A stretch of DNA of 64,000 nt from IMG/VR virus record IMGVR_UViG_3300031953_000001; one strand, written 5' to 3'. The stretch comes from a virus. Taxonomy: Duplodnaviria; Caudoviricetes. Positions 1 through 64,000 of the stretch are shown piece after piece (position 1 is the stretch's first letter; each line of letters begins with the position of its first letter). The notes under the pieces were generated by a model. It made no database searches, was not told the DNA's origin, and saw nothing but the letters and a program-made list of their open reading frames with translations. The translations under genes were made by a program, and so were the position numbers.

Positions 1-1
1 T

Positions 2-91
2 GAAGATATGGTCGCAACGTTAACCGAAAAACGCATTGCTATGGAAGAAGCAATGACTAAGATAAAACGTAGATACAATGAACCGATTTAA
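2..91 (+). CDS. 3' end of a gene truncated by the window edge
   Basis: Open frame EDMVATLTEKRIAMEEAMTKIKRRYNEPI ends in TAA at 89-91 and is followed by a terminator. Confidence 0.55.
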   Translation, partial: EDMVATLTEKRIAMEEAMTKIKRRYNEPI

Positions 92-115
92 GTAGAGCTA
101 CAAACTTTGCTCCTA

Positions 116-141
116 AGGGGACCTTCGAGTCCCCTCTTTTT
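116..141 (+). terminator. intrinsic terminator
   Basis: AGGGGAC-cttcga-GTCCCCT followed by a T tract. Confidence 0.7.
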
Positions 142-169
142 CCCCGATACCTTTTAAAGAGGATGTATT

Positions 170-997
170 GTGACCAACACACAACCGCCGTTTCGCACGC
201 CGTGGAGTGAATTAAACGACATAGCCACTGGAGACATCGCGTTACAACGCGGAAAAACCGTATTGATTGAAGGTTTGACACACTCATACAAGACTGGGAT
301 GTTATTGGATCTGTATATAGCCCTGTGTACTCTGAACGCCCCTGAAGAAACGTCAAAGAAACCCACCATTTTACTGATCAATGGGGAAACGTCAGCGACC
401 TCTTGGTTGACTCGAATTTACGATACGTTAAAACGTGAAGAGACGGGAGGACAAGTCCCTACCGATACACCTTCGCCGGCCGACATGGTTGACTACGTCA
501 ATACCCGTTTGCAAGTGGGTACCGGGTGGACCGTGAGTATGTTGACGATGCCAACGGGCAAGTGGTCGGCACAAACCTTCTGCGACTATTTGGATGAATA
601 CGCCGCCTCGGGACACGACCTTCAAGCCGTACTCCTGGATGGCATGGAGTCTCTCTCATACGCCGCGATTAAAGACTCAAATCGTCTGGAGGACCTAAAG
701 ATCTTACGCGCACACATGGCCTCCCGCCGCATTCTGTTTGTGGCAACCCGACGGTTGCCGGTAGCGAGTATGGAAGTCCGTCGGTCAGGCGTTGTGGGAG
801 AAGACCTTTTGGACAGAGCGTTCGATATGACTCGACGTACCGGAGGTGAGTATGCGGACGCTGAATTGATGGTGGCCCTTGACCGAGGAAACGAGAAATA
901 CGATATCCTTATCGGGTACGGCAGTCATCGTCACAAAGTAAAACCAACGTATAAACGACTGTCTTTCTACGATGGCCTCCGGGCCATTAAGAAGTAA
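170..997 (+). CDS. DnaB/RecA-fold ATPase, paralog of the helicase C-terminal domain at 52767-54287
   Basis: GLTHSYKTG, KKPTILLINGE, LLDG, RRILFVAT and GSHR are colinear with GLTHCYKSG, KKPTILYFSSE, YFDY, RNILFVTP and GKHR of the helicase; GTG start with GAGGA RBS. Confidence 0.75.
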   Translation: MTNTQPPFRTPWSELNDIATGDIALQRGKTVLIEGLTHSYKTGMLLDLYIALCTLNAPEETSKKPTILLINGETSATSWLTRIYDTLKREETGGQVPTDTPSPADMVDYVNTRLQVGTGWTVSMLTMPTGKWSAQTFCDYLDEYAASGHDLQAVLLDGMESLSYAAIKDSNRLEDLKILRAHMASRRILFVATRRLPVASMEVRRSGVVGEDLLDRAFDMTRRTGGEYADAELMVALDRGNEKYDILIGYGSHRHKVKPTYKRLSFYDGLRAIKK

Positions 998-1012
998 CTG
1001 CTTAGATAGACA

Positions 1013-1052
1013 CGGCATAAAGGGCCCCCACAAAGGAGGCCCTTTATTTTTT
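1013..1052. terminator. bidirectional terminator
   Basis: CGGCATA-AAGGGCC...GGCCCTTTA-TTTTTT between convergent genes. Confidence 0.75.
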
Positions 1053-1067
1053 GTCTTAACCCGACGC

Positions 1068-1754
1068 TTAACCGCCGTAAAAAGACTGCAGCTTTTGCTG
1101 TTGATTGTTGTCAGTGACAAAGCGGTAAACCACTTTCATGTCCACCGACTTGTTGACGTCTTTTGGGTTCTTAACGTCCGCCGTTGCCAGCAGCAGACTG
1201 ATCAGAGTTTCCAAACGCTGACGCTCACCGCGGCTGACGCGCATCCGATCAAACCCACGGAAGATCATGGTTTCAGAGAACACCGTGGTCCGATGTGCAC
1301 GGATCACTCGCGCTAGGAACTTCAAACCGTCTCCAAAGCGGTCATCGGCCAAGTCAAGGACGTTGTTGATCACCCCCCGCAGTTTCAGTTGATTCTTTTG
1401 AAGACCGTTCTCATCGTGAGGAACGTTGGGTTGCATGGCATCTACATACCCCCCAAGCTTGTAACCAATGCTACTCAGCCCTTCAGGGGCACTGGCCATG
1501 TACTCACTGGTGTAATCCGCGTACTCAGAGACTGAGTCTGACTGAGGCGGTTCAACGGCCGGTGCTTCAACAACGGGCGCTTCAACGACTGGATCTTCCA
1601 CAACATCAGCATCTTCGGTGGGAAACGTCTCACTGACATCAAAGTCCGTAAGGGCCTCGTCTTGAGCGACCACGTCTTCAGACGGTTGGGTGTCGTCGGT
1701 CTGTGCTTCGTTCGCTTCGGGTTGGTCTTGGGGTGTGTACTTTTTCTTAGACAT
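1068..1754 (-). CDS. hypothetical protein with acidic low-complexity N-terminus
   Basis: 228 aa ORF downstream of the RNAP subunit, AGGA RBS. Confidence 0.7.
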   Translation of the reverse strand: MSKKKYTPQDQPEANEAQTDDTQPSEDVVAQDEALTDFDVSETFPTEDADVVEDPVVEAPVVEAPAVEPPQSDSVSEYADYTSEYMASAPEGLSSIGYKLGGYVDAMQPNVPHDENGLQKNQLKLRGVINNVLDLADDRFGDGLKFLARVIRAHRTTVFSETMIFRGFDRMRVSRGERQRLETLISLLLATADVKNPKDVNKSVDMKVVYRFVTDNNQQQKLQSFYGG

Positions 1755-1830
1755 TAGGAAATTCTCCTAGCCGGTATCGGTTATATTGAAAGGACACGCG
1801 TGTCCTAAAGCATACTATCTGGTAAAACCT

Positions 1831-3174
1831 TTAGGTGAGCTCGGTCTTGTAGCTGTACTTAGCCGTCTTGAGGGCTTTGCCGTGCATGGAACTCATGAAG
1901 ACGGCCATCATAATAGACCCTATGTTAGACGCCGCTGTCGCCAGTCCTGTGGTGTGTTCGCCGTAACGTCCGCCAATGCACGTAGCGCAGAAGTTTGAGC
2001 GTTCGGTGCGGCAGAACATGGGACTGCGCATAATGACGTCTTTGTTCAGATACCCCCCTACGTTCTCGTCGGTTAATTGGACCAGCTTACCTCCATCGAG
2101 AAGGTAGTTGCCCACAAATTGATCTTGAGTGGGCTTGGTGATCTTTACTGGCATACCGTTCTTACTTTGACAATCGTCCTCAGACACCACGGTGTTCTGC
2201 ATGACCCTTAGGATGAACTTTACAGCTTCACCACCCAACGCGGTCGAGGCACCACGGTCGTACGAGCCTTCGCGCAAACTGGACGCCAACTCCGGTAGGT
2301 TCTCAGCCTTCCACCCTTCAGCCAAAGCCCCTCGAATCAGAGTTCCTTCACCCCCCGCAGAGAAAGACGATTCATACCCCATCATCAAATGCGCTTTCTT
2401 ACGCACCACATCCAAGGATTTGGCTTTGATGTAGAAGTCCATCGACTTATCCCCGGCCAACCACTCGCGGTCGAGCTCGCCTAAGGCGGCGTCTATCTTA
2501 GCGATGGTGGCAGGATCGTGTAGACGGTCCTTGTACTTCTCCAGGAGCTCTTCCCGGACTTTAACGGTGTCAGGGTGGCGGGTCATCGACTTAGCGGTTG
2601 CAGAGGGCACACAGAGCTGTGTGAGACCATCGATCAAAGACGCTGCCTGACGGTACTTAAAGTACTCATCCACGTAGATCTTGCTCGGGTCACGGCCTTG
2701 ACCGTTGTCTGGGAAGTCGTCCATCAAGGACTCAATGTGCTTCTCTACGTCTTTAACACCAAAACGCCCTTCAATGTAATCAATGCGATCGCCAAAGGGA
2801 TGCACACACAGCAACCAATTGGCTAAGACATTGCCATAACTGGTTTCTATCTCTTTCTTCTTAAGGTTGACCATCTCCTCATCGCTGATCGAGATGCGTT
2901 CCTTAAAGGTGTACGGTGGCTTGGGGTCGTTGGGATCGTAGTCGTAATCGGACAACTCGATCATTTCCCCACGGTCGTCAATGAACACCACTCGCGTATT
3001 CTGAGTGACCTGTCGAGTGGCGTCGTTTTGATCCACGTACAAGATGTCCCAAGGTTTCATATCGGCCATGGCATCGATCTTGGGTTGGATGATGCTGAAC
3101 CCGGCCATCAACCAACGTTTGTCTTTAAACCGTCCCTCGGCCATCGCTCGGATAAAGAAATCGCGCTTGTTCAT
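1831..3174 (-). CDS. split multisubunit RNA polymerase beta' C-terminal subunit (virion RNAP, phiKZ gp80-like)
   Basis: beta' Zn-binding signature IMRSPMFC...FCATCIG, VVSEDDC motif, C-terminal MSSMHG; jumbo-phage synteny. Confidence 0.85.
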   Translation of the reverse strand: MNKRDFFIRAMAEGRFKDKRWLMAGFSIIQPKIDAMADMKPWDILYVDQNDATRQVTQNTRVVFIDDRGEMIELSDYDYDPNDPKPPYTFKERISISDEEMVNLKKKEIETSYGNVLANWLLCVHPFGDRIDYIEGRFGVKDVEKHIESLMDDFPDNGQGRDPSKIYVDEYFKYRQAASLIDGLTQLCVPSATAKSMTRHPDTVKVREELLEKYKDRLHDPATIAKIDAALGELDREWLAGDKSMDFYIKAKSLDVVRKKAHLMMGYESSFSAGGEGTLIRGALAEGWKAENLPELASSLREGSYDRGASTALGGEAVKFILRVMQNTVVSEDDCQSKNGMPVKITKPTQDQFVGNYLLDGGKLVQLTDENVGGYLNKDVIMRSPMFCRTERSNFCATCIGGRYGEHTTGLATAASNIGSIMMAVFMSSMHGKALKTAKYSYKTELT

Positions 3175-4049
3175 GACGTCTGTCCTTCGTTCAGGTACCC
3201 GCGCAGCACTTGCAGTACTTGTTGGAGAGTGTGTATGTCGGCCAAACGCGCTTCCAGGCGATCGCTGGCTTTATCCACGGCCACCACCGGCGCTTCACCC
3301 GTTGCAAGAGCGGCGGCCATGTATTCCCGCGCAATCTCGTCGATCGACATGGTCTCATCGTTCAAGGTTTGGTTCAGATAAGTCGCCAAGGAGTACCCAA
3401 GACGACCCCCATCGTGAATCAAGGCGACAAAGTGTTCGGGGTTGTGCCGGTCGATGAAGTCTTTAACGATGGCACGGGTGTGTTCGCCCACCCCGGTTTC
3501 GCCGTCAACCCGTTCTATGTCGACATCGGCGATCTCATCGTCTTCCTCGTCTTCGTCCACATCCACGAACTCCACCATCTGACTGGAGTTGGCTATAAAC
3601 CGCTGGATCAACGATGGTTGAACATAGTCGATTGCCTGTAGGTACCGCTCGGAATCGGTGGCGTGAACCAAAGCCAAGATATCCGCAAAGATCTCTTCTG
3701 GCAGATCGTCTTGATCGCAGATGTCCAAGATGGCCTGTTGATCGCTGTAATCGATGATGTCGTCCATACCCGTGAAGATCGCCACCAAAGTACCCAACTC
3801 ACGGTCCTTGATACCAATGGCGTATTCGGAGATCAAATCCACCAACGATTGTGCGATGGCGTTTTCAGCGTAATCGATCAAATCCACCGTGGTCATATCT
3901 TCCGCCAGGGACAGAAGATTTTCCACCGCCAAATGGTGGGTACGGTGACCCACACCGGTTAAGACGTGGTCAGCGTGTAAGAAGGCGGAGCGCCTGGCTT
4001 CGGGTACCACTTCGTTGATAAAATTCATTAGAATGCTGCTCATGACCAT
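3171..4049 (-). CDS. conserved hypothetical protein (phiKZ gp79-like position)
   Basis: 292 aa ORF with 4-nt ATGA overlap into the RNAP gene; ATGGTATG motif upstream. Confidence 0.65.
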   Translation of the reverse strand: MVMSSILMNFINEVVPEARRSAFLHADHVLTGVGHRTHHLAVENLLSLAEDMTTVDLIDYAENAIAQSLVDLISEYAIGIKDRELGTLVAIFTGMDDIIDYSDQQAILDICDQDDLPEEIFADILALVHATDSERYLQAIDYVQPSLIQRFIANSSQMVEFVDVDEDEEDDEIADVDIERVDGETGVGEHTRAIVKDFIDRHNPEHFVALIHDGGRLGYSLATYLNQTLNDETMSIDEIAREYMAAALATGEAPVVAVDKASDRLEARLADIHTLQQVLQVLRGYLNEGQTS

Positions 4050-4111
4050 CCTCGCTTAAAATCAAAGAGTACACAGAGCCGTTAAGGTATTGAAAGGGTC
4101 TATGCATCAAC

Positions 4112-4119
4112 CATACCAT
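4112..4119 (-). promoter_or_regulatory. putative late promoter core ATGGTATG
   Basis: CATACCAT on + strand, about 60 nt upstream of the minus-strand ORF; recurs at five other intergenic sites. Confidence 0.5.
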
Positions 4120-4170
4120 CGGTTTCATCTGTCGGAACTAACCTATTCTATTTAACGCATTTAACAAGGA

Positions 4171-4626
4171 GTGGCTCTCATGCCCAAAAGCAAACCTCCC
4201 CGCAAGAAGACGTCCCCGGGCGTGTACACCAAACCCAGTAAGAACAGCATCATGAAGGACCTGCGTGAGCTGGACAATGCGTGTGAAGAGATGCTGTCTG
4301 CCACCGCTGAGTTCGCGCCTTACCTAGTCAATCGCGATCTGGTCGAGGCAGGCGATGTTGAGAAGATCGAAAACAACGCCAAGATCCTGACACGGGATAC
4401 GGTTCAGTTGAAAACCGATCTGACCAGCATCCGCCGGGAAGTGCCAACCAAACTGAACCCCGAGAAGACCGACGACGTCATGTTGGGTCTGTCCATCGGC
4501 GAGAAGTACAACAGCTGGCAAGAGAACTACCAGCGGGCCGTGTTGCCCACCGTTCTGCGTTTGAGCGAGTTGTTTAAAGCCGCGGCCGTGCGTTTGAAGG
4601 AAAAGAAGGAAAGCACCGATGAGTGA
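4171..4626 (+). CDS. hypothetical coiled-coil protein
   Basis: 151 aa ORF, AAGGAG upstream, overlaps the next gene by 8 nt; in-frame ATG at 4180 is the likelier start. Confidence 0.7.
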   Translation: MALMPKSKPPRKKTSPGVYTKPSKNSIMKDLRELDNACEEMLSATAEFAPYLVNRDLVEAGDVEKIENNAKILTRDTVQLKTDLTSIRREVPTKLNPEKTDDVMLGLSIGEKYNSWQENYQRAVLPTVLRLSELFKAAAVRLKEKKESTDE

Positions 4627-6133
4627 TCCAACCAAACCCGATGACCAGACATCACCTGAAGGTCAAGTCGAGACTCCAATCCCAGAGGCGGCTGCCGAGC
4701 CAACCGCTCAAACACCGCCTGTGGTTGATCCTAATAAAACGCTGTATGAACAGATACGTCCTATTGTGGCACCCCTGACCGACGAAGACAAAGCCCGTCG
4801 GTTTGACGACGCTATCTTCTTGTTGATGTCCTCTCGGGAAATCGCCACCAAACACTTGGACGATGTGAAACCTGATCAATTGACCGGAGGACGCGCTGAT
4901 CTGCTGCGCTGGCAGCAAAGCATTCGAGCCGTTGACCCACATTACCCGGACACCAACGTGAGTCCCTTTGAACGCCCAGGCGGCCACTGGCGTCAAGCGG
5001 TTGAGAATGAAGGCGATGAGTTGACCGCTGGCCGACCTCGATTGAATCAAACCTCCGGTAAGGTCACCGGCGAATCGGCACTGTTGAGGGTACGTGCGGC
5101 GGTAGGTCTAGGTACCATCACCAACGTGCCTCTGTGGCACTCCGGACTTTGGTTAAAGCTCAAGGCTCCCTCGGAAAGCACCTTACTGGAACTTGAACGT
5201 CGGATCGCCCGAGACAAGACCATTCTGGGAAGATCCACCATGGGCGTGGCTTTCTCCAACGTGTCGGTGTACACCCAATCCAATCTGACGGACATGATCT
5301 TTAACCACGTCTACGATGGGTCGGTGAAAGATCTGTCGGTGAAGGCATTGAAAGAGCAAGTGTTGATTACCGACATTCCTCAGTTGGTCTGGGGTATGGC
5401 GTCCACCATCTGGCCCAACGGCTACCGTTTGGTTCGGCCCTGTGTTAAAGACCCAGCCGTCTGTACGCACACCGACGAAGCACACGTTAACCTGAGTAAG
5501 CTGTCGTGGGTCAACAACCGCATGGTATCTAAGTTCCAACGCAACCTGATGAGCGATCGCGACGGTAAGTTCACCGACGACCATCTCTCGACTTACCGCA
5601 AGGAACACAAAGCCCCGCAAACTCGAATGATCAAAATCAACGACGGTTTAAGCTTAAAGCTTCAGGTACCCACGATCGCGGATTACGAGCACTGCGGTTT
5701 CCGTTGGGTCGATGAGATTGAACGCATGACCGACGAAGCCTTCGGCCAACGTCTGCGTGGGGAAGAGCGCGAGCAGTACATCCTACAGCAAAGCGCCATG
5801 ACCAACCTACGTCGATACAGCCATTGGGTGAAAGAGGTGGTCTTCTCTGAGGACTCGGTCACTGAAGACCGTGAGTCGGTAGACGAGGCGTTAGACAGTC
5901 TCTCTGGAGACGCCCGGGTCAGCAACATGATCATCGAACAGATCGAAGGCTTCATGCGCGACTGTGTGATCAACGCCATTGGCATCCCCAGCTACGATTG
6001 TCCTAAGTGCGGTCAACCGCCCAACGAAGACGACTTACCCCGCCACCTGAATGAGATCATTCAACTGGAGGTCAATGAGATTTTTTTTACCCTACACTAC
6101 ATGAGGGTTTTAGGGATCTTGGAAAGCGACTAG
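4619..6133 (+). CDS. conserved jumbo-phage protein with C-terminal CPKCG knuckle; candidate tail/baseplate assembly chaperone (frameshift parent)
   Basis: 504 aa ORF; YDCPKCG; T8 slippery run near the 3' end. Confidence 0.75.
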   Translation: MSDPTKPDDQTSPEGQVETPIPEAAAEPTAQTPPVVDPNKTLYEQIRPIVAPLTDEDKARRFDDAIFLLMSSREIATKHLDDVKPDQLTGGRADLLRWQQSIRAVDPHYPDTNVSPFERPGGHWRQAVENEGDELTAGRPRLNQTSGKVTGESALLRVRAAVGLGTITNVPLWHSGLWLKLKAPSESTLLELERRIARDKTILGRSTMGVAFSNVSVYTQSNLTDMIFNHVYDGSVKDLSVKALKEQVLITDIPQLVWGMASTIWPNGYRLVRPCVKDPAVCTHTDEAHVNLSKLSWVNNRMVSKFQRNLMSDRDGKFTDDHLSTYRKEHKAPQTRMIKINDGLSLKLQVPTIADYEHCGFRWVDEIERMTDEAFGQRLRGEEREQYILQQSAMTNLRRYSHWVKEVVFSEDSVTEDRESVDEALDSLSGDARVSNMIIEQIEGFMRDCVINAIGIPSYDCPKCGQPPNEDDLPRHLNEIIQLEVNEIFFTLHYMRVLGILESD

Positions 6134-6159
6134 CTGGCCAAGCCAAACCCCATGTAGTG
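6082..6159 (+). promoter_or_regulatory. programmed -1 ribosomal frameshift signal
   Basis: T_TTT_TTT heptamer (6082-6088), 6-nt spacer, 15-bp stem (6095-6110 with 6145-6159, one bulged A); -1 frame is open into the next ORF. Confidence 0.8.
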
Positions 6160-6594
6160 GATCGCGTGTACGGGCTGACGCGGGTGCACAGCAACCCGTT
6201 GTTCGACAAGACGCTTAGGAACACCGGGGTACTCACCTCCGATCAGGCGCAAGTGGTGCGCTCGATGTTGTACGACGTGTCGTTTGACATCCATGACCAT
6301 TACTCACCGGACAGCACTAACCCACTGAACACCGTGGCGGTGCATGAACGGGAGGACTATCGGGAGTTGGATGGGCTCTATCACAGCGTCTGGCGTTACG
6401 ATCAGCAAGACATCAAAGGTCGGTTTGGGCTGTCTGTGGTGGAGTACCTGGAGCTTCCTCGGGACGTCATAGAGACGTTGACCTCGGTGGGTGAACGCGC
6501 CAACAAACGCATGCAAACCATCGAGGCCAACGCCAAACAAGGGGGCGCTAATGACCATCAGTCTGGAAACCCGTGGCGACATCTTCGAAAGTAA
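6088..6594 (+). CDS. -1 frame extension (C-terminal part of a predicted 658 aa fusion with 4619-6088); listed in the ORF track as 6157-6594
   Basis: Frame is open from just after TGA 6076-6078 to TAA 6592-6594; GTG 6157 has no RBS and sits in the stem; FGLSVVEYLELPRDVIE motif. Confidence 0.7.
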   Translation, partial: YPTLHEGFRDLGKRLAGQAKPHVVDRVYGLTRVHSNPLFDKTLRNTGVLTSDQAQVVRSMLYDVSFDIHDHYSPDSTNPLNTVAVHEREDYRELDGLYHSVWRYDQQDIKGRFGLSVVEYLELPRDVIETLTSVGERANKRMQTIEANAKQGGANDHQSGNPWRHLRK

Positions 6595-7000
6595 GGCCAG
6601 CGTCTTACTGTGCCCTGCCAATACGGTGGGGGCCATGGGCAAAGGGTTGGCGCAGGTGTTTCGACACCGCCATCCGGATCTGTATTACCGGTACAAACAA
6701 CAGTGCCGCAAGCGTCGGTTTCACCCCGAGACCTTGATGTTGTTCAGTCCAGCAAAGAGTCCGTATAAGGTTCTGATGGCCCCGACTAAGGTACATTGGA
6801 AAGACCCATCGCCTCCTGAGTTGGTTGAGAAGACCCTTGAGCGCATCGCCTGGTTGGGTGAACAAGGCCGCATCGCCAGTCTGGCCTTGCCCCCTCTGGG
6901 GTGCGGTGAAGGTGGGTTGGACTTTGATCAGGTGCGGAAGTGGATCTACCAGTACTTGGACCCTAACCCAATGGAGGTAGAGATCTGGTTGGGCCCATAA
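6551..7000 (+). CDS. macrodomain ADP-ribosylhydrolase, DarG-like
   Basis: GDIF...PANTVGAMGKGLA..F, PTKVHWK, SLALPPLGCGEGGL; ATG 6551 after GGGGG. Confidence 0.9.
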   Translation: MTISLETRGDIFESKASVLLCPANTVGAMGKGLAQVFRHRHPDLYYRYKQQCRKRRFHPETLMLFSPAKSPYKVLMAPTKVHWKDPSPPELVEKTLERIAWLGEQGRIASLALPPLGCGEGGLDFDQVRKWIYQYLDPNPMEVEIWLGP

Positions 7001-7023
7001 AGATTCAGACTCAACCCTATTTC

Positions 7024-7043
7024 AAACCTACATCATACCCGTG
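7024..7043 (+). promoter_or_regulatory. putative early promoter (variant)
   Basis: AAACCTACATCATACCCGTG resembles AAACCTATATCACACAGGTG; intergenic, upstream of 7086. Confidence 0.4.
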
Positions 7044-7085
7044 AGTTACCCACCACCCACAATCTATTTTTAGGAGCATACCCAC

Positions 7086-7760
7086 ATGCAAGCTACTGTT
7101 TGGGAAAAAGCGGGCAAGACGTTGCTGGCCACCGCCGTGCACGCCGGCATGAACCGCTTGAGCGGCGAACACTACATCCAACTGACCGACGGCATTGAGA
7201 CGTTCGTGATCCACGGCGACGACTTGAATGAAACCGCCAAAGAAATCACCGACAGCCTACGCCCCCACGAATTCACTCACACGCTGTCCATGCAAACCCA
7301 CGGCGGCGACGAACAAGCGACGGTGCAGATGTTGGATCTGATGATGCAGCAGTGTTCGTTCTTGACCGCCAACGGCGCTATTCCGTTTTCAGTCATTACC
7401 GAAGATCAAGTGAACACCGTGCGAGAGAAGTACGAGGACTTAAGCGAAGCGGTGGGTTACTGGAACCGTGGCGTGGCGTTCTTGGACCACGAACCCAACC
7501 GAGACACAGGCGATATGGAGCTGGTGATCCGGTTGGTGTTGCACGGAGTGATCTTTGCCAGTCGTATCCAAACCGACGATGGCACACCGTTGCAGGAGTT
7601 TGAGTTGTCAAGCAATTATCAAGCACGTCCTCGGTTCAACAGCGACGCCATAGAAACCTTAGGCGGCGCCTTAACCGTGGCGTTCGATTTGGTGTACGTC
7701 TCAGAACCGGCCTTTGAAGAAGTTCCTGATGATGAAGCCACTGACCTGAACCTTAACTGA
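7086..7760 (+). CDS. hypothetical protein
   Basis: 224 aa ORF with AGGAG RBS, followed by a terminator. Confidence 0.75.
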   Translation: MQATVWEKAGKTLLATAVHAGMNRLSGEHYIQLTDGIETFVIHGDDLNETAKEITDSLRPHEFTHTLSMQTHGGDEQATVQMLDLMMQQCSFLTANGAIPFSVITEDQVNTVREKYEDLSEAVGYWNRGVAFLDHEPNRDTGDMELVIRLVLHGVIFASRIQTDDGTPLQEFELSSNYQARPRFNSDAIETLGGALTVAFDLVYVSEPAFEEVPDDEATDLNLN

Positions 7761-7768
7761 GGATCAAC

Positions 7769-7799
7769 AAGAGGAGGCCTCAGGCCTCCTCTTATGCCG
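7769..7799 (+). terminator. hairpin terminator with TATGCCG tail
   Basis: AAGAGGAGGCC-tca-GGCCTCCTCTT then ATGCCG. Confidence 0.75.
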
Positions 7800-7960
7800 G
7801 TTTTATTAGAGGACCACCGTAGCTGAGGTTAATGTATTAACACGACTCACGGCGTCCCTGAGTCCAGTGTGAGTATAGATTACGATACAAGTTAAACTCT
7901 TCTTATTTTTTGTCGTGATCCTATGTCAATACCGACATTGCCTCAATGGAAAGTGCATCT

Positions 7961-9100
7961 ATGGCCACCCTACAGGACCTTGAAACCAAACGCGCCGAGT
8001 TAAGCACCGCGGTCAACGCCTACACCGCCGCCAAAGAATCAGGGGTAACAGCAAACATCGATTCTACCCTTGAAGCCGCTAAGATTAAAGGCGACGAGTA
8101 CGCCAAACTGATTCAACAAGTCAAACAGGACGATTCCAACGTCACCAACGACGACCAACTCTTTTCCAATCCAGGGCGGATGAACGCTCTGGTAAGAGAC
8201 GACATCGCCACCATCGTCCGCACCGGTAAGCTGTTCGGCGCTGGCATGAAGTTACTGGTGGATACCGAAGGTAACGCGGCTAACGCCACCAACGTCATCC
8301 TGTCGTTTGCCGCCGGCAGTGACGTCACCATCGATTGGGGTGACGATACTGGCTATAAGTCGTACACAGGAGCAGCCTCACACGACTACGCGACTCCAGG
8401 TCAGTACACCGTGGAAGTCCACGGTACGGTCAACGGGTTTGCGTCCACACCGACAGCTAACAGAAAACAACTCAAAGACGTGATGCAGTGGGGCTTACTG
8501 GAGTTTGCTTCAGCTATAGCTATGTTTGCGAGTCGCACCGGCTTTGTGATCAGCGCCAGTGACGGTCCGACGTTCTTACCGGGAGCGTCTGCTGCTAACA
8601 TGTTCTCCGGTGCCACGGACTTCAACAGCCCGATTGATCACTGGGATGTGTCGAACGTTGTGAACATGTCCAATATGTTCAGATTCGCGACCGTCTTCAA
8701 CCAACCCTTGAACAACTGGGATGTGTCCAATGTGACGGACATGGCCTTTATGTTCTATATCGCCGTCGCGTTCAATCAACCACTGAACGCCTGGAACACC
8801 AGCAGCGTGACGACTATGGAGAGAACGTTTAGAAACGCAACTAACTTTAATCAACCTTTGAATAGTTGGAACACCGCCAACGTGACGGACATGACCGGCA
8901 TGTTCTATGACGCAGCCGGGTTCAACCTGCCGTTAAACTTGTGGAACGTGGCTAACGTGACGAACATGTTGGGTATGTTCTATAGAGCCTACGCGTTTAA
9001 CCAAGCTCTCTCTGGATGGGACGTGAGTAACGTGACTAGCTACGGGTCCTTTAATAACAATGGGATTATAGACAGTAATAATCTTCCAAACTTCGTCTAA
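7961..9100 (+). CDS. BspA/DUF285-repeat surface-type protein with a PKD-like domain and an N-terminal helical domain
   Basis: About six 25-residue repeats W[DN][VT]SNVxNMxxMFxxAxxFNQPL; TIDWGD...HDY..PGQYTV PKD-like motif; MATLQDL start at 7961. Confidence 0.85.
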   Translation: MATLQDLETKRAELSTAVNAYTAAKESGVTANIDSTLEAAKIKGDEYAKLIQQVKQDDSNVTNDDQLFSNPGRMNALVRDDIATIVRTGKLFGAGMKLLVDTEGNAANATNVILSFAAGSDVTIDWGDDTGYKSYTGAASHDYATPGQYTVEVHGTVNGFASTPTANRKQLKDVMQWGLLEFASAIAMFASRTGFVISASDGPTFLPGASAANMFSGATDFNSPIDHWDVSNVVNMSNMFRFATVFNQPLNNWDVSNVTDMAFMFYIAVAFNQPLNAWNTSSVTTMERTFRNATNFNQPLNSWNTANVTDMTGMFYDAAGFNLPLNLWNVANVTNMLGMFYRAYAFNQALSGWDVSNVTSYGSFNNNGIIDSNNLPNFV

Positions 9101-9133
9101 CGGCATAAGGGAGAGGCCATTTGGCCTCTCCCT
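9101..9133. terminator. terminator between convergent genes
   Basis: CGGCATA-AGGGAGAGGCC-attt-GGCCTCTCCCT. Confidence 0.75.
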
Positions 9134-9141
9134 GTATTCAG

Positions 9142-10893
9142 TTATGCCTCTTCTAACTCGTTCTTCTCAAAGTCAGCTAACAACTCGTCAAACGTCGGTG
9201 CTTTACAGATACTGCACATGATTTCAAGGGCGTTGGTTGCACCCCCCGTAAGGTTAAGGCTGGCCACTCGTTGATTGTGTTCATCAACCCCTTTAATCTT
9301 CACCACCTCAGCGATGGTGGTTGCCTTAGAACAGTTAAGAATGCTTTCCCCATTGGGGTAAGCCGCAGTCACATCGAGATCGTAAACGGCCACCCGGATC
9401 AAGGTTTTCAGATCGGGCACTTCTTCAATCAAGTTCAACCCATTGTCGATCACCAAGTGCGCAGGCAAGGTCGAAATCCAATTTCGAATTGAGACCGTCA
9501 TAGTGTCGAATTCGGTTTTAAGCGTATCCGAGGTCGACGCTATGACCTTCTTCAACTTAAGGCACTCAAAGTGCAAGTCGTCCACGGTACGTCTGGGCTG
9601 AGACGGAAACTTGTCGTAGTCGCTGTGCCCACACTGCATGGAGATGGACTGCCGTAAGTCCCCAACCTTAGGGTTCTCGTCTAAGAGCTCGCAAGAGATG
9701 CAGTCGTACAAGTTGTAGACGCCGTATTCAAGCGGCTCGTTCATCTGCATGTACTGATGCCACTCTAACCCCCCCAGAGTGTCGGCCTTCTCGTTCTTCA
9801 GCTTCTGAGTACCGGCGTACTTTCTTAGGATGGCGTCCAGCGCGTAACTGGACTCACGCCCATTGGCCATGCGCAGCTTTCGAAACACCGCCGCTTGATC
9901 CACCACCCAAAAACTCGCAGGACAGTACAACGTGTGCCAACGATCCACCCAATGCAAGGCCTCTTCACGCCCGCCGGCTGCAATCTTCTTAGCAGGACCC
10001 TCCTTCCAACGGATCTTACGAAACTCAACCGGCACACTAGGGTCGGAGAAGATGTCGTCGGCGTTGCCACCCCAACGCTCAATCGCCGCCAGAATCTTAG
10101 GAATGTCGAAGTTGATGTTCCAGATCGACAAGAAGTCCGGCATCCATTCGTGACACCGCCCTATGACGTGCTGTATGGCCCCTAAGGGTGTGGGGGTATG
10201 GATAACTTCAAGGTCGATCTTGCGATCCTTGACGAGCTCTGGAAGGCGTGTCTCGAAGTACTCCTTCATAGCTTGCGGGAATTGGTCGTTGGATAAGTTC
10301 CAGCCTTTACAACGATCCAAGAAGCGGTCGGTTACGGCTAAGACCGCTTTGTCCTTAAAGGTAACGGCCACGTAAATGGGGTCACCCATGTCGTTCGGGT
10401 CGTTGGTCTCGGTTTCAATGTCCAACACCGCCACGCCGTTCTCACTGACACAGTCGGGGAAGCGCTCCATGTAATGCCGCTTGACGATCGCGGTGGAGGT
10501 GATGTCGGAGCCGTAGAGGTACGGACTGCGGGAGATCTTGCGCAACCCAAACACCGGTGAGCGTATGTTCAAGGCGCGTTTGATGTGGGTCTCTAATTCG
10601 GCTTGGGTGCACTCAAACCGGTCTAGCTTGTTGATGTCTTCCCACTCTTTCTTTTCTTCGTGGTTCTGATACCCAGGCTTGGTGATGTAAAAGGGCCGTC
10701 TGAAGTTCTTCTTCATGCGCACCCGGGGAATCCTACGTCCGTCTTTAAGGTGAACCACCTCTTTGATGACCACCAAATCGTCGGGCACCGCCCCTCGATC
10801 AAACGGGTTGCCTTTGGTGTAACAGACGTGTTTGCACTCGATGCCTTCAATCTCGTCTTCGGTGATGGCCGGGGACTGAATTGCCTCAGTCAT
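9142..10893 (-). CDS. split family B DNA polymerase, exonuclease/N-terminal half (phiKZ gp82-like)
   Basis: ExoI LDIETE, ExoII WNINFDI, SYALDAI, ExoIII YNLYDC, and PolB motif A YDLDVTAAYP near the C-terminus; no motif B/C. Confidence 0.85.
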   Translation of the reverse strand: MTEAIQSPAITEDEIEGIECKHVCYTKGNPFDRGAVPDDLVVIKEVVHLKDGRRIPRVRMKKNFRRPFYITKPGYQNHEEKKEWEDINKLDRFECTQAELETHIKRALNIRSPVFGLRKISRSPYLYGSDITSTAIVKRHYMERFPDCVSENGVAVLDIETETNDPNDMGDPIYVAVTFKDKAVLAVTDRFLDRCKGWNLSNDQFPQAMKEYFETRLPELVKDRKIDLEVIHTPTPLGAIQHVIGRCHEWMPDFLSIWNINFDIPKILAAIERWGGNADDIFSDPSVPVEFRKIRWKEGPAKKIAAGGREEALHWVDRWHTLYCPASFWVVDQAAVFRKLRMANGRESSYALDAILRKYAGTQKLKNEKADTLGGLEWHQYMQMNEPLEYGVYNLYDCISCELLDENPKVGDLRQSISMQCGHSDYDKFPSQPRRTVDDLHFECLKLKKVIASTSDTLKTEFDTMTVSIRNWISTLPAHLVIDNGLNLIEEVPDLKTLIRVAVYDLDVTAAYPNGESILNCSKATTIAEVVKIKGVDEHNQRVASLNLTGGATNALEIMCSICKAPTFDELLADFEKNELEEA

Positions 10894-11069
10894 AGGGTAA
10901 CTCCTTGGGTTTTACTGGGTTAAATAACAACATCGCCACGTGCCGTATATTAGTGTCGATGGTGGGCTGGTTATTTTTTGAACGGTGGGTGGCCATCTTC
11001 CCTACCGATACCATCACGATCATATGTAGTAATTAAAGTCATCGACCGACCGACGGACGGATTCTAACC

Positions 11070-12344
11070 ATGTCTCGTAAACGTATATTGACCCAATCGA
11101 TGGAAAGCGTCAAGCATCAGCCCAACCCTCGGTTGTTCCGAGACCTGGTAACCGCCTTCACTTTCCTGCGTGAAACTGACCATCCGCTAACCAACTCCGC
11201 TCGCGATCGCACTGTGATCAAAGAGTCAAACGTAGAACGCGTGGTCAAACACTACACCAATCTGAACATCCGCTTAAGCTCTGGTTCGGCAGGTGCACGG
11301 GCGTACGTATCGCCCCCCAGGCTTGATAAAAACCACCCCTTCAACACCCCAGAGCGCCGTGCACTCTCAGACAACAGCGATGCAGTTTTAGCCATTCGTC
11401 GCGCTAAAGGTAGGGTCCAGGGCAGCATCGATCTGGACAAAGGTCGGGTTGAGGGAGTTTACGCCGAGTTGATCAACGACGTCTTTGTCTCCAGTGAGAT
11501 TATTCAAGGCGATTTCTTTACGGTTGAGGAGGCCACGGCGCTCTTCCTTCACGAGCTCGGTCACTTGATGACCTATTACGAATATCTAGGTCGTGTCTAC
11601 ACGTTGAATCATGTCCTAGGGGATCTGGTTCGAGGTTACGCTAAAAGCACCAGCATCAAAGAACGGGTAGAACTCCTGTCGGTCACCCGCGACGCGTTGG
11701 ATTTGACGGAACTTGACGTCGATGCCGCCAGTAGCATTACCGACACAGAGACTGTACAGATGCTGATTGTGTCTGAAGTGGTAAACGAACCCTCCAGCGC
11801 CACCAACACTCGGATTTACGATTATCGCACTTCTGAGGCCTTGGCTGATCAATACGTCAGTCGAATGGGGGCAGGGCGTCACTTAGCCACAGGTATGGAT
11901 CGACTGTTTCGCCTGGCAGGCACGAACAGCTATTACAGCGACCGTAAGTTCCTGATGATAGAAGCGGTGAAGATTCTTTTGATTGCTAAGTGGTTTGTGG
12001 GTTTCTTTGTATTGGCCGCTCTAACCGCCAGTTTGGTTAGTCCCGATTTGAAGTACGACCCCATCGGTCAACGACTTAAGCGTATCCGTCAGGACATCGT
12101 TGAGGCCATGAAGAACCCCCGGTTAGATAAAGACTACCGCAAACGCCTGCAAGAAGACGCTGACGTGCTGGCGGATCTTTTGAGTAACGTTAAAGACCGT
12201 GAGACGATTATTGGGTATTTGTGGAAACGTCTATACCCCCCGAATATCAAACAAATGAACCGCGTCAAGATGATGCAGGACCTCGAAGCCCTGGCCAACA
12301 ACGAATTGTTCGTCAAAGCCAACTTACTGACTGTAAAAGCCTAA
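11070..12344 (+). CDS. virion head protein with zincin-like HExxH motif
   Basis: FLHELGH followed by EALADQY; SME site near the N-terminus; first gene of the structural block. Confidence 0.65.
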   Translation: MSRKRILTQSMESVKHQPNPRLFRDLVTAFTFLRETDHPLTNSARDRTVIKESNVERVVKHYTNLNIRLSSGSAGARAYVSPPRLDKNHPFNTPERRALSDNSDAVLAIRRAKGRVQGSIDLDKGRVEGVYAELINDVFVSSEIIQGDFFTVEEATALFLHELGHLMTYYEYLGRVYTLNHVLGDLVRGYAKSTSIKERVELLSVTRDALDLTELDVDAASSITDTETVQMLIVSEVVNEPSSATNTRIYDYRTSEALADQYVSRMGAGRHLATGMDRLFRLAGTNSYYSDRKFLMIEAVKILLIAKWFVGFFVLAALTASLVSPDLKYDPIGQRLKRIRQDIVEAMKNPRLDKDYRKRLQEDADVLADLLSNVKDRETIIGYLWKRLYPPNIKQMNRVKMMQDLEALANNELFVKANLLTVKA

Positions 12345-12354
12345 GGAGAACACC

Positions 12355-12840
12355 ATGCGTAAAGTGGCAAGCACGATCACCGAATGTGTCAACTCAATTC
12401 TGCGTACCAAAGACGTACCCGAGAACGTAGACCAACGTCACCTGAACACGATCATCACCGCAGCGAGCATCGCTTACCGACTGCCTCTGCCCTCCGGTCC
12501 GGTGCACCGTCCTGAGGAGTGGTTCCTGATCAATTGTTTGGCAGGGTATGAAAGCATCGCAGGCGCATTGAACGAATATCTGGTGATGGACGTTAATGAA
12601 GTCGATAAGGTAGTGCGCACCACGTGGTTGCTGCGATACCGCGTTCTGCACATTCCGTACTCGCCGCAAGCCTTGGAAGCGTTGATGCACACGTTAGGCG
12701 ACTCCGATTATGAAGTTGCTGACGTGTACCGCAGCTGGATTTGCGCTTTGGGCGACAACTCAGCCGCGCACGTTATGATGCGGGTAGGTCAAGCCATGAA
12801 CGAGAACGGCGTTTTGGCGGTGGAGACAAGCGATGAGTAA
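12355..12840 (+). CDS. hypothetical (probable virion) protein
   Basis: 161 aa, AGGAG RBS, within the structural operon. Confidence 0.65.
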   Translation: MRKVASTITECVNSILRTKDVPENVDQRHLNTIITAASIAYRLPLPSGPVHRPEEWFLINCLAGYESIAGALNEYLVMDVNEVDKVVRTTWLLRYRVLHIPYSPQALEALMHTLGDSDYEVADVYRSWICALGDNSAAHVMMRVGQAMNENGVLAVETSDE

Positions 12841-14095
12841 CGGGGCCTACAGCGAAGAAGACGCCCTGTCGCTGGAAAACGCCTTCGAAATCGAGCTGCA
12901 GAACCTGGCCGATCTGGAAAGCCGCCAACACTGGGTGATCCAACATCGAAACGTCGATCGCTTAACCATGGAGGCCCTGCATCAGAAGTACCCAGAAGCG
13001 ATCAACGCTGACTATCCGGTCAACTCGTTCAGCAAAGACCCTTCGGATCAGAACCTCCCGGTGTCTTTAGAGTCGTTCAGCATCGCCAAAGCGGTGGCAG
13101 TGGCTGCCGCAGGCGCGTTATTGGGCAGCATCTTGTTCATGTTGATCAAGCTGTTTCGCACCGACAACGCCGAACAACGCGCAAGCGATGTGGATAAGAA
13201 GACCCGTGAGATGGCCGACACCGACAAGGACATAGCGACCTTGATCAAAGACGCCAAGTCCTTGAATCTGTCCGAGGCAGACACGCGTTTACTGCGAAGC
13301 CTGACCGACAACCGTTATCAAGAGTATCTAGACCCTCCCATTAGTGCTCGCGCCAGTTCTCAGGGTAAGATCCTCATGGACGCGGTTGTCCCTGGTGGAG
13401 ACGTGTTTCAGTTGTTGTCTAAGTGGTCGCGCAGCATTCACAACCACTACACCAGCTTCAGCGCACGGGTTAATGAATTGACGGAAGCTATTGGGAAGAT
13501 GTACGAGGTGGAAGCCAAAGATTCGGCCAAATTCGTGCAGGATCTGGACGCTTGCGTCTTGCAACCAGACGATGAGTTCTTTAAAGACATGGCACAGTTG
13601 CACGATACCTTCCAATCGTTCCTACAGCGCTCTCAGGGCGACTACATGAGCTTTTTGGCGGATAACGTACTCAACACACGGGAGTATTACGACCTGGCGC
13701 TGAACGACGATCAGTGGCCTAAACAGGTGAGTAAGATTTCACCTAATGGCGGTAAAGGGTTGGATAAGAACCTGGATCGGTTAGAGAAAGACGCTCAAGC
13801 CTTGATCGATGGCAAACGCGAAGCCGCGTTCAAAGCCAAACGTTCTAAGAACGGCGTGCGGGTAGACGACCAAGGCAACATGGAAATGGACGCCGTGGTC
13901 GGCAATGTGGACGTCGAGCGGGCCGTGAAGAACGCCGAACTGGCCATTCGTTCTGAGGTGCAGTTTCTCAGAGCGTACCGCACCAACCTCAACCGCGTCT
14001 TGGAGTTCTATCGTCAAGCCGCTGTCACGTCGTTGAAATGCAACACCGAACGCAGTCGTCAGCTTCGGGAGATGATCAACCGGTCACAGAACTGA
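12833..14095 (+). CDS. probable head protein with S-L-E maturation sites
   Basis: LSLE and VSLE followed by a small-residue hydrophobic stretch; 420 aa. Confidence 0.65.
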   Translation: MSNGAYSEEDALSLENAFEIELQNLADLESRQHWVIQHRNVDRLTMEALHQKYPEAINADYPVNSFSKDPSDQNLPVSLESFSIAKAVAVAAAGALLGSILFMLIKLFRTDNAEQRASDVDKKTREMADTDKDIATLIKDAKSLNLSEADTRLLRSLTDNRYQEYLDPPISARASSQGKILMDAVVPGGDVFQLLSKWSRSIHNHYTSFSARVNELTEAIGKMYEVEAKDSAKFVQDLDACVLQPDDEFFKDMAQLHDTFQSFLQRSQGDYMSFLADNVLNTREYYDLALNDDQWPKQVSKISPNGGKGLDKNLDRLEKDAQALIDGKREAAFKAKRSKNGVRVDDQGNMEMDAVVGNVDVERAVKNAELAIRSEVQFLRAYRTNLNRVLEFYRQAAVTSLKCNTERSRQLREMINRSQN

Positions 14096-14107
14096 GTTGG
14101 CAAAGCA

Positions 14108-14142
14108 GCATACGGGGAGGGCGCATGCCCTCCCCTATGCCG
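14108..14142. terminator. bidirectional terminator
   Basis: GCATA-c-GGGGAGGGC-gcat-GCCCTCCCC-TATGCCG between convergent genes. Confidence 0.8.
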
Positions 14143-14146
14143 TCAC

Positions 14147-17074
14147 TTATGCACGATGGCGAATGAACTCTACCGACACGTCGTCTTGTACGGTCAATTC
14201 CCCGTTAGGCAACACATCTAAGCGTTTGCGAATCCCCAATCGACTGGAGTCGTCTTCCAACGACAGCATCTCATAGTTCGCCTCCCCGCCTAAGCCACTG
14301 ACCACCACATCCAACACTTCGCTGCTGACCTGATCCTTGATCCGCCGAGCCATGGCTGAGACCGAAATGGTCGCATCGTCCAAGGTCTGGTTAATCAACA
14401 CCACCGCGGTGCGACTCAACTCTGCCCTCAGATCCACGTTGTCGTATCCGATCTTCGTCAAGTAGTACTTGACTCGGAAACTTTGATCGGCCGACACAGC
14501 CGTAGACAGACCGTCTTCCACCAGCGCTCGAACTGTCCCCAGCGTGGTTTGCGGATAATACCACAACTGAGTGTTTTCCAGCATCCGTTCCTGAATCGCC
14601 GCTATGTCAGTACTGACCCAGTTGACGATGGCTCGAGCGGTGTCACGGGCGTAGTTCAAGACCCTGCGATCGGTGGCCAAGGTGAACGACCCTTCTAGCA
14701 ACAGCAACTCTACTTGTCTGAGGATCTTGCGTCCCGACTCTGGCAGTGGGTTGCCTTCGTTGTCGCGCTTGATGTCCCCTTGACGGTACCTGAGCACTTG
14801 CACCCCATCGCTGTCCAACACCGCCTCACCTTGAGCGTGGAGTACCTCATAGAGGATCTCTCCGGTCTCAGGATCTCGGGTCAGTGCAATGGCTCCGGTT
14901 TGAGGGTCACGTTGATACACCGTGGCTGCGTAAGTGGCTAAGACGTCACTTTGATAGCGCACGTACTCCATAGAGCTCACCACACTGCGTGAGCGTGCCC
15001 ACAATCCACCCAAAGCCGTGCCAAAGCGCACCTTCAAGGCTTCTTGTATCACCACGGTGTTGTCTTCCGGTAACAGAAACTGCCCCTTAACCGTGTCTAA
15101 CGTTGTGGCTTCCAAGCCGTCGATGTCGTAGTTGGATACAATGTACTGCAAATCCAACACCCCATCCAACGGCACCCCAGTGGCGCGGTTTTCCAAGTCG
15201 TACATGCGAAAGCTGGTCAACTGCAATTGATCCTCATCGTCCACATCAAACCGACTCTCTAACAAGAACTCAAAGATCCTCTCGTTATCATCAGTCCGGC
15301 CTAAGTAAGTACCGTTCAAGTAAGCCCGATCAATCTCCCCTTTAGGAACAAAGCTCAACTGAGCGTGCACTTGATCGTCGGTTAAAGCGCGGAACGCGTC
15401 TCCACTGGTGGTGACCAAGATCATCCGGTAACCGGTTGGGGTTTTGTCGATGGCAAAGCGCATGGTACCCACTTCCAGCCGCGCGCTCTCGTTCTCCGCC
15501 ACAAACTGCTTGGTGTACACCACCGGCTCGTCCAAGTAATACGCCCGACACGCGAACTGCTGTTCGGTGCTGTCCAATACGTAATGGAACGGGGTATACA
15601 AGTACTGGCCTTCTGCTAAGATTTGCGCTTTAGCTTCACCTGAGGCGTCGGTCAAGGTCTGACGGTCGTTGTTGCTCACCACCTCCAAACGACCGTCCGC
15701 CACTTTGAACAACATCTTTGAATCCAAGGTCAGCCGGGTGCCGTTGTCGTAGACCGAGTTCAGCGTGGCTAAGTTGCTCATGCTTTCTTCTAGCATCCCC
15801 ACCGTACACCCAATCGCTGTGGTCAGGTTTTCTGAATCCGGTAGCGGCAGATCGCGAGTGGCCAGATAGGTACGATTGGTGATGTTGTCCACGTCTTTAA
15901 CGATGGCGTAGCCTAAGTTGTCCAGCTGCGCTTCAAGTTGCACTGGGGTGATGGGGATCTTGATTTCCCCGAGGGCGTTGTTGATCACTCGCTTGCGTAA
16001 GGCCTCAAAGCTCAGTTTGTCACTTCCCCCCTTAACCCGATCGGTGGAGTATAAGGACATGGTTCCAAAGTTGCGGATAGGCGCCACAAATGGACTTTCG
16101 TTCTTATTCAGATCCCGCCACCGAGCCTGGAAGCTCCTGGGTTCATAGCGCTCAAGGGAAAGCTCGACGTTGCCTTTGGTGGTGTAGACGTCAATGCGAA
16201 TCCCCCTGGGCATCAACCCCCGATTGAAATAGATGTACGGTACGGTGACTTCCAGATTCTGCCCATAGACCTTCAGTTTGGCGGTCGGTGTGGTGGGGTC
16301 ATACACCTGATCCGAATGGGTGGTTAAGATCTCCTCCCATTCACCGTCCACACCGCTTGAGACGTAGACCCGAGCGTAATAGAACTGATCGCTGAACGTG
16401 TACGCTTTAGTGAACCCGCTGGTGGGGTTGAGTTGATCGTAGTGGTCGGTCAGTTTGAATTGAAGCATGGGGATGCGAATCATCAACAGTTCGATGTGAT
16501 CCAAGTCGCTGCCACTGCCCGACATGCGCACCACTTCCCAATCCAGCAAGTTAGACTCCAAGGTCTGCAACGGACTGGGTCGGTTTACGTCGTAGACCAC
16601 CTGAACGCCGCCGTGAGGCATCACTCGAATCTCAATGGGATATTGCAAGGTAAAGGTCATGCCCTCGACCACCACTTCGGTCTCCCGAGGAATGATCACC
16701 TTACGCACACCGTTGTCGTCCAACACCGCTCGATCGATGATCTCCGGTAGACTGCCCATCCAGACCATGGTGGCTCGTCCAGGACTGCCAAAGCGGTTGG
16801 CGTAATCCACATCGGACATGTGTCGGTATATCTCTTCTTCGGTTTGCGCCAGCGATGGGTATTGATACCGCATCAAGGCCTCGTTGCGTTGCATGCCAGC
16901 CGCACCCACCACACAGGCACTTTCTAATAGAAACACAAACGGATTGGATGGATCGACCACGTCGTAGTCACCGTCCACCATCGATTCCAACGCACTCAAT
17001 ACCACCCGTTGCACCGCCGCGGGGTTGTTGCGCAAGTCCCCAACTTCGGTCATTAATTCTTGTACGGATTTCAT
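14147..17074 (-). CDS. large virion structural protein, probable baseplate wedge (phiKZ gp87-like)
   Basis: 975 aa from ATG 17074, which overlaps the stop of the upstream gene; size, beta-rich content and synteny. Confidence 0.65.
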   Translation of the reverse strand: MKSVQELMTEVGDLRNNPAAVQRVVLSALESMVDGDYDVVDPSNPFVFLLESACVVGAAGMQRNEALMRYQYPSLAQTEEEIYRHMSDVDYANRFGSPGRATMVWMGSLPEIIDRAVLDDNGVRKVIIPRETEVVVEGMTFTLQYPIEIRVMPHGGVQVVYDVNRPSPLQTLESNLLDWEVVRMSGSGSDLDHIELLMIRIPMLQFKLTDHYDQLNPTSGFTKAYTFSDQFYYARVYVSSGVDGEWEEILTTHSDQVYDPTTPTAKLKVYGQNLEVTVPYIYFNRGLMPRGIRIDVYTTKGNVELSLERYEPRSFQARWRDLNKNESPFVAPIRNFGTMSLYSTDRVKGGSDKLSFEALRKRVINNALGEIKIPITPVQLEAQLDNLGYAIVKDVDNITNRTYLATRDLPLPDSENLTTAIGCTVGMLEESMSNLATLNSVYDNGTRLTLDSKMLFKVADGRLEVVSNNDRQTLTDASGEAKAQILAEGQYLYTPFHYVLDSTEQQFACRAYYLDEPVVYTKQFVAENESARLEVGTMRFAIDKTPTGYRMILVTTSGDAFRALTDDQVHAQLSFVPKGEIDRAYLNGTYLGRTDDNERIFEFLLESRFDVDDEDQLQLTSFRMYDLENRATGVPLDGVLDLQYIVSNYDIDGLEATTLDTVKGQFLLPEDNTVVIQEALKVRFGTALGGLWARSRSVVSSMEYVRYQSDVLATYAATVYQRDPQTGAIALTRDPETGEILYEVLHAQGEAVLDSDGVQVLRYRQGDIKRDNEGNPLPESGRKILRQVELLLLEGSFTLATDRRVLNYARDTARAIVNWVSTDIAAIQERMLENTQLWYYPQTTLGTVRALVEDGLSTAVSADQSFRVKYYLTKIGYDNVDLRAELSRTAVVLINQTLDDATISVSAMARRIKDQVSSEVLDVVVSGLGGEANYEMLSLEDDSSRLGIRKRLDVLPNGELTVQDDVSVEFIRHRA

Positions 17075-18135
17075 GCAGTCATCTCCGCGTAATCTTGGGC
17101 AGCCACCCACCACTCCAACTCCAAGGTTTTGGAATCAATGCGAGGGTAACCGGTGAAGTTAAATCGATCCAACTCAGACGCTTTTAGTTTGACGTACAAC
17201 GACTCACGGTTCTTATCCGACATACCGGCGTTGAAGTAAGCCACCGTCTGATTAAACTCATCGTATAAGATCGGATCTTGATACTCAGCCCCAGTGCACC
17301 GGAACGGAATGGAGATCTGATCGTTGGCATCGCTGTACGGCGTCTCGTTGGAGTAGTTAAACGCGTTGCCCAAAGGTGAGGCTAAAGGAAAGCAGACGTT
17401 GGCACATCCGATCTTCTTAACGTAGCGTTTGCTGCGGTCTAAGATCAGCCGCCAGATCCGACATTGATAGTCAATCTCGTTCTCCACCACAAACTCTGGG
17501 TAAGGCGCCATGTCCCCTGTGTAGACGTTTCCCATGTACCTGGCCCAGTACTGAAACATATCGGTGATCGGATCGCCTTCGATGTTGGCAAAGCTGGCAG
17601 TGATATCGTATGTATTATTGATCTCTGCCACGTCGTCAACGATACTATAGGATTCTTTGCGCATACCCTCAGGTGCCGTGTAGGCATTGATGGTCACATC
17701 AGGGAACCCTGTCAAATTGACGAGCGTGTTGCTCAGTATGGTCATGAACGCTTGTTTTTGGTCGAACAGGTTGGAGGTCAGTTTGTTGGCCCCCTGACCC
17801 AATCGAGAATCCAACATCAAACGTATGGCTCGATACATGGAACTGGGTTCACTATCCAGTAACGGAAGCAGATGCCGGTCGGCCAATACGTTGTTCGCAC
17901 TTAGGTTCATCTGTGGCCTTGTAAACAAGACCAGACCTTGATGGTCTGTGTTCTTTTGAAACGCCGCACCGGCATTACGATGATCCAGACCTTTGTATAC
18001 ATCGGTCATGGCTCCGTAGGTACGTCCAAAACCGGAGCCCGTTGTCACGCGATCAATGTCACGACGTCGATTGGGCGTGACTTGACCCGTGTCACTGATG
18101 GTAGTCTTGCTAATATCCACGATTTCGTTCTCCAA
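17071..18135 (-). CDS. virion structural protein, probable tail/baseplate (phiKZ gp88-like)
   Basis: 354 aa ORF translationally coupled to the 975 aa gene; synteny. Confidence 0.6.
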   Translation of the reverse strand: MENEIVDISKTTISDTGQVTPNRRRDIDRVTTGSGFGRTYGAMTDVYKGLDHRNAGAAFQKNTDHQGLVLFTRPQMNLSANNVLADRHLLPLLDSEPSSMYRAIRLMLDSRLGQGANKLTSNLFDQKQAFMTILSNTLVNLTGFPDVTINAYTAPEGMRKESYSIVDDVAEINNTYDITASFANIEGDPITDMFQYWARYMGNVYTGDMAPYPEFVVENEIDYQCRIWRLILDRSKRYVKKIGCANVCFPLASPLGNAFNYSNETPYSDANDQISIPFRCTGAEYQDPILYDEFNQTVAYFNAGMSDKNRESLYVKLKASELDRFNFTGYPRIDSKTLELEWWVAAQDYAEMTA

Positions 18136-18156
18136 TCATGACTTAAGGAAACGACT

Positions 18157-19308
18157 ATGTTTGACAGTAAAGTTGCGGTGACGGCCCTGGAGTTTGCTGC
18201 CCAGGTTCCCGATTTGCTCCGTTCCAGTACCAGCAGTTCATTAATTGAGTACACCCGACCTACGCGGGTCGAGCCTGTGTGTTTGGTTGATTTGCGCGCT
18301 GCTCAGTTGCCGTACATCGACGACGTTATGCACGCGGCCTTGAATATCTTTTCAGGGTACTATTTACAGGCCGTGAGTCTGGCGGTCAACGTGGGCAGTG
18401 TCAACGTCTTAAAGACGCTGGACAAACTCAACCCCAACCGTTCCCCCATTGAAGCAGCTGATCGGGGAGCTCGTGACTTTGGTAAATGGTCCTTCTCAGG
18501 AGAGTCGTTCAGCTTTGGCTTGCCGTTTCCGGATCAGGATCGAGGACTCGTGGCCTCATTGGAGGCACGTCGTCAAGACTCTGAATCGAGCATGGAAGCC
18601 ACCATCACAGAACAAGAGCGCGATATGGAAGGCGGCCCTGGCGCTAAGAGCATCGCCGACATCAACGAGAACTCAAACCTTTCCGTTGGTAAACTATTGG
18701 ACGTCAAGGTCAAAAGTGAAGGGCAAGAAGGTAGCTTCCCGGTATCGGTGCGTTTGATGGTAAGTACCATCCGTCCCGATGTCATGGCTCATACCTTATC
18801 GCTTGGCTCCAAGGACACCAGCATCAAAGAACGCTGGCACGGCTGGCGGTCGGGTCAGTTAAAGTTCTTCCGCGATCTGGTGATGGCGCAGGACATGATC
18901 GATGAACACCGCAAGAACCTGATGACCGACGGCAGCGGCTATTACCAGGCCCAAGTCGGGCGCAAGAACAAGAACATGATTTCCGGCATCTTGTCTCGCA
19001 ACCCATCAGTGGCTACCGCATCGTCCATATTCGTCATGACCAGCGACACCGCTAAGGATCTGGAACGGAACGCTCGGGCGCGCTTGAAGAACTTCAGTGA
19101 TCGGGAAAAGATATTTAAGGACACCTACGCGATGATGTTTTTTGTCATCGACCCCGATTGGGAACAGGTGACCATCTATCACCGCAGCATTGAATCCCCG
19201 AGTGAGGTTTCCATACGCGAACTGCAGCGCAGCAACAAGCGTGGCGGCGGCCCGGACATCATGGAAATTCTCAACGCCTTCCGCCAGGCCAAGTCACCTA
19301 CACTTTAA
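18157..19308 (+). CDS. inner head protein (phiKZ gp89-like)
   Basis: 383 aa; ALE, SLE and SME sites; divergent from the previous gene as in phiKZ-like phages. Confidence 0.6.
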   Translation: MFDSKVAVTALEFAAQVPDLLRSSTSSSLIEYTRPTRVEPVCLVDLRAAQLPYIDDVMHAALNIFSGYYLQAVSLAVNVGSVNVLKTLDKLNPNRSPIEAADRGARDFGKWSFSGESFSFGLPFPDQDRGLVASLEARRQDSESSMEATITEQERDMEGGPGAKSIADINENSNLSVGKLLDVKVKSEGQEGSFPVSVRLMVSTIRPDVMAHTLSLGSKDTSIKERWHGWRSGQLKFFRDLVMAQDMIDEHRKNLMTDGSGYYQAQVGRKNKNMISGILSRNPSVATASSIFVMTSDTAKDLERNARARLKNFSDREKIFKDTYAMMFFVIDPDWEQVTIYHRSIESPSEVSIRELQRSNKRGGGPDIMEILNAFRQAKSPTL

Positions 19309-19322
19309 GGTCGGGATAGACG

Positions 19323-20216
19323 ATGAAGATTGCAAAATACGTTCAGTCATTGCTACCAAGCATTGAAAAGAAGTCAGTCCGTAAGAACCTCGACGATCTA
19401 CGGGCTGAATTACGGGATCACACCTTACCTCCGTTTCAAACGTCCCATGAGATGCTCAAACGCTGGCGGTTCAAAGACCGCTTCTGTCAAGACGTCGACA
19501 AGCGCTTTCCTCGGGAAGTGGGTTCCAAGTTCCGTGGCAACTACGTGGAAGTCACTTACTTCATCCTTAAGCGGACGTTGGAGAACATCGATACGTTTGA
19601 TAAGATGGTGGATGAGGCTTACGCCCACGATGTAGTGCGTTCCGCGATCTCGTACAGCGACACCCAACTGCTTCAACTGATCGAAGCCATTTCCTTTGCG
19701 GTACGTTACGCCCGGAAGCTGTTGATGTACACCTTGGCGCAGGAAGTGGATCTGTACCGAGACAACAATCTGCGTGGCCAAGAGCTGACCAAAGCAGAAA
19801 CCGACTGGTTGATCCGTAACGTGCAGGTGTTTTACCTGACTCTGCGGGCTTTGGACAAGCCGGGTAAGGACTACCTCAGCATCTTCCAAGAAATCCCAGA
19901 CATAGCGGTGGATGTGGACAACGCCGACAATGTCGCGGCCATGGTGGGGTCTCAGAACCTTGACCCGCTACGGTTAGGCGCCCATGGTTTGATCTTAAAC
20001 CCCATCTATCACGTTCGCATCGCTTGGACCGAGTGGCAAGTCGCTCGTTACGACTCCGCGAAAGAAGAACGTAAGATGTTGGAGTTCCAGATTCTGGATA
20101 TGAAGAACGCCCTTGATAATAAGAGCGATCCTAAACTGGAGAAGGCCCTTGAGTACACCCAAGACCGCGTGTCTCGGTTGAGCTACAAGATTCAGAAGAT
20201 AGAAGAAGGGGAATGA
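19323..20216 (+). CDS. head protein (phiKZ gp90-like)
   Basis: 297 aa helical protein; LILNPIYHVRI motif; synteny. Confidence 0.6.
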   Translation: MKIAKYVQSLLPSIEKKSVRKNLDDLRAELRDHTLPPFQTSHEMLKRWRFKDRFCQDVDKRFPREVGSKFRGNYVEVTYFILKRTLENIDTFDKMVDEAYAHDVVRSAISYSDTQLLQLIEAISFAVRYARKLLMYTLAQEVDLYRDNNLRGQELTKAETDWLIRNVQVFYLTLRALDKPGKDYLSIFQEIPDIAVDVDNADNVAAMVGSQNLDPLRLGAHGLILNPIYHVRIAWTEWQVARYDSAKEERKMLEFQILDMKNALDNKSDPKLEKALEYTQDRVSRLSYKIQKIEEGE

Positions 20217-20836
20217 CTGTGAGCGATCAGATCCATATTTACTATCCACGTGGGTATCGGGTCCTTCGCCACGGTCAGATGCCGATAGAGCACAACGACG
20301 ACCACAGCGTTGAGGATAAGGAAGGCCACTCAGTGGTGTATTCCAACGGCGATGACGAGGTCAAAGAACTCTATCGGCGCTACCGGGCCAGCGAAGACAC
20401 GGCGACGTGGAAGTACGTTACCGATGTCTTGGCTTGCGCTAAGCGACTGATGCCCCACCCAACCAGTTTCTTTTTCTTCCAAGCACACAACCGTCGACTG
20501 CACGGTCAATCGTTTGAGTTTTTAAAAGAAGTCATGCAGTACGTTGAAACCGGCCGATGCACACTGCAACCTTTGTCCGCGTTTGAGTTGATCGAAGATC
20601 ACCCAGACCGTGACAGTTCAGTGAGTGCAAGTCGTAAGGTTTTAGCGTTAAACGTGCCCAGCACTCATTTGACGCCATTGGCGACTTGGGTCTCGCACCC
20701 AGGCGGTTTGACCCACTTGGTTGAGACCCTCTATATCTTCTTTGGCCCTGCCCGAGTAGAGAAGACGGTACAGTTACCCATCCGTAAGCTGTCAGAGCGT
20801 AAACTGACCAAGGGATGGATGACCGTCGTCAAATGA
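20213..20836 (+). CDS. hypothetical virion-block protein
   Basis: 207 aa, ATGA overlap with the previous gene. Confidence 0.6.
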   Translation: MTVSDQIHIYYPRGYRVLRHGQMPIEHNDDHSVEDKEGHSVVYSNGDDEVKELYRRYRASEDTATWKYVTDVLACAKRLMPHPTSFFFFQAHNRRLHGQSFEFLKEVMQYVETGRCTLQPLSAFELIEDHPDRDSSVSASRKVLALNVPSTHLTPLATWVSHPGGLTHLVETLYIFFGPARVEKTVQLPIRKLSERKLTKGWMTVVK

Positions 20837-20937
20837 GGGAATAGTATGTTGGAGCACGGCTGCAGCTGTGTTTTGTTGAAGTCTTCTGCGGTGCCCAAGG
20901 GCGACCGCATCCTTAATTGCAATTAGGAGCATTACCT

Positions 20938-22302
20938 ATGTCACGTCTGTTTCGTAGCGCGCTTTCCATGGAAAGCCATATCGACACCGCCATCGCCATT
21001 GATCCGCTGAAAGCCGAACTGGCTCTTGAAAGCGCTGCCATTGAAGTCAGCGAAGCTGTCTTTGAAGTGCAGATGGCTGAACTACAGCAAGAAGAGCTGG
21101 AGCACGCACATGCGTCTCTGGAATCTATGGCCCTCTCCCTGGAAGCGCTGATCAAAGACGATCCTCGCGGTCTGGACCGGGTGTCAGCTCAAGGCTACCA
21201 GCACGCCATGACGGCTATTCTAGGCGACAGCCTACCTAGCCCCGTTGCCTCCCTGGAAGCCTTTGGCGGCGAGTCTGAGTGTGCCGAAGCCACCAAGCTT
21301 TCCTTGGAAGGCATGAAAGACACCATGAAGAAAATCTGGGACGGCATCAAGCGTTCCATTGAAAACGCCATCCGCGCCATCGCTGACTTCTTTGCCAAAC
21401 TGTTCAACGGCGTTAAGAAGCTTCAGGACCGCATCAAGTCTATGCAGACCGACGTGGCTGCTAAGAAGAAAGCGGGTGACAAAGCTACCGGTAAGTTCAA
21501 GGTACCGGGTGTAGACGCGGTTCAGTTGGGCGGTAAGGTTGACCAGCGCGCTCTGGAATCCGGTGCTAAAATGGTCATGGACCAAGTAGCCGGTACGGCC
21601 GATGCACTTCAAGAAGCGGCAGAAGACTACTACAAAGGTCTTCAGGCGTTTTACCTGAAGCCAGGCGACGACACGTCAGCAGTTGAAGGCGCACACAAGA
21701 AAGCCAAGGACAAGATCGAATCCTTAAAGCTGGAAACCGGTGAACTGCCAGGCGGCAAGACCTTCGAATACGAAGTAACCAAGGCCGACTTGGAATTTGT
21801 GTCTCCACCTAAGTTGGTGGATTTCTCTGGTAAGCAGAAAGCTCCAGCGGGCACCGTGGAAATAGACGTACTGGATCTGAACACCATCGACAAGTTCTTG
21901 GGCGAAGCCGCCAAGTTCGCCGATGAGATGGCCAAGAAAGGCGATCGTCGTGCTAAGTTGAAGTCAGCTCGTCAGAGCGTTGTCGCCGAAGCCGACAAGT
22001 TCGTTGAGACAGGCGAGAAGAAGCTGTCGGACAAGTGGACTCAGGCTAAGCTGAACTACGCACTGCGTTCAGCGAACGCAGACTTCACAGCCACCATCGC
22101 TCGGGTAGACGGGTACGTGTTCAAATACGTACGCGCCCTACTTGCGGTTCTGTCAGCGGCTCTGGGTGAGTACGGCAACAAGACCGAAGTCAAAACCGAA
22201 GAGATGGATCAGGACGCAGACGACCTGAACAAAGACGGCAGTGAATCCGATGACGGCGCTGAGACGTCCGGTGATGAAGAGTCTACCGAAGGCAAGAAGT
22301 AA
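20938..22302 (+). CDS. phiKZ-like internal head protein (gp93-97 family), paralog 1
   Basis: Multiple SLE/ALE/SME sites, KKIWDGIK...FFAKLF, LPGG; AGGAG RBS before ATG 20938. Confidence 0.8.
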   Translation: MSRLFRSALSMESHIDTAIAIDPLKAELALESAAIEVSEAVFEVQMAELQQEELEHAHASLESMALSLEALIKDDPRGLDRVSAQGYQHAMTAILGDSLPSPVASLEAFGGESECAEATKLSLEGMKDTMKKIWDGIKRSIENAIRAIADFFAKLFNGVKKLQDRIKSMQTDVAAKKKAGDKATGKFKVPGVDAVQLGGKVDQRALESGAKMVMDQVAGTADALQEAAEDYYKGLQAFYLKPGDDTSAVEGAHKKAKDKIESLKLETGELPGGKTFEYEVTKADLEFVSPPKLVDFSGKQKAPAGTVEIDVLDLNTIDKFLGEAAKFADEMAKKGDRRAKLKSARQSVVAEADKFVETGEKKLSDKWTQAKLNYALRSANADFTATIARVDGYVFKYVRALLAVLSAALGEYGNKTEVKTEEMDQDADDLNKDGSESDDGAETSGDEESTEGKK

Positions 22303-22325
22303 TTGTCTTTGATTAAGGTTCGATA

Positions 22326-22357
22326 AAAGAGGGGGCCTTCGGGTCCTCTCTTTTTTT
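22326..22357 (+). terminator. intrinsic terminator
   Basis: GAGGGGGCC-ttcg-GGTCCTCTC followed by T7. Confidence 0.85.
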
Positions 22358-22363
22358 GTCTTG

Positions 22364-22371
22364 ATGGTATG
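22364..22371 (+). promoter_or_regulatory. putative late promoter core ATGGTATG
   Basis: Just after the terminator, 33 nt upstream of the 22404 start. Confidence 0.55.
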
Positions 22372-22403
22372 GACACGATTATTACGACACAAGGGGAACA
22401 CCC

Positions 22404-23570
22404 ATGTCATCTGAACATTTACTGACGTTGACCATCTGTGAGCGGTCAGCGGAGGAACATTACCAGTCGTGCGTTTACTCGGCCCTTCAATTGGAGAGCT
22501 TAGCACAACGGGAAGTGGCTTTATCGGACTTTGCGCACGACACTCAAGGGGTGTCTTTGGAAGGTCAGGCGGCTTTGCAGCAAGCGTACACCGTCTTACT
22601 GGACGATCAAGGCTCAGGGCAACTGAGCACCGAGGTGATCAAAGAAGCCTTGGAGAAGCTGTGGCAAGCCATTAAGAACGCCATCGGGCGTATGCTCCGT
22701 GCCATCAAGGATTTCTTGTATCAGCTGATTCGCGGTACCGAGGGGTTACTTAAAGGCATCGACAAACAGCGTGAGCAGATCGATCAGATTGAGAAAGCCG
22801 GGTTGGCTGCACCCACTCGACCTATTACTGTGACTGGCGGGTCGCGGTTGCACATGGGCGGGGAGATCAAGATCGCAGAACTCACCGACGGTGTGCGTAA
22901 CGGCGTGACGATCCTGGGTCAGATCAAAGAGGTGTACCTCACCGGAGCCTTTGGTCTCATCGCCGATCTTGAACAGATCACCGACAAACTGCGAAAGGTC
23001 GATGCTGACAGCGCACGGTCTTTGCAAGAAGAGATTCGGTCGTTGTCGACTTACCCGTCACGAGTGTCGATTGAGATGGATTCCATACTTAAAGGTCTGC
23101 GCGATCGAGAATTGCCGGGGGGTAAGCGGGTCGACGTGGACATGACCGAGTACAGCAAGCGCGGCGTACCTAAGAACATGCCCGACCTGACCCTGAGTGA
23201 CTACCATAGCCGCACACGTTACCAAGAACGTACCCAAGTAGCGGTGCCTGAGTTACACGACTTAGGAGGGCTCCTAGACGCTCTGGAGGAGATAGTGCGC
23301 AGCATGTTGGACGCCAACGATCGGGTGGATACGTTAGTCACTCGGTACGACCGCATCGCCAAACGCGCAGACGATCTGTTTGACCGTCAATCGGTCATGG
23401 GTCAGTTGAAAGAACACATGCACGAACATTCGGTTGAGTTGCTTATGCGATTCTATCAAATGGCTATGCCCATGGCGATTCATCGCTTAACCAAGTATGA
23501 ATTCGCAGTTGCCCGCGCCACTTTGGCGTACGTGAGTGACTGTTTAAACTCCTACGAACCTCCCCGATAA
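22404..23570 (+). CDS. internal head protein, paralog 2
   Basis: VSLE, LEKLWQAIKNAI, GSRLHMGG, LPGG. Confidence 0.75.
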   Translation: MSSEHLLTLTICERSAEEHYQSCVYSALQLESLAQREVALSDFAHDTQGVSLEGQAALQQAYTVLLDDQGSGQLSTEVIKEALEKLWQAIKNAIGRMLRAIKDFLYQLIRGTEGLLKGIDKQREQIDQIEKAGLAAPTRPITVTGGSRLHMGGEIKIAELTDGVRNGVTILGQIKEVYLTGAFGLIADLEQITDKLRKVDADSARSLQEEIRSLSTYPSRVSIEMDSILKGLRDRELPGGKRVDVDMTEYSKRGVPKNMPDLTLSDYHSRTRYQERTQVAVPELHDLGGLLDALEEIVRSMLDANDRVDTLVTRYDRIAKRADDLFDRQSVMGQLKEHMHEHSVELLMRFYQMAMPMAIHRLTKYEFAVARATLAYVSDCLNSYEPPR

Positions 23571-23581
23571 GGAAGAAGAAG

Positions 23582-24841
23582 ATGACATCTCGATTAGACG
23601 TTACTCTGGCCCAGGCCGAACACGACTTACTCTTGAGTACTCAGGCCGTGTCTATGGAAGCCCTCCGGGGCGATGTTCTGGGCGATGCGCACCGATCCTT
23701 AACTCAGATGGCCGCGACGTTAGAATCTCTGGTCACTCAGAACCAAGCCATGACGCCGGTCTTAGTCGAAGGGTGTCAACACGCCATAGCCACGATTGGT
23801 GGGGGCGGCTTGTCTGAGTCGATGGTGTCCCTAGAAGCGTTCGACGGCGACCCTATCCAGCAAACTGCGATGTCTCTGGAGGCCTTGAAAGACAATCTGA
23901 AGAAGGTTTGGGAAGCCATCAAACTGGCGATTAAACGAGCCATACAAGCCATCTCCGATTTCATCTCCAAACTCTTTGGTGGTTTGGCTAAGTTAGAGAA
24001 GAAGGTCACGGCTTTGTTAACTAAAGCCGACGACTTGATCAAACGGCGCGTTAAGACCGATGATAAGATGATGATCACCAACGTTAGCCGCATCATGCTC
24101 AACAACAACGCTAACCCCAAGATCGTGGAAGACGGCATTCAGATTGTGTACAAGCAATTCTATGCTGCCACCACCGATTTCACGGGGGTGATGGGAATGT
24201 ATCAGAAGCAGATCCTAGCTCTGGTAACCTCTTTAAACTTTGTGGATAACTTCACCCTTAAGGGCTTTGAGGAAAACGACGTCGACATGACCAGTCAAAC
24301 GTTGAAAATCTTTAAAGGTCTCACCGGTCGAGTTGAGTTGCCAGGAGGGCGTGCGCTTAGGGTTGGTATGATAGATCTTACTGAAGTGAAGAACCAATCG
24401 GCACATGCCCCGAAGATACTCCGCAGCGTTAAAATCGTCGACCACCCTAACAGCAAGAACCCACCGGACAAGATCGAAACCAAGATCCCCAGTGCTGAGT
24501 GGGTTTCCGATCGACTGAACGAGGTACGAGCTTTCACCAAAGCGTACACCAAGGACAGACGCGAACAGCGGATAGAAGAATACAACTCGACGAAAGAAGC
24601 CACTATCGCAAAGTTTGAAAAGTCGACCGCACCTATGGGTTCGACGATTTCTATCGAAGAAGCCACTGCCAACGTTCGAAAGACGCTGGATTACCTGCAG
24701 CGTAACTACAGCGACTCGATCGCGCGTTTGGACAGCTACGCGTTCCGCTACATGCGGGCCGTTGTCAGTTATCTGGAAGATTGTCTTGATGCTTTGGAGA
24801 AGGCTACATCCAACTCCAAAGAGGTGGACATAACGCGGTAG
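23582..24841 (+). CDS. internal head protein, paralog 3
   Basis: SME, VSLE, MSLE, LKKVWEAIKLAI, LPGG. Confidence 0.75.
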   Translation: MTSRLDVTLAQAEHDLLLSTQAVSMEALRGDVLGDAHRSLTQMAATLESLVTQNQAMTPVLVEGCQHAIATIGGGGLSESMVSLEAFDGDPIQQTAMSLEALKDNLKKVWEAIKLAIKRAIQAISDFISKLFGGLAKLEKKVTALLTKADDLIKRRVKTDDKMMITNVSRIMLNNNANPKIVEDGIQIVYKQFYAATTDFTGVMGMYQKQILALVTSLNFVDNFTLKGFEENDVDMTSQTLKIFKGLTGRVELPGGRALRVGMIDLTEVKNQSAHAPKILRSVKIVDHPNSKNPPDKIETKIPSAEWVSDRLNEVRAFTKAYTKDRREQRIEEYNSTKEATIAKFEKSTAPMGSTISIEEATANVRKTLDYLQRNYSDSIARLDSYAFRYMRAVVSYLEDCLDALEKATSNSKEVDITR

Positions 24842-24856
24842 TGTGTGCTTAACCTT

Positions 24857-24889
24857 AGGGCCCCATCGTGAGGTGGGGCCTTTATGCCG
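24857..24889 (+). terminator. hairpin terminator with TATGCCG tail
   Basis: AGGGCCCCAT-cgtgag-GTGGGGCCTT then TATGCCG. Confidence 0.7.
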
Positions 24890-24958
24890 CTGTCATCGCA
24901 AACCCACAAGGCTCATCGTATAGACTCTTACGTTGTTTCCACGCTTATCGAGGTAGTT

Positions 24959-26467
24959 ATGCCCACCATTACAGTAGACGTTGAGAACACCGAACAGACG
25001 GTCACCCGCCGCGTCGTGATGGATGTGGTGTACGACCTGATTTCAGCATTCGGCATCAAGTATAAGGTCAATGTGATCTACCCCAACGCCACCGACCCTG
25101 AGGACCTTCCGATCTCACTCGCCGCGCCTAGGAACTCACCCCATCAGAACATGACCTTACTGATCGAAGCCTCGGAGACGTTCATTGAAAACGACTTGGC
25201 CACCATGCAGTTCCGTACCGCCGAGCAAAGCCCGATCTTCATCGATCGAGACTTAGCCGTGGTGGTTGCCCCGGCCTACGCCCGCAAACGCTTAACCTTA
25301 AACTTGAGACTCCGCTTCCCCGACCGCAACTCCGCCATCACCCAGATGAACGACATGCGCCGCCACGTCAGTCTGCGTCAAGACGGTCTGTTTCATGAGG
25401 TGGAGTACGAGTATCTGATCCCTAAAGTGAACGTGGTGATCCTAACCGAGGTCCACCGCCTCAGAGAGAAGCTGGCCGGTTATGGTGAGGATTTGAGTCA
25501 GTGGTTGATTGCGTGTTTCTGCGATCAGGCCTTTACCTTATCAAACGCCGATGGGTCTCAGCGGGCGTTGGCTAAGAAGGAGTTGCAGACAGGGATCTTA
25601 GGCAAGTACGACTATGACATCACCCCAGAGCCCCCTGAACCCAACCAAACAAAAACCGCCCACACGTTGACCTTGGCGTATGTGGTGGAATACGACGCCC
25701 CCATTGCCACGGTGATGACATACCCCATCTTGGTGCACAACCAACCGATCAACTCTGACTTCTATCAACACACCCTACCGTTTGAGTTGGCCGATCGTTT
25801 GGCGTTGCCGTCTCAATCGCGTCGTCAATTAGATCAGTTCACCAGCAACCAGTACGTCACCGGTTTCCCCATGGGTGCCCCGGTGCCTACCTTTATGCAA
25901 TGGCTTCCGCCAACGGTTCCCAGTTACACCGAAGGGCTGTTACGGGTTATGTGTGTGGTTGATCCCAACGATCGTTACGACCTGGCCAGCTTTTATGAAC
26001 TAGGGGAACTGACGTGGCGCCAACCGTACTTAGACTTTCTAACCGCCGAGCGGGAACGGGTGCCTTACCACCGACACTCGCCTTTGTTTGTCGCGCTGTA
26101 CGAAGACGACAAGATGTTAGGCCCCGAATCGATCACGGTTGATGAGACCTTGACCGTGCGCAGCACCTTTCCAATGGATCTGCGCCGCCGGTATCACCTG
26201 TGGGTAGGGATTCTGACCAACTGGGAGTTTTTGAAGAAGGACGCCCAAGAACGCTTACGCAAAAACGGTCTTATGTGTCGCACGTTGATGTTGGGCATAG
26301 ACCCAAGTTTCCCTGAGAGTAAGTTGCCTGGGTCTTTGTCTGGGGACTACATCCCCAAACGCAGCTTCGACACCGCCGTTGACGATCTGAACCGACGCAG
26401 CACGCCCATCCGCGGCAACCCGCGACACTTGAACTTACGCATCGGTCACTTTGTTGTGGCCGTTTGA
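24959..26467 (+). CDS. virion structural protein (phiKZ gp98-like, neck region)
   Basis: ATG 24959 after GAGGT; about 502 aa; synteny. Confidence 0.6.
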   Translation: MPTITVDVENTEQTVTRRVVMDVVYDLISAFGIKYKVNVIYPNATDPEDLPISLAAPRNSPHQNMTLLIEASETFIENDLATMQFRTAEQSPIFIDRDLAVVVAPAYARKRLTLNLRLRFPDRNSAITQMNDMRRHVSLRQDGLFHEVEYEYLIPKVNVVILTEVHRLREKLAGYGEDLSQWLIACFCDQAFTLSNADGSQRALAKKELQTGILGKYDYDITPEPPEPNQTKTAHTLTLAYVVEYDAPIATVMTYPILVHNQPINSDFYQHTLPFELADRLALPSQSRRQLDQFTSNQYVTGFPMGAPVPTFMQWLPPTVPSYTEGLLRVMCVVDPNDRYDLASFYELGELTWRQPYLDFLTAERERVPYHRHSPLFVALYEDDKMLGPESITVDETLTVRSTFPMDLRRRYHLWVGILTNWEFLKKDAQERLRKNGLMCRTLMLGIDPSFPESKLPGSLSGDYIPKRSFDTAVDDLNRRSTPIRGNPRHLNLRIGHFVVAV

Positions 26468-26482
26468 TAAAAGGAATCGGAC

Positions 26483-27838
26483 ATGCCCGTTTTTAATCCC
26501 TCTAAGCCCGGGGCGGTGTCTAACCCAACCGTCCCTCTACCGACCGAGAAGACGTACGACACCAGCACCGTCAGCAGCCGTCGTGTTCCGTTAAGTTCCT
26601 TGTTGACCAACATCGAAGGTTACCCCTGGAGCACGGAGTACTATCATCAATACCTAGGACCCGATGACGCCCCTCAACCTTTGGGTCTGAGCGTTGATCC
26701 CACGTTGCAACAGTACCATCTGATCCGCGACTTTGAGATTCGAGTCACCGATCCTTTAACCTTTGATTTCATCAAAGAACGGCGGTCTGAGCGCCTGGAA
26801 GGCACGGGGATGGTGTACCCTGGGTTGATCACACCGATTCGTGGGGACATGTTCATTGCCGACGTGGGTGATGGTACTGTGGCACTGTTTGCGTTGACCG
26901 ACGTCACGCCTATGTCGTACTTTAACGACACGTGCTATCAGGTCAATTACCGGATGACCGGGACCTTGAGTGAGCTGCACAAACAAAACCTTGAAAGCAA
27001 GGTGGTGAAGACCAGCTTTTACAGTAAGGATTTCTTACTCAACGGGCGCGACCCTATCTTGTCGACAGACACGGTGGAACGTAAAGGGCGCTTGGAGAGT
27101 CACGGGCATCAGTTGTTGGAGATGTTTCTCAACGAGTTCATCGATCCACACACCCGACACTTATGCGTACCCTCGCAAGAGGTGGCCACGTTTGATGCGT
27201 ACGTCTCCGGGTTTGTCCAACGGTTTTTCAACATCACTCAGCACCCATTGATGCGCAAAGCCAATTGGCCGGAGGTGTATCAACTGCAAGACCTGCGCAG
27301 CGCCACCTTGTGGGATCTGTTATTGGAACAACAACCGATCGACACTCGATCTTTGGCCAGCCGGATCACCAATAAGGTCAGTGTGGTCGATACGTGGGTG
27401 CTAAAACAGAGTCCGTTCTTTGGAGGATTGTACTACAGCTCGATAAGACGCGTTGTATGGCCCACAGATCGACTGGACGACCGTTTAAGTTACCCAATGA
27501 ATGAGAGTAGTCCTCGCAACGAATCACTCTCAGAGACGCTCTCAGACACCACCACGATAACCGTCGACGTTAGCAACTCACCAGGTGGAGATCAACCCCT
27601 AGCCTTCCCAGTATTGGTGGACGATTACTACGTCTTCTCTGAAGCCTTCTATCTGAACGATGCAGTCAATCAATCTTGGTTGGAACACATGGTCACTCAG
27701 ATGCTGAACCGTGAAGCGGTGGCGGCTGAGGTCTTGCTCGCTGTGTGCGACAGTGCTTATGGCTGGGGCACCCTTGAGCGTTACTACTACACACCCGTGT
27801 TGTTGATCCTGATCAATTACACCATACGAGGACTGTGA
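26483..27838 (+). CDS. virion structural protein (phiKZ gp99-like, neck region)
   Basis: 451 aa, AAGGA RBS; PxxGDxFIADVGDG motif; synteny. Confidence 0.6.
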   Translation: MPVFNPSKPGAVSNPTVPLPTEKTYDTSTVSSRRVPLSSLLTNIEGYPWSTEYYHQYLGPDDAPQPLGLSVDPTLQQYHLIRDFEIRVTDPLTFDFIKERRSERLEGTGMVYPGLITPIRGDMFIADVGDGTVALFALTDVTPMSYFNDTCYQVNYRMTGTLSELHKQNLESKVVKTSFYSKDFLLNGRDPILSTDTVERKGRLESHGHQLLEMFLNEFIDPHTRHLCVPSQEVATFDAYVSGFVQRFFNITQHPLMRKANWPEVYQLQDLRSATLWDLLLEQQPIDTRSLASRITNKVSVVDTWVLKQSPFFGGLYYSSIRRVVWPTDRLDDRLSYPMNESSPRNESLSETLSDTTTITVDVSNSPGGDQPLAFPVLVDDYYVFSEAFYLNDAVNQSWLEHMVTQMLNREAVAAEVLLAVCDSAYGWGTLERYYYTPVLLILINYTIRGL

Positions 27839-28452
27839 GGATGAGTGAAACAAGCTCACCGGAACTGACGCCGGCGTATCGGCTGTTCCATTTGTATTAC
27901 GGCTGTATGATCCCGGCGCCTTATGCGTATGAAAAACACCACCGCTTAGTGGGCTCGGTAAAGTACGAGAGCGCCCAAGCTGAACAAATCGCCAGTGAAG
28001 AGATGGTGTCTCGACAGCACACGGTGGTGGAGTTGATCAAATACCACGAGCGCGGCGCGGCCATCATACTCACCAACCCCAAGGACGCAGTGACCATTTA
28101 CTACGACCTCAGGGACCACTTGGTGCAGATGCGAGAGAAGATGCGGTACAACGTCAACCATCAAACCGCCCCCTTGGACGATTTACGCGCCATGGACGAG
28201 TTTGCCCGAGTGGTGTATCGCATCGCCCGTCAGTACGAAACTGGGGTGCCGGCACAAGGTAACCTCACCCGGCGTATGGACGACATGTTTGGACAACGGC
28301 GGAAGATCCGTCGCTTGGCCGTTCAAGAACGCAAAGAAGCCGATGCCACTAAGGAAAAGTACCCAGATGGTAAGCCGGTGAAAGAGCACGACTCCATCTC
28401 AGACGACATCAGTCGTGAGGCCTTGGAGCGTGGTCTTCCTCAATCACGATAG
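27835..28452 (+). CDS. conserved hypothetical protein (phiKZ gp100-like position)
   Basis: 205 aa, coupled to the previous gene (in-frame ATG at 27841 is the alternative start). Confidence 0.6.
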   Translation: MRMSETSSPELTPAYRLFHLYYGCMIPAPYAYEKHHRLVGSVKYESAQAEQIASEEMVSRQHTVVELIKYHERGAAIILTNPKDAVTIYYDLRDHLVQMREKMRYNVNHQTAPLDDLRAMDEFARVVYRIARQYETGVPAQGNLTRRMDDMFGQRRKIRRLAVQERKEADATKEKYPDGKPVKEHDSISDDISREALERGLPQSR

Positions 28453-28461
28453 AGGTCGAGT

Positions 28462-29823
28462 ATGGACGTTAGTGAAAGCTCCCTCTGGGAGGAAGTCAAA
28501 CGCTTGTCAGCCGACGGCGCCAAGCCGGTACACTTCCGCTGGGGGTGTGAGTTCATTCTGGAGAACGAGACTTTAAGTCCCACCAAACTGCTTCAAGTCC
28601 GTGTAGGACGTCAATACACCCGCCGCTTTACCGATGAGATTTACCTGACGGTGATGATCCCACAAGGCACCTACGCCCATCGTCTCTTCCCACAACGGGA
28701 TACGTTGCTGGTCTCGTTGTTCAAAGAGCCGGTCACCGAGATCGACGGCGCGGAGGATCTGAGTCAAGACATTCAGGCACGGACGTATCGGGGGGTGTTG
28801 TTGGAGAAAGGATCGGATCTGGTGGAAGGCGAGGTTACGGGGGTATCCGATGAGGAGACCGCGGACCTTGGCGGACTTCAAGAGTACCACATACAACTGA
28901 TCGATCTGGCCTCGGAACAGCTGCGCATGCGCTCGGTGGGGGGTATCTACCGTGACATGACCACCAGTGATGTGGTGCAAGGCACTTTGTCATTAGCGTC
29001 CTCAGATCTAGGGTTGGACGATCAGTCATCGGTGCAAGGGGTGGATGTAGTACCCGGCAACAACGATCAAGTGCGCGATCACATCGTGGTACCGCACGGC
29101 ACTCGGGCAACGGAGTTGGTGAATTACATCCAAGAACACTCCGGGGGTATCTACAGCGCAGGTGCTGGGTTTTATCTACAAAACGGCATCTGGTACGTCT
29201 ACCCTCAGTACAACTTAAAACGCTTCACGGCGGAACCTCGCAACTTAACGGTGTTCAATATTCCACAGCGGCGATTGCCAGGGGTGGAGCGCACCTACAT
29301 GAGCGACGACGACCGCTTGATCGTGTTAGCCACGGGGGAGACCCGTCAAACCGACGAGTCTGAGATCGAGCAGTTAACGCGCGGCAACGGGGTGCGCTAC
29401 TTGGACGCTAACCGGGTTATTGGTAGCTGGCGGGCGGTGGATCTGAATACGGCTACGGCTAAGCGCTCAGAGAACGTTCGAGAGCTGACGTTGAAGTCGC
29501 GTAAGGTAGGTCTTAACTACGCCCCTATGAGTCAGCGGCGTATTACCGCCAACCCTTACTTTGAGACCTCAGAGATAGCCCCTCGATTGGGTACGGTGGT
29601 ACAAACCGTTTGGGAGAACGCCGACCCTGACCTGATCTATCCAGGGATGCCCGCTCGATACGTGTATCTGGAAGGAGACATCTTAAACGACGTCTACGGC
29701 ATCGTGTTGGCCGCCGATCACTCGATCGATTTGCAAGGACAAGGCATCAGTAGCGAGCGGTATCGCTGCAACGTGGTGGTGACGTTGTTTCTAGACATAG
29801 CCGCCGCACCCACGGTTGACTAA
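28462..29823 (+). CDS. virion structural protein, probable baseplate hub (phiKZ gp101-like)
   Basis: 453 aa, GAGG RBS; last gene of the structural block. Confidence 0.6.
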   Translation: MDVSESSLWEEVKRLSADGAKPVHFRWGCEFILENETLSPTKLLQVRVGRQYTRRFTDEIYLTVMIPQGTYAHRLFPQRDTLLVSLFKEPVTEIDGAEDLSQDIQARTYRGVLLEKGSDLVEGEVTGVSDEETADLGGLQEYHIQLIDLASEQLRMRSVGGIYRDMTTSDVVQGTLSLASSDLGLDDQSSVQGVDVVPGNNDQVRDHIVVPHGTRATELVNYIQEHSGGIYSAGAGFYLQNGIWYVYPQYNLKRFTAEPRNLTVFNIPQRRLPGVERTYMSDDDRLIVLATGETRQTDESEIEQLTRGNGVRYLDANRVIGSWRAVDLNTATAKRSENVRELTLKSRKVGLNYAPMSQRRITANPYFETSEIAPRLGTVVQTVWENADPDLIYPGMPARYVYLEGDILNDVYGIVLAADHSIDLQGQGISSERYRCNVVVTLFLDIAAAPTVD

Positions 29824-29857
29824 CATAGGGAGACCTTCGGGTCTCCCTTTTATGCCG
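29824..29857 (+). terminator. hairpin terminator with TATGCCG tail
   Basis: AGGGAGACC-ttcg-GGTCTCCCT-tt-TATGCCG. Confidence 0.85.
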
Positions 29858-29872
29858 CTTTAAACAGATCTT

Positions 29873-29887
29873 AAACCTATATTACAC
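29873..29887 (+). promoter_or_regulatory. putative early (virion RNAP) promoter
   Basis: AAACCTATATTACAC contains the TATATTAC core reported for phiKZ early promoters; opens the accessory region. Confidence 0.65.
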
Positions 29888-29939
29888 AAAGGAGTTGGTT
29901 CCACGAACCTCAGTCACCACAACCTATAGGAACACCGAT

Positions 29940-30155
29940 ATGAACTACACCTTGATCGTATTTGTTGGCAGCATCGAATACAAACGTCTCACCCTGAGGG
30001 CGTCTAAAGCCGCCGGTACTGCGCTATTGAACGCAGCCCCCCACGCACTTAAAGCGATCCGCACAAAGATCACTGAGTTGACCGACACCTACAGTTGGAC
30101 TCACGTGGAGTTGTCTGTAGACGGCGACTCTTGTGTTATTTTAGCCCGCGGTTGA
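29940..30155 (+). CDS. small hypothetical early protein
   Basis: 71 aa from ATG 29940 with AGGA RBS. Confidence 0.6.
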   Translation: MNYTLIVFVGSIEYKRLTLRASKAAGTALLNAAPHALKAIRTKITELTDTYSWTHVELSVDGDSCVILARG

Positions 30156-30197
30156 ATCCCCCCCCCTACTAATCTATAGAACAGGACGTTACTCGGT

Positions 30198-30569
30198 ATG
30201 AGTTTAATTGTTTACGACATTGACCGATTGATTGAAGAGAACGGTTTGCGATCTACGCGTTTGGTTAAAGAAGTAAAAGATCGTCACGGCACTCGGTCGC
30301 TCCCTGCACTGATCGCTATGTTGGGCGACGGCGACTGGAATGCGCACAGTTTGTTTGAGCACTTTCGATTGACCTCCTTGGTCAAGGCGACCTATCAAGT
30401 CCGCCGGGATCGCATCGTTACCGACGATCGGTTTCTCAAGCAATTAGAAAAAGAGTGCTTTTGGAAGCTTAATCGACAACAAACGTTCCGAGTAGCCACT
30501 GAGCTACTCTATCTGTTCCCAGAACAGTTCCAACACTTAACCCGATGGTTAGAGGAAACTGCCCCATGA
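30198..30569 (+). CDS. hypothetical protein
   Basis: 123 aa ORF, AGGA upstream. Confidence 0.6.
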   Translation: MSLIVYDIDRLIEENGLRSTRLVKEVKDRHGTRSLPALIAMLGDGDWNAHSLFEHFRLTSLVKATYQVRRDRIVTDDRFLKQLEKECFWKLNRQQTFRVATELLYLFPEQFQHLTRWLEETAP

Positions 30570-30868
30570 CAACCCCCCAACCCATTACGTTTACTGACTT
30601 TGCTCAGAAGTTGATCAACCAAGTCGTCACGGAAGAAGAATTGGCCTGGCCACTCAGTGCGGTCTTTTCAGTGACTTACTGTACCCGCTGCTGGCCAGAT
30701 ACCCGACCCAGCGGCAGCGTATCAGTTTACTTCGACACTGAGGAACAGCTCACCGCCTGGCTGGACAACTACCAAGACTGGGCCTTATTGGAAGGTAACT
30801 CCGTAGGCGGACACATAGAGACCTGGGACTTAGGTCCGGTGTTCGTACGCACCTTCGATTACAACTAA
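30566..30868 (+). CDS. hypothetical protein
   Basis: ATGA overlap with the previous gene, GAGGA RBS, terminator after the stop. Confidence 0.6.
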   Translation: MTTPQPITFTDFAQKLINQVVTEEELAWPLSAVFSVTYCTRCWPDTRPSGSVSVYFDTEEQLTAWLDNYQDWALLEGNSVGGHIETWDLGPVFVRTFDYN

Positions 30869-30873
30869 TACAC

Positions 30874-30902
30874 GGAGGCCATTGGGCCTCCTTTATTTTT
30901 TT
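30874..30902 (+). terminator. intrinsic terminator
   Basis: GGAGGCC-attg-GGCCTCC followed by a T-rich tract. Confidence 0.75.
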
Positions 30903-30964
30903 GTTGACAGAATTATTTCATCATTTGACGGATGAGGTATTGCTGTGAAATTAAGGAGTAGTTT

Positions 30965-31558
30965 ATGCAACCTCTAGTTCACGCGTTTGTACTGATTTTG
31001 TGCGTACTAACAACCAGTGCCCACGCCGGCATAGAAACTTGGAGCAACAATCTCAGCATCGATCTCCCACAAGACCACGACGTCATGACGGCAGACTGGG
31101 ACGATCTTCAGTGCTTTGCCGTTAATCTCTACCACGAAGCCCGGGGTGAATCGACATTAGGTCAAGAGATGGTGGCGCAAGTGGTGGTCAACCGCATTAA
31201 CAGCAAACACTACCCAGACACCGCTTGTGGGGTGGTGCGTCAGAACCGTCAGTTCAGTTGGACCCACGATGGCCGCTCCGATCGCCCCAGGTCAGTCCAA
31301 GCGTACGAGCAAGCGTTTAAGATCGCTATTAAATATTTGTACTTGAAGCATCAAGCCGACGTGGAGTGGGCGCCGCTATTGACCAACTATCACGCCGACA
31401 GTGTGAGTCCGGATTGGGGCGATCTGGAAGTCGTCCACGTTGAAGGTCGCCATGTATTCTATCGTCCGCCGTTGACTCGCAATCAGCGATACGCTTACAC
31501 CAAACTGCAAACCACAGGAATCCAGTATGCAACGTATGATCGCCCTCGAGGGCCCTGA
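30965..31558 (+). CDS. SleB/CwlJ-like cell wall hydrolase (Hydrolase_2) with signal peptide
   Basis: CFAVNLYHEARGE...VAQVVVNR...YPDTACGVV.Q..QFSW, HVFY; hydrophobic N-terminus ending AHA. Confidence 0.9.
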   Translation: MQPLVHAFVLILCVLTTSAHAGIETWSNNLSIDLPQDHDVMTADWDDLQCFAVNLYHEARGESTLGQEMVAQVVVNRINSKHYPDTACGVVRQNRQFSWTHDGRSDRPRSVQAYEQAFKIAIKYLYLKHQADVEWAPLLTNYHADSVSPDWGDLEVVHVEGRHVFYRPPLTRNQRYAYTKLQTTGIQYATYDRPRGP

Positions 31559-32222
31559 TGGCTCGGGCAAATCTACCTTGATGCGAGGGCTAGTAGCCCG
31601 CATGACTGAGCGGGGTTTACCCGTAGAGACAGGACGGCAACCCGGAGGCACCCCGATTGGAGAGGCTGTCCGGGGACTGCTGTTGGACCCTCAGATTGAG
31701 TTGGACCCGCTCAGTCAGGTTCACTTACTCATGGCCTCCCGCATTGCCTTCTTAGAACAGTGTGTGCGCCCAGCCTTGTCAGCCGGACAATGGGTGATCA
31801 GTGATCGCTTGGATTTGTCCACCATTTTCTATCAAACGGTGATGATGAAACACACGTTGATTGAACGCTATGGGTTCACCGCCGACACCTCGAAACAGAT
31901 CTTAGCGTTTCACAAGAAAGCCAACGAGATCAGTCGTGCCGGTCTTGAGGAAATCCCTTTACGGTACATTGTCTTGGACGCGGATGACCGGACCCTGAAC
32001 GCGCGTCGTCCGGTCAGCGCCACGGATCGGTTTGAATCGCAGGACAAGGGATTCCAAAGGGACATACGGTCGTTCTACCGTCAGTACGCGGGTGCCAACA
32101 AACACAACCCCAACGTACGGAAGGTGTTCAGCGACACGCCTTTGTCTGAAACAGATCTTGACGCTTTAGTCGACTGGATCGTCGAAGACACAGTTGTACC
32201 CCTTATTCAACTCACCGCTTAG
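31527..32222 (+). CDS. tmk: thymidylate kinase
   Basis: IALEGPDGSGKST, RQPGGTPIGEAVR, VISDR, DRFE. Confidence 0.9.
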   Translation: MQRMIALEGPDGSGKSTLMRGLVARMTERGLPVETGRQPGGTPIGEAVRGLLLDPQIELDPLSQVHLLMASRIAFLEQCVRPALSAGQWVISDRLDLSTIFYQTVMMKHTLIERYGFTADTSKQILAFHKKANEISRAGLEEIPLRYIVLDADDRTLNARRPVSATDRFESQDKGFQRDIRSFYRQYAGANKHNPNVRKVFSDTPLSETDLDALVDWIVEDTVVPLIQLTA

Positions 32223-32244
32223 GTCATTTGACCCACGAGGAAGC

Positions 32245-32679
32245 ATGTCTCATTACGGCATTGAATTAAGTGAACGTCAAGTCCTGGTTTTTGGGGAAGG
32301 CGATGTGATGAACCCAAAGGACAGTATCATCGACCATTTTCCGTCTTTGGCCTCCTATTACTTCGGTCACATAAACGTCCACAAGGATCGGATTGCGGCC
32401 GTGTTGGTGGAAGAATACTCACTCGCCCCAGTGATACTGGAAAGCACCGCCACCATGGCGATGTACATCCGCCCCATCATAGGTGAAGTTGCTATTGTTC
32501 CTGACTCGATGTGTTACTACGTGATCGACGCCGATTGGTTGGCGATTGGGTTCTCAGTAGTGGCCACAGACGACTCAGAATGTCAGATTGTTTATTTAAC
32601 CCGCACCGGTACGACCATGACCATCCCTATGGCCATAACCCCTGGAGACAAAGTCACCGCCGTGTACAGCGTCCATTAA
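32245..32679 (+). CDS. hypothetical protein
   Basis: ATG 32245 after GAGGA. Confidence 0.55.
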   Translation: MSHYGIELSERQVLVFGEGDVMNPKDSIIDHFPSLASYYFGHINVHKDRIAAVLVEEYSLAPVILESTATMAMYIRPIIGEVAIVPDSMCYYVIDADWLAIGFSVVATDDSECQIVYLTRTGTTMTIPMAITPGDKVTAVYSVH

Positions 32680-32708
32680 TTCCTTACAACAACACAAGAC
32701 TCGGTATT

Positions 32709-33260
32709 ATGCACACACCCCCAAGAACCCCGCTCACCAACCCCGATGCGATTCACACCGAACTGACCGACCATTTACGTCAGTCATTAGGTGAGAGCCG
32801 ATTGGCGAATATCTGCCACCACCGTGAGCAGTGTCGTAGAGACATGATAGGCTTTTGTCAGGAATACTCAGGCGATGATCGGAAGTTGATGTTCGCGTTG
32901 GGTAAACTGTGGCTGTCTTTGCTGGATCACACCTTGTGGAACATAGACAACCGCAGTAACTTGTACTTCGCTCCCGATCTGAGGCTGTACGATCTGAACA
33001 TCGTGGGCTTGTGTTACGAGTGGCACGATTTTGCCGACTTTGCCCATATCGCTGATAAGTTGCCTGGGTATTCTGAATGGGCACAGAAGATTGAAAGCGA
33101 TGAGTACGTCTCTATGCACTTCATTTTCCGCACTCGCCCTAGCAGTCCCGACTTGCTGTTGCGGCCGACGTCGGCTGAGTTTTTCTCTCTTGAGAGCATT
33201 CATTTACTTGCACCCCATATCACTCAAACCCAAGTAGGATACCCCCATGAAACAATATAA
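32709..33260 (+). CDS. hypothetical protein
   Basis: ATG 32709 follows the previous stop; overlaps the thyA start. Confidence 0.55.
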
Positions 33261-34431
33261 AGACTTATTAAACACCATCGTAGCCGGCGGCAGCACCCGC
33301 ACCGACCGCACAGGCACTGGCACCGTCAGTATTTTTGGGCATTCGATGCGGTTTGATCTGAACCAAGGCTTTCCGCTGGTGACCTTGAAGTTCACGCCAA
33401 TGCATTTGATTGTCAAGGAACTGCTCTGGTTCTTGGAAGGCAACACCAACGCTCACGACCTGACCGAGCAAGGCTGTCACATCTGGGACGAGTGGGCCAC
33501 TGAGAACGGAGATCTGGGACCTATTTACGGTAAGCAGTGGCGCAGTTGGTCTGCACCTGACCTGACGAACATTCGTGCTAAGATCGATCGCATCGAAGCG
33601 ACATTAGACGACACGACGATGTCCGGTGGCGAGGCGGACTTCAATGCAGAACAAGTCAGCGAGATGCGTCAATTGCTGTTGGAGATTCGTGAGCACGACA
33701 GTACGCGAACCATCGATCAAATTCGTGACGTCATCCAGATGATTAAAGACAAGCCTCACAGCCGCCGTCTGATCGTGTCTGCTTGGAACCCGACCGATAT
33801 GCCAGACGAATCCCTATCCCCTCAAGAGAACGTCTCTGAGGGCCGCATGGCGTTGGCTGCGTGTCACACCCTGTTTCAGTTCTACGTCAGTGATATGACC
33901 GATGAAGAACAGCACAATTGGTTCTGTCGGCAAGAAAGCAAAACCTACTGGGAACTGCATCAGTTGGCCCGCATCCACCCAGACGCCGTTAACGACGTCC
34001 CAGAAGCGCATCGGGTGGTCTGGAAGAACGTAGGTGCTGACATTTGGTATTACAAAGGTGCCTATGAGGTCTTCAACGCGTACGCTCGCCAGCACGCGCC
34101 AAAGGGCAAATTGTCTTGTCAGCTCTACCAAAGATCATGTGATTCATTTTTGGGTGTCCCGTTCAATATCGCCTCCTATGCGCTACTGACACACATGATC
34201 GCTCAGGTCTGTGATCTGGCGGTGGGCGATTTTGTGTGGACCGGTGGGGATGTGCATTTGTATCTAAATGCAATAGAGCAAACCAAAGAACTGGTTTCAC
34301 GGGAACCTAAGAAACTGCCAACGTTAAAACTCAATCCGGCCATTAAAGACATAGATGCGTTCACACTGGACGACATCGAACTGGTGGGGTACGAGTCGCA
34401 CCCAGCCATTAAGGTCAAAGTGTCTGTATAG
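33247..34431 (+). CDS. thyA: thymidylate synthase with two large insertions
   Basis: [39 protein letters not shown] (catalytic Cys), [24 protein letters not shown]. Confidence 0.95.
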
Positions 34432-34458
34432 AAAGGCTTATTTGGAAGGGACAGAATC

Positions 34459-34743
34459 GTGACTGACAAACCGTTTGAGACGACCCCAGATGGATATCAA
34501 AAGGCCAAAGAGTGGTTATCTGAACACAATCTATCACACAAGATCGAGGGCGAGCAGTCTGCCGATGGGTTCACGCTTGTCGCCTTAGCCAACCATTTAA
34601 GGCTGGTTCTACGGTACGAGCGTCGAAAGTACGAAAACTTCCGAGCAAGCTCTCGCCTCGAGGGAATTGAGTTGTCTGCATCGCAGTCGACTGAGTCGCT
34701 GGCAGACGTTATCGCCAGACACAAGACCCCACCCACGACATAA
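34459..34743 (+). CDS. hypothetical protein
   Basis: 94 aa, GTG start after GAAGGGA. Confidence 0.55.
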   Translation: MTDKPFETTPDGYQKAKEWLSEHNLSHKIEGEQSADGFTLVALANHLRLVLRYERRKYENFRASSRLEGIELSASQSTESLADVIARHKTPPTT

Positions 34744-34763
34744 AGAAAAGGTTACGAAATAAG

Positions 34764-34794
34764 ATAAAGAGGCCTTCGGGCCTCTTTATTTTTT
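34764..34794 (+). terminator. intrinsic terminator
   Basis: ATAAAGAGGCC-ttcg-GGCCTCTTTAT followed by a T tract. Confidence 0.85.
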
Positions 34795-34815
34795 GTTTTG
34801 ACTGGAGGGATGTTG

Positions 34816-34835
34816 AAACATATATCATCGAGGTG
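34816..34835 (+). promoter_or_regulatory. putative early promoter
   Basis: AAACATATATCATCGAGGTG. Confidence 0.55.
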
Positions 34836-34867
34836 ATCTAACCTTACCTTGTATTTAGGGGACACAC

Positions 34868-35074
34868 ATGCCTAAGAAAGACACAGCGTCTAAACGTAAC
34901 TTCATCATGTCTGATAGAGACTACGATTATTTTAAGCTCCTTGGTGGTGGTAATGCCACCGCGGGTTTGCGAGTAGCGGCCATGATTGTGAGAACGTTGG
35001 ACAGTCAACACGGTCTTTTGGAAGATACCCACATCCGGCCATTAGGTTGCCTATTTCAGTCTAATGCCAAATAA
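34868..35074 (+). CDS. small protein, ribbon-helix-helix-like candidate DNA binder
   Basis: KRNFIMSDRDYDYFKLLGGGNATAGLRVA: alternating strand, helix, GGGN turn, helix. Confidence 0.5.
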   Translation: MPKKDTASKRNFIMSDRDYDYFKLLGGGNATAGLRVAAMIVRTLDSQHGLLEDTHIRPLGCLFQSNAK

Positions 35075-35126
35075 AGAGAGAGACACACGACTCTCTCTAT
35101 TAACGCTAATTCATTAGGAGTTTAAG

Positions 35127-35654
35127 ATGTCCGCACTCGACGCCGTAACTGTTTTTACTGAATTTTACCACAAAATAGAGACATCAGAAATAGTAAAGAC
35201 CTATGACAGCGACATGTTCTATATGTTACTGCATCAAAAAGAACCCGAAGGCGCTAAAGTTGTAACGGCCGTAACGCGCAATCGCGTGCGGTTTATTCAG
35301 TTGTACACTAAGATCGGTAATCTCGTCTTCTACGTTCAGGAATTCCGGGATGCAGCACCTCAGGTGCAAGTGGAGGTGGCTGACGCGTGGCGTAGTGTTA
35401 TAAAACCGTATCTACCTGTCACAGGAGAGCAACTGACTCAGTATTTAGAAGACAGTTTTAATGATGTAGAGACGAACTACTTTAGAGAGGCGTTGAGAAC
35501 GATTCTAGGCGCGGCGGTGCCTGAATTAGAAAAAGAAGAGTATGAAAACTCAATAGGGACGATTGAATACACAACTGACAAACCCCCACAGGTCTATACG
35601 TACACCCTAGATGCCTATAAGGTACTCGCTCAGATCAAGAACGCGTATGAGTGA
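35127..35654 (+). CDS. hypothetical protein (more AT-rich coding sequence)
   Basis: 175 aa, AGGAG RBS. Confidence 0.7.
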   Translation: MSALDAVTVFTEFYHKIETSEIVKTYDSDMFYMLLHQKEPEGAKVVTAVTRNRVRFIQLYTKIGNLVFYVQEFRDAAPQVQVEVADAWRSVIKPYLPVTGEQLTQYLEDSFNDVETNYFREALRTILGAAVPELEKEEYENSIGTIEYTTDKPPQVYTYTLDAYKVLAQIKNAYE

Positions 35655-35737
35655 ACGTTCAGTCCTTTTATTTTTGACTTAGGAGAATAACAGTATGTTT
35701 AAAAGTAGATATGTGCTCGCCACCTTAAGGGGAAACC

Positions 35738-36019
35738 ATGCCAAGATACACATTTAGAACTGAAGGTCCTTTCGTCGGCGAGAAAGAACGCGTTGAAACG
35801 TTGGTTCAAGAACTGGGGTTATCCATCGTTAAACATTGGGTGGAGTACGATAGACGAGATTGGGCGTTGGATTTCTTTACCGTTGAAACTGAAATCGATG
35901 ACGTTGAGGTCCTTCGTGCTAAGATGACCGAACTGATCCTTAACGACCCTCGGTTTGAAGATCTGCATCGGTGTGAACAAACCCTTAATCCCGGAGATGC
36001 GGTTAAAGACCCATTTTAG
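35738..36019 (+). CDS. hypothetical protein, paralog of 36912-37250
   Basis: YTFRTEGP...FTVETE...DLHRCEQTLNPG. Confidence 0.7.
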   Translation: MPRYTFRTEGPFVGEKERVETLVQELGLSIVKHWVEYDRRDWALDFFTVETEIDDVEVLRAKMTELILNDPRFEDLHRCEQTLNPGDAVKDPF

Positions 36020-36033
36020 ACAACGTCCAAGTA

Positions 36034-36873
36034 ATGGAGAATATCACTATGGTTAGATCAACACCTGCACTTACCGACGAACAGAAAATCGACGATTTGT
36101 GGTACGACTTAAATATCCTCGGATTTAAAGACATGCGACGTTGCTGCATTAGAGACTTGGCCGCTCTACGTGGATCTATCGAAGCTGTGATCACCACAAC
36201 GGAAGTCCAACTTATACTGATGGACGGCGTTGGTAAGAAGACGATGCGAGAAATTAAAGATCTGGTAACCAGCGTTAGATTCCGCCAAAACATCCTCGAC
36301 GCCAAACTTCAGGGGGTGTTGAGGACCTCGGTGTCGGACAAATTCATCCAGAAAGCGATTAACGAAAGGCGTGGTATGAGCGAACGCAAGCGGCAGGCGT
36401 TAGGCATCACGGCAAGTCCCAGGTCGATGGTGGATGCGATCATGCTTCGTAAAGACATCTACGAAAAGCACGGTATGCCGGATTATAAGACGATCGGTTC
36501 AGCCGGCATTGATCTGCGCGCCTGCATTGATGAATCCATCGTGTTGGCCCCAGGCGAGGTCAAAATGATCGGCTCTGGGTTAAAGATCCACGTTCAAGAC
36601 CCTAACTATGCGGCTATCCTCCTGCCTCGCTCAGGACTGGGTGCCAAGCACGGCATTGTACTGGGCAACCTGGTGGGTCTGATTGACTCGGACTATCAAG
36701 GTGAGATGGGCATGTCGATCTGGAACCGCAGCGATAAGGAGTACTTGATCGAGCCTGGAGACCGCATTGCTCAACTGGTGGTCATCAAGGTCGAGCAAAT
36801 CGTATTAAGTTGGGTGGATAAGTTTGAATCCACTGAGCGCGGTTCCGCTGGGTTTGGCTCTACTGGGGTTTAA
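36034..36873 (+). CDS. dut: trimeric dUTPase with an N-terminal RNAP alpha-CTD-like extension
   Basis: Motifs GSAGIDL, PRSGLG, GLIDSDYQGE, RIAQLV, RGSAGFGSTG; about 130 aa N-terminal extension. Confidence 0.9.
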   Translation: MENITMVRSTPALTDEQKIDDLWYDLNILGFKDMRRCCIRDLAALRGSIEAVITTTEVQLILMDGVGKKTMREIKDLVTSVRFRQNILDAKLQGVLRTSVSDKFIQKAINERRGMSERKRQALGITASPRSMVDAIMLRKDIYEKHGMPDYKTIGSAGIDLRACIDESIVLAPGEVKMIGSGLKIHVQDPNYAAILLPRSGLGAKHGIVLGNLVGLIDSDYQGEMGMSIWNRSDKEYLIEPGDRIAQLVVIKVEQIVLSWVDKFESTERGSAGFGSTGV

Positions 36874-36911
36874 CCCATCGCCATTGGGGACTCATGTCCC
36901 CTTTTTTTATC

Positions 36912-37250
36912 GGAGTAAGCATGTTCGTATATACGTTTTGTACCGAAGGGCCCGGCGACGGTCCTAGGGCTGAGAAGTTAATCCACGCGTTGAACCTAAA
37001 GACGGTGAACCACTGGCAGGTGGAGAACCCGATGGGGTACTTTTTGAGTGTCTTTACAGTGGAGACCGACGCGCTTCTCGAAGACCTGCGTGATCGAATG
37101 GCCGCTTTGATCCTTAGAGACACAGCCGCATGTCTGGCAGGGGAAGATTACAGACTCCTACCTTTTGTCGATCTCCATCAGTGCGCCCAGACGTTAAACC
37201 GCGGTATAAAACCCAAATGGCCTTACGACGACCCTGCGAGTGAGGATTAA
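36912..37250 (+). CDS. hypothetical protein, paralog of 35738-36019
   Basis: YTFCTEGP...FTVETD...DLHQCAQTLNRG; GGAG RBS before GTA-AGC-ATG, likely start ATG 36921. Confidence 0.65.
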   Translation, partial: GVSMFVYTFCTEGPGDGPRAEKLIHALNLKTVNHWQVENPMGYFLSVFTVETDALLEDLRDRMAALILRDTAACLAGEDYRLLPFVDLHQCAQTLNRGIKPKWPYDDPASED

Positions 37251-37330
37251 AGTCATGAATAAGAAAACTTTTATCAAAAAGTATTTTGAGTTCTTAGAGC
37301 AGTTGGGGTTGAGAGCTTCAACCGACGATC
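37228..37330 (+). repeat. direct repeat, copy 1 (copy 2 at 37553-37709)
   Basis: ACGACCCTGCGAGTGAGGA...AATAAGAAA..TTTATCAAAAAGTATTTTGAGTTCTTAGAGCAGT shared between the copies. Confidence 0.85.
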
Positions 37331-37575
37331 GGGCGAAAGCCAAGGAAGTCGTGGAACGGCTATACCGTAACTACCCAAAAGAACCGCCGTCGCCTGCTGT
37401 CCTGGAATCCTTAAAGAAGTATGCGCCTGAGGCCAGTGATGAGGAAGCTCATGCAGGTACGACCGACGACCAGCACCGATCGCCCATGTCGGTTCGAGAG
37501 TCTCTGGCTAATGAACCGACATTCGCTGGCTTGTCGATAGCGACCGGTGACTACGACCCTGCGAGTGAGGAATAG
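37255..37575 (+). CDS. hypothetical protein with an N-terminus duplicated from the nucleotidyltransferase gene
   Basis: MNKKTFIKKYFEFLEQLGLRASTDD; GAGGA RBS. Confidence 0.6.
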   Translation: MNKKTFIKKYFEFLEQLGLRASTDDRAKAKEVVERLYRNYPKEPPSPAVLESLKKYAPEASDEEAHAGTTDDQHRSPMSVRESLANEPTFAGLSIATGDYDPASEE

Positions 37576-37579
37576 CACC

Positions 37580-38014
37580 GTGAATAAGAAAGCCTTTATC
37601 AAAAAGTATTTTGAGTTCTTAGAGCAGTCTGGCCTGTCTGCTAATCGGGTTCGAGTATCTTACGGAGGCGCTCTGTTGATGTTGGGGCTGAGAACCTCAA
37701 CCGACGATCTGGATTTAGACATCCCTAAAGAGTCCTATGAGCATTTGGTCACCACCCACAAACTTAAACGAGAAATGCGCAAAGTTGGTGAGTGCGCCAA
37801 CTGGAATCGCGACGTTAGTCTAAAAGCGGACGGCGATCTGAGTAAAGGCGTATTCATTGACGGCGTTTGGGTGGATACGCCAGAAGACGTACTCCGGAGA
37901 AAGAAAGCTCTCAATCGACCAAAAGATCAAGAAGATATTGTGAAGCTTACACGTCTGATTGAATACAACACGCCAACATCGCCGAAGAAATCTCGTAGTT
38001 GGGTGAACTGGTAG
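37580..38014 (+). CDS. minimal pol-beta superfamily nucleotidyltransferase (AbiEii/DUF6036-like)
   Basis: GGALLMLGLRTSTDDLDL (GG...DxD) and KKALNRPKDQEDI (K..R.KD..D); GTG start with GAGGA RBS. Confidence 0.75.
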   Translation: MNKKAFIKKYFEFLEQSGLSANRVRVSYGGALLMLGLRTSTDDLDLDIPKESYEHLVTTHKLKREMRKVGECANWNRDVSLKADGDLSKGVFIDGVWVDTPEDVLRRKKALNRPKDQEDIVKLTRLIEYNTPTSPKKSRSWVNW

Positions 38015-38036
38015 ACAGTAATAAGGGTAGTTGATT

Positions 38037-38195
38037 ATGGACAAGTCTAATGTTGAGAAAAAGATCGAAGCACAGCGGGAGCAGTTTAAGGCACAAACCA
38101 AACAGACCGACCAGGCCTTTGACGCTCTGATTAAATCCTACCCCGACCCTCAAAAGGCCTTGTCCTACCTGAAAGGACGGTTGAACATTCGGTAG
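38037..38195 (+). CDS. small hypothetical protein (52 aa, not in the ORF track)
   Basis: ATG 38037 after AAGGG, TAG 38193-38195; fills the intergenic gap. Confidence 0.55.
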   Translation: MDKSNVEKKIEAQREQFKAQTKQTDQAFDALIKSYPDPQKALSYLKGRLNIR

Positions 38196-38225
38196 TGATA
38201 GGAACTAACAGCTAAAGGACCGATT

Positions 38226-38654
38226 ATGAAACGTCTATTAAAAACCGCATTAACCTCAACGGCGGCGGTTGTCCTTATTGTCGGAAACCCTGAGAAGATG
38301 AAAGGCCAAGAGAAGTTGGCCGGCGCTTACTACCGGGCCATTACCGACTTCGTTGAATCGCAAGGCTTTGCGGTTAAAGTCGACCCAGGCGAACCCAAGA
38401 CGTGTCCAGACATGAGTGCAGCGTTCTGGATAGCGCACAGCCGTGGGGTGGATCGCATTCGATGCATCGATCCTAAGGATCAATGGCGGTTTTTAAAGTT
38501 AGGTGACCCAGACGGCGTTATCCACCCGGTCGACGCTAAATGGCAGGCTGGAATCACCGATCACCGAGGCTCTAAGGAGATGCCCCCCAAGGAACACTTT
38601 GAATTCACTGAGAATCAGAAGCAAGCAATTGTGGATCTGATCAAAAAACTATAA
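38226..38654 (+). CDS. hypothetical protein, possible minimal alpha/beta-hydrolase fold
   Basis: VVLIVGNP...WIAHSRG resembles a nucleophile elbow. Confidence 0.55.
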   Translation: MKRLLKTALTSTAAVVLIVGNPEKMKGQEKLAGAYYRAITDFVESQGFAVKVDPGEPKTCPDMSAAFWIAHSRGVDRIRCIDPKDQWRFLKLGDPDGVIHPVDAKWQAGITDHRGSKEMPPKEHFEFTENQKQAIVDLIKKL

Positions 38655-38741
38655 GGTAAGGAATACCGAAGTAGGTCGTTATTCCCTTAACTGAAGTAAA
38701 ACCAATTTTAAAACCCGCTCCTAACCACAAAGAGACATGCT

Positions 38742-39239
38742 ATGAACCTATTGATCATTGGCCATCGACAACACGGTAAGACCGACGTTGGTAAAACGCT
38801 GGCGGATCGGTTGGCCACCAAAGCTCACGATTCGTCCTGGTTCATGGCCGAGCGAGTCGTTTACCCGGCCCTTAAAGTTGAGTGCGGCTATTCGAGCGTT
38901 GAGGACTGTTACGCCGACCGAGGCCGCCACCGTCAGGCGTGGTTTGAGTTGATCGAAGCGTACAACGACGAACCCGACCGTCTGACTCGGGCTATCTTAA
39001 GCGAAGGCACCATCTACATTGGGATGCGCTCTCGCATGGAGTTTGAAGGCTCCAAGCAGCACTTTGATGCGGTGATCTGGGTAGACGGCTCAGAACGAGT
39101 GTCTGAGGAACCGGCCACATCCATGAAGTTAACGCCTGCCGATGCCGATTATGTCATTAACAACAACGGCACGGTTGACGAGCTTCCGGCTCAGATCGAA
39201 CGATTATTACTCTGGTTAAACGAGATACAGTATGAATAA
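38742..39239 (+). CDS. P-loop deoxynucleoside monophosphate kinase-like protein
   Basis: LLIIGHRQHGKTDV, IYIGMRSRMEF, ADYVINNNGTVDEL. Confidence 0.75.
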   Translation: MNLLIIGHRQHGKTDVGKTLADRLATKAHDSSWFMAERVVYPALKVECGYSSVEDCYADRGRHRQAWFELIEAYNDEPDRLTRAILSEGTIYIGMRSRMEFEGSKQHFDAVIWVDGSERVSEEPATSMKLTPADADYVINNNGTVDELPAQIERLLLWLNEIQYE

Positions 39240-39414
39240 ACTGTCTGTTATTTTAGACGCACTGGAAGCCAACGGCATACGTGTTGTGCCACCCCCGCCC
39301 ATAAAACAATCCAAACACAAGCCACCGACGGAAGAGCAGGAACGTCTGAAACTCGAAGCGCAACGCAAACGCGAGCGTCGGGCTCAGAAACGCCGCCGCG
39401 CCAGCACTCGGTAA
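39232..39414 (+). CDS. small basic protein
   Basis: 60 aa, overlaps the previous stop, Arg/Lys-rich C-terminus. Confidence 0.5.
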   Translation: MNKLSVILDALEANGIRVVPPPPIKQSKHKPPTEEQERLKLEAQRKRERRAQKRRRASTR

Positions 39415-39612
39415 GAAGACTCACATTAATCCAATAGATGAGAAGGAAGTGATACGTGTACGCTACTGGCAGTATCTTAACCATGCCCCGGATAATAATC
39501 CTTCTGGTTGCTTTGATTAAGATCAGTGAATTCACTGAGTCCAAATCTTACGTAAGGCAAACCTCTTTGGCCGATACGGAAATTCAACTCACCCACTCGA
39601 CCGAGGTACTTC

Positions 39613-39825
39613 ATGTCTCCAGATAGACCCCAAGTCGACTTAGACAACACCGGGATGGACGAACGCACCATCGAAAAACGCTACGCGGCCCTGATGGGTA
39701 AAAAGAAGTCCAAGCTGGATCGAACCCAGACGGATGAGAACGCCCTTCAGGACGCTCAGGAGAAACGTCGATTAAAGGCGCGTAAACGTCTAGCCCAAAC
39801 TGCAACGGTCGCTCAGAGTGTTTAG
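39613..39825 (+). CDS. small basic helical protein
   Basis: 70 aa, GAGG RBS. Confidence 0.55.
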   Translation: MSPDRPQVDLDNTGMDERTIEKRYAALMGKKKSKLDRTQTDENALQDAQEKRRLKARKRLAQTATVAQSV

Positions 39826-40291
39826 AACCTGCTTCTACGCGATCTTTGTCTTTGCGTTGCTGTGTCTGGGTGCCCCTGTGGCCTCAGCCGACACCCGCTG
39901 GACAATCAATCCGAACCACATCGCCCGCTATTACGACGGCGATACGTTCTACGTAAATCTGCCCGGACTGCCGGTGGTCTTCGGAGAGGAGCTGCCAATC
40001 CGACTGCTGAACATCGACACTCCTGAATTGCGCAGTCGCTGTAAAGACCCAGATATAAAACTTCAAGAGAAAGCCCTGGCTCGTGAGGCTCGGGATTACC
40101 TTATCCAACAGTTGGAGCAAGCGCAGGTTATTCGCATCCAAGATCTGGAGCGGGGCAGTTTCTTTCGAGTGGTGGCCAACGTGTACATTGACGACGTTTG
40201 GCTCAACGCTCAGATGGTGGAAGCCGGCTACGCGGTAGACGTCTTTGATGGTAAGAGTGCCGACTGGTGTGAGTTGCTGATCGGACAATAA
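39818..40291 (+). CDS. thermonuclease (SNase) family nuclease with signal peptide
   Basis: YDGDTF, IRLLNIDTPE, RVVANVY, LNAQMVEAGYA; hydrophobic N-terminus ending ASA. Confidence 0.9.
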   Translation: MFRTCFYAIFVFALLCLGAPVASADTRWTINPNHIARYYDGDTFYVNLPGLPVVFGEELPIRLLNIDTPELRSRCKDPDIKLQEKALAREARDYLIQQLEQAQVIRIQDLERGSFFRVVANVYIDDVWLNAQMVEAGYAVDVFDGKSADWCELLIGQ

Positions 40292-40292
40292 A

Positions 40293-40328
40293 CGGCATAA
40301 GGGAAGGGCCGTGGCCCTTCCCTATGTC
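40293..40328. terminator. bidirectional terminator
   Basis: CGGCATA-AGGGAAGGGCC-gt-GGCCCTTCCC-TATGTC. Confidence 0.8.
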
Positions 40329-40332
40329 TGCC

Positions 40333-40563
40333 TCAAACGTAGTAACCGCCAACGTCCGCTGTCCCGCGATTGTCTACGGGTTCCACGTCGCGATCTTGAG
40401 ACGACGCAATCACGTTCCCTTTTGCCAACCACTGTTCCACGTCAAGTGCTAGCTCAGCGCGTAAAGCCGGTTTGTTCCACGCTTGGGTCTTGATGTGCCG
40501 GATCGTGTCGTTTGAAGGAGTCTCCAGGTCCTGATCCGAGCCGCTGTTGTTTGACAGTACCAT
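40333..40563 (-). CDS. small protein with a SutA-like motif
   Basis: RAELALDVEQWLAKGNVI; own ATGGTATG motif upstream and terminator downstream. Confidence 0.55.
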   Translation of the reverse strand: MVLSNNSGSDQDLETPSNDTIRHIKTQAWNKPALRAELALDVEQWLAKGNVIASSQDRDVEPVDNRGTADVGGYYV

Positions 40564-40607
40564 CTTCTACGTTCCCATGTTAGGTTTGTGTGTAACACTC
40601 AGTGTGC

Positions 40608-40615
40608 CATACCAT
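40608..40615 (-). promoter_or_regulatory. putative late promoter core ATGGTATG
   Basis: CATACCAT on + strand, 45 nt upstream of the minus-strand ORF. Confidence 0.5.
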
Positions 40616-40673
40616 GAGAACAACAATTCCATCCAGTCATCTATTGTCGAAATAATGCGTGGACTATAAACCG

Positions 40674-40704
40674 AGGTAGGACCTAGGTCCTACCTTTTAT
40701 GCCC
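40674..40704 (+). terminator. hairpin with TATGCCC tail
   Basis: AGGTAGGACC-ta-GGTCCTACCT-tt-TATGCCC. Confidence 0.65.
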
Positions 40705-40768
40705 CTTTAGTCGTTAATCTAGACACCACAGCCACTTATTTTGACCCACGGCCCCTTTGGAGGTTCTT

Positions 40769-41323
40769 ATGTTTAGTTACAAGGCACAGCTTGAAGAGCT
40801 AAAGTCTACGTTGGACAAACTTCAACACGAGATTGAAATTCGGTTGAACGTCGGGGAAGACCCCGGTGAGGTGTGCATCGATCTGCGTCACACGCTAAAA
40901 GGTCTGTCTAAGGAAAAGGTGTTTGACATACACACGCATCTGCCAGCGTCAGAAGAGAAGTTCGAGCGAGTGTTGGCGGCGTTGTTGCACGACGCGTTAG
41001 GACGCCACTGCGTAGACATCGGTGTGCTTAACGACAACACTCAACTGCTTGAAGCATTGTACACCCGTTGTCCGGAGTGGGATACCGTTGCCTGGGACGC
41101 CGACCTGGCTCGAAAGAGCATCAACTCTTTGTCTATCGCCCACCTGATCCGCCACTTAACGCTTAAAGACAGAGTTTTCTATCGGGTCAGTTTGATGGCT
41201 TCCCAAACCCACGACCCGAGGATTGACGTCATTGCAGAACATGAGCCGCACTTGAAACGCATCGTCATATTTGGTCTTGAAGTCATCGGTCGAGAACTTC
41301 CATCATTCATTAAAACCTCGTAA
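40769..41323 (+). CDS. hypothetical protein
   Basis: ATG 40769 after GGAGG. Confidence 0.7.
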   Translation: MFSYKAQLEELKSTLDKLQHEIEIRLNVGEDPGEVCIDLRHTLKGLSKEKVFDIHTHLPASEEKFERVLAALLHDALGRHCVDIGVLNDNTQLLEALYTRCPEWDTVAWDADLARKSINSLSIAHLIRHLTLKDRVFYRVSLMASQTHDPRIDVIAEHEPHLKRIVIFGLEVIGRELPSFIKTS

Positions 41324-41351
41324 AATACCCCCCCCCCATAAGGAAACCTGT

Positions 41352-41813
41352 ATGAATCACTTAGACGCTGATGCAATCGGTGAACTGGAATCTCAAATGA
41401 CGACTGTCGTCAATACCGTTGTCTCTACCCTAGTGGCGGAAAATAAAGACTTCGCTCACTCTGTGGGTACCGAGATGATGGAGCTATTGATGGAGCGGTT
41501 CCAACACAGTCGACCCCGACCGGCTGCAAAGGCAACGGGACTTGATTTCATGTCGTCTGTCTTTCGAGTAGGTCAGATCAAAGCCCTACTCGAAGACACC
41601 CCCGACGATCGCTTGGTCTTGTGTCAGATCGTAGGAGACAAGTCTGGTGTGTGCAACGCCTTTGTAGACATGGGGATGCTGAAGAAAGGCGATGGCCCTA
41701 TGATGATCACAGTCGGTCATCCTGAGATAGCCCACTTAACCGGCACCGCCGACTACACCGAGCGGAACACGATAATTAATGGGATGGTCGAGCAGTTAAA
41801 TAGACTGAGGTAA
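41352..41813 (+). CDS. hypothetical protein
   Basis: ATG 41352 after AAGGA. Confidence 0.7.
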   Translation: MNHLDADAIGELESQMTTVVNTVVSTLVAENKDFAHSVGTEMMELLMERFQHSRPRPAAKATGLDFMSSVFRVGQIKALLEDTPDDRLVLCQIVGDKSGVCNAFVDMGMLKKGDGPMMITVGHPEIAHLTGTADYTERNTIINGMVEQLNRLR

Positions 41814-41829
41814 AGGTCGGTGCGATTTA

Positions 41830-41858
41830 AAGGGGACCTTAGGGTCCTCTTATTTTTT
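41830..41858 (+). terminator. intrinsic terminator
   Basis: AAGGGGACC-ttag-GGTCCTCTT followed by a T tract. Confidence 0.75.
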
Positions 41859-41907
41859 GACTGCACTGAACGATTCTATACTCACCTCCCTTCTTGGAGA
41901 CTCGCTC

Positions 41908-42330
41908 ATGACCAACGTTCTTCCATTCAAACCCAAGACCTCCACCGACAACGACGTGGATCGGTTCTTAGAGTTCGCACACGGGTTGATCTTCGACGCC
42001 CGGCCCTCAACTGATCGTATGGACTTTACCATGGGTACCGTGACAGTGAGCGCGCAGAATATTCTCCGCAGCTACGAAGAACAACACTGGAAACACTTTA
42101 TTGAAGATAAGATCATGGCTGCCAGCGGATTGACGTCCTTGATGATGGCCACCCCAGACATAACCCGTACTGAACTGTTTGATGTCGCGGCTGTAGACGT
42201 TCAACTGTGGAGTAAAATCCCACACCTAGAACACTTCATCACCGCCAGCAATTGTGAGTTTGAATACAACTTTCGCACCGTCAATTACGACCTTGCTCAA
42301 ATCGCGTTTCAGATCCAACGTGGCGATTAA
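41908..42330 (+). CDS. hypothetical protein
   Basis: ATG 41908 after GGAG; MTNVLPFKPK start. Confidence 0.65.
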   Translation: MTNVLPFKPKTSTDNDVDRFLEFAHGLIFDARPSTDRMDFTMGTVTVSAQNILRSYEEQHWKHFIEDKIMAASGLTSLMMATPDITRTELFDVAAVDVQLWSKIPHLEHFITASNCEFEYNFRTVNYDLAQIAFQIQRGD

Positions 42331-42367
42331 GTTCAGTAAAGACACCGTCACTTATTAGGAGCATTGA

Positions 42368-42931
42368 ATGGCCAAGGCATCAGCGGGCATGTCGAAGTAC
42401 GCGCACAAGGTTAGAAAACCATATCCAACGTTGTATCACATTTCGTTTAACGAAGAGCTACAGGGCGTCTGGCAACCGAAGTCTCCAGATGGGGATTACG
42501 ACGACAGTGGCGATGACGCCCTTTATGGAGAACCAACCACCCCCCGCATTTCACTTTCGCCGTCAGTGGAACAAGCCTTTCAAGCGGTGTACGCCAACGT
42601 AAAGCATTTATTCGACAAGTACCCTTATTTGATTTTCTTTGTGTATCAGCCAGTCTTTAAAGGAACGGAAAGAATCGTTGATCCAGGTCAGTTTTCCAAA
42701 CACCGCCTGGTTCACGATGCCCACATCACCGAAGAACACTCAGTTCTAGATCCTTTAAAGATGGCGTTATTGTCCAGAGTTAAAATACATAAACCAAACG
42801 ATAAGAATAGAGTCAACTATTACGCGTTTAACGTTAAGGCGAACGAGTATTACGGTTGGCTCCCTGGGCAAATTAATGCCGAATGGATGTCTTTAGAGTC
42901 ACGGTCATCCGTGGCGTGGTTAAACTGGTAA
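42368..42931 (+). CDS. putative ADP-ribosyltransferase-fold protein
   Basis: LYHIS...PRISLSPSVEQA...DAHITEEH pattern (H, SxS, E). Confidence 0.5.
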   Translation: MAKASAGMSKYAHKVRKPYPTLYHISFNEELQGVWQPKSPDGDYDDSGDDALYGEPTTPRISLSPSVEQAFQAVYANVKHLFDKYPYLIFFVYQPVFKGTERIVDPGQFSKHRLVHDAHITEEHSVLDPLKMALLSRVKIHKPNDKNRVNYYAFNVKANEYYGWLPGQINAEWMSLESRSSVAWLNW

Positions 42932-43489
42932 ATGGAGAGTAACATGGTTAAGACACCTTGGGACCCGGAGTTCACTCCGAGTTACACACCCAAAGAGATG
43001 CTTGAGTTAGGTGTGTTCGAAGGTAAGTACATCAACGCTTTATCTGGTTTACCCCCCGCCTGGTACAAACTGCCTAAAGTACTGGGACCCAAAGACGAGC
43101 CCGATGCCACCATCGATCACTTTGGGGTCAAGTCCCGCCAGCCGCTGTCGGAGTGGAAGAAGAAAGGATGGACAACGGACTTGTCTCCTTATGGCTGGTT
43201 TCAGTGGTATTGCCTGTATTGGACGGGGCGTAGGAACGACAAAGAAGACACGCTTCAGATCGGCCGGTGGAAAAGTTTTATAGCACGTCACCAAGGGCAA
43301 GTCGACGCTAAGTGTACGCCTAAGGATCGGACGTGCAACACCCGCCAACGCCAGGGATTGTTACAATGGGCCTGGGACTCAGCAACGTCGTTTACCGAAG
43401 CCCAACGCAAAGCCAACCTGTCTCGGTTAAAGAAGCGCCCTGAGGTCACGTTAGAAGACCGCCGTTCGCACTCGTATCTTAATTGGTGA
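42932..43489 (+). CDS. conserved Trp-rich hypothetical protein
   Basis: FTPSYTPKEMLELGVF, PYGWFQWYC.YW.GRR, QIGRWKSF, RQRQGLLQWAWD. Confidence 0.7.
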   Translation: MESNMVKTPWDPEFTPSYTPKEMLELGVFEGKYINALSGLPPAWYKLPKVLGPKDEPDATIDHFGVKSRQPLSEWKKKGWTTDLSPYGWFQWYCLYWTGRRNDKEDTLQIGRWKSFIARHQGQVDAKCTPKDRTCNTRQRQGLLQWAWDSATSFTEAQRKANLSRLKKRPEVTLEDRRSHSYLNW

Positions 43490-43494
43490 TCCTT

Positions 43495-43794
43495 ATGCCT
43501 AGAGCCGTGTCCGTTTTGAGACTCAGTATAACCCCTGACAACTTAGCCCGTCAGATCGTGATGGATGGGTTTGCCATGCAGAAGAAATACCCGTCTCGCC
43601 TTGTTGAAAGTGCGTTGCCCGTCCCCATCGCTAAGAACTGCCGCGGTCGATTGGCAGCAAAAAATGGTGTGTTTTTAGATCCGGAGTTCCATTCGCTGTT
43701 CGATAAAGCCATTCGACTGATTCAAACGTCGATCCCTACCCCACAAGAGATACCCGACGATGTCGAACTCACATGCAGTTGTGACCGAGGTTAG
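43495..43794 (+). CDS. hypothetical protein
   Basis: ATG 43495 just after the previous stop. Confidence 0.5.
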   Translation: MPRAVSVLRLSITPDNLARQIVMDGFAMQKKYPSRLVESALPVPIAKNCRGRLAAKNGVFLDPEFHSLFDKAIRLIQTSIPTPQEIPDDVELTCSCDRG

Positions 43795-43972
43795 AGGTGC
43801 TACCTCGACGCACACCTGCCCTAAGTGCGAAGGGCCTGCCACTTGCGCCATGGAGACGGGTAAGTCAATATCGGCCTGTTGGTGTTTGCAGTACTCCCCA
43901 GTACCTTTAACGCCTGACGCTGTAAGCGATCAATGCATGTGTCGGCGGTGTCTTCAGAGTCTGACGTCTTAA
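43760..43972 (+). CDS. cysteine-rich CWC-family small protein
   Basis: CPKC...C......CWC...CMCRRCL. Confidence 0.75.
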   Translation: MSNSHAVVTEVRGATSTHTCPKCEGPATCAMETGKSISACWCLQYSPVPLTPDAVSDQCMCRRCLQSLTS

Positions 43973-44045
43973 GTATAGCGGGGACACTCCTCGCTTTTTT
44001 TTGTCTCTATAGTTTGATTGAACACCTCACTTGGAGTAATTGCAG

Positions 44046-46085
44046 ATGCTTTCAAATATACGACGCGTGCTGGGGTCGATTGATATTCGGGAGAAGAACG
44101 ACGAGATCCACGTCAGTGGTATTCCAGCGAACATCATGGCCGGCGACATCGCGCGTATCTGGAAGACTTCCCGCATCAACACCTACATGTTCACGCAGCA
44201 AGGAAGAAGCAACTTCTCCTTCCCTAAGTTTTTTACGGTAGACGTGGTCTTTGCTTTGAACCGACTCAAGGAAGAGGCAAGAACGTACACCAGCCGGCGC
44301 GCCGCGGATAAGATCATTGCTGGCATTGAATTGATCACTTGGTTGTCATCCACCAAAGATGAACGTCCAGACATCCTGGATTTTCGAGAAGCCAAGCAAT
44401 TTAAGAAGACCATGTTGCCGCATCAGGACGAGTTCCTTAAGCAATACAACGACATAGTACCTCGCTATGAGTTAAACGGGTACATGTTAGCAGCGCCTCC
44501 TGGGGCCGGTAAGACCTTAACAGGGTTACTGCTACACGAGATGCTTAAGCACGACGTCGTGGTGTGTGTGGTCCCTAAGGTCTCTGTAGAGCGCGTCTGG
44601 GTGAAAGCTTTGCTGGAAGAGTACCGGCGTCCTAAAGAGAAGTACTGGGACTCGGTCACCAAAGGCGACATTGTTGATGGTCTTGATGCTTACGTGGTGC
44701 ATTACGAGTCGTTGAACAAGTTGCAAGAGATTGTGCCTTACCTACGCCGTAAACAGGTCACCGTGATTCTGGACGAATCGCACAACATGAATGAGATCGG
44801 CTCTCAGCGCACCGAGAACTTTGTCGAGTTCTGCAAAACCATAGGCGCAGAACACGTAGTCTGGTCCTCGGGCACACCGCTCAAAGCCATGGGGTCTGAG
44901 ATGATCCCGTTCTTGCGCACCACAGACAAGCATTTTAATTCCGGGGTGGAAGACCGGTTCAAGCGCATCTACGGCATGAGTGTGGCTCGGGCCAACGACA
45001 TTCTGTCTAATCGCCTGGGCATTGTCTCCTATCGGGTGGAGAAGTCCTTGGTGGTGCCGGGTGAGCCTTCTGAAGAGACGATCAAGATTCAGATACCCAA
45101 CGGGGACCATTACACCTTACGGGCTGTTGCCGAGCGGATGCGGGAGTTCATAGCGCAGCGGTTGGAGTATTACCGTGCCAACATGCCTGAGTTCAAGGAA
45201 ACGTATCGGCGCAGTTTGGATGTCTTTGCACAAACGCTGAAGACGCAACGTGAGCTGGATGAATTCCGCTTCTACGAACACAAGGTCAAGCAGATCCGAG
45301 CCACTAAGGATTACTCAACCGTCGCTGACATCATGATGGAGGCAAACCAATACGAACTTAAAACGATTCTTCCAGCTTTGCCTAACGAGCTGAGAAGTCC
45401 GTTTAAGAACGTCCGGTCCATCATTAAGTACGTTGACTTAAAAGTCCGGGGGGAAGCGCTGGGCAGTATCTTAGGTCGAGCTCGAATCGAGTGTCATACT
45501 GAGATGGTGCCGTATTCTGGGTTGCCTGACATCATTAAAACGGCGGCTAAGAAGACACTCATCTTCACCAGTTACGTTGACGTGGTGAAGACGGCAGACG
45601 CTTACTTGAAAACACAGGGTTTTAAACCAGCCACGGTGTTTGGGGAGACCAACAAGGACTTGGCTAGGATCATCGGCCAGGTAGATAAGGATGCAACCGT
45701 CAACCCACTACTGGCCACCTACGCCTCCTTATCAACGGCCATGCCTTTGGTGATGGCCAATGTGGTGGTGATGTTGAACCAACCCTTTAGATCTCACGAG
45801 CGCGAACAAGCAGTGGCGCGTGTGCATCGATTAGGACAAGACAGTCAGGTCTATTTCATCACCATCTTACTGGACACCGGCGATGAACCCAACGTCTCCA
45901 CTCGATCCTCTGACATTATGGAATGGTCCAAACGTCAGGTTGAGGAGATGATGGGGGTAAGAGGCGATGTGTCGTTGGAGGCGTACGGGGAGTTAAACGA
46001 CCCTGAGATCCAATTGATTCCTCACCTTGAGGAAATTGAGCAACTTCTGAATCCACCGGCAAACCGCCAGTGGCACACTTGGTAA
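44046..46085 (+). CDS. SF2 (SNF2-like) helicase
   Basis: Walker [17 protein letters not shown], motif [14 protein letters not shown]; GGAG RBS. Confidence 0.9.
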
Positions 46086-46130
46086 ACGGCAAGTAGATCC
46101 ACCGCGATGCTACGGTATAAGACATAACCT

Positions 46131-46162
46131 GGGGTAGGGCTTAGGCCCTACCCTCTATGCCG
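46131..46162 (+). terminator. hairpin terminator with TATGCCG tail
   Basis: GGGTAGGGC-ttag-GCCCTACCC-tc-TATGCCG. Confidence 0.8.
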
Positions 46163-46190
46163 TCTAAAACCGTTGATCCAACCGAATCTC

Positions 46191-46210
46191 AAACCTATAT
46201 CACACAGGTG
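46191..46210 (+). promoter_or_regulatory. putative early promoter
   Basis: AAACCTATATCACACAGGTG. Confidence 0.65.
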
Positions 46211-46260
46211 ACTTGGAGCAGCATACCGCTGTAACCGTAACCCGTAGAAGGAAATTAACC

Positions 46261-46449
46261 ATGTTCAAAACCATCACTGATACCCTGAACGATCCTAAAG
46301 TAGCAGGCGCAAGTGGTGCCGTAGCCGGTGTAGCAGTTGCAGGTCTGTTCAGCTTCGGCCGTCGTAAGCTCCGCGAGCGGGCTATCGCTAAAGCCCACAA
46401 GGATGCTGAAGATGCCATAAAAGAAAGTATGGCTGCTGCTGCAAAGTAA
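46261..46449 (+). CDS. small single-pass membrane protein (monocistronic)
   Basis: ATG 46261 after GAAGGA; GxxxG-rich hydrophobic segment then basic residues. Confidence 0.65.
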   Translation: MFKTITDTLNDPKVAGASGAVAGVAVAGLFSFGRRKLRERAIAKAHKDAEDAIKESMAAAAK

Positions 46450-46475
46450 ACCACAGTCGGCGCGATGGTGGTTAT

Positions 46476-46506
46476 AAGAGGGACTCAGGTCCCTCTTCTT
46501 TTTTTT
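46476..46506 (+). terminator. intrinsic terminator
   Basis: AAGAGGGAC-tcag-GTCCCTCTT followed by a T tract. Confidence 0.85.
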
Positions 46507-46630
46507 GTTCAAGCTGTTAATTTGCACACCGATTACGATTGATGTGAGAGTTTGAAGGATACCGCAAACGTGGATCGGCATTCAATTCCTCACCTACGAG
46601 AATAAACGACCTTATTAGGAGCCGTCTTAG

Positions 46631-47302
46631 ATGACTGTATTATCCGATATCAGTATCCGCGATTTGTGCACAGGTGAATTTATAACGCGTTGGACCGAAC
46701 CCGTAGAGTGGGACATGCGTGGCAACGTTAAAACAGAGAGATCTTTGGGGGAGTTGCGCAACCACTCCGGCAAACCGATGATCGCGCCGTTTGTCGATCG
46801 GTCAGTTAAAGTAGACGATCAAGGCAACCCGATCATCTCGTACGGACTGTCCAGTTACGGGTACGACATTCGGTTGTCCAATCGGTTCCGGTTGTTCACC
46901 AAACCCAACGACGGTCGAGTAATCGATCCTAAGAGTTCCAACCACGACGATTTTTCCGAAGCGGTGGTGGCAGACACCATCGTCATACCGCCTGGGGGGT
47001 TGTTGTTAGGTCACAGCGTCGAGACCTTCAGTATTCCTCGTGAGGTGATGGTGGTGTGTTTAGGAAAGTCAACGTACGCAAGATGCGGTGCCTTAGTCAA
47101 CGTGACGCCCTTGGAACCTGAGTGGGAAGGGGAATTGGTCATAGAGATTACCAATGGCACGAACTTGCCGTTGAAGATCTACGCTCACGAAGGCATTGCG
47201 CAATTGATGTTCCACGTCGGTGATCGAGAATGTGAGACCAGCTACAAAGACCGCGGTGGTAAGTACCAAGGCCAATCGGGCGTGACCCTCGCCAGAATCT
47301 AA
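46631..47302 (+). CDS. dcd: dCTP deaminase
   Basis: SYGLSSYGYDIRL, CLGKSTYARCG, NVTPLEPEWEG, EGIAQLMF, Y.DRGGKYQGQ. Confidence 0.95.
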   Translation: MTVLSDISIRDLCTGEFITRWTEPVEWDMRGNVKTERSLGELRNHSGKPMIAPFVDRSVKVDDQGNPIISYGLSSYGYDIRLSNRFRLFTKPNDGRVIDPKSSNHDDFSEAVVADTIVIPPGGLLLGHSVETFSIPREVMVVCLGKSTYARCGALVNVTPLEPEWEGELVIEITNGTNLPLKIYAHEGIAQLMFHVGDRECETSYKDRGGKYQGQSGVTLARI

Positions 47303-47335
47303 TCTTAATTTCAACCCCAACAGAGCAGCAGTACA

Positions 47336-47611
47336 ATGATGTTGAATCAAGGCACACTTCCGTTAGAAACAAACCCCGCTGGACAAACTGAACCGCTTGA
47401 CACCGAAGTTATTTATTCAGGCGAACCACTGCCGATGGAGTTTAGTTTCCCCATCACCTACGTGTACGCCAACGGAGAGTCCGTCGTATGCGATACGAAA
47501 GAGGAAGTGTTGGCAGCGGAACAGTACGACCTTGAGTTGACCATTTACCCCCCGGCTATTGTAATGATTGGATTGATGGTCGCTATGGCCATTGCTATGT
47601 ATTTCTACTGA
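47336..47611 (+). CDS. hypothetical protein with a C-terminal transmembrane helix
   Basis: 91 aa, hydrophobic tail. Confidence 0.55.
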   Translation: MMLNQGTLPLETNPAGQTEPLDTEVIYSGEPLPMEFSFPITYVYANGESVVCDTKEEVLAAEQYDLELTIYPPAIVMIGLMVAMAIAMYFY

Positions 47612-47639
47612 ACAATAAAGACTACGAGGAGTTTGAATC

Positions 47640-47945
47640 ATGATCGTATACGGTAAAGTCACCCACGATATTTTTCATTCTGCAGACGGGTTGTACCACA
47701 TTTTCAATATACGCCGCCATGGGGGGCAACCTCTGGTGGCCACGTACACGGGAGATGCTCCACCTAAGCCACTGAAGACCGTGGAGTACGAATTCCACGG
47801 CGAAGAAGCGGTGCACCCTAAATACGGTAAGCAGTTCGCTGTGACGTCGTATTGCCGAAGTACCGTTAAAGGCGAGTCTCCCGCACTCAATTACCGCCTT
47901 AAACGTCTTGATCAAACCGCCGCACACCACATGAGAGACTTGTAA
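47640..47945 (+). CDS. stand-alone RecD2-like N-terminal OB domain
   Basis: YGKVTHDIF...YEFHG...HPKYGKQF; GAGGAG RBS. Confidence 0.6.
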   Translation: MIVYGKVTHDIFHSADGLYHIFNIRRHGGQPLVATYTGDAPPKPLKTVEYEFHGEEAVHPKYGKQFAVTSYCRSTVKGESPALNYRLKRLDQTAAHHMRDL

Positions 47946-47975
47946 GGTCGTGGTGTACAAAAAGGAATCTGCACC

Positions 47976-48242
47976 ATGAGTGATGACAACTACCAAGATT
48001 TGGGCTTAGACGACATAGCCCCTATGCAGCTGTCGGAGCTGTCGGTCGAAGCTCAGGCACAGCAAGCATTTCACCGCATAGCGCCTAAGGTGCCTGAGGA
48101 GCTCTCTGAGCGCTTTGTACAGTTAGGTATGGAAGCGTGCAAGCGCATTGCTGCAAACCGCCCTGGTGGCGTTGTCAGCACCGACGAGCTGGTTACGGAG
48201 TTTGAGTCTATCTTACGGGGATTGATCACAGACTCCCGCTAG
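47976..48242 (+). CDS. hypothetical protein
   Basis: 88 aa, AAGGA RBS. Confidence 0.6.
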   Translation: MSDDNYQDLGLDDIAPMQLSELSVEAQAQQAFHRIAPKVPEELSERFVQLGMEACKRIAANRPGGVVSTDELVTEFESILRGLITDSR

Positions 48243-48260
48243 GCAACCTTAAGGTGACCG

Positions 48261-48434
48261 ATGAGTTTGAAACGTTCTTCCCAAACCAAACGCCGACCGT
48301 CTGCGGGTGAATTAAAACGCCGAGAACTGCAAGGGTATTTGGACAAGTTACAACAAGTGCCCAACAAAACCTCTCAAGACACCGACCTGATCCACGAGTT
48401 ACACGTCGCTTTAACCCGATTAAAACAGCGGTAG
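48261..48434 (+). CDS. small basic hypothetical protein (57 aa, not in the ORF track)
   Basis: ATG 48261 after AAGGTG, TAG 48432-48434 inside the terminator. Confidence 0.5.
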   Translation: MSLKRSSQTKRRPSAGELKRRELQGYLDKLQQVPNKTSQDTDLIHELHVALTRLKQR

Positions 48435-48458
48435 GGTTCGCCCTACTGCTGTATGCCC
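48425..48458 (+). terminator. hairpin terminator with TATGCCC tail
   Basis: ACAGCGGTAGGG-ttcg-CCCTACTGCTGT then ATGCCC. Confidence 0.75.
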
Positions 48459-48479
48459 AATCCGATTGAACGATTTTAT

Positions 48480-48500
48480 AAACCTATATCACACAGGTAG
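48480..48500 (+). promoter_or_regulatory. putative early promoter
   Basis: AAACCTATATCACACAGGTAG. Confidence 0.65.
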
Positions 48501-48555
48501 CACACGTGTGCCGCTCTGTCGATTCGTAATACCCCACCCTGTACGGAGAACACCC

Positions 48556-48873
48556 ATGAAAGCCTACGTCCAGAAAGTAAAAGAAGCCGGTATCCATAAC
48601 CAAACGGTTTACGGCAATCCGGATACCGCCACCTTAAGAGCCCACATCGCCCGCCAGATGCGCGATTTGGTTTCTGATGTAGTTGAACAACAAGTGCGAG
48701 ACGGCGCCTTCGATCGTCTAACCTTGCCTGAGTTGCAACTGTTAACCTTACGCCTGCCTGAGTTGTCTGCCGACGACTTCCAGATAGTAGACGCGATAGT
48801 GGATGCAGTAATACCCCCACCTTCTGAGGACACCATCACGCTGCGCAACCGTGGCGTTAACATTCCAGAGTAA
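48556..48873 (+). CDS. hypothetical early protein
   Basis: ATG 48556 after GGAG. Confidence 0.65.
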   Translation: MKAYVQKVKEAGIHNQTVYGNPDTATLRAHIARQMRDLVSDVVEQQVRDGAFDRLTLPELQLLTLRLPELSADDFQIVDAIVDAVIPPPSEDTITLRNRGVNIPE

Positions 48874-48943
48874 TGCACATCTTCGGAGAAGTGGGTTCGC
48901 CCACTTTCTCCATCCCTTTTCTTTTTTCGATAAGGAAACCTGT

Positions 48944-50080
48944 ATGTCCCTACGTGAACAGATGCTGCAACACCGAGTAGATGCCTTAGAAGAGGCCGTT
49001 GAGAACTTAATCGTAACCATTCAGACGCACCTACCCAGCGCAGGCGGTATGGCAGACAACGCTCGATCGGCTATCTATTCGGCCGGCGCGTACGTTGAAA
49101 CAATGGTCGCTCAAACACTCGCCGCACCTAGAGTCGCGCGCAGGGCAAGTCACGATAAGGTATTAAGCAACGGAGATCTTGGTCGACTAATGCGGATCTA
49201 CATTCCCCTGTTGTTGGAATGTGACCCAGAGCAGCGGTTCTTAAAACGAACCGACCGGGATAGAGGTAGGAGAGATTTGTCGGATACATACACCTTGGAT
49301 CTTTCATCGATACCTAAAGCTGCTCACACCCCAGTACCCCATTCCCACACAACGGCGAACAACGACCATACGAGAATGGCGTTGCGCGTTTCAAATAAAA
49401 TACAAGGTATGTGGTTCGCTACTTGCATCTCAGGCACTGAGTTGTATCACGACGAATGGTCGAGTTACTCAACTGAGTACGATGGCGTTGCCATGTCGTT
49501 GTTTGAAAAAGAGCTCATCGAAGCCATATCACAGATCTTTAAAGTCCTGAACCGATCGGATGCGATGATCGACCCCAACTTCGATCTGCACGGTAGAAAC
49601 GGTGTGAACCACAAGTTGACCTTATCCCACGACACCTGGCGTCGGGAAGCGATCTTGCTGGGGACAGCCATTGAGGGACAAGGAGTGACCCTCGCCTCTA
49701 AATCTTCCAACGAGGACGTCATCCCCAACCTAAGGATCACGTTGTGGAAAGACCTCCCCGACAAAGCCATAACGATCGCAATCGGACCTCAACACGGAGA
49801 CACCTTCGTACTGAAAGTCTTCCGTGACCAACAAATTCTATCGCTACGTAAGTACGACGGTATCGATCAAGAGTTGCGCCCAAGTGATCTGAATGTACTC
49901 GATCGTGCTCGACTCAAACTGCTGATTGAATTTGTCGTGGCGCTGATGCGAGGCGAACATACGGGTACCGACTTATCGTTCCGTGATCCCACTGGGATTC
50001 AGGTGGACTGGGACGTTACCGTCATTCCGACCCCAGACATCGAAGACGCTCAAGACGAAAACTATTCGCTTCCTACGTGA
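48944..50080 (+). CDS. hypothetical protein
   Basis: ATG 48944 after AAGGA; about 378 aa. Confidence 0.7.
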   Translation: MSLREQMLQHRVDALEEAVENLIVTIQTHLPSAGGMADNARSAIYSAGAYVETMVAQTLAAPRVARRASHDKVLSNGDLGRLMRIYIPLLLECDPEQRFLKRTDRDRGRRDLSDTYTLDLSSIPKAAHTPVPHSHTTANNDHTRMALRVSNKIQGMWFATCISGTELYHDEWSSYSTEYDGVAMSLFEKELIEAISQIFKVLNRSDAMIDPNFDLHGRNGVNHKLTLSHDTWRREAILLGTAIEGQGVTLASKSSNEDVIPNLRITLWKDLPDKAITIAIGPQHGDTFVLKVFRDQQILSLRKYDGIDQELRPSDLNVLDRARLKLLIEFVVALMRGEHTGTDLSFRDPTGIQVDWDVTVIPTPDIEDAQDENYSLPT

Positions 50081-50132
50081 GGTAACTGTATCGCAGCCAC
50101 ACTAGATGTGACTCCATAGTGCTGAGGCGTAA

Positions 50133-50166
50133 CGCATAAGGGGAGCTTCGGTTCCCCTTATTTTTT
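50133..50166 (+). terminator. intrinsic terminator
   Basis: TAAGGGGAGC-ttcg-GTTCCCCTTA followed by T6. Confidence 0.8.
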
Positions 50167-50169
50167 GTC

Positions 50170-50177
50170 ATGGTATG
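50170..50177 (+). promoter_or_regulatory. putative late promoter core ATGGTATG
   Basis: Immediately after the terminator, upstream of ATG 50215. Confidence 0.55.
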
Positions 50178-50214
50178 GCCGAAGACCTATATTCTTCTAA
50201 CCGAGGATACACGT

Positions 50215-50643
50215 ATGCTACGCAGACACTTCTTTGAAGAGAACGCCCCCTCCTTGGAGTCGGCGGATGAAACCATTGAGCAGCGCATCGATGCGATGGC
50301 AAAACTCAAGGATGTAAACGACAAGAGCTTCAACGCAGTCAACTGGCAGATCGCTATGGACCACATCGTTCAGAAGAGCGATAAGGCGTCCGCTAAGACA
50401 TTGGTTGGGTTGTTGACGAAGGGTATGACAGACACCCTTGAGAAAGCCGTCACGGAAGGCTCACTGGCTGACAGCGATTTGCCCAGCGCCGAGCAACGCG
50501 ACCGGCTGATCGATCTTGGACTGATGTCCCTGGTTTCGGAGAAAGGCAAGAAGATGAATGCCGTCTCCATGGTTGGGTTTAAGTTCTGGGACTTGGCTGG
50601 GGGTGACACCGCAGCGAAAGACGACAAGGACGACGGCGACTGA
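50215..50643 (+). CDS. probable head-packaged protein with SLE propeptide and a winged-helix-like region
   Basis: MLRRHFFEENAPSLE N-terminus; GAGGA RBS; late motif upstream. Confidence 0.6.
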   Translation: MLRRHFFEENAPSLESADETIEQRIDAMAKLKDVNDKSFNAVNWQIAMDHIVQKSDKASAKTLVGLLTKGMTDTLEKAVTEGSLADSDLPSAEQRDRLIDLGLMSLVSEKGKKMNAVSMVGFKFWDLAGGDTAAKDDKDDGD

Positions 50644-50647
50644 CCGC

Positions 50648-50684
50648 CGGCATAGGGGAGGGCGACGGCCCTCCCCTTATGTCG
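50648..50684. terminator. bidirectional terminator
   Basis: CGGCAT-AGGGGAGGGC-gacg-GCCCTCCCCT-TATGTCG. Confidence 0.8.
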
Positions 50685-50687
50685 TTT

Positions 50688-51047
50688 TTACGTTTTGCTG
50701 GTCAAATCGATCTCTGTTGAGACGCCTGTGGGTTTTTGGCGGGAAGGTTCTCCTCCAGGGTCGCCACCGATCCTTCCTTTGAGGTCGGGGTTCAACGCCG
50801 CACCGGTTAATAAAGCCCCAAACGCCAAATGGAACAGTCCTGAACCGCGGAGTGTAAACGGCTCGTACCCATTGCCCACCACGGATACAACCTGACTCTG
50901 TATTCCAACGTCCATGCCTTTGATCTGATCAATCAACACCACCAAATCCAATCGGTTCAACCCCACCCATGCTGGGAATACCACAAAATCGCACAGACAG
51001 ATCAACGTATAAACAAACGCCGCCGCCGGTTTCCAGTGAGTTACCAT
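50688..51047 (-). CDS. putative holin (GTA 3TM holin-like family)
   Basis: WKPAAAFVYTLICLCDFVVFP...YEPFTLRGSGLFHLAFGALL. Confidence 0.7.
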   Translation of the reverse strand: MVTHWKPAAAFVYTLICLCDFVVFPAWVGLNRLDLVVLIDQIKGMDVGIQSQVVSVVGNGYEPFTLRGSGLFHLAFGALLTGAALNPDLKGRIGGDPGGEPSRQKPTGVSTEIDLTSKT

Positions 51048-51098
51048 CCAGTTATGTACTTTCATACCCTATTCCTATTTAAGAACATACATACCAAA

Positions 51099-51129
51099 CG
51101 GCATAAGGGACGGCCGAAGCCGCCCTTAA
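51099..51129 (-). terminator. minus-strand hairpin terminator with TATGCCG tail
   Basis: UUCG loop on the minus strand; CGGCATA on + strand. Confidence 0.75.
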
Positions 51130-51138
51130 GAATACTGG

Positions 51139-52413
51139 TTACTTTTCGTAGTTGGCCAGGCCTCGTTCGCAGTACTCAATCATCGCTCGACTGGTCTGGA
51201 AGATGTAGCCGTACGCTTCAATGATGTTGTCCAGGAGGTACTCCATCCACACGGTGACGTTGTTACCGAAGTAATTGCCGATCATCACCTCAGCAATATC
51301 GATTAGGCCTTCTTTACCGTTGAAGATTTTACCCACCGGCAGCTTTTGTTGAATCAGTGGCAGATTGCCTTTGGCCTTGGACATCTCACTGGCGTCGGTA
51401 AGAAGGACTTCACCTTTATCCACCATGTCTTCCAATGAGGATACCGAGGCCTTAGCGAATGCAACCAAGGTTCGCATCTGATCCATCGTGGGGGCGGTTA
51501 CCTGGTCCTTCTCACGATACGTGCCGAAGGCATTGGCGTTGAACACCGAGATCTGAGTCAAAGGCACATCCCGAGACGACATGGCGATGGTGAATTGAGT
51601 CAGCTTGGCGGTCTTCATCATTTGTCCACCCGGCAGAACGGTGCCGTCCAGACCCTTAACCGCTGAGATATACCCTTCGATTTCTTTCTCAATGGCTACT
51701 TTAGAAGACGTCTGAAGCTTTACAATCTGGTCTTTCTCAGTCTTAGCGTTGAATTTAAAGATCTCTTTCTGAGTGGTCTCGATCCGATCCAACAGACCGC
51801 GTCCAAATTGGGTGGTTTCTGCAACAAACGCCGTGGTGGCTTCGATGGACTTGGCGTAGTTATCAACCAGGTCCTTAGGTTCCATGCTGGTTTTGATGTG
51901 CAGCCGAGAGCCACCGGCCACTTTGATGGTGTCTTTAATAGGAACGGCTTTTCGATCTATGTCGTCTAAGCCCCTGAGAACGTCTTCAGCACGTTTTTCC
52001 AATCCTTCGTACGACCCAGTAATGCTTGTAGTAAAGTCCTTCCAGCCGCGCTGTATGCGCCCACCAGCGTTCAACGTGGCCCGTCCGATCCGTTTGACCA
52101 GATTGATCATGCCTTCTTGAGAGAACTCGGCTTCGACGGCAAACTCAGCGCCAAAGAAATTCTCCAAGGTCAAACGATAGCTTGCTTCAAGACCGTCGAT
52201 TGATCCGTTGCTTTCCAAGGTGGCGGCGTACAGATTTGAGAAAGCTTCGATCGATTGTTGGGCGCGGGTTAGACTCTCCATCTGAAGCGTCGCTAACCTA
52301 ACCTCGTTGCCAGCTTCAATCACCCGCTCAGCGGCGCGTTCGCCTGAGATGCGGTCTTCCAGAGTCATCGCAATGTGAGGCTCTGGGCGAAACAGTTCTG
52401 CGGCTAATCGCAT
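51139..52413 (-). CDS. internal head protein, paralog 4 (separated from the cluster)
   Basis: TLE/GLE/SQE sites, GGSRLHI, LPGG; ATG 52413 (MRLAAE) after AAGGA. Confidence 0.7.
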   Translation of the reverse strand: MRLAAELFRPEPHIAMTLEDRISGERAAERVIEAGNEVRLATLQMESLTRAQQSIEAFSNLYAATLESNGSIDGLEASYRLTLENFFGAEFAVEAEFSQEGMINLVKRIGRATLNAGGRIQRGWKDFTTSITGSYEGLEKRAEDVLRGLDDIDRKAVPIKDTIKVAGGSRLHIKTSMEPKDLVDNYAKSIEATTAFVAETTQFGRGLLDRIETTQKEIFKFNAKTEKDQIVKLQTSSKVAIEKEIEGYISAVKGLDGTVLPGGQMMKTAKLTQFTIAMSSRDVPLTQISVFNANAFGTYREKDQVTAPTMDQMRTLVAFAKASVSSLEDMVDKGEVLLTDASEMSKAKGNLPLIQQKLPVGKIFNGKEGLIDIAEVMIGNYFGNNVTVWMEYLLDNIIEAYGYIFQTSRAMIEYCERGLANYEK

Positions 52414-52449
52414 GGGTTGTATCCTTTTAGTGAGAATTGATGAGAGTGC

Positions 52450-52457
52450 CATACCAT
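52450..52457 (-). promoter_or_regulatory. putative late promoter core ATGGTATG
   Basis: CATACCAT on + strand between a terminator and the 52413 start. Confidence 0.55.
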
Positions 52458-52459
52458 GA

Positions 52460-52490
52460 CGGACATAAGAAAGGGTCCGAAGACCCCTTC
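52460..52490 (-). terminator. minus-strand hairpin terminator with TATGTCC tail
   Basis: AAGGGTC-cgaa-GACCCCTT, GGACATA on its left. Confidence 0.65.
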
Positions 52491-52502
52491 CTGTGTTAAA
52501 CG

Positions 52503-52754
52503 TTATACCCGAGGTTTCCCGTGAGGGCCTTCGTCAGGTCCAAGGGCCTCCAGGCAAGTCATAGTGTCACGCTGCAACTCTTCGGCACGAACCAACAGCG
52601 ACACTATGGCTTCATTGTTGACGCGGATGCGGTCGTTGGCCGGGCAGTTACCCGTCAGTTTAAGGGTTTTGGCTCTCAACTCCCGTTGCAGTTGAGACAA
52701 GAGCGTCTCTAACTTGTGTCCGTCGGGGTTATCCACACTCATTAAGATTGGCAT
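52503..52754 (-). CDS. small hypothetical protein
   Basis: 83 aa, GAGG RBS on the minus strand. Confidence 0.65.
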   Translation of the reverse strand: MPILMSVDNPDGHKLETLLSQLQRELRAKTLKLTGNCPANDRIRVNNEAIVSLLVRAEELQRDTMTCLEALGPDEGPHGKPRV

Positions 52755-52766
52755 ACGCTCGCCTCT

Positions 52767-54287
52767 TTAGGTGAAGTCAATCTGCATTCCCGCCTCAGCG
52801 GTGGTGAGGGATTCGAACGACGAGTCGTCGACGTGCAAGTCATCGGGTACATACGCAACTTCTTGGAACGGCAGATAGAAGTGACGGTACTTCAGTGGGG
52901 TGGCTTTCACTGTCCGGTGCTTTCCGCGGTGAATGGCCAGGTAGTGTTTCTTATCCCGTTCTACAATGTCCACGAAGATTTCAAGATCGGCCTCGTTGGC
53001 AATGCGCTTAGAACCGTCCCAGTAGTTCTTACCCGCGATCTCTGCCACAAAGTTCGCCACCCCTGAGCGTTTCACGGCCATGGCCTCTTGCGACAGCTGA
53101 TGGGGGGTAACAAACAGAATGTTGCGCGCCGACATGAACGTCCGCACCCGTTGCATCAGCATGCGGATGTCTTCACCGATCATCCCCGACTGACACCCTT
53201 TGCGGTTGATCATCGCCAGGTAATCGAAGTAGATGGCGTGTACTTCACAACCTTCCGACTCGTACCTCAGAACCGTGTTGTACAGTTCCTGATAGGTGAA
53301 CTGACTGGGGTCCAACCGAATCATCTCGACGTTCCAGCCACGGGCGGTCAGCTTTTCAGCAACGTAGCCGGCGGCTTCGTCTTTATCGATTCGGGTAATG
53401 TCCACCGCGGTGCCGGTTTCATTCTCTTTAAGCGCCACGTACATCCGGATCAGGTCTTCTTCAGCGCGGTTCTCACTGGAGAAGTACAGGATGGTGGGCT
53501 TTTTATTCTCAGTTTCTTGGATGGGGTCGTTGTGAATGCACGCATGACGGAACAGATCGTGCACCAAACCAGACTTGTAACAGTGGGTCAACCCCCCCGC
53601 TAGTACGAACATACCTCGACGCATCTGACCGCTTTCGCCCATCATGCGATTGAATGCTTGCCAGCCGCTCTTAAAGCCACCGCTGCCCTCGTTGTCTTCT
53701 TTGGCTTTCTCTAATACGCTTTTCAAGCTCTCTGGGTCGCTCATGCTCATTAAGTTGATAATAAACTCCTGTTGATTTTTGCTCCAACCGTTAGAAAAGG
53801 CCTCTAGATCGGCCACCAAGTTCTCGACGTACTTCCTCCAATCCAGAGGCTTCTTGTTATAAAACAGCTCTCTATGCGCTTTGTGGACAATCTCACGGAT
53901 GGCCCACTGGTGTAAGAATTGCTTCAACTCGGTGTTCAGACCCCCACACAACTTGATCAAAGACTCATCGTCAACGGCGTGGTACCGGTCCACGTCTTCA
54001 AACGCCTGGAACACCGTGAAGTCTTCCCCAGCATTTAACCGCACACGTTGCAGCAGGGCGTTGAAATCAAACGGTTCGCTCTCAGGTTGATCGCACATCC
54101 ACATCACCGTTTCACGCAGACCCACGATGACGTTGCGGCCGCTGTCGGTCTCGGTGATCTGCTCAGGAAGCTTTAAGCGGGAGATGATGTCTTGAGCAAT
54201 GTCGATGCTGCGGTGGGTGGTGCGCTTGCACAGTCCTTCACAGTACAATAGGGTGATGATCTTAATCAGAACCAGTTTGGAGTCCAT
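52767..54287 (-). CDS. dnaB: replicative DnaB-like helicase (phiKZ gp118-like)
   Basis: GFKSGWQAFNRM, GGLTHCYKS, SSEN, YFDYL, TPHQLS, GKHR; ATG 54287 after GAAGGA; divergent from the capsid operon. Confidence 0.85.
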   Translation of the reverse strand: MDSKLVLIKIITLLYCEGLCKRTTHRSIDIAQDIISRLKLPEQITETDSGRNVIVGLRETVMWMCDQPESEPFDFNALLQRVRLNAGEDFTVFQAFEDVDRYHAVDDESLIKLCGGLNTELKQFLHQWAIREIVHKAHRELFYNKKPLDWRKYVENLVADLEAFSNGWSKNQQEFIINLMSMSDPESLKSVLEKAKEDNEGSGGFKSGWQAFNRMMGESGQMRRGMFVLAGGLTHCYKSGLVHDLFRHACIHNDPIQETENKKPTILYFSSENRAEEDLIRMYVALKENETGTAVDITRIDKDEAAGYVAEKLTARGWNVEMIRLDPSQFTYQELYNTVLRYESEGCEVHAIYFDYLAMINRKGCQSGMIGEDIRMLMQRVRTFMSARNILFVTPHQLSQEAMAVKRSGVANFVAEIAGKNYWDGSKRIANEADLEIFVDIVERDKKHYLAIHRGKHRTVKATPLKYRHFYLPFQEVAYVPDDLHVDDSSFESLTTAEAGMQIDFT

Positions 54288-54453
54288 TGTTCGTCCTTCG
54301 TTGTTACTTAATCGAGTGTCGATGTGACCGCTGCGAATCGTCACTCGAGAGTAGAAAATTGTTCGAGCTATACCATCCCCAAGTCCCATCCAATTTGAAT
54401 AATGCACCATAATGTGATGCAGACCTTTATGAACAAGTCGAAGGGAGCCTACC

Positions 54454-55017
54454 ATGCGACTGATTTGCGTACCTCTGTGGCTGTCACAGACCCTAACCTA
54501 CCACGGCCTGCCGGAGAGCGCATTGTTGAATGAGGCAGCGCTCTCTCCCTACATGCCTAAAAAGGACTTGGATTGCTACAATGATCTGAGCCTGGATGCA
54601 AACGAGTACCTCGAGAAGACCTTTGGTATCCAGAACTTGGTGCACCACGCGTCTGCTCCTGTGCGGGTTGATCGACCGTTTGGTCAATCCAGTGACGTAA
54701 AGGCCAGCTTAGCTGCCCGGATCGTCCGCGATCTCGAGATCAGTCAAGGAACTAAGGGTTTAGATTACGCCATGGTTGGACGGCACTTACCGTCCGGTTA
54801 TGTCTGGTCAATGACGGCCCGCCCTCTTAACAGCACCCAAGGCGACGGTGCGATTGGGTTGTTTGTGTATTTAATAGAAGGCACGTCCGCTGACAAAATA
54901 GAAGCCGATACGGTATTTTTGTCCGAACTGCTGGAACTATTGTATGCACACAATCTAACCATCGACAGGCTGGCGCAGTCCGGCTTACTTGGGGCTTACA
55001 TTAATCGCCTAACCTAA
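54454..55017 (+). CDS. conserved protein upstream of the capsid gene (phiKZ gp119-like position)
   Basis: 187 aa, GGGAG RBS. Confidence 0.6.
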   Translation: MRLICVPLWLSQTLTYHGLPESALLNEAALSPYMPKKDLDCYNDLSLDANEYLEKTFGIQNLVHHASAPVRVDRPFGQSSDVKASLAARIVRDLEISQGTKGLDYAMVGRHLPSGYVWSMTARPLNSTQGDGAIGLFVYLIEGTSADKIEADTVFLSELLELLYAHNLTIDRLAQSGLLGAYINRLT

Positions 55018-55110
55018 GCTTGGTGATAAGCGCCGCCATTGTATAGTGGCGGCTTTGAAATCCAGCTACTGGCCCATTAGATTTCTTTTGAGCAAAAGGA
55101 ACCAAACAGC

Positions 55111-57273
55111 ATGTCTAAGAAAACGCGTTTTTCGAATGAATTGAGCGGTATCATCTCCAGTCTGGAAATGTCCCTTAACCACAACGGCATCGAAGTCACC
55201 GACGGTGTTGCTAAAGGAGCTTACTCTCAGGAGTCAGCACAAGACTTCAACCAACACTTTGACACACAGACTCAAGGTCTGCGTCAGATTGTTTCGGATG
55301 CGATGAGTGAGATCGATCCGGGCTTCTCCCAAGAAGCGATGAGTGCAGACATGAGCGAGCCTATGCGCGCTGGTCTGATTGCAGCCCTGGCTTCACGTAA
55401 AGGCGCAGCTCAGTACCACAAGCAAGCCCTGGCTTCCCAGAACAACGACCGCAACCTGTCCTTGGAATCTATTTTCAATGGCGTAGGCGGTGAAGTAAAC
55501 GTAGCCGAAGCCAACGCTTATTCTCAGGAATCGTTTGACGAAACTGAGCTGGCGAACTTTGCTGCACAGAACATCATGTACAACGTACTGGCCTCGCGTC
55601 AGGACCCGTTTGCAGAAGCGTTCTTCCCAACCAAGGTTGTGACTCCGGCTGAAGCTGGCATCAAGATCACCGTGGATCGTCAGGAAGTTCTGGACTACGC
55701 TCAACACAAGACTGACGGATCGTCTTTGGGTGAGAAGCGCTCCAACCTGATCGATGCCTTTGCCGATGCAAGCATCCTGAACCGTCCGGCTACCGAACTG
55801 GTACCCTGGGCTAAAGAAGACAACAGCAACGACGGTTACTTTGTTGCTAACGACGATGTTGCTGCACGCTCGGTTGAGTTGTCTGGCCATGCGGTACGCA
55901 CACGTCCGTTGAAGATGGGCAAGCGTGTTAACCTGCTGGGCATCTCTTCACACCCAGGTCTGATCGACAATGGCGTTCTGGACGTCACCGATCAAATCGC
56001 CAACGGCATGCGTTTGACCAACCTGTACGTTAAATTGGTCGACAGCACCGCCACACCGGCAACTGTTGAGATTGTGAAGTTGGGCGTGGGCAACATGACC
56101 CGCACTCAGTTCAAGAAATCCCACGAAGGCAAAGGCCGTGAAGTGGTACTGAACTTCATCTCCGACGCGGTGGTGATTGACAGTGCTAGCAAGACACCCG
56201 CCGGTGCTGCTCTGGCCCTGTTGGCCAGCCAAGTAGCTACCCCTGACCTGACCGTTCAACTGTCTCTGTCCGTTAGCGGCTCTGGCAACCTGAACGAAGG
56301 TACTGTGGACGTTCATTCTTCCCCGGTCCGTGTTGAGTCTGTGGTTGATTCTGACGGTTCTGTGTTGTCTCTGTCTGAAGGTGCTGGTAAGGCGGTTGTA
56401 GATCGTCTGGAAGCCCTGAGTGCATCTGTTATCGGTTACGACCTGAACGCACGTCGTTCTAACAGCAACTGGCGCTCTACCGGTGCCCTGATCGACGTAA
56501 CTCCGTACACCGAGAGCTACGCAATCGAGCCAGGCTACCCCATCAGCGTTCTGACGCCGACTGACGACACCCAGAATGGTGCCAAGATCTCTGGTATGGT
56601 TAACGCTGCGCGTATCCGCAACAGCAACAACGCCATCACCACTCTGATCAACTACGGCGAACAGCTGGAAGCGTATCAGCAAGCCATGCTGCGCGGCGTT
56701 AAGCTGGACATCGTGGGCGCTGGTCGTCACGTGGTTAAGCCGTTCTTCGCATCGGACAACCTAGACGTGGCTGCCCGTGTTACGTCCATCAGCTCGCATG
56801 AACGCGCTGAAGACGTGTCCATGGTTCTGGTTGATGCTATCCGTGACATGGCTTACCGCATGTACCGTGAAGCCAACTACGGCCCGGCTCTGGATCTGGC
56901 GAACGCCGGTACTCAGACCAAGCCTATCGTGCTGATCGGTTGTGATGCTGTGGTTCAGCGTTACCTGATGGTGTCTGGTGATGACCGTCTGCTGGGTGAG
57001 ATGGTGGATTACCGCATCGTGTCTACCAACGACACACGCATGACCGACAGCATCTACCTGACCTTCACTCGTGAGCGTCCAGGCAGTGAAGACGGTCTGA
57101 GCTTTGGTGTACACGCGTACATCCCAGAGCTGATCCAGCGTGTGACTACCAACCGTGGTGGTTCTACTGCTAAGAACGATCGTGTCGTTCCTCGCAGCAT
57201 CCACGTACCGGTACTGCCGGTTCTGGGTCACATCCGGGTTGTAGGACTGAAAGAAGCCATCACCAACACTTAA
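55111..57273 (+). CDS. major capsid protein (phiKZ gp120-like)
   Basis: 720 aa with S-x-E propeptide sites, FAEAFFPTKVVTP; strong codon bias; lies between DnaB and the RNAP beta gene. Confidence 0.9.
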   Translation: MSKKTRFSNELSGIISSLEMSLNHNGIEVTDGVAKGAYSQESAQDFNQHFDTQTQGLRQIVSDAMSEIDPGFSQEAMSADMSEPMRAGLIAALASRKGAAQYHKQALASQNNDRNLSLESIFNGVGGEVNVAEANAYSQESFDETELANFAAQNIMYNVLASRQDPFAEAFFPTKVVTPAEAGIKITVDRQEVLDYAQHKTDGSSLGEKRSNLIDAFADASILNRPATELVPWAKEDNSNDGYFVANDDVAARSVELSGHAVRTRPLKMGKRVNLLGISSHPGLIDNGVLDVTDQIANGMRLTNLYVKLVDSTATPATVEIVKLGVGNMTRTQFKKSHEGKGREVVLNFISDAVVIDSASKTPAGAALALLASQVATPDLTVQLSLSVSGSGNLNEGTVDVHSSPVRVESVVDSDGSVLSLSEGAGKAVVDRLEALSASVIGYDLNARRSNSNWRSTGALIDVTPYTESYAIEPGYPISVLTPTDDTQNGAKISGMVNAARIRNSNNAITTLINYGEQLEAYQQAMLRGVKLDIVGAGRHVVKPFFASDNLDVAARVTSISSHERAEDVSMVLVDAIRDMAYRMYREANYGPALDLANAGTQTKPIVLIGCDAVVQRYLMVSGDDRLLGEMVDYRIVSTNDTRMTDSIYLTFTRERPGSEDGLSFGVHAYIPELIQRVTTNRGGSTAKNDRVVPRSIHVPVLPVLGHIRVVGLKEAITNT

Positions 57274-57325
57274 CAGTGAGGTGACTTGAGTTTCGGGCAC
57301 GGTGCCTGATGCTTGAATGTAATGG

Positions 57326-57363
57326 GCGCATAAGGGGCAGGCTTCGGCTTGTCCCTTATGTCG
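57326..57363 (+). terminator. capsid gene terminator with TATGTCG tail
   Basis: CATAAGGGGCAGGC-ttcg-GCTTGTCCCTTATG then TCG. Confidence 0.85.
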
Positions 57364-57368
57364 TCTTG

Positions 57369-57376
57369 ATGGTATG
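57369..57376 (+). promoter_or_regulatory. putative late promoter core ATGGTATG
   Basis: Immediately after the terminator, upstream of 57406. Confidence 0.55.
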
Positions 57377-57405
57377 AACACTCGCCCCTTGGAGATAATG
57401 ATAAC

Positions 57406-57696
57406 ATGGCTACTATTACTGATCTGGACGCAAAACGCGTTGAAATGAATAATGCGATCGATGCGTACAAGCAAGCAATCCTGGATTACCAGGCATCGAC
57501 TATTACTCTGGCACAACTGAATGCAGCTAAAGACGCCGCCAGCAGTAAAGCCGATGAGTTCGGCAAATTGGCCGGTCAAGTGAAGAAAGACAATCCTGGT
57601 ACGCCTACTGCGGATTTCTTTTCAAACTCAACCGTTCAAACCCAGGCACGGATCGATCACGTTGCAACGACCATGACCAATGGCCCAGCGGTTTAG
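57406..57696 (+). CDS. 96 aa helical protein homologous to the N-terminus of the BspA-repeat protein; candidate capsid decoration protein
   Basis: MATITDLDAKRVE...DEFGKLAGQVKKD...FFSN vs MATLQDLETKRAE...DEYAKLIQQVKQD...LFSN. Confidence 0.75.
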   Translation: MATITDLDAKRVEMNNAIDAYKQAILDYQASTITLAQLNAAKDAASSKADEFGKLAGQVKKDNPGTPTADFFSNSTVQTQARIDHVATTMTNGPAV

Positions 57697-57758
57697 TCAG
57701 TCAGCATAAGGGACAAGCCAAAGTCTGAGCGCCAGCAACTTCCTTAACTTCGCATAAC

Positions 57759-57794
57759 CGCATAAGGGAGAGGCCAAATGGCCTCTCCCTATGT
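57759..57794. terminator. hairpin terminator nearly identical to 9103-9133
   Basis: GCATAAGGGAGAGGCC-aaat-GGCCTCTCCCT-ATG. Confidence 0.75.
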
Positions 57795-57812
57795 TTGCCT
57801 TGCACTTTTTTT

Positions 57813-57833
57813 GAGTCATATATCATCAAAGTG
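57813..57833 (+). promoter_or_regulatory. putative early promoter
   Basis: GAGTCATATATCATCAAAGTG upstream of the operon containing the RNAP beta gene. Confidence 0.5.
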
Positions 57834-57872
57834 TTATCCATTACATTCACTAACGGACGAAGACCATGTGAC

Positions 57873-58985
57873 ATGCAACACATCGAGCCGCAAGAGACCC
57901 GATACATCGAGGTTGGTGATGTCGAGGTCTATACAGCCATAAGCCGTGCTCGAGGTCCTTTGGAATACAGTCTGGCGTACTTCAATCACCTCAATCGAGA
58001 GGTAACGATCACGCTGCGCAACGGCGTGCCGTTCAAGCTTCCTGCCGGAGACGGACGGAAGAACTGCGTTGAGGTACTAGCCACCTTCAGCATCGATCCT
58101 CAGGTGAGGGTAGATCCGAAGAGTACATTCCACAATGGCACCAGCGTCTCTGCGGAGTCGTTGGCGCTTAAAGCGGCCCTTGAGAACTGTGAGAAAAGCG
58201 GTCGATTCAACCGAAAAAGCTTCACGCTGAAGTACAGCGTTCCGGCGGAGAAGGTTGAAAAGAACAGCGGTGCCATCTACATTGCCGACTTGGACATGAC
58301 CCTCTCGGTCAGTTCGGACGATCGTCGTGCAATCCATCCGTATAGCCCCAGCAGCGATCGATACCGTCTCATTGAGGCGGAGGTGAATATCAACAACCCC
58401 GAGCGGTTTGGGTATTCTTTGTATCTGATCAGCAACAACGGAGCCATCACAGATAAGTACATTAACGTAGGAGGACGAGTTTATCGCGTACCCAGCATTG
58501 AGAATAAATCATTACGGGATGGCGTTTATCTATGTAGTAGTGGCTGCATAGAAGAAAAGGGAAACGCCCCTGTACCAGTCACCGAGTACTACACCCACGA
58601 ACAAGCTATTGAGCAACTGAGGCTCTTCGACGATCCTGAGACTGCCCGGAACCACGGCGATGCTTTGGCTGCTCGAGAGCAGGAACTTAAAGACCTTCAA
58701 TTTAAATACAAAGAACTAGAACACGATCAGAAAATGGAACGGTTGAAATACGAGCATAAACTGGCCGTACAAAAACAGGAAGTGGAGGAATTAAAGCTTG
58801 AGCAAGAACGTCAATTCGCCCGTGAGGAACACGAGCGTAAGATGCGAGCTATGCGCGATAAGGAGTACTACGACACGCGTCAATCGGCCCGCAAGGATTC
58901 CAGCGAGCTTATCAAGTTCATTCCAGTATTGATCACCGGAGTAATAGCCATAGCAATGGTTATTTCTAAACACAACAAAGACTAG
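57873..58985 (+). CDS. conserved protein with a C-terminal coiled coil and TM helix (phiKZ gp122-like position)
   Basis: ATG 57873; charged coiled coil then FIPVLITGVIAIAMVI. Confidence 0.65.
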   Translation: MQHIEPQETRYIEVGDVEVYTAISRARGPLEYSLAYFNHLNREVTITLRNGVPFKLPAGDGRKNCVEVLATFSIDPQVRVDPKSTFHNGTSVSAESLALKAALENCEKSGRFNRKSFTLKYSVPAEKVEKNSGAIYIADLDMTLSVSSDDRRAIHPYSPSSDRYRLIEAEVNINNPERFGYSLYLISNNGAITDKYINVGGRVYRVPSIENKSLRDGVYLCSSGCIEEKGNAPVPVTEYYTHEQAIEQLRLFDDPETARNHGDALAAREQELKDLQFKYKELEHDQKMERLKYEHKLAVQKQEVEELKLEQERQFAREEHERKMRAMRDKEYYDTRQSARKDSSELIKFIPVLITGVIAIAMVISKHNKD

Positions 58986-58997
58986 GATCGGTTGTTG

Positions 58998-60620
58998 ATG
59001 GACTCTCAACTATTAGAAGGGGTACTTGAGCGCACGCCTGAGATCAACCCTCGCATTGCAAACGGTCTGGCCACTGAGCAGCTCCTGGGGGCTGAGCAGT
59101 TTGTCGACGAGATCTTCCGCTGTGCGGCGGTGGATTTCCCAGACGGCCTGACCTATGAGGGATCAAGACGGTGCACACCCAACCAAGAGTTTAACGAAGC
59201 CACCCGCGCAAGAGACAACCGGCAAGTCTACGAGCTTGCCCAAAGCGACTTCTATTTAATGGAGTACCGCTTCAAGCACCACGGCGAAGACCTGTTCCCC
59301 CGTTACTTGTACTTACCGTACGTGTCTCAGGGCGGCATGCTCAGCGTTCGGGGTAAGAAGTTTGCCATCTACCCAGTGTTGGCGGACCCGGCCTTCAGCG
59401 TTGGCCCAAAGAACATGTTCATACAGCTAACCCGTGCGCGGTTAACGTTTGAGCGTGTTACCCACCACTACATGGCCAACAACGAACACGAAGCAACGTA
59501 CGTAGCTTGGTCTTGGGTCCACAGTACCGCCCGCAACCGGCAAAGACGTAAGTCAGGCAACGCCAAAGTCATCTATTCCACTATGGCCAACTATCTGTTT
59601 GTCAAGCACGGCTTCACCGAAGCCATGCGGGAGTATACAGGAGCTGACGTAGTAGTGGGTGAAGATGAGATCACTCCGAAGGATTACCCCCCTGAAGATT
59701 GGGTGATCTGCAGCACCGTGGGCAACAAGCCGCGGGCGTTTGTGGGAGGCGCTTACCGCAGTGCTCGAGTTCGAGTGGCGGTGCCTAGAGAGCAGTACAC
59801 TCAACCGGTGCGCTGTTTATTGGGCGGCTTCTTCTACATCGCTGACCACTTCCCCAATCGAGTCCGTGCCGAGTACGTTGACGACGTGTGGATGTGGAAG
59901 GTGATTCTAGGACACATCATCTACGAGCCAGGGACCAGCGAAGGCTTGATGGTGCAAGAGATCGAAGACCACTTGGTCTCTTTGGATGAGTATCTGGATT
60001 CCATCGTCTGGAAGGAACTGAAAGCAGCGGGGGTGTCGTGCAATGACATCTACGAGCTTTTCATGCACGTGGTTGAAACCTTGGCGCAGAAGACGGCGTC
60101 CTCCGATGTGGGGGTCTCCAGCATCTACGGCAAGCGATTGATCACTCTGAGGTACGTGTTGTTTGACATCGTCAGTCAGATCAACACCTTGATGTACAAG
60201 CTCCGCGCCGCGCAGAAGAAGCGCAGTAAGCTGGAGATCACTGAAATCAACAACCTGATGAACATCTACTTACGCAGCGGCCGTATTGCCAACGTCAGTA
60301 ACCACGCAAAGCACCCGGAGGTCAATCCCATCTCCACCTCGAACGACAACCTGTTCTTTGGCGTCACGTGCAACATGCTGACCCAGGACAATGCGTCAAC
60401 TACGGGGGGTAAGAAAGGCAAGATCAATCTCAACGATCCTAGCAAACACTTACACGCCAGCGTGGCGGAAGTTGGCTCATACAACAACATTCCTAAGTCA
60501 GACCCCACAGGTCGGAGTCGGATCAATCCGTTTATACACATCGGAGCCGACGGAATGGTGGAGCGCGATCCTGACAAGAAACCCTTGTTGGACCACGTTC
60601 AAAGAATGCTGATGCTGTAA
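58998..60620 (+). CDS. split RNA polymerase beta N-terminal subunit (non-virion RNAP, phiKZ gp123-like)
   Basis: YLYLPYV..GG...G..F, H.S..EV......KSDPTG.SRINPF beta-like motif; synteny with the capsid gene. Confidence 0.8.
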   Translation: MDSQLLEGVLERTPEINPRIANGLATEQLLGAEQFVDEIFRCAAVDFPDGLTYEGSRRCTPNQEFNEATRARDNRQVYELAQSDFYLMEYRFKHHGEDLFPRYLYLPYVSQGGMLSVRGKKFAIYPVLADPAFSVGPKNMFIQLTRARLTFERVTHHYMANNEHEATYVAWSWVHSTARNRQRRKSGNAKVIYSTMANYLFVKHGFTEAMREYTGADVVVGEDEITPKDYPPEDWVICSTVGNKPRAFVGGAYRSARVRVAVPREQYTQPVRCLLGGFFYIADHFPNRVRAEYVDDVWMWKVILGHIIYEPGTSEGLMVQEIEDHLVSLDEYLDSIVWKELKAAGVSCNDIYELFMHVVETLAQKTASSDVGVSSIYGKRLITLRYVLFDIVSQINTLMYKLRAAQKKRSKLEITEINNLMNIYLRSGRIANVSNHAKHPEVNPISTSNDNLFFGVTCNMLTQDNASTTGGKKGKINLNDPSKHLHASVAEVGSYNNIPKSDPTGRSRINPFIHIGADGMVERDPDKKPLLDHVQRMLML

Positions 60621-60631
60621 AGATGTCCCAT

Positions 60632-60659
60632 GGGGAGGGTCTAACGACCCTCCCCTTTT
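60632..60659 (+). terminator. intrinsic terminator
   Basis: GGGGAGGGTC-taac-GACCCTCCCC-TTTT. Confidence 0.8.
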
Positions 60660-60700
60660 GAGGCCTTAACCTGTAAACTTCGACCCTAAGGAGTGATGTC

Positions 60701-61093
60701 ATGCCACCCGAGCAAATCAAACGGATACAGGGCGGGGCCCTGATTCTTGCATTCTACGCTGTTATCTTTGGACTGCCGTCGGCTATATTGAGTCGGAGTC
60801 TGTTGGATCTGTTAGTTCTGCCATTGGTGTTCGGGTTGCCAACGTGTTACCTAATGGGCGTCTTTGATTCTAAGGTGTGGAGGGTAAACCATGACCGTAC
60901 CAAAGAACATACGCGACTTCAGCGATCTGATTTGCCTGTGCCTCTCCGACGGGTGGGAGTTTACCCAAGGACCCCCGAGCGAAACCCAGTTGCAACAATG
61001 GGCCGCTCGAGGCCGCGCCGAACTGGCGTTCAAACGTCCGAGGTGTCATCCTCAAGACTCGTCGAATCACAGCTTACATCTGATTCGCTGTAA
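60701..61093 (+). CDS. hypothetical membrane protein (two N-terminal TM segments)
   Basis: AGGAG RBS; the 3' half overlaps the next ORF. Confidence 0.5.
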   Translation: MPPEQIKRIQGGALILAFYAVIFGLPSAILSRSLLDLLVLPLVFGLPTCYLMGVFDSKVWRVNHDRTKEHTRLQRSDLPVPLRRVGVYPRTPERNPVATMGRSRPRRTGVQTSEVSSSRLVESQLTSDSL

Positions 61094-61214
61094 AGAAGAA
61101 ACGCGGGTCCGGATGGGTCATACCCGATGGACTCAAGTGGGACTGTGGACAGCCTGGCTCGACACCACGTCCAACGAGCTTATCGATGTACCGTGTAGAT
61201 TTGATCGAGTTTAA
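60891..61214 (+). CDS. hypothetical protein
   Basis: GGAGG RBS; ends just before an early promoter motif. Confidence 0.55.
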   Translation: MTVPKNIRDFSDLICLCLSDGWEFTQGPPSETQLQQWAARGRAELAFKRPRCHPQDSSNHSLHLIRCKEETRVRMGHTRWTQVGLWTAWLDTTSNELIDVPCRFDRV

Positions 61215-61233
61215 AAGATATATCATCCAGGTG
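61214..61233 (+). promoter_or_regulatory. putative early promoter
   Basis: AAAGATATATCATCCAGGTG. Confidence 0.55.
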
Positions 61234-61326
61234 AACTGGATACCAACAACCAATTCCAGGGGAGATCCACTGGGTCTCAAAATACTTAGGACACACGTCC
61301 AATGGTAAGTCTTTAGGAGCATATCG

Positions 61327-63411
61327 ATGCACAATCCCCAACAACACCTACCGGTGTCTGCCACTCAGGTGCAGCAACACCAGTTCGTAACTGGGAACCA
61401 AATGCCCACGTTACCGAACATACCCGAGGTTGGGACCCTGCCACGACAAGAGGTCGTAAACCTCCACATGGCTTTGGTACACACCTTACAAGGGTTGGCC
61501 CCAAAGTCGGCGATTCGAACGTTCATGGCCAACTTGTTCAGTTCGAACCAGTACACGAACGCAGGCTACTCTGAATTACTGGGGGCGGCCATTGACTACT
61601 ACACGGTGCTTAAACGCGACAACCAAGCCGACGTCCAACGGTGTGCTCAGTTGATCCTGGACGCCTACGTGCCTAAGGTGGTGGATGAGTTTGCAGCCCT
61701 GTTGGCGTTCTTGACCCCTCAACAGCAAGCGGATTTGAACTCCTTGCGAGGGCTGCGTCAGCAAATCGGTGAGCAGGTAATGCAGGCACATGGTGGCTAC
61801 CCACCCCAGCAGCCAGGAGGCTATCCGCCGCAACAACCGAGCGGCTACCCACCGCAGCAAAACGTTGGCTACCCACCGCAAGGACATTACCCACAGCAGC
61901 CAGGAGGCTACCCACCCCAGCAGAATGTGGGTTATCCCCCACAAGGCGGTGGCGGCTACCCACCGCAACACGCAGGTGGTTATCCTCCTCAAGCTGGTGG
62001 AGGCTACCCACCGCAAGGCGGAGGACACCCGGGTGGACCTGATCTGCGGTTTGGAACCGGAGGTTACCCACCGCATGGCGGAGGTGGACGTCCTACAGCC
62101 GCTTGGGGTGGTGGTGCGCCACCTGCACCTGCGATGGGAACACGGCGTCCTGCAGGACCGGGTGCCAACAGCATGCTGAATCAAGCCGGTAGTAACGCGC
62201 CTGTACAGGGCGGAGGGTCACGTCGTCCCACCGTCGGAGGTGTACATAACCCACACGAAGTCAACCCAACCACCAACGAAGTACCAGGAGCTGAAATGAA
62301 ACACATTGAACCGGAGAACCGTCAACTGGGTCACTGGTCCGCTGTGCATGAAATCAGACCCCCGGCTCCACCGATTGACCGCGAAGTAACGTTCACATCG
62401 GCTTCTTATATACCCGTACGCCGCATCGATCAAAAGATCGTCACCACTGAAAAAGACGGACGCACCCAATGGGGCGTTGTTGACCTTGAGGAAGGATTTA
62501 TGGATTACAACCAACACGAGCAAAACCAGAAGATGACGACCTTAGCCCGTCAAACTCAAGTAGGACCAAAAGTGGGACGTGCCGCGCACTGGGCCGATGT
62601 GTCTGTTCCCAACGTTGTTAGCGCCGACGACCCTAAAGACGAAGAACACTCGGAGTCGTTCAAAGCCGACGTAGCGGTTATCCTAAATGAGCCTGTGTTG
62701 GCGTATTCGTTCAGTCATGGCCGGAGTCAAGCGTTGGCCAGTGCTGAGACCTTAGGGGTGGAGTACAGCCCCGAGCGGGTCTTTGAGTATTACATAGATC
62801 TGATGACGCCCGTGGGCAGTGCGGTGGCGGCTGAACAGATCCAGAAGTTGCGTGAAACTGAAGATCTGGCTCACCTGGTTACGGTGTTGACGGAACTGGC
62901 GTCGGAAATGGACAGTCGCTTGTGGTACCAGATCCACGATCGATTGACTGCGGTGTTCTGTCGTCGTATGCGTGGTGGCATTGGCTTTCCTGCAGACATC
63001 ACCTCCATCGTCGACGATTACGAAGTGATCATGGGTATTTTGAAGAGTAAGTTCTCCGACCCGGCGGTGGACACATTCAAACGCAATGCGTTTGTAACTT
63101 GCCTGAGAGCCTTAAACCTAAGGGAAAGCAACAGCAAAACCTTAGTGGCGGAATCGGTCAGTGTGACGGAGCTGCCTTGGACCAGTCAAGAGATTGGGTT
63201 GGTGATGGAAGCCAAGTACTGCATGCTCAGTGCAGCGGTGAATGAACAGATGGCGGGGGCAGCTTTGGCGTTGTTTGAACGGACCAACGTGAAGAGTCGT
63301 CAGATGAATCGACGCTTCTGGGTAACCGCCGACAACGTGGTGATCGAGTTGCATCGAGGCGATATGGGTCAGAACACGTTCCTAATCTCCAAATCCGAAC
63401 TGTGCTGCTAA
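61327..63411 (+). CDS. 694 aa protein with a central G/Y/P/Q repeat region between two folded domains
   Basis: AGGAG RBS; ten GYPP units. Confidence 0.8.
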   Translation: MHNPQQHLPVSATQVQQHQFVTGNQMPTLPNIPEVGTLPRQEVVNLHMALVHTLQGLAPKSAIRTFMANLFSSNQYTNAGYSELLGAAIDYYTVLKRDNQADVQRCAQLILDAYVPKVVDEFAALLAFLTPQQQADLNSLRGLRQQIGEQVMQAHGGYPPQQPGGYPPQQPSGYPPQQNVGYPPQGHYPQQPGGYPPQQNVGYPPQGGGGYPPQHAGGYPPQAGGGYPPQGGGHPGGPDLRFGTGGYPPHGGGGRPTAAWGGGAPPAPAMGTRRPAGPGANSMLNQAGSNAPVQGGGSRRPTVGGVHNPHEVNPTTNEVPGAEMKHIEPENRQLGHWSAVHEIRPPAPPIDREVTFTSASYIPVRRIDQKIVTTEKDGRTQWGVVDLEEGFMDYNQHEQNQKMTTLARQTQVGPKVGRAAHWADVSVPNVVSADDPKDEEHSESFKADVAVILNEPVLAYSFSHGRSQALASAETLGVEYSPERVFEYYIDLMTPVGSAVAAEQIQKLRETEDLAHLVTVLTELASEMDSRLWYQIHDRLTAVFCRRMRGGIGFPADITSIVDDYEVIMGILKSKFSDPAVDTFKRNAFVTCLRALNLRESNSKTLVAESVSVTELPWTSQEIGLVMEAKYCMLSAAVNEQMAGAALALFERTNVKSRQMNRRFWVTADNVVIELHRGDMGQNTFLISKSELCC
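61789..62079 (+). repeat. degenerate coding tandem repeat (GGYPPQQ-like)
   Basis: Repeated ggctacccaccgca-type units with synonymous variation. Confidence 0.85.
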
Positions 63412-63424
63412 CGCACGCTGAATG

Positions 63425-63454
63425 AGAGAGGGCCTTCGGGTCCTCTCTTTTTTT
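63425..63454 (+). terminator. intrinsic terminator
   Basis: AGAGAGGGCC-ttcg-GGTCCTCTCT followed by a T tract. Confidence 0.85.
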
Positions 63455-63508
63455 GTGTACGCCCCCGACTTATCCGATGAGACGCCCCTTATTGATTCGG
63501 ATGATTTT

Positions 63509-63877
63509 ATGGAGATGTACATAGGCAACGTTGCCATGGTGATCGGCGAGTGCGACGTTGAATGCATACGACAGGACCTAGAACACTTTTACGGTATGAG
63601 CGTCGGCACCGTTCAACGCGTTACACCACAAGTCCCCTACTCTGGGGAAATACGGGATCGGGACAACACCTTGGTACACATCGCCACCCCGGTCAGACTT
63701 CCCAATGACTTATACGACACCACTACCGTTCGCAACAGCTTTGACTTGGCTGAGGTCGGTATGTCTGAAGACGCCTTTTCACGAGCTGATCTGGTTTTGG
63801 TGTTATTGCAAGATGATAAAGGCGGCGTGTACTACTATCCATACAAAGTAGCCATGTACCGTTCGTCTGAGGAATAG
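63509..63877 (+). CDS. hypothetical protein
   Basis: Open frame after the terminator; start is uncertain (63509 or 63515). Confidence 0.55.
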   Translation: MEMYIGNVAMVIGECDVECIRQDLEHFYGMSVGTVQRVTPQVPYSGEIRDRDNTLVHIATPVRLPNDLYDTTTVRNSFDLAEVGMSEDAFSRADLVLVLLQDDKGGVYYYPYKVAMYRSSEE

Positions 63878-63879
63878 CT

Positions 63880-64000
63880 ATGCCATTGCGTATGTTTCAC
63901 CTTGTCCCTGAAGTAGATAACAAATTACACACAACCGAACACCGATATCGACTGAGTGACCCAGAGCTGATCGCTAAGATTTTACCCTCCCACGATGCAG
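63880..64000 (+). CDS. 5' part of a gene truncated by the window edge
   Basis: ATG 63880 after GAGGA, open to the end of the window. Confidence 0.55.
   Translation, partial: MPLRMFHLVPEVDNKLHTTEHRYRLSDPELIAKILPSHDA

Follow-up and report, generated by a model that had tools for sequence, protein, structure and literature searches.

The layouts closest to the one we report here are those of the Escherichia coli dnaX gene (tau/gamma) and of the tail assembly chaperone genes of phages lambda (G/GT), P2 (E/E+E') and Mu, whose frameshifts were reportedly described by Xu, Hendrix and Duda in 2004. In dnaX, the in-phase heptamer A_AAA_AAG is combined with an SD-like element upstream and a stem-loop downstream, and the shifted frame stops at once to give the shorter product. 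In lambda, P2 and Mu, a morphogenesis gene has a conserved -1 shift close to its end, so that a short protein is made together with one extended at its C-terminus, and the arrangement is kept across relatives that have diverged to 20–30% identity, often with no obvious RNA stimulator. T4 gene 26 also makes two products, gp26 and gp26', although the second arises by internal initiation and not by frameshifting. Frames can also be joined at the level of transcription: runs of 8–9 U are sites of slippage by bacterial RNA polymerase, and recoding of this type is known from Shigella mxiE (T9), Thermus dnaX (A9), and the paramyxovirus P and Ebola GP editing sites. Sites of transcriptional slippage are marked by a long homopolymer, usually of nine or more.

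Layout of the gp77/cg18 locus

We analyzed IMGVR_UViG_3300031953_000001, a 64,000-nt stretch of DNA (hereafter the window) from a phiKZ-like jumbo phage from brine. Close to the 3' end of the gp77/cg18 gene of this phage lies an element that is probably a site of programmed -1 ribosomal frameshifting. Mechanisms of this kind are known: dnaX is the nearest layout for the cassette found in the window's clade, and the lambda, P2 and Mu chaperones are the nearest for the principle of making one short and one extended product. The features of the locus are as follows.

4619–6133, plus strand: ORF1, 504 aa in the zero frame; homologous to phiKZ gp077 and to Chimalliviridae cg18, with a predicted T4 gp26-like fold
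Within 4619–6133, plus strand: sequence marks of ORF1, Cys at four near-invariant positions and, at the C-terminus, an FFTL helix
6067–6071, plus strand: internal SD-like GGAGG, 10 nt to the heptamer; putative dnaX-like 5' stimulator
6076–6078, plus strand: TGA of the -1 frame, marking the 5' limit of the region allowing the shift, 2 bases ahead of the T-run
6082–6088, plus strand: slippery heptamer U_UUU_UUU, inside the T8 run at 6081–6088 and in phase with ORF1
6089–6094, plus strand: spacer, 6 nt
6095–6159, plus strand: stem-loop of 9 bp, a bulge and 6 bp plus an inner helix; the outer stem is kept in the clade
6131–6133, plus strand: TAG, stop codon of ORF1, in the loop of the stem-loop
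6082–6594, plus strand: extension in the -1 frame (phrog_12109); a low-confidence linker of ~25 aa containing PHVVDRVYG, then a helical domain
6157–6159, plus strand: GTG, the start given by an ORF finder to a 145 aa ORF (ORF2); inside the stem and the HV..FG motif, and not conserved as a start
6592–6594, plus strand: TAA, stop codon of the extension; the predicted long product is 658 aa

The ORF1 codons at 6080–6091 read ATT TTT TTT ACC, and the -1 frame is open for 168 codons, or 170 counted from 6082, to the TAA at 6592–6594. The initial annotation of this stretch had proposed a -1 frameshift here from the T_TTT_TTT heptamer at 6082–6088 in the codons ATT TTT TTT, a TGA at 6076–6078 in a -1 frame that is then open for 168 codons to the TAA ending at 6594, and a 15-bp stem beginning six nt downstream, in which the GTG at 6157 would be buried without a Shine-Dalgarno sequence. 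Upon re-inspection, the heptamer proved to be in phase with ORF1, the coordinates of the open frame were as described, folding returned the stem with every pairing in place, and the GTG was found in its 3' arm. The GGAGG at 6067–6071 is absent from that annotation.

ORF1 is flanked by homologues of phiKZ gp78 and gp79, a virion RNA polymerase subunit, a helicase and a macro-domain gene, and the same neighborhood surrounds the gene in the window, phiKZ, PhiPA3 and Goslar; synteny with phiKZ and Goslar is retained, including the macro-domain gene that comes next in Goslar. ORF1 matches phrog_4585 and ORF2 matches phrog_12109, both PHROGs of unknown function. A DNA-level search of GenBank phages gave two short matches only. 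Two longer homologues, P0046 and P0047, were considered as natural ORF1–ORF2 fusions and rejected on inspection.

Conservation of the slip site and of its candidate stimulators

Loci of relatives were recovered by an alignment-based search; a single-protein query gave none. We read the junctions of LucasX, Eowyn, RAY, PhiPA3 and AgentSmith, of phiKZ, Goslar, SPN3US and PCH45, of 80 IMG/VR contigs, and of nine close relatives at 55–80% identity, and scored by script a set of 84 loci from IMG/VR and GenBank. A tblastn search found ORF1 in 226 phage records of GenBank, every one from a phiKZ-like jumbo phage. In 84/84 loci, a T-run lies 8–21 codons ahead of the stop of ORF1 and is followed by 148–180 open codons in the -1 frame; the +1 frame is mostly closed within 20 codons. 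All nine close relatives, as well as phiKZ, Goslar, SPN3US and PCH45, likewise have the T-run near the end of the gene and the open -1 frame behind it. A perfect in-phase heptamer (T_TTT_TTT, T_TTT_TTC or, in AgentSmith, T_TTT_TTA) was found at 69 of the 84 loci, in 9/9 close relatives and in 4/4 of the model phages phiKZ, Goslar, SPN3US and PCH45, while about 15 of the 84 have G_TTT_TTT with T6 (including PhiPA3) or CTT_TTT_ATT with T5 instead. The runs vary in length between T5 and T9, 17/84 loci having T5 or T6, and three loci (L035, L042 and L077) form a perfect heptamer, T_TTT_TTC, from just six T's. No relative among more than 95 loci has the two parts fused in frame; all require the same -1 shift. 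The phiKZ site reads ACT TTT TTT ACT and is followed by ~168 codons in the -1 frame, of which the phiKZ record calls only the last 80, as PHIKZ076.4, starting 219 nt after the gp77 stop. The presence of the site and of the frame relation at 84/84 loci supports the reading of the initial annotation, a -1 frameshift with predicted products of 504 and ~658 aa; that annotation had named relatives lacking the slippery site and the frame relation as evidence against it, and both features were present in every relative examined.

The choice of codons at the site is more uniform than coding for two phenylalanines would require. The first Phe codon is TTT in 78/78 non-redundant loci; elsewhere in ORF1, TTT accounts for 453 of 1183 Phe codons (38%). 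It holds even in genomes, several of them high-GC, that have 0 of 15–19 TTT elsewhere in the gene, and the other FF dipeptides in ORF1 are encoded by TTC-TTY (TTC-TTT or TTC-TTC) in 29 cases out of 29, never by TTT TTT. Because the site recurs in every relative examined and T-type heptamers are rare elsewhere (2 in 41,887 other codons of these genes), it exceeds what chance would give. As far as codon usage can indicate, selection is acting on the nucleotides at the site, beyond the coding of Phe-Phe.

Folding of the RNA from 6076 to 6175 returned a stem of 9 bp (6095–6103 with 6151–6159), a bulged A at 6104, a further 6 bp (6105–6110 with 6145–6150) and inner pairs, 6 nt downstream of the heptamer. 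Its minimum free energy is -35.7 kcal/mol (z = -3.57; 0/200 shuffles folded equally well), and the stem outscored 40/40 control positions. Across the ten sequences of the window clade, T8 is in identical phase and ACTACATGAGG pairs with CCTCATGTAGT 7 nt 3' of the heptamer; 11 pairs are kept, there is one compensatory replacement of C-G by A-U, several G-U changes are seen, and the loop is variable. Upstream of the site, CTGGAGGTN (GGAGG or GAGG) was found in 10/10 clade members. The window clade is thus predicted to carry a dnaX-like cassette in three parts: SD-like element, heptamer and stem. The covariation that the initial annotation had proposed to look for across phiKZ-like genomes was seen within this clade; the stem is lineage-specific and not shared by the family as a whole. 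Family-wide, the downstream hairpin is not enriched (median percentile 0.49, that is, the median locus does no better than control positions), although strong hairpins occur at the correct distance in some other clades (L023-30; L035/38/43/56/57; L070; L072-75), and the upstream SD-like motif is found at 4/70 loci against 3.2 expected. Since these family-wide tests were negative, we regard GGAGG and the stem as putative stimulators of the window clade and do not claim them for the whole family. No Rfam family was found in 5800–6500, and no terminator-like site was found at the stem-loop.

Compared with dnaX, the window clade has the same order of parts, with spacings here of 10 nt and 6–7 nt. 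The two differ in that the shifted frame of dnaX ends immediately, whereas here it adds 168 residues, and in that the heptamer is U_UUU_UUU, which to our knowledge is not among the most efficient in bacteria; moreover, the proteins are unrelated, and most relatives of the window phage are without both stimulators. In many of those relatives, the predicted shift would have to rest on the heptamer alone.

Alternative explanations for the two reading frames

One alternative is two separate genes, with ORF1 ending at 6133 and ORF2 translated independently, from the GTG at 6157 or by reinitiation or coupling; the T-run would then be no more than a conserved Phe-Phe. Two genes are what ORF finders and every public record give at this locus, and FF is indeed an ancestral protein motif, present at the end of T4 gp26 too. 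In T4 and at the other FF dipeptides, however, FF is written TTC TTT or TTC TTC, never TTT TTT, and in many relatives a separate ORF2 would have nowhere to begin: the first ATG, GTG or TTG of the -1 frame is codon 153 of 156 in L043, 138 in L053, 89 in AgentSmith, 82 in L070, 72 in L041 and 70 in RAY. The called starts of ORF2 vary even within the window clade, and each candidate start is preceded by conserved residues; in an alignment of 40 products of the -1 frame, the motifs FFYP and HV..P.FG are conserved in the first 20–45 residues, upstream of most candidate starts. Matches of the -1 product in tblastn begin at the slip site, overlapping the end of the upstream gene. As for the GTG at 6157, from which the initial annotation had considered independent initiation, it encodes the second V of PHVVDRVYG, lies within the -35 kcal/mol stem, does not recur as a conserved start and has no GGAGG-like or other SD-like sequence visible in the bases read upstream. 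The downstream ORF is, on these predictions, unable to stand alone and without an initiation site of its own, and we consider two separate genes very improbable. Even less credible, in our view, is an artefact or decay, that is, a homopolymer sequencing error at T8 or a recent frameshift in a once continuous gene. Contigs of the same phage with T7 (L099 and L109) and with T9 (L111) do exist, yet the T7 contigs come from a single study, one contig of that study has three further indels, and we rejected the T7 contigs as real variation and treat them as errors. T8, which the initial annotation had allowed might be an indel error, is present in nine independent, near-identical contigs (JGI, ENA and Logan), and the same -1 shift separates the two parts at all of the more than 95 loci.

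A different route to the same 658 aa protein would be slippage by the phage or host RNA polymerase, which might stutter on T8 and produce U9 mRNAs, either as the main route or in addition to the ribosomal one. The phage was found in many brine metagenomes, and a Logan contig with T9 comes from a metatranscriptomic RNA-Seq run (X14, SRR9031945; L105/L111). This contig carries a called continuous gene of 658 aa, the size of the predicted long product, with the frames fused without any ribosomal slip. It starts near 4060, in a divergent intergenic region, which suggests co-transcription of the genes from 4180 to past 7000. At 3643 nt, it has almost the same ends as a JGI contig with T8 (3644 nt), so that the two may stem from similar material with reads possibly mixed, and it differs by one SNP besides the extra T. 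The extra T could reflect RNA polymerase slippage, a genomic variant, as the SNP would also allow, or noise introduced during reverse transcription or assembly; DNA may be present in RNA libraries, and the evidence consists of contigs, not reads. Like the known sites of transcriptional slippage, the window thus has a homopolymer, here of eight T's, that joins two frames, together with one RNA-derived contig with an extra T, and the comparative protein data fit polymerase slippage equally well, since the protein product is the same. The site nevertheless differs from those sites in that a long homopolymer (at least nine) is not kept in its relatives. The arrangement persists with T5 or T6, runs too short for efficient polymerase slippage, three loci reach a perfect heptamer from six T's, and both the phase of the heptamer and the downstream stem are conserved; a stem 6–7 nt 3' of the site and an SD-like element 10 nt 5' of it suit ribosomes, not a polymerase. 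Because the T5–T6 relatives keep the arrangement, heptamers form from six T's and the clade conserves elements that act on ribosomes, we favor ribosomal slippage and regard polymerase slippage as rather unlikely to be the main route.

Predicted products and their possible role

Among the core genes of the nucleus-forming phages, ORF1 is cg18 (Goslar gp081, phiKZ gp077 and RAY gp267), which the core list counts as hypothetical. Its AlphaFold model (pLDDT 80.5, pTM 0.82) ends, in the zero frame, in a helix at residues 485–503. Residues 154–496 match an ESM Atlas cluster (TM 0.75 by hit, 249 residues aligned, rmsd 3.9) in which PF12322 (T4_baseplate, the T4 gp26 family; 'gp26 family baseplate hub assembly chaperone' at NCBI) is carried by 84% of members. 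AFDB clusters named 'phage baseplate protein' also match ORF1 (probability 1.00, TM 0.54 by hit), and 86/100 language-model feature hits fall in the PF12322 set. The motifs of ORF1 (C275, C282, C461, C464, F489, F490 and L492) follow the same order as those of T4 gp26 (C82, C84, C187, C190, F204 and F205), namely CxC, a beta-strand-Pro motif, CPxCG and a C-terminal FFxL. Sequence profiles do not link the two families: the PF12322 cut-off was reached by 0/29 members of the ORF1 family, one of the 29 matching at E = 0.2, and hhalign of the ORF1 family against the gp26 alignment gave a probability of 2.8%. For this reason we call ORF1 gp26-like by predicted fold and not a demonstrated member of the family. 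Besides fold and motif order, ORF1 shares with T4 gene 26 the making of two products, as predicted here. It differs in the route to the second product, in being 2.4 times longer, and in what follows the gene: T4 gp26 ends in KEFFELL, with FF written TTC TTT, and gene 25 comes directly after, with no -1 ORF and no ORF2 homologue. Sequence and fold searches of the PDB returned no credible match for ORF1, and zinc-ribbon noise was all that NCBIfam returned. In the paper on the Goslar virion structure, gp81 and gp82 are not among the modelled proteins; this fits an assembly factor and is only an absence.

The model of the extension (pLDDT 83.8) shows a low-confidence linker followed by a helical domain. 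Searches for the extension gave no credible match in the PDB by sequence or fold, a shape search of the ESM Atlas with ORF2 gave nothing above TM 0.35, and hhalign of ORF2 against T4 gp26, gp28 and gp51 gave nothing. No Pfam tail-chaperone family matched; the leads toward tail chaperones were at chance level, namely a GpE feature score of 0.83 and an AFDB row named 'tail assembly chaperone' at E = 0.66. Like the lambda, P2 and Mu genes, the gp77 pair has a conserved -1 shift near the end of the upstream gene that would give a short and a C-terminally extended protein, kept across a comparable range of divergence and often with no obvious stimulator. By contrast, ORF1 has 504 aa against ~100–150 aa and does not lie between the tube gene and the tape-measure gene. 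Since neither position nor size is fitting and no chaperone family matches, we do not count the gp77 pair as a member of the G/GT family.

We propose that ribosomes translating ORF1 would reach I488-F489-F490 at AUU UUU UUU and pause there, with GGAGG paired to 16S rRNA and the stem-loop hindering mRNA entry. The two tRNA-Phe could then re-pair one base back on U_UUU_UUU, and reading would continue in the -1 frame as ...IFF-YPTLHEG..., with ...EIFFYPTLHEGFR as the predicted junction peptide in this phage. Ribosomes that do not slip would read 14 more codons and yield the 504 aa protein, whose tail is the predicted C-terminal helix; in those that slip, the helix would be replaced by the linker of ~25 aa and a conserved helical domain of ~140 aa to give 658 aa. 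Most likely, tail or baseplate-hub assembly would use both isoforms at a fixed ratio, and the extension may bring in a second partner, as lambda G/GT would suggest by analogy. A function in hub assembly is predicted because ORF1 shares its fold and motif order with T4 gp26, and the suggested function is modelled on that likeness of fold. More speculatively, the gp77/cg18 pair might play the part in nucleus-forming jumbo phages that G/GT plays in lambda, on a gp26-like scaffold that is unrelated and binds zinc, with a recoding-set ratio of short to long product governing assembly of the baseplate hub or tape measure, and with lineages of T8–T9 perhaps read by polymerase and ribosome slippage both; we hold this broader proposal to be possible and somewhat doubtful.

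The initial annotation was aware of no frameshift described at this locus in phiKZ-like phages; in agreement, no paper in the searchable literature was found to describe one, nor is it annotated in any public record that we examined. Literature matches to 'gp77' were rejected, as they follow the numbering of other phages.

The phiKZ-like phages (Chimalliviridae) are models for the phage nucleus and candidates for therapy, and in their genomes the downstream part of the locus is inconsistently annotated. Reading cg18 as one gene with two products would correct the annotation of more than 200 genomes and add a conserved domain to the core set, and it would offer a testable handle on hub or tail assembly. 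Furthermore, the U-rich shift sites of the relatives form a natural series, T5 through T9 and with or without SD-like and hairpin stimulators, that may be used to study slippage by bacterial ribosomes and perhaps by unusual phage RNA polymerases. The T4 gp26 family, which is poorly understood, would gain an isoform logic like that of the tail chaperones. If the broader proposal is true, the logic of a chaperone made by frameshifting would have arisen independently in the assembly of contractile-tail hubs.

Run length at the shift site

The number of T's at 6081–6088, where a –1 frameshift would join the 504-aa ORF1 to its extension, varies between public assemblies of the same phage (T7, T8 or T9). 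Nine contigs, L112 among them, have T8. A metatranscriptomic RNA-Seq run yielded the T9 contig (L105/L111), on which the gene is called at 658 aa. T7 occurs in two contigs from a single study (L099 and L109), one of which has three additional indels.

Transcription and gene order around ORF1

Two contigs of 3643 and 3644 nt, one of them from an RNA library, have near-identical ends (about 4060–7703 in the window). Their 5′ ends fall within the divergent intergenic region at 4050–4170, which also holds the sole sigma-70-like match of the scan (4090–4119). This arrangement suggests a single transcript that takes in the gp78-like gene, ORF1 and ORF2, then the macro-domain gene and a portion of the one after it. 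The macro-domain gene is:

6551–7000: macro-domain gene (PF01661, E = 8e-12)

Its reading frame differs from that of the frameshift extension, the final 44 nt of which it overlaps. The order of extension followed by macro-domain gene is common to close relatives and Goslar (gp083).

The extension in phiKZ and known two-product genes

In phiKZ (L095, NC_004629; 2766–3269), 219 nt without an annotated gene lie between the gp77 stop and PHIKZ076.4. The –1 frame is open from the T7 run through this stretch, and PHIKZ076.4 corresponds to the last 80 codons, that is, the C-terminal part, of the phiKZ extension.

The gp77 family, to which ORF1 belongs, has a motif order (CxC, CPxCG, C-terminal FF-x-L) in common with a T4 protein:

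L100 (T4), 7803–8429, minus strand: gp26 gene

T4 gp26 also yields two products, but the second (gp26′) arises via internal initiation. For the extension (6082–6591), the closest named language-model neighbor was the P2 GpE tail-protein family, with a chance-level score of 0.83. The P2 tail chaperone E/E+E′ also relies on frameshifting; we treat the likeness to GpE as a lead only.

Slip sites and codon choice across ORF1 homologues

One clade of IMG/VR contigs (L023–L030, about 3618–3700) reads CTT TTT ATT ATC at the site, with only T5 and no canonical heptamer. A stop in the –1 frame lies 5 nt upstream of the run, and a strong hairpin (z down to –5.3) begins 2 nt downstream. The –1 frame is nonetheless open for 174–177 codons. 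Slippage here may involve a single tRNA at a non-canonical site.

Across ORF1 homologues from all loci, Phe-Phe away from the shift site is encoded by TTC-TTT or TTC-TTC (29/29) and never by TTT TTT, as though chance slippery sites were being avoided.

Follow-up and report, generated by a model that had tools for sequence, protein, structure and literature searches.

The gene at positions 7961 to 9100 (+ strand) of the phage DNA that we analysed (a stretch of 64,000 nucleotides, called the window below) encodes one member of a family of nine proteins that have an N-terminal domain in common. Seven of them continue from this N-domain into a PKD-like part and a DUF285 repeat solenoid; the other two consist of the N-domain only. 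In relatives the same domain carries other heads, and one of the two stand-alone genes is followed by the relic of a full-length copy. On balance, we lean towards the view that the seven are paralogous adhesin-like proteins built on one common docking module, with swappable heads and headless derivatives.

The window is minus-strand sequence of a 222,493-bp IMG/VR virus record (G000 in the coordinates below), in which direct terminal repeats are present. Judged by its genes, the phage is a chimallivirus-like, i.e. phiKZ-like, jumbo phage from brines. Its major capsid protein (55111 to 57273, +; 720 aa; PF25620, E 1.8e-184) is of the phiKZ type and shares 30–38% identity with those of the nearest cultured relatives. 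Through the capsid protein two further relatives were located, G002 (77% identical) and G001 (75%).

The family was recognised from a similarity between the long protein and a protein of 96 aa that is encoded at 57406 to 57696 (+). The sequence-only reading had matched residues 1 to about 85 of the former to the whole of the latter. BLASTP with composition adjustment extends this match to residues 1–94, with 34 identities in 94 positions (36%) and an E-value of 1e-8; the aligned span is 6–94 of the long protein against 1–93 of the short one. A 384-aa version of the long protein begins at an upstream in-frame ATG at 7946 (7946 to 9100, +) and has five more residues. All paralogs, however, open with MAT..., which makes 7961 the likely start and leaves a protein of 379 aa. 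When the 96-aa protein was compared with the whole genome, nine places were found, with E-values from 2e-59 to 1e-9, and both window proteins match the N-domain family profile with E 1e-30 or better. The E-values, the nine places and 16 alignment columns that are invariant in 9/9 copies put the match well above coiled-coil noise, which had been considered as its source and can be discarded. A wider profile run over the whole genome yielded no members beyond the nine.

The seven fusions are 359–508 aa long and uniform in layout, with 5–11 DUF285 repeats each, and all DUF285 matches of the genome fall inside their genes. The N-domain-only genes encode the 96-aa protein, behind the capsid gene, and a protein of 93 aa (G000 111018–111299). 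It had been supposed that a minority of the copies carries an adhesin arm. The opposite holds: fusions account for seven of the nine copies here and for five out of five in G002.

In the 379-aa protein, BLASTP, the family alignment and the AF2 model delimit the N-domain as residues 1–93 (7961 to 8239, +). The full-length AF2 model (pLDDT 91) comprises this helical domain, a beta-sandwich of residues 96–158 (8246 to 8434, +) and a solenoid of residues 171–379 (8471 to 9097, +; pLDDT 94–98). The solenoid is made of 25-residue repeats of the DUF285/BspA type. It scores 194.9 bits against PF03382 (E 3.9e-58), the cut-off being 25, and thus belongs to this family; a C-terminal 25-residue solenoid is what the protein has in common with the PARCEL/DUF285 BspA-like proteins. 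The sandwich is called PKD-like because of its modelled strands and weak PKD and PKD_4 matches. In the long protein these matches (PF00801/PF18911; E 0.011–0.02, 15–16 bits) stay under the Pfam cut-offs of 23.5–27; in relatives they go up to E 5e-7. The residues of the PKD motif WGDG...H.Y, namely W126, G127, D128, H141 and Y143, are invariant in the family. Of the PKD + BspA layout proposed earlier, the BspA part is therefore firmly established by its Pfam match, whereas the PKD part remains below cut-off in this protein and leans on the relatives and the modelled sandwich. Nor is the apparent lack of a signal peptide unusual, as had been held: it is expected of a phage virion protein.

Conservation is uneven along the chain. 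Mean pairwise identity amounts to 65% in the N-domain, the PKD part and the first repeats and to 48% in the later repeats. An alignment of 59 repeat units, each of 25–26 residues, shows an invariant scaffold, W..V..M..MF..A..FN, and the repeat entropy identifies positions 10, 11, 14, 15 and 17, which lie between the fixed scaffold residues, as hypervariable.

The N-domain of the long protein is modelled with helices at residues 4–27, 30–57 and 76–88, its N-terminus being part of a soluble helix; the three helices predicted for the 96-aa protein are 4–29, 35–62 and 75–92. Between helices 2 and 3 of the long protein, the loop D-D-x-L-F-S is conserved and of low model confidence. In the 96-aa protein, too, the confidence reaches its minimum at the loop with the most conserved motif, D-x-[LF]-F-S. 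Low AF2 confidence at the most conserved loop is as expected of a motif that becomes ordered on binding. The turn between helices 1 and 2 is variable and differs between paralogs by a 5-residue indel. A family member can be recognised by an N-terminal three-helix module of about 93 aa with conserved D6, R11 and F-S loop, which is followed by a variable head or by nothing. A [GA]-D-E motif, which matches the cleavage consensus S/A/G-x-E, is found in the middle of helix 2 in 8/9 copies and is missing from several relatives.

If the bundle runs up-down-up, the conserved loop should be found at the end where the N-terminus lies and helix 2 terminates, and the topology would place the variable helix 1–helix 2 turn and the exit to the head at the opposite one. 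The residues D6, K10, R11, E13, K60, D62, D70, F72 and S73 would then form a pole that faces away from the cargo. The predicted fold itself is a generic three-helix bundle without an informative structural neighbour. Foldseek with the N-domain model against BFVD and PDB retrieved generic helical bundles only and nothing with E < 0.1, and a sequence-profile search of the PDB gave no match.

A profile of the nine N-domains, run against 1.84 billion representative proteins, produced 33 matches, of which about 25 are convincing. In the latter the N-domain always starts at residue 1. Further fusion partners had been anticipated, and they exist. By profile search and Pfam, ten members carry PKD + DUF285; a Laminin_G_3 or ConA-like lectin domain follows the N-domain in P0016 (E 7e-8) and P0023 (E 2e-3), other beta-rich heads without a Pfam name in P0007, P0008, P0010, P0022 and P0033, and in P0015 (409 aa) a head without assigned kind. 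Several members of 75–109 aa stand alone. That the shared domain is an independent module, as the sequence-only reading had it, is now documented by nine genes, by fused binding domains of three or more unrelated kinds in relatives and by an exact exchange point (see below).

Beyond these relatives the N-domain is not met in Pfam, PHROG or cultured phages. Megablast, and tblastn of cultured phages, with the 96-aa protein and the N-domain as queries gave nothing significant, and a word-based search of a collection of 5.8 billion proteins with the 96-aa query returned only this protein itself and no close stand-alone ortholog. The N-domains make up a family that has not been described before and has a narrow distribution. 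The PKD + DUF285 modules, in turn, are common in jumbo phages: tblastn detected them in 102 phage records, and many of these contain several copies. Multi-copy DUF285 sets occur in the jumbo phages PAU, Aeromonas D3, Vibrio pir03, OBP and pEt-SU; these cultured phages differ from ours by lacking the N-domain. Two DUF285 proteins are also contained in the particles of AaV (PMC7507832).

The exchange of a head can be read from a metagenomic relative (L035) in which the gene order is that of window positions 6000–13000 and the flanks are 79% and 88% identical. The slot of the 379-aa gene is here occupied by the gene for P0010, a protein of 295 aa. Its residues 1–96 are 50% identical to the 379-aa protein (E 4e-24); past 'RTGKL' the two are unalignable. 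Since the N-domain is retained, the head is unrelated and the homology stops exactly at residue 96, we conclude that heads are exchanged at the domain boundary. A cluster look-up of the alternative head (residues 97–295) led to viral hypothetical clusters only. Between the 225-aa gene and the family gene, L035 has an extra ORF of 162 aa (5446–5934), to which nothing corresponds in the window.

The slots are conserved between G000, G002 and G001, yet their occupants vary and may be full-length, truncated, a remnant or absent. The five copies of G002 (L024, L026, L028, L029, L030) lie in slots that match G000 by their flanks; each is closest to a different G000 paralog, non-orthologous by slot. 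The G000 paralogs, moreover, have exact stretches of 38–50 nt in common. Together, the non-orthologous best matches and the common stretches suggest gene conversion or shuffling among the copies. In G001 the slot of the 93-aa stand-alone gene is filled by a fusion of 291 aa, and that of G000 119451–120665 holds only a remnant of 55 aa (L027, G001 40887–41015), broken in mid-N-domain and flanked by a desaturase and an endolysin-like gene. Family members thus decay as well as swap. A relic behind the 93-aa gene of G000 was looked for, and nothing recognisable was seen. Immediately upstream both of this 93-aa copy and of one of the full-length copies is a gene for a membrane fatty-acid desaturase (G000 110160–111299 and 118646–120665, respectively).

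The 96-aa gene directly follows the major capsid gene, as stated earlier; the ORF order is as described and the PF25620 match confirms the capsid protein. Its product is a predicted three-helix bundle in which all family-invariant residues are kept. It is tempting to regard such a gene as a designed free anchor. Two observations speak against this idea: the post-capsid slot of G002 contains a full-length family gene of 408 aa, and behind the 96-aa gene an old 3' end is left. This relic (57732 to 57790, +) is untranslated and consists of the last codons, ...S-N-L-P-N-F-stop, and the terminator hairpin. In the alignment it is identical to the 3' end of the gene at 7961–9100 in 47/52 positions, and it also aligns to the post-capsid gene of G002 and on into the common flank. 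It counts because of its coding part; the terminator alone would not, since GCATAAGGG plus hairpin is a common form of terminator here. Very probably, then, the 96-aa gene arose from a full-length copy by an internal deletion in which the PKD and DUF285 parts were lost. The N-domain tree is mostly unresolved and sets the 96-aa copy apart from the post-capsid gene of G002; as the tree gives no support, the orthology of the two post-capsid genes rests on slot and relic. With the second most divergent N-domain of the family, the 96-aa copy has kept its open frame and the hairpin with CTTATGT in front of it, and its protein may still be made. Loose ends at 57746 seemed to point to a strain polymorphism with a full-length post-capsid gene; this was rejected, because the ends derive from 9059–9132, which has the same 3' end and terminator.

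In Goslar the core order is gp42, capsid gene, gp40 and polymerase subunit. The interval between its capsid gene and gp40 contains no ORF, and G001 is likewise empty at this place. When the slot is empty, the neighbour of the capsid gene is the gene for a Goslar gp40-like coiled-coil protein with a C-terminal membrane helix (57873 to 58985, +). This gp40-like protein (Goslar gp40 corresponds to L009 29665–31101) is a long charged coiled coil without a Pfam family that always follows the capsid gene or the family slot.

The timing of expression can be judged from promoter-like elements. The late-promoter consensus of phiKZ is TATG; transcription starts at its G, and the non-virion RNA polymerase needs the motif to transcribe (PMC4666361). 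Upstream of the 379-aa gene, a late-promoter-like CCTATGT (7920 to 7926, +) follows a T-run; the block recurs before the paralog at G000 18832–20043, and three family members have a T-run and then ATCCTATGTC. Just past the stop codon of the 379-aa gene lies a terminator-like hairpin, GGGAGAGGCC-ATTT-GGCCTCTCCC (9109 to 9132, +). The 96-aa gene is preceded by a combined terminator and late-promoter-like element (57334 to 57360, +), in which a hairpin (57334–57355) abuts TATG (57357–57360); the motif reads CTTATGT and lies 49 nt upstream of the gene. It matches the phiKZ consensus, in line with the "late motif" noticed earlier at this gene. After the relic, positions 57790–57793 are the TATG of the promoter-like motif that belongs to the next gene. 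A GC-rich hairpin abutting YTATGY or YTATGYCG is found before about ten genes, including the 96-aa and the gp40-like gene, and the combination of hairpin and YTATGYCG looks like a fused terminator and phiKZ-type late promoter. In the window such sites are 57334–57360 and 57766–57793, the hairpin often having GCATAAGGG in front; the same element is seen upstream of G000 58804–60081, 80532, 131728, 153681, 155068, 164810 and 175978. All this fits, but does not prove, late expression of the family members, as the consensus comprises four nucleotides only and comes from another phage.

The way we imagine the system to work is the following. Each fusion would begin with a three-helix N-domain that is specific to the clade (about 93 aa), continue through a PKD-like spacer and end in a leucine-rich-repeat solenoid of the DUF285/BspA type; it would expose the hypervariable repeat positions and would probably be expressed late. 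The N-domain would be the constant docking module. Its conserved pole, where the D-x-[LF]-F-S loop meets the N-terminus and the last part of helix 2 on the side away from the head exit, would tie all members to one repeated site of the virion, for which the baseplate or a fibre network, the sheath and the capsid are candidates. Recombination would trade the heads exactly at the domain boundary, be they DUF285 solenoids of 5–11 repeats or, as in relatives, ConA/LamG-like and other beta-rich domains. The two N-domain-only genes would be secondary products of this head traffic that have lost their heads, and the 96-aa gene probably still yields a headless anchor that is able to fill docking sites.

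The gene context is of little help in choosing the docking site. Genes for replication, for lipid modification and for structural proteins are all found around the family copies, which adjoin baseplate-like, desaturase, DNA-polymerase and endolysin genes, so that no single virion part is indicated. One copy follows genes that, by sequence alone, resemble those of a spike (553 aa) and of a PAAR-like tip (101 aa). The latter ORF (G000 85067–85372) is glycine-rich, PAAR-like by eye, comes after the 553-aa gene and is situated two genes upstream of the copy at G000 86172–87326.

The closest analogue of the proposed system is the DUF7941 "fibre cloud" of Goslar (gp22, gp23, gp86, gp92, gp161). Goslar virions contain proteins that combine DUF7941 with LRR or carbohydrate-binding parts, plus head-less DUF7941 paralogs, and the latter form filaments that are placed at the peripheral baseplate; the proposed role of the family is host recognition (10.64898/2026.04.21.720040). 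Here as there, a chimallivirus-specific N-terminal module occurs in many paralogs, either by itself or with LRR or carbohydrate-binding heads. The modules, however, are different. DUF7941 is a globular domain with a linker, whereas the putative anchor described here is a helical bundle of 93 aa; neither window protein matches PF25613, and hhalign of the N-domain profile against Goslar gp22 gives a probability of 0.1%. The theme of a conserved anchor with a swappable LRR or lectin head is already described for Goslar; the N-domain family is new. If the N-domain is indeed a virion docking tag, it would be another way, independent of DUF7941, to do what DUF7941 appears to do in Goslar, namely to equip a giant phage with exchangeable heads for host binding. 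The only DUF7941 gene (PF25613) of the present genome, at G000 140534–141364 (276 aa, E 1e-30), lies about 770 bases beyond the end of the window; Goslar has ten.

Nine paralogs vying for a single site would be hard to reconcile with a low copy number of that site. In a variant of our proposal which we consider possible but rather improbable, the N-domain could be a docking tag for a high-copy lattice of the virion, capsid or sheath, of a nucleus-forming jumbo phage. One particle would be covered with as many as seven different and rapidly exchangeable lectin or LRR heads, the headless copies setting the head density from late promoters of their own. This would amount to a programmable multi-specific display that is known in no cultured chimallivirus. 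A complex prediction with capsid residues 130–720 and the 96-aa protein scored 0.00, both chains being poorly folded, and so argues neither for nor against a contact.

The capsid was also the site chosen by the sequence-only reading, which compared the system with Hoc. In such a display the free 96-aa protein, made alongside the capsid protein, would be the main decoration or cement subunit and the fusions the minority adhesin arms. A family member does directly follow the capsid gene, here and in G002, and we estimate the probability of such an adjacency by chance at about 7% (nine members, about 240 genes). A high-copy lattice could hold nine competing paralogs, and monomeric PKD, LRR or LamG heads are, by general knowledge, nearer to Hoc- or pb10-type decorations than to trimeric fibres. 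T4 Hoc and T5 pb10 likewise combine a small anchoring domain with Ig-like or adhesive domains; they are monomeric, dispensable-looking and exposed on the particle. They are, however, single genes, in contrast to a nine-member family with swappable heads, and match our proteins neither in sequence nor in fold. Gene order lends no support either: G001 and Goslar have nothing in the slot behind the capsid gene, other copies neighbour non-capsid genes, and a distant stand-alone homolog sits after an SMC-like gene. Moreover, G002 has a full-length fusion instead of a free anchor in this slot, the 96-aa gene is very probably a deletion derivative without a close stand-alone ortholog in 5.8e9 proteins, and the outer capsid proteins of phiKZ (gp244, gp35) and Goslar (gp146, gp77), compared by description, are unrelated. 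A Hoc-like display in this sense is unlikely.

We similarly doubt that the family acts away from the virion. The N-domain would then be no more than a bundle for self-association or stabilisation, and the proteins would work inside infected cells or at the cell envelope, e.g., by binding host factors or by superinfection exclusion. Several copies do adjoin genes for membrane desaturases, glycosyltransferase-like proteins and an endolysin, yet a signal peptide or membrane segment for envelope targeting appears to be absent, the promoter-like motifs upstream of the genes are of the late, structural type, and a Goslar LRR protein of comparable layout is in virions.

The inner face of the capsid, finally, deserves mention because of phiKZ gp93 and gp162 (PF12699), which also form a paralogous family; their N-terminal 70 residues or so, a helix-loop-helix, are anchored to the shell between capsomers and the remainder is flexible or cleaved. 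Ours might by analogy be a packaging tag inside the shell, its repeat cargo being ejected into the host, e.g., to bind host proteins, and the [GA]-D-E motif of eight copies would fit the cleavage consensus; this is quite improbable, since heads of the PKD, LRR-adhesin and ConA/LamG lectin kinds typically serve for binding outside the cell, the motif lies in mid-helix 2 and is missing from several relatives, and Pfam searches revealed no PF12699 signal here. The phiKZ proteins are internal, proteolytically processed and of another fold family, without homology to ours.

If it is a virion docking tag, the N-domain would have some practical appeal. Its size of 93 aa, the sharp fusion point and the natural range of heads that it tolerates would make it a candidate handle for phage display and for following how the host range of uncultured brine phages evolves. 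The family also provides a natural series for the turnover of accessory adhesin genes at fixed slots, with full-length, head-swapped, headless, remnant and empty states.

The DNA of window positions 54400–60700 is also present in contigs of one metatranscriptome library. One of them, of 378 nt, corresponds exactly to 57399–57776, although such contigs cannot give transcription, its level or its start. In brine metagenomes from about 15 studies (2011–2024) the same DNA recurs nearly unchanged.

Follow-up and report, generated by a model that had tools for sequence, protein, structure and literature searches.

The window analysed here is a 64,000-nucleotide stretch of phage DNA, in which positions 36034-36873 (+) form one uninterrupted frame encoding 279 aa from its first ATG. 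The segment 36085-36273 (+), which the original prediction described as a domain resembling the C-terminal domain of the RNA polymerase alpha subunit (alpha-CTD) fused to a dUTPase, corresponds to residues 18-80 of that ORF, and the translation quoted for it (KIDDL...KDLVTS) was confirmed. As read from the sequence, translation most probably begins at the second ATG (36049), since a GGAG is found 8 nt 5' of it and since relatives begin with MVKK... at the equivalent methionine, behind a TAGGAG at equal spacing. The length of 274 aa is also the one picked by the gene callers of public assemblies. The locus contains the following features.

36049..36873, + strand: entire coding sequence of the (HhH)2-dUTPase fusion with its stop codon; 274 aa when begun at the favoured ATG
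36034, + strand: alternative upstream ATG, whose product would be 279 aa
36037..36040, + strand: Shine-Dalgarno-like GGAG for the 36049 start, read from the sequence
36079..36270, + strand: (HhH)2 core, residues 16-79 (279-aa numbering), from the AF2 model and the profile and hhalign matches
36271..36381, + strand: N-domain extension, helical and conserved, residues 80-116, from the AF2 helices and the LigA structural match
36382..36429, + strand: hypervariable linker, residues 117-132, from alignment, length and composition
36430..36870, + strand: trimeric dUTPase domain, residues 133-279, from PF00692, NF001862 and five motifs

The core runs from a first helix-hairpin-helix (HhH) through a connector helix to a second HhH, which bears an invariant G65-x-G67 hairpin. 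The extension that follows has a net charge of +3 to +4 in the fusions and closes with a basic helix, with RKRK in relatives, and the linker counts 16 aa in the protein under study (P0001) and 15-31 aa in relatives, without sequence conservation. That an extra domain is fused in frame to a dUTPase is borne out by the single ORF together with the scores of its C-terminal part. PF00692 matches residues 148-278 (E 4.5e-33; 114.2 bits, cut-off 22). With the NCBIfam Dut equivalog NF001862 the score is 179.5 bits, where 103 would suffice, and the match begins at residue 135. The five dUTPase motifs (SAGIDL, PRSGLG, GLIDSDYQG, RIAQ and RGSAGFGSTG) are all present, among them motif III with its catalytic Asp and, at the C-terminus, the P-loop-like motif V, and the motif residues are kept in all five fusions; the protein ends in GFGSTGV, and a C-terminal Trp is absent. 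Judged by these motifs, the C-terminal half is an intact trimeric dUTPase, and is predicted to be catalytically intact as well. Structure prediction with three copies gave a homotrimer score of 0.93 against 0.00 for the best control (pLDDT of 81 or more, contact agreement of 74% or more), the score mark being one that 20 of 30 solved homomers and 1 of 23 single chains attain; as solved dUTPase trimers exist, this pass may reflect likeness to them. The predicted interface covers only residues 125-262, i.e. the dUTPase part, and the model lacks confident N-domain contacts, so that the trimer is predicted to be formed by the dUTPase part alone.

The fusion itself is genuine. An identical protein was found on 13 contigs from three sources (ENA, JGI and Logan), and contigs from four runs bridge the junction without variants there; one of these runs is an RNA library, whose contig does not inform on transcription, strand or ends and was counted only as one further independent assembly. 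Four diverged relatives (P0003, P0006, P0007 and P0008), 54-59% identical overall, have the same architecture, and the gene order Tmk-ThyA-...-Dut-...-SNase is common to this phage and to one of the loci that encode P0007 (L014). The open frame, the contigs, the bridging runs and the relatives together refute an artefact that joined two genes in assembly or gene calling; we found no evidence in favour of one, and its probability is practically nil.

Within the clade of the four relatives the N-domain is 80-86% identical with a dN/dS of 0.04-0.14, and is under purifying selection. Between this clade and the phage studied here, identity is about 35% for the N-domain and 74-80% for the enzyme, and the linker shows a dN/dS of about 1 in most comparable pairs among the relatives. 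In each of the five fusions a basic N-domain (pI 9.3-10.1) is paired with an acidic enzyme (pI about 5). One further relative, P0004, is a stand-alone N-domain that is acidic (net charge -1); we considered it as a split form and rejected this because no dUTPase gene follows it. A phmmer search of 1.84 billion representatives returned two true relatives and P0005, the latter a spurious repeat protein that was discarded. IMG/VR and JGI metagenome contigs, scanned by pattern, yielded no additional relatives, and neither megablast with the locus nor tblastn with residues 1-135 of P0001 gave an N-domain match in phage genomes. With residues 1-120 of P0003, tblastn against 50,697 phage records returned only the HhH region of a phage LigA, at E = 1. 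For 39 phage records the alignment spans 80% or more of the whole protein, and these were not taken as N-domain matches since they are apparently long, gapped, low-identity alignments; the two such records among the matches listed are both Arthrobacter-phage dUTPases of 25-29% identity.

We then considered the fold of the N-terminal region. Searches of Pfam and PHROG with the N-domain alone gave no match, and P0001 alone did not match PF12826 (HHH_2; cut-off 27), for which relatives reached up to 23.5 bits. Matches below the Pfam cut-off were obtained with HHH_2 in five of the six family members, with HHH_5 also in five of six, and with RNA_pol_A_CTD in four of six. The family profile searched against the PDB retrieved Hef (4e-8), LigA (5.5e-6 over 81 columns) and XPF (6.7e-5), and alpha-CTD at 1.6e-3 for Thermus thermophilus and 0.02 for E. 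coli. In hhalign it aligned to E. coli LigA at 92.5% over 75 columns without gaps. The AF2 model of the N-domain (pLDDT 80, built from six sequences only) has helices at 11-24, 31-41, 44-48, 52-56 and 63-74 in model numbering, followed by an extension at 76-87 and 97-117; a single-sequence AF2 model of the whole protein, at pLDDT 35.6, was set aside. Compared with 48,161 chains, the N-domain model gave LigA 4glx as best match (Z 8.9, rmsd 2.1 Å, 80 aligned) with a runner-up at Z 6.3. Foldseek returned nothing at E <= 0.001 against either the PDB or BFVD; once its matches were rescored, LigA 2owo (E. coli residues 506-585) reached Z 9.1 with an rmsd of 2.1 Å over 80 residues. The LigA match, which leads the next family by 2-3 Z units, was evident only through VIA-align. 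The independent model of the ESM Atlas has as neighbours LigA and HhH-BRCT clusters, and structural neighbours at Z 5-6 include ERCC1/XPF, FANCM-FAAP24 and the AR domains of NusA. In E. coli LigA, HHH_2 spans residues 510-573 and BRCT 596-668; the first extension helix of our domain corresponds to the LigA helix between the two, and the match ends at LigA residue 585.

These results indicate that the N-terminal 110 or so residues are an (HhH)2 domain of the helix-hairpin-helix superfamily. According to the profiles and models, the best fit places the module nearest to LigA HHH_2, with Hef/XPF next and alpha-CTD as a more distant member of the superfamily. The two hairpins differ in their conservation. 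Hairpin 2 (G65-V-G67) is invariant and keeps the canonical G-x-G-x-K, and in hairpin 1 an Arg or Lys replaces a glycine in all five fusions (KDMRR or TRFKR), only the stand-alone P0004 retaining it. As hairpin 1 is without its canonical glycines, DNA contact could be weakened or changed.

What could such a domain do on a dUTPase? The reading we favour, by a modest margin over doubt, is that of a dUTPase with a trivalent, non-specific DNA tether, analogous to the betaretroviral NC-dUTPase. A basic (HhH)2 module would be joined to the N-terminus of the homotrimeric enzyme via the flexible hypervariable linker, and would bind duplex DNA along its backbone, irrespective of sequence, as its relatives do. 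With three such arms per trimer, the enzyme may be kept on DNA, possibly that of the phage, and dUTP could thereby be removed and dUMP supplied at sites of DNA synthesis. Tethering of the dUTPase to DNA had been one of the functions originally proposed, and it is the one that the evidence favours, although we infer DNA binding by homology. As to its overall design, the protein is tether-like in its basic N-domain, acidic enzyme, unconserved linker, constrained module and lack of N-domain contacts in the trimer. Counting in the other direction are the degenerate hairpin 1, the acidic P0004, the use of (HhH)2 domains in protein-protein contacts, the higher pairwise score of P0001 with alpha-CTD than with LigA, and the small number of sequences behind the model.

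Another possibility, which we regard as unlikely but as the most serious competitor, is that the (HhH)2 module does not bind DNA and instead attaches the dUTPase to one particular protein of phage or host, for instance part of the replisome, a complex for thymidylate synthesis or the machinery of nuclear import. Domains of this fold also act in protein-protein contacts, in XPF-ERCC1 and between NusA AR2 and alpha-CTD, and ERCC1/XPF, FANCM-FAAP24 and NusA AR are among the structural neighbours named above. The degeneracy of hairpin 1 is consistent with docking, and the identity and dN/dS within the clade point to more constraint than the fold alone requires. The divergence of the N-domain across lineages, much greater than that of the enzyme, would fit co-evolution with a lineage-specific partner, and import into the phage nucleus is selective (PMC11087766). 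However, the partner is only putative, the nearest relatives in sequence and structure (LigA HHH_2 and Hef) bind DNA, the domain is basic in every fusion, and the second hairpin keeps its G-x-G-x-K. Any of the readings of the N-domain discussed here is compatible with a proposal about the gene products, namely that an internal start at the Met of MVDAIML (36427) adds a plain dUTPase of 148 aa. This Met does fall at the N-terminal edge of the canonical dUTPase domain, close to where the equivalog match begins, and relatives align from V133 on. Yet the four relatives have Q, A, G or V in its place, and the sequence upstream of 36427 offers only an AGG, 3 nt away; the equivalent positions at the loci of P0008 (L013) and P0007 (L014 and L015) have no Shine-Dalgarno-like sequence, P0003 and P0006 lying outside this comparison. 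A conserved internal start thus finds no support, and a second product in this phage seems improbable.

The main idea of the original prediction was a trimeric alpha-CTD decoy that titrates host activators; in the reading considered here, the domain is an alpha-CTD mimic whose trimer would titrate host activators, NusA or UP elements. The likeness on which it was built is real over the second HhH: BLASTP against the E. coli alpha-CTD gave 17 identities in 52 positions, restricted to the second HhH and the stretch that follows it, and in pairwise comparison P0001 alone scores higher with this HhH (28.9 bits) than with LigA (21.2 bits). The G-x-K-S/T of the DNA-binding hairpin of alpha-CTD is present, a basic residue would fall at the R265 position in a manual register, hhalign of the family profile to alpha-CTD gave 85.8%, and the sub-threshold RNA_pol_A_CTD matches in the family point the same way. 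The likeness is, however, local and weak. The hhalign match comprises 38 columns of the second HhH alone, and the first HhH, which in alpha-CTD carries the hairpin with R265 and N268, is unaligned in both hhalign and BLASTP. In phmmer against the PDB, the alpha-CTD match had an E of 0.14. Against RNA_pol_A_CTD (PF03118), P0001 scored 12.3 bits (E 0.15) where the cut-off is 23.8, and the best relative, at E 1.5e-3, was still under it; as controls, E. coli RpoA scored 85 bits and a separate 102-aa ORF of this phage 24.5 bits. The latter, which thus passes the alpha-CTD cut-off, was examined as a paralogue of the N-domain and rejected, being unrelated to the domain studied here (BLASTP E 2.3, hhalign 42%).

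The structural comparison disagreed with an alpha-CTD identity as well, since the alpha-CTD chains 8re4_A, 6n4c_A and 2max reached Z 3.2, 2.8 and 2.8 (rmsd 4.2-4.4 Å) against Z 9.1 for LigA. By manual count, the stretch between the hairpins is 4 residues longer than that of alpha-CTD, whereas it aligns to LigA free of gaps. Finally, IDDL and TEVQL, at positions that we take to be the E. coli alpha 261 and 287 determinants (contact surfaces for activators and sigma), are confined to the P0001 sequence: relatives have IKTL, IKVL or ISRL and TDKQL, TDSQL or SDSEL there, so the look-alikes are not conserved in the alignment. With the Pfam cut-off missed, one HhH aligned, a poor fit of the fold and unconserved determinants, the specific identity as an alpha-CTD is unsupported, and a decoy role appears very improbable. 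More generally, local identity to a famous domain such as alpha-CTD needs a superfamily-wide check before decoys are proposed.

The DNA tether has to be placed in the biology of the phage, which is a giant phiKZ-like phage from brines, a habitat suggestive of Marinobacter-like hosts. It encodes a chimallin homologue and a tubulin and so carries the markers of a nucleus-forming phage, which raises the question of where, relative to the phage nucleus, dUTP is cleared. In nucleus-forming phages, thymidylate kinase and like metabolic enzymes are reported to be cytoplasmic, apart from phage DNA (PMC11087766), and therefore a DNA tether needs either nuclear import or a different DNA target. We can imagine, as a rather doubtful extension of the tether, that DNA binding brings the dUTPase into the phage nucleus or retains it there, inside the chimallin shell, where it would clear dUTP at forks, with the other enzymes of the thymidylate pathway in the cytoplasm. 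If this were true, no earlier enzyme of the nucleotide pool in such phages would have been placed on the DNA side, and a module acting as a transferable handle for import into the nucleus or for retention there would be no less novel. A dUTPase is usually a free and soluble enzyme of the nucleotide pool, and to our knowledge betaretroviruses are the main case in which one is fused to a domain that binds nucleic acid. We did not find a LigA-type (HhH)2-dUTPase in 50,697 deposited phage genomes or in a literature search. The (HhH)2-dUTPase is a new domain architecture, whose function we infer.

Several known systems share parts of this architecture. The HHH_2 of LigA (PF12826), a module that binds the DNA backbone without sequence specificity, has in common with it the five-helix (HhH)2 layout and the helix that follows; identity is only about 20%, the glycine of its hairpin 1 is Arg or Lys in the fusions, and its context (ligase, Zn-finger, OB and BRCT) is missing from the fusion protein. 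A search of the phage genome for a LigA-type HHH_2 gave no match. The (HhH)2 domains of archaeal Hef and XPF, the best profile matches, share an FGS-type connector and a G-I-G-x-K second hairpin, but they are C-terminal, dimerise and serve a nuclease, and their structural scores are lower (Z 5.3-5.9). The alpha-CTD (PF03118) belongs to the same superfamily and matches at G-K-K-S/T in the second HhH, its RNA polymerase context being absent for the fusion protein. Staphylococcal phage dUTPases (phi11 and 80alpha) are also trimeric and also have an extra lineage-specific element. They moonlight by binding the Stl repressor, and their extra element, motif VI, is inserted internally, whereas an N-terminal HhH is not part of them; staphylococcal phage dUTPases align to residues 130-279 only, with 28-30% identity. 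Retroviral NC-dUTPase is made through ribosomal frameshifting within a polyprotein. Its N-domain in betaretroviruses is a zinc-knuckle NC, unrelated to (HhH)2, and the CCHC zinc-knuckle pattern is absent from the helical N-domain studied here, making it an analogue and not a homologue. The plan of the betaretroviral NC-dUTPase (p30) is nevertheless the same, a flexible linker connecting an N-domain that binds nucleic acid with a dUTPase homotrimer (PMC1802613), and in the homotrimer of M-PMV the N-terminal domains adopt the symmetry of the trimer upon oligonucleotide binding (PMC1802613).

Translation of 36085-36273 (+) confirmed the peptide KIDDL...KDLVTS quoted in the original prediction, which had described an RNA polymerase alpha-CTD-like domain (alpha-CTD, C-terminal domain of the alpha subunit) fused to a dUTPase. 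It lies within an uninterrupted ORF (36034-36873) containing two in-frame ATGs usable as start, the second at 36049. We take 36049-36873 as the gene since GGAG is found 8 nt upstream of ATG 36049, four diverged relatives (P0003, P0006, P0007 and P0008) begin at the equivalent Met (MVKK...) in DNA or protein, and public gene callers also choose this 274-aa form. TAGGAG precedes the start at the same spacing in the relatives' loci examined. Residues are numbered below on the 279-aa translation, in line with the original prediction.

The fusion of the N-terminal domain (N-domain) to dUTPase is real. An identical 274-aa protein is carried by 13 contigs from ENA, JGI and Logan assemblies, contigs of four runs cover the domain junction without any variant, one RNA-library contig among them spanning the whole gene, and the four relatives (275-301 aa) show the same two-domain architecture, all of which speaks against an assembly artefact. 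The stretch was found in brine and aquatic metagenome runs from 15 studies, and the gene order (thymidylate kinase, thymidylate synthase, ..., dUTPase, ..., SNase-like) is shared with one relative's 29-kb contig. phmmer, run exhaustively over 1.84 billion representatives, returned two relatives, and profile word searches brought the total to five fusions and one stand-alone form, P0004, which consists of the N-domain alone and is followed by a gene for a non-dUTPase:

L012:1270-1707 (+), P0004, stand-alone HhH module, acidic, 145 aa, on a 2-kb Logan contig

The C-terminus of P0004 gives a weak DUF1289-like match (E 0.0075). No relative of the N-domain was found in 50,697 deposited phage genomes, though a dUTPase match is present in 2,187, and no description of such a fusion was found in the literature on dUTPase, HhH domains and jumbo phages/Chimalliviridae. 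The protein is a new domain architecture assembled from two well-known parts, the function of which we infer.

The dUTPase named in the original prediction makes up the C-terminal half; it is intact and of the usual kind. Residues 148-278 match Pfam PF00692 (E 4.5e-33), residues 135-278 match the NCBIfam Dut equivalog (179.5 bits, cut-off 103), and PHROG 135 (dUTPase) matches with an E of 1.3e-54. P0001, the fusion of this phage, contains all five dUTPase family motifs, and the motif residues are kept in the five fusion proteins. Prediction from three copies of the fusion gave a trimer score of 0.93 versus 0.00 for the best control (contact agreement at least 74%, pLDDT at least 81), a mark reached by 20 of 30 solved homomers and 1 of 23 single chains; all confident contacts fall within residues 125-262 of the 274-aa form, that is, in the enzyme domain. 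Solved structures include many trimers of dUTPases, and so this modelled assembly shows likeness to them rather than an independent discovery. An internal start at the Met of MVDAIML had also been proposed to yield plain dUTPase, and this Met does sit at the N-terminus of the canonical dUTPase fold. However, it is replaced by Q, A, G or V in the relatives, only AGG precedes it, 3 nt away, and no Shine-Dalgarno-like sequence is seen before the equivalent codon in P0007 and P0008 DNA, so that a second product by internal initiation is not supported by the sequences.

We then consider the identity of the N-domain. By itself, it had no match in Pfam or PHROGs and only weak matches among PDB sequences (Hef 0.008, alpha-CTD 0.14), while weak NCBIfam matches land on the HhH regions of LigA (NAD-dependent DNA ligase) and Hef. 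A family profile was made from six sequences.

Matches of the N-domain family profile (E) and of family members to Pfam
Hef (HhH)2: E 4e-8
T. filiformis LigA: E 5.5e-6 over 81 columns
XPF: E 6.7e-5
T. thermophilus alpha-CTD: E 1.6e-3
E. coli alpha-CTD: E 0.02
Pfam HHH_2: 5/6 members, below cut-off
Pfam HHH_5: 5/6 members, below cut-off
Pfam RNA_pol_A_CTD: 4/6 members, below cut-off

Profile-to-sequence hhalign, with targets from the E. coli K-12 record, aligned the family with LigA 430-600 at 92.5% probability over 75 gap-free columns across both HhH motifs and the next helix, and with alpha-CTD at 85.8% over 38 columns covering the second HhH only. The AF2 model from the six-sequence alignment (pLDDT 80) arranges five helices in the (HhH)2 layout, with two additional helices after them. 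Compared with 48,161 PDB representatives without Foldseek prefilter, its top match is E. coli LigA, whose residues 506-585 superpose on residues 15-94 of the model (80 residues, Z 8.9, rmsd 2.1 A), all later matches having Z <= 6.3. Since Pfam places HHH_2 at 510-573 and BRCT at 596-668 of LigA, the match is exactly the last (HhH)2 unit and the helix leading to BRCT. Re-examination of Foldseek's own list gave 8.8-9.1 for three LigA entries, 6.8 for DisA, 5.3-5.9 for XPF/ERCC1, 5.3 for NusA and 2.8-3.2 for alpha-CTD chains. In ESM Atlas's own model of the fusion protein, residues 10-109 neighbour LigA and viral HhH-BRCT clusters.

The alpha-CTD likeness stands in part. For P0001 alone, the best pairwise local match is indeed E. 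coli alpha-CTD (17/52 identities, 28.9 bits, versus 21.2 bits for LigA), and the fusions appear, in a register set by hand, to carry Arg/Lys in place of the second of the canonical HhH hairpin glycines, where alpha-CTD has R265, which favours the original prediction. However, the pairwise match is limited to the second HhH and what follows, the first HhH being unaligned, the RNA_pol_A_CTD model stays below its cut-off, and LigA fits better: the N-domain's inter-hairpin segment aligns with LigA without gaps, whereas by our own count from the sequences it is four residues shorter in alpha-CTD. Moreover, the IDDL and TEVQL motifs, likened to the 261 and 287 determinants, read IKTL, IKVL or ISRL and TDKQL, TDSQL or SDSEL in the relatives. 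We conclude that the N-domain belongs with the (HhH)2 modules of LigA, Hef and XPF, and that alpha-CTD, though genuinely related, is a more distant member of that superfamily. A separate ORF outside the window is the better alpha-CTD look-alike:

L008:1432-1737 (-), P0009, 102 aa, Pfam RNA_pol_A_CTD match; G000:C1:124237-124368 (-) on the full contig

It exceeds the RNA_pol_A_CTD cut-off (24.1-24.5 bits versus 23.8), and retains a TRAVN motif where alpha has R265/N268. By BLASTP (E 2.3) and hhalign (42%), it is unrelated to the N-domain of the dUTPase.

The two halves of the fusion diverge differently. The five enzyme domains are roughly equidistant (74-86% identity), whereas the N-domain of P0001 is an outlier, about 35% identical to the other four, which share 80-86%. 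In comparisons of window 36049-36870 with L013, L014, L022 and L023, several pairs show much lower synonymous divergence in the N-domain (pS 0.43-0.44) than in the enzyme half (0.71-0.76). Other genes common to this phage and L014 are 42-69% identical. Module exchange or recombination may have given the two halves separate histories; another possibility is adaptation of the module to a lineage-specific partner.

Genes surrounding the dUTPases include:

33247-34431 (+), thymidylate synthase, 394 aa
34459-34743 (+), 94-aa ORF between thyA and the dUTPase block, C-terminal part matching Pfam YhfG (E 9.4e-9)
35738-36019 (+), 93-aa small gene, upstream flank
36921-37250 (+), 109-aa small gene, downstream flank
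L013:1553-2698 (+), dATP/dGTP pyrophosphohydrolase family (PF04447), two genes downstream of P0008

The Pfam match of the thymidylate synthase is broken into two, apparently by an insertion of some 100 aa; its L014 counterpart (385 aa, 69% identical) has one too. The two small flanking genes are paralogous (41% identity, E 8e-19), with no Pfam match and no counterpart in the relatives' loci. In the P0008 phage, the PF04447 gene adds a second nucleotide-pool enzyme to the block.

The IMG/VR contig of this phage spans 222,493 bp and has direct terminal repeats. At 30-38% identity, its capsid protein resembles those of phiKZ-like phages infecting Xanthomonas, Erwinia, Vibrio and Pseudomonas, and two further genes lie outside the window:

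G000:C1:6391-8142 (-), homologue of gp54, the nuclear shell protein of phiKZ, matching over residues 15-612 of 626 (E 2.2e-37)
G000:C1:17285-17710 (-), tubulin family, 47.9 bits, above the Pfam cut-off

Judged by these three proteins, the phage has the markers of a nucleus-forming chimallivirus. In nucleus-forming phages, thymidylate kinase and similar metabolic enzymes are reported to stay cytoplasmic while DNA enzymes are imported (PMC11087766), and thus a DNA-binding arm on a pool enzyme poses a small puzzle. This dUTPase could be imported or retained on phage DNA, which would be novel, or could sit on host DNA; the main rival is that the arm is really a protein-docking module.

From their homology to LigA, Hef and XPF, the arms most likely serve as non-specific binders of the backbone of duplex DNA. 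All five fusions pair a basic N-domain (pI 9.3-10.1, net +4 to +8) with an acidic enzyme (pI about 5), joined by a linker of 15-31 residues that is unconserved in sequence. Among the four closer relatives, dN/dS is 0.04-0.14 for the N-domain, at near-saturated synonymous distances, and near 1 for the linker in most computable pairs, and the trimer model gives the N-domain no confident contacts. Taken together, these features fit a dUTPase core that would carry three positively charged (HhH)2 arms, each free to swing independently. Among described proteins, the nearest analogue is the nucleocapsid-dUTPase of Mason-Pfizer monkey virus, a homotrimer whose N-terminal nucleic-acid-binding domains adopt the trimer symmetry once oligonucleotide binds (PMC1802613).

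Follow-up and report, generated by a model that had tools for sequence, protein, structure and literature searches.

A tryptophan-ended C-terminal tail shared by the prohead protease and four unrelated proteins of a phiKZ-like phage is a probable prohead-targeting signal

Four proteins encoded in the window, by which we mean the whole 64-kb stretch of DNA that was analysed, end in a short tail closed by a tryptophan, and the same kind of ending is found on the phage's prohead protease, which is encoded beyond the window (Table 1). We consider it probable that this tail acts as a portable targeting signal for the prohead, located at the C-terminus and removable by the prohead protease. Its consensus is P-x-[aromatic/Ser]-[Leu/hydrophobic]-x-Trp-COOH, preceded by a flexible linker and, before the linker, by a putative S-x-E cleavage site. 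To our knowledge, only long N-terminal propeptides and a vaguely defined C-terminal region of the protease have so far been implicated in the selection of the roughly 50 head proteins of phiKZ-like phages. A literature search found no paper on the motif or on its sharing among cargo enzymes.

Table 1. Tail-bearing genes, their predicted tails and the capsid protein gene. A slash follows the Glu of the upstream x-x-E; aa, amino acids.
Feature	Position	Strand	Basis or family	C-terminus
Nucleotidyltransferase-like (NTase-like) gene, minimal, 155 aa	37547..38014	+	ORF	..KSRSWVNW-stop
NTase-like protein tail	37994-38011	+
ADP-ribosyltransferase (ART)-fold-like gene, 187 aa	42368..42931	+	ORF	..MSLESRSSVAWLNW-stop, i.e. 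..MSLE/SRSSVAWLNW
ART-like protein tail, putatively cleavable	42887-42928	+
Trp-rich protein gene, 185 aa, fold unassigned	42932..43489	+	ORF	..VTLEDRRSHSYLNW-stop, i.e. ..VTLE/DRRSHSYLNW
Trp-rich protein tail	43445-43486	+
SNF2/DEAD-like helicase gene, 681 aa	44040..46085	+	phiKZ gp203 family	..VSLE/AYG..(34 aa)..NRQWHTW-stop
Helicase tail	45969-46082	+
Major capsid protein gene, 720 aa (context only)	55111..57273	+	phrog_3231, E 5e-170
Peptidase_S80 prohead protease (phiKZ gp175-type)	G000:C1:40580-41344	minus	PF20034	..SMESSGG..KHGYLEW

The four ORFs that had been singled out in the initial annotation are all present, each ends in [W/Y]-x-x-W followed by a stop codon, and no other ORF of the window ends in W according to a crude call of the whole genome. 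The tail occupies the extreme C-terminus in every case. Different codons are used for its Leu (TTA, CTT and TTG) and Asn (AAC and AAT) residues and the last 15 nt of the tail genes are identical at merely 5-10 of 15 positions; the likeness therefore lies at the protein level, as had been stated. We also carried out the genome-wide count of C-terminal motifs that had been suggested. Among the 265 ORFs of the crude whole-genome call, [WY]xxW closes five where 0.18-0.22 would be expected (Poisson P = 1.2e-6). The fifth, which the initial annotation did not list since its gene lies beyond the window, is the Peptidase_S80 prohead protease, and the five proteins belong to five different families or to none.

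The N-terminal 140 residues of the phage's major capsid protein contain five S-x-E sites (SLE19, SQE41, SQE74, SLE119 and SQE140), and E140 is nearly invariant among 39 homologs, which match PF25620. Read from this propeptide, the likely specificity of the phage's protease is one that S-x-E fits. S-x-E is found in the final 40 residues of 3/5 tagged proteins vs 17% of the others, a difference that is weak when taken alone (Fisher p = 0.04). With Thr admitted at the first position, a candidate site lies 10-34 residues upstream in four of the five; the exception is the NTase-like protein, which has only L-I-E upstream of its tail and lacks S/A/G-x-E. The predicted sites before the tails are kept in orthologs.

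The S80 catalytic domain of the prohead protease is recognised by PF20034 (E 1.1e-64, residues 7-227) and phrog_3014 (E 7e-64), and its S-M-E225 lies 29 residues from the C-terminus, E225 being nearly invariant in an alignment of 82 sequences. Among 150 protease representatives, clustered at 50% identity, 108 (72%) have W as the last residue, and in a further 25 it is among the last four. The family logo reads P at -6, S/Y/F/W at -4, L/A/T at -3, N/K/R at -2 and W at -1, and the median distance of [SAG]xE from the C-terminal end is 26 residues. The endings of the two studied members are ..GVRSW in SPN3US gp245 and ..RPGFMR in phiKZ gp175. C-terminal autocleavage of the S80 protease is documented for both phages (PMC10052503, PMC5694885), and the SPN3US enzyme sheds a 64-residue C-terminal propeptide (PMC10052503). 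A targeting role for this propeptide was proposed earlier, and the product of SPN3US 245(am66), from which the last 26 residues are missing, is active in vitro and absent from proheads (PMC7411985). The protease described here belongs to the same family and likewise carries a C-terminal tail behind a predicted x-x-E autocleavage site. In contrast to the published work, in which no motif is defined, our alignments yield a logo of the form P-x-aromatic-h-x-W at the terminus, and the same ending occurs on unrelated proteins that are not proteases.

One alternative is that the tail carries no capsid address and instead docks the S80 protease as an exosite motif, recruiting it to some of its substrates. 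On the protease itself it would serve autoinhibition or autocleavage in trans, and head entry would be achieved by other means. Such a role would suit the tight spacing of nearly all tails behind [S/A/G]-x-E, with medians of 20-26 residues, as well as the removal by the protease of its own tail that is described for SPN3US and phiKZ (PMC10052503, PMC5694885). However, the main substrates of the enzyme, namely the capsid protein, the portal and the inner-body proteins, are cut without such a tail, and the phenotype of the truncated SPN3US protease points to localisation rather than catalysis (PMC7411985). We therefore regard a pure docking function as rather unlikely.

The targeting reading draws further support from the helicase. 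The window helicase matches phiKZ gp203 with 37% identity (E 7.5e-147, residues 3-651; tblastn) and RAY gp131 with 40% identity, and it contains the Pfam domains ResIII, Helicase_C and SNF2-rel_dom as well as phrog_62; full-length homology and SF2 motifs thus place it among the gp203-type helicases. These are packaged in the head in phiKZ and RAY and proteolytically processed in phiKZ. Gp203 (..QPAYMRF) is annotated as a structural protein, and gp131 (..KAFSW) of Erwinia phage RAY was found to be virion-associated by mass spectrometry and to co-localise with capsids. The window protein is therefore a homolog of a head-packaged family, to which it adds a candidate targeting signal and cleavage position; the accessible literature on gp203 and gp131 gives neither. 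A terminal W is present in 43/117 gp203-type homologs (37%), with the same logo as that of the protease tail, and all 43 have [SAG]-x-E within 60 residues of the end (median 20). Across nine genomes the tails of helicase and protease covary at borderline strength, permutation p being 0.05-0.07 when the last 3-4 residues are compared and 0.008 when the final five are, a result that depends on anchors which we chose ourselves.

A capsid-localised helicase also bears on the idea that the partner of the tail is another hub of the infection cycle, be it a factor for phage-nucleus import or capsid docking or an anchor in the membrane or early vesicle after ejection, its likeness to the protease ending being coincidental. 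Protein sorting matters for this phage, whose genome codes for a chimallin homolog, a helicase and a nucleotidyltransferase would plausibly act on DNA, and terminal Trp-rich peptides can be membrane-active. Still, the tail is best conserved on the prohead protease, for which no role outside the prohead is known, the gp203/gp131 helicases are seen at capsids rather than in the nucleus, and a protease site upstream would strip the tail before ejection, all of which makes us consider such a hub quite improbable. On general grounds we also set aside C-terminal interaction tails of the sliding-clamp or SSB type and degron tags, which do not fit the logo and would make little sense on a prohead protease.

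We then turned to orthologs, in which loss of the tail would have spoken against an address label. The terminal W is conserved for all four window proteins. An ortholog of the NTase-like protein with 74% identity (genome L002) ends in ..KQHSWMNW. The ART-like orthologs have a terminal W in 11 of 19 cases, most of them preceded by S-[LV]-E at a distance of about 10 residues, and their endings include AWLEW, LWLRW, RWKHW and xSNNW. Orthologs of the Trp-rich protein end in ..VSME/TTHAHPYLKW (L080, 61% identity) and ..VSTE/SVVSSRW (L019, 62% identity), and TWTNW and KWVNW are found among the helicase homologs. Other genomes place the tail on further, different proteins and do so in a house style of their own: in L034/L035 the protease ends in ..PLYHKW, the ART-like protein in ..PLYNKW and a 242-aa protein in ..PLYEQW, whereas the endings in G001 are ..SWFKW, ..KWMEW, ..GWLQW and ..AWYDW. 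The phiKZ endings of gp175 (..RPGFMR) and gp203 (..QPAYMRF) resemble each other in like manner. The tail had initially been described as a feature of the window genes; all four do carry it, but it is not private to the window and is widespread in phiKZ-like phages.

Its use beyond the protease is uneven. Among the SPN3US proteins the protease alone has a terminal W, so that wider use is lineage-specific. Five RAY proteins end in W, two of them annotated as virion proteins (helicase and protease) and three not. With one W-ending protein in SPN3US and five in RAY, cases are too few to judge whether W-tails are overrepresented in the virion proteins annotated by MS. Two ART-like homologs are without the tail, phiR1-37 g082, which is annotated as structural, and RAY gp71, which has no virion-protein annotation. 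The tail is also missing from most of the head cargo known in phiKZ-like phages, such as inner-body proteins and the virion RNA polymerase, and 13/14 cuts mapped in SPN3US take off N-terminal propeptides (PMC10052503). Moreover, the W-endings of RAY gp45, gp227 and several G001 proteins look unrelated to the motif. These stray endings, together with the shortness and degeneracy of the tails, would suit a reading in which the tails arose by chance or convergence and share no function, for example as ordinary structural caps. We find this scarcely credible in view of the P of about 1e-6 in this genome, the frequencies of terminal W in protease clusters (72%) and helicase homologs (37%) against a Trp frequency of 1.3%, and the retention of the tail by orthologs of each of the four proteins.

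The proposal made in the initial annotation, a cleavable address label by which cargo is loaded into the prohead, thus gains strong indirect support: by the family-wide occurrence of the tail on the S80 protease, by the SPN3US truncation data, by the head-packaged gp203/gp131 family and by conservation in orthologs. We envisage that the free tail would bind a conserved part of the assembling prohead, which might be the major capsid protein, the scaffold or core, or the portal. The S80 protease would be brought in this way, joined in this lineage by the gp203-type helicase and the ART-like, NTase-like and Trp-rich proteins. Once activated, the protease would cut after S-x-E 10-35 residues upstream, so that the enzymes are freed within the head and the tail peptide is lost. 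The freed enzymes would remain with the DNA and probably be ejected into the next host, like T4 Alt and the internal proteins. It is our inference that the tails of the cargo work as the protease tail does, that they are cleaved and that their bearers are ejected. As for the receptor, the major capsid protein is one candidate; a complex prediction of the phage's own capsid protein with the C-terminal 42 residues of its protease scored 0.00, which speaks neither for nor against binding.

A close functional parallel is the T4 capsid-targeting sequence (CTS) of IPI-III and Alt, which is removed by gp21. It too is a short portable peptide on unrelated cargo that includes an ADP-ribosyltransferase, and it is cut after Glu by a related prohead protease before the cargo leaves the head along with the DNA, as we suppose for the cargo described here. 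In contrast, the T4 sequence is N-terminal, about 10-20 residues long, of other sequence and directed to the gp22 scaffold core, whereas our tail lies at the C-terminus and has Trp as its last residue. By analogy, the tail may resemble a CTS in function, but its position sets it outside the CTS class. Herpesviruses offer a second parallel, by analogy only. Their protease clips a shared C-terminal capsid-binding tail about 25 residues from the end. There, as we propose here, a C-terminal tail common to the protease and internal proteins holds both at the shell, with a maturational (M) site for its release. Unlike the phage tails, with which it has no sequence similarity, the herpesvirus tail is shared by way of nested genes, whereas unrelated enzymes appear to have acquired theirs independently here. 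The herpesvirus protease fold is related to T4 gp21/S80 (PMC5694885), and the C-terminal encapsidation tail of the HK97 protease is a similar system, likewise without sequence similarity to the tail described here (Duda et al. 2013, cited in PMC7411985).

More tentatively, and with somewhat more doubt than confidence, we suggest that one address code might operate throughout the phiKZ-like (chimallin-encoding) phages. It would consist of about 6-8 residues with a free terminal Trp, be read by one conserved prohead receptor, suffice for any protein, be erased by the prohead protease and be used freely by lineages to recruit injected effector enzymes. With a short tail defined by sequence, the selection of head cargo would become testable, and candidates for packaged or injected enzymes of uncultured jumbo phages could be predicted from sequence alone, here an ART-like protein, a small NTase-like protein and a helicase. 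Such a tail would also give a handle on its receptor inside the prohead and would add to the likeness of S80/T4-type proteases to the protease-scaffold system of herpesviruses.

The phage has no close sequenced relative within the phage collection, against which megablast of the region found no match, and the three small tagged proteins have no Pfam match even at E up to 10. The Trp-rich protein matches no family in Pfam or PHROG, and a fold prediction from a three-sequence alignment was unusable (pLDDT 51). The ART-like protein corresponds to phrog_10766. Its AF2 model (pLDDT 86) has weak fold matches, all of them ADP-ribosyltransferases with E of at least 0.07, so that the ART fold is only a lead. 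Similarly, the NTase-like protein falls into phrog_12854, a family of unknown function in the PHROG search, and its atlas neighbours (nucleotidyltransferase, DUF6036 and AbiEii-like) offer only a lead to its identity.

Translation of the window ORFs showed that the four proteins said in the initial annotation to share a C-terminal [WY]xxW tail (nucleotidyltransferase (NTase)-like, ADP-ribosyltransferase (ART)-like, Trp-rich and helicase) are real and end as claimed. Nucleotide comparison showed that the codons of the four tails differ, in agreement with the proposed likeness at protein level, and a crude gene call confined W endings in the window to these four. Enrichment was seen when the crude call covered the whole genome, with five [WY]xxW endings among 265 ORFs against 0.18-0.22 expected (P = 1.2e-6). 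The fifth ORF lies outside the window and encodes the Peptidase_S80 prohead protease (C-terminus S-M-E followed by SSGG..KHGYLEW). This fifth carrier is the key to the finding.

Coordinates of the features discussed (window positions unless a sequence is named)
Feature	Location	Length
Paralogous small protein, first	35738-36019	
dUTPase	36034-36873	279 aa
Paralogous small protein, second	36894-37250	
ORF upstream of NTase-like gene	37240-37575	111 aa
NTase-like	37547-38014	155 aa
ART-like	42368-42931	187 aa
Trp-rich	42932-43489	185 aa
Helicase	44040-46085	681 aa
S80 prohead protease	G000:C1:40580-41344	
Chimallin homolog	G000:C1 197901-199796 (window-equivalent coordinates)	631 aa
Internal head protein in helicase slot	L002:9317-10795	~490 aa
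Internal head protein in helicase slot	L081:10934-12406	~490 aa
RAY gp18	KU886224 19233-20495	

The virus record around the window is a single contig of 222,493 bp. On the strength of its phiKZ-type major capsid protein, S80 protease, gp203-type helicase and homolog (29.5% identity, E 3e-61) of the RAY ORF that is chimallin gp222 by gene order, we regard the phage as a phiKZ-like jumbo phage that is probably nucleus-forming. Its nearest named relatives share <50% protein identity with it, and closer relatives are metagenome contigs only, part of them marine.

A search with the protease as query covered 1.84 billion cluster representatives; of the best 150, 108 carry a terminal W and 25 more a non-terminal W among the last four residues. 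Their tail logo reads P(-6), x, S/Y/F/W(-4), L/A/T(-3), N/K/R(-2), W(-1), and the median distance between the last [S/A/G]-x-E and the C-terminus is 26 residues. Judged from these sequences, the tail is characteristic of the S80 protease family as a whole and lies in the C-terminal propeptide that SPN3US gp245 (..GVRSW) and phiKZ gp175 (..RPGFMR) lose by autocleavage (PMC10052503, PMC5694885). A targeting role of this propeptide has already been proposed in print: Reilly et al. found gp245 minus the last 26 of its 64 propeptide residues to be active in vitro and absent from proheads, and suggested that the propeptide directs the enzyme to the prohead core; they defined no motif (PMC7411985).

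Five S-x-E sites, of which the last is conserved, lie within the first 140 residues of the capsid protein, a pattern that fits a protease specificity for S-x-E, like the S/A/G-x-E of phiKZ. S/T-x-E precedes the tail in 4/5 tagged proteins, namely the protease and, as annotated, three of the four window proteins; the NTase-like protein has only L-I-E.

The window helicase is homologous to phiKZ gp203, an annotated structural protein, and to RAY gp131, which is virion-associated by mass spectrometry and co-localises with capsids. A terminal W with the protease-type logo (P(-6), S/W/Y(-4), L(-3), S/N(-2), terminal W) was found in 43/117 full-length helicase homologs, and all 43 have [S/A/G]-x-E ≤60 residues from the end (median 20). 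RAY gp131 ends in ..KAFSW, and phiKZ gp203 in ..QPAYMRF (compare gp175). Many homologs without terminal W have other aromatic tails instead. Conserved endings in such clades (..WAQWATL/WAQWGTL, ..NYFFLF, ..NFFFDF, ..KSSLF) could represent forms of this signal peculiar to each clade. Within nine genomes, a permutation test of helicase versus protease tails was only borderline. Several gp203-type homologs (P0055, P0059, P0073, P0078, P0085, P0103 and P0119) are 1,000-1,150 aa long with PF14528 (LAGLIDADG-type homing endonuclease), which suggests intein insertions in the virion helicase.

Conservation of the tag in orthologs, seen for helicase and protease homologs, extends to the other three putative cargo proteins, which are lineage-specific. 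ART-like orthologs have a terminal W in 11/19 cases (AWLEW, LWLRW, RWKHW, xSNNW, TWMGW), and most keep S-[LV]-E ~10 residues upstream; distant ones have neither. The NTase-like ortholog in L002, a syntenic relative, ends in SWMNW, and Trp-rich orthologs end in VSME followed by ..PYLKW and VSTE followed by ..VSSRW. By their sequences, other genomes carry the tail on further, different proteins, often in house style: L034/L035 have PLYHKW (protease), PLYNKW (ART-like) and PLYEQW (242-aa protein), and G001 has SWFKW, KWMEW, GWLQW and AWYDW. Against wide use of the tail, the protease is its sole carrier in SPN3US, and phiR1-37 g082, the structural-protein homolog of the ART-like gene, lacks it. 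RAY gp18, a 'putative membrane protein' amid virion structural genes, has a tail-like ending (..SQSANLNW) and is possibly a further tagged protein.

We propose that a conserved component of the prohead would hold the protease and the chosen enzymes by their free tails. A cut by the protease after S-x-E would next set the enzymes free inside the head for later ejection. The T4 capsid targeting sequence works similarly, whereas the tail described here is C-terminal; most known head cargo carries N-terminal propeptides (PMC10052503). The closest likenesses, by analogy, would be the C-terminal capsid-binding tail and M-site shared by herpesvirus scaffold and protease, and the HK97 protease C-tail. 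In the searchable, freely readable literature we found no account of the terminal-Trp motif or of its sharing by the helicase and other enzymes.

For the putative cargo proteins, NTase-like is a lead, as is ART-like, the latter from a confident predicted structure whose weak fold matches are all ADP-ribosyltransferases. The Trp-rich protein is unassigned, with no Pfam match even at E up to 10. The ORF upstream of the NTase-like gene copies its first ~30 residues (NKKxFIKKYFEFLEQ..LGLRxSTDD, E 4e-10) without the 18-residue glycine-motif stretch, and appears to have arisen by partial tandem duplication or by decay of a copy. The unusually long dUTPase gene lies between the genes of two small proteins that are paralogs (41% identity, E 8e-19). 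In the syntenic relatives L002 and L081 the helicase slot holds an internal head protein gene instead (PF12699 phiKZ_IP in L002). The stretch from the dUTPase to the dCTP deaminase-like gene thus appears to be a region of variable head cargo.
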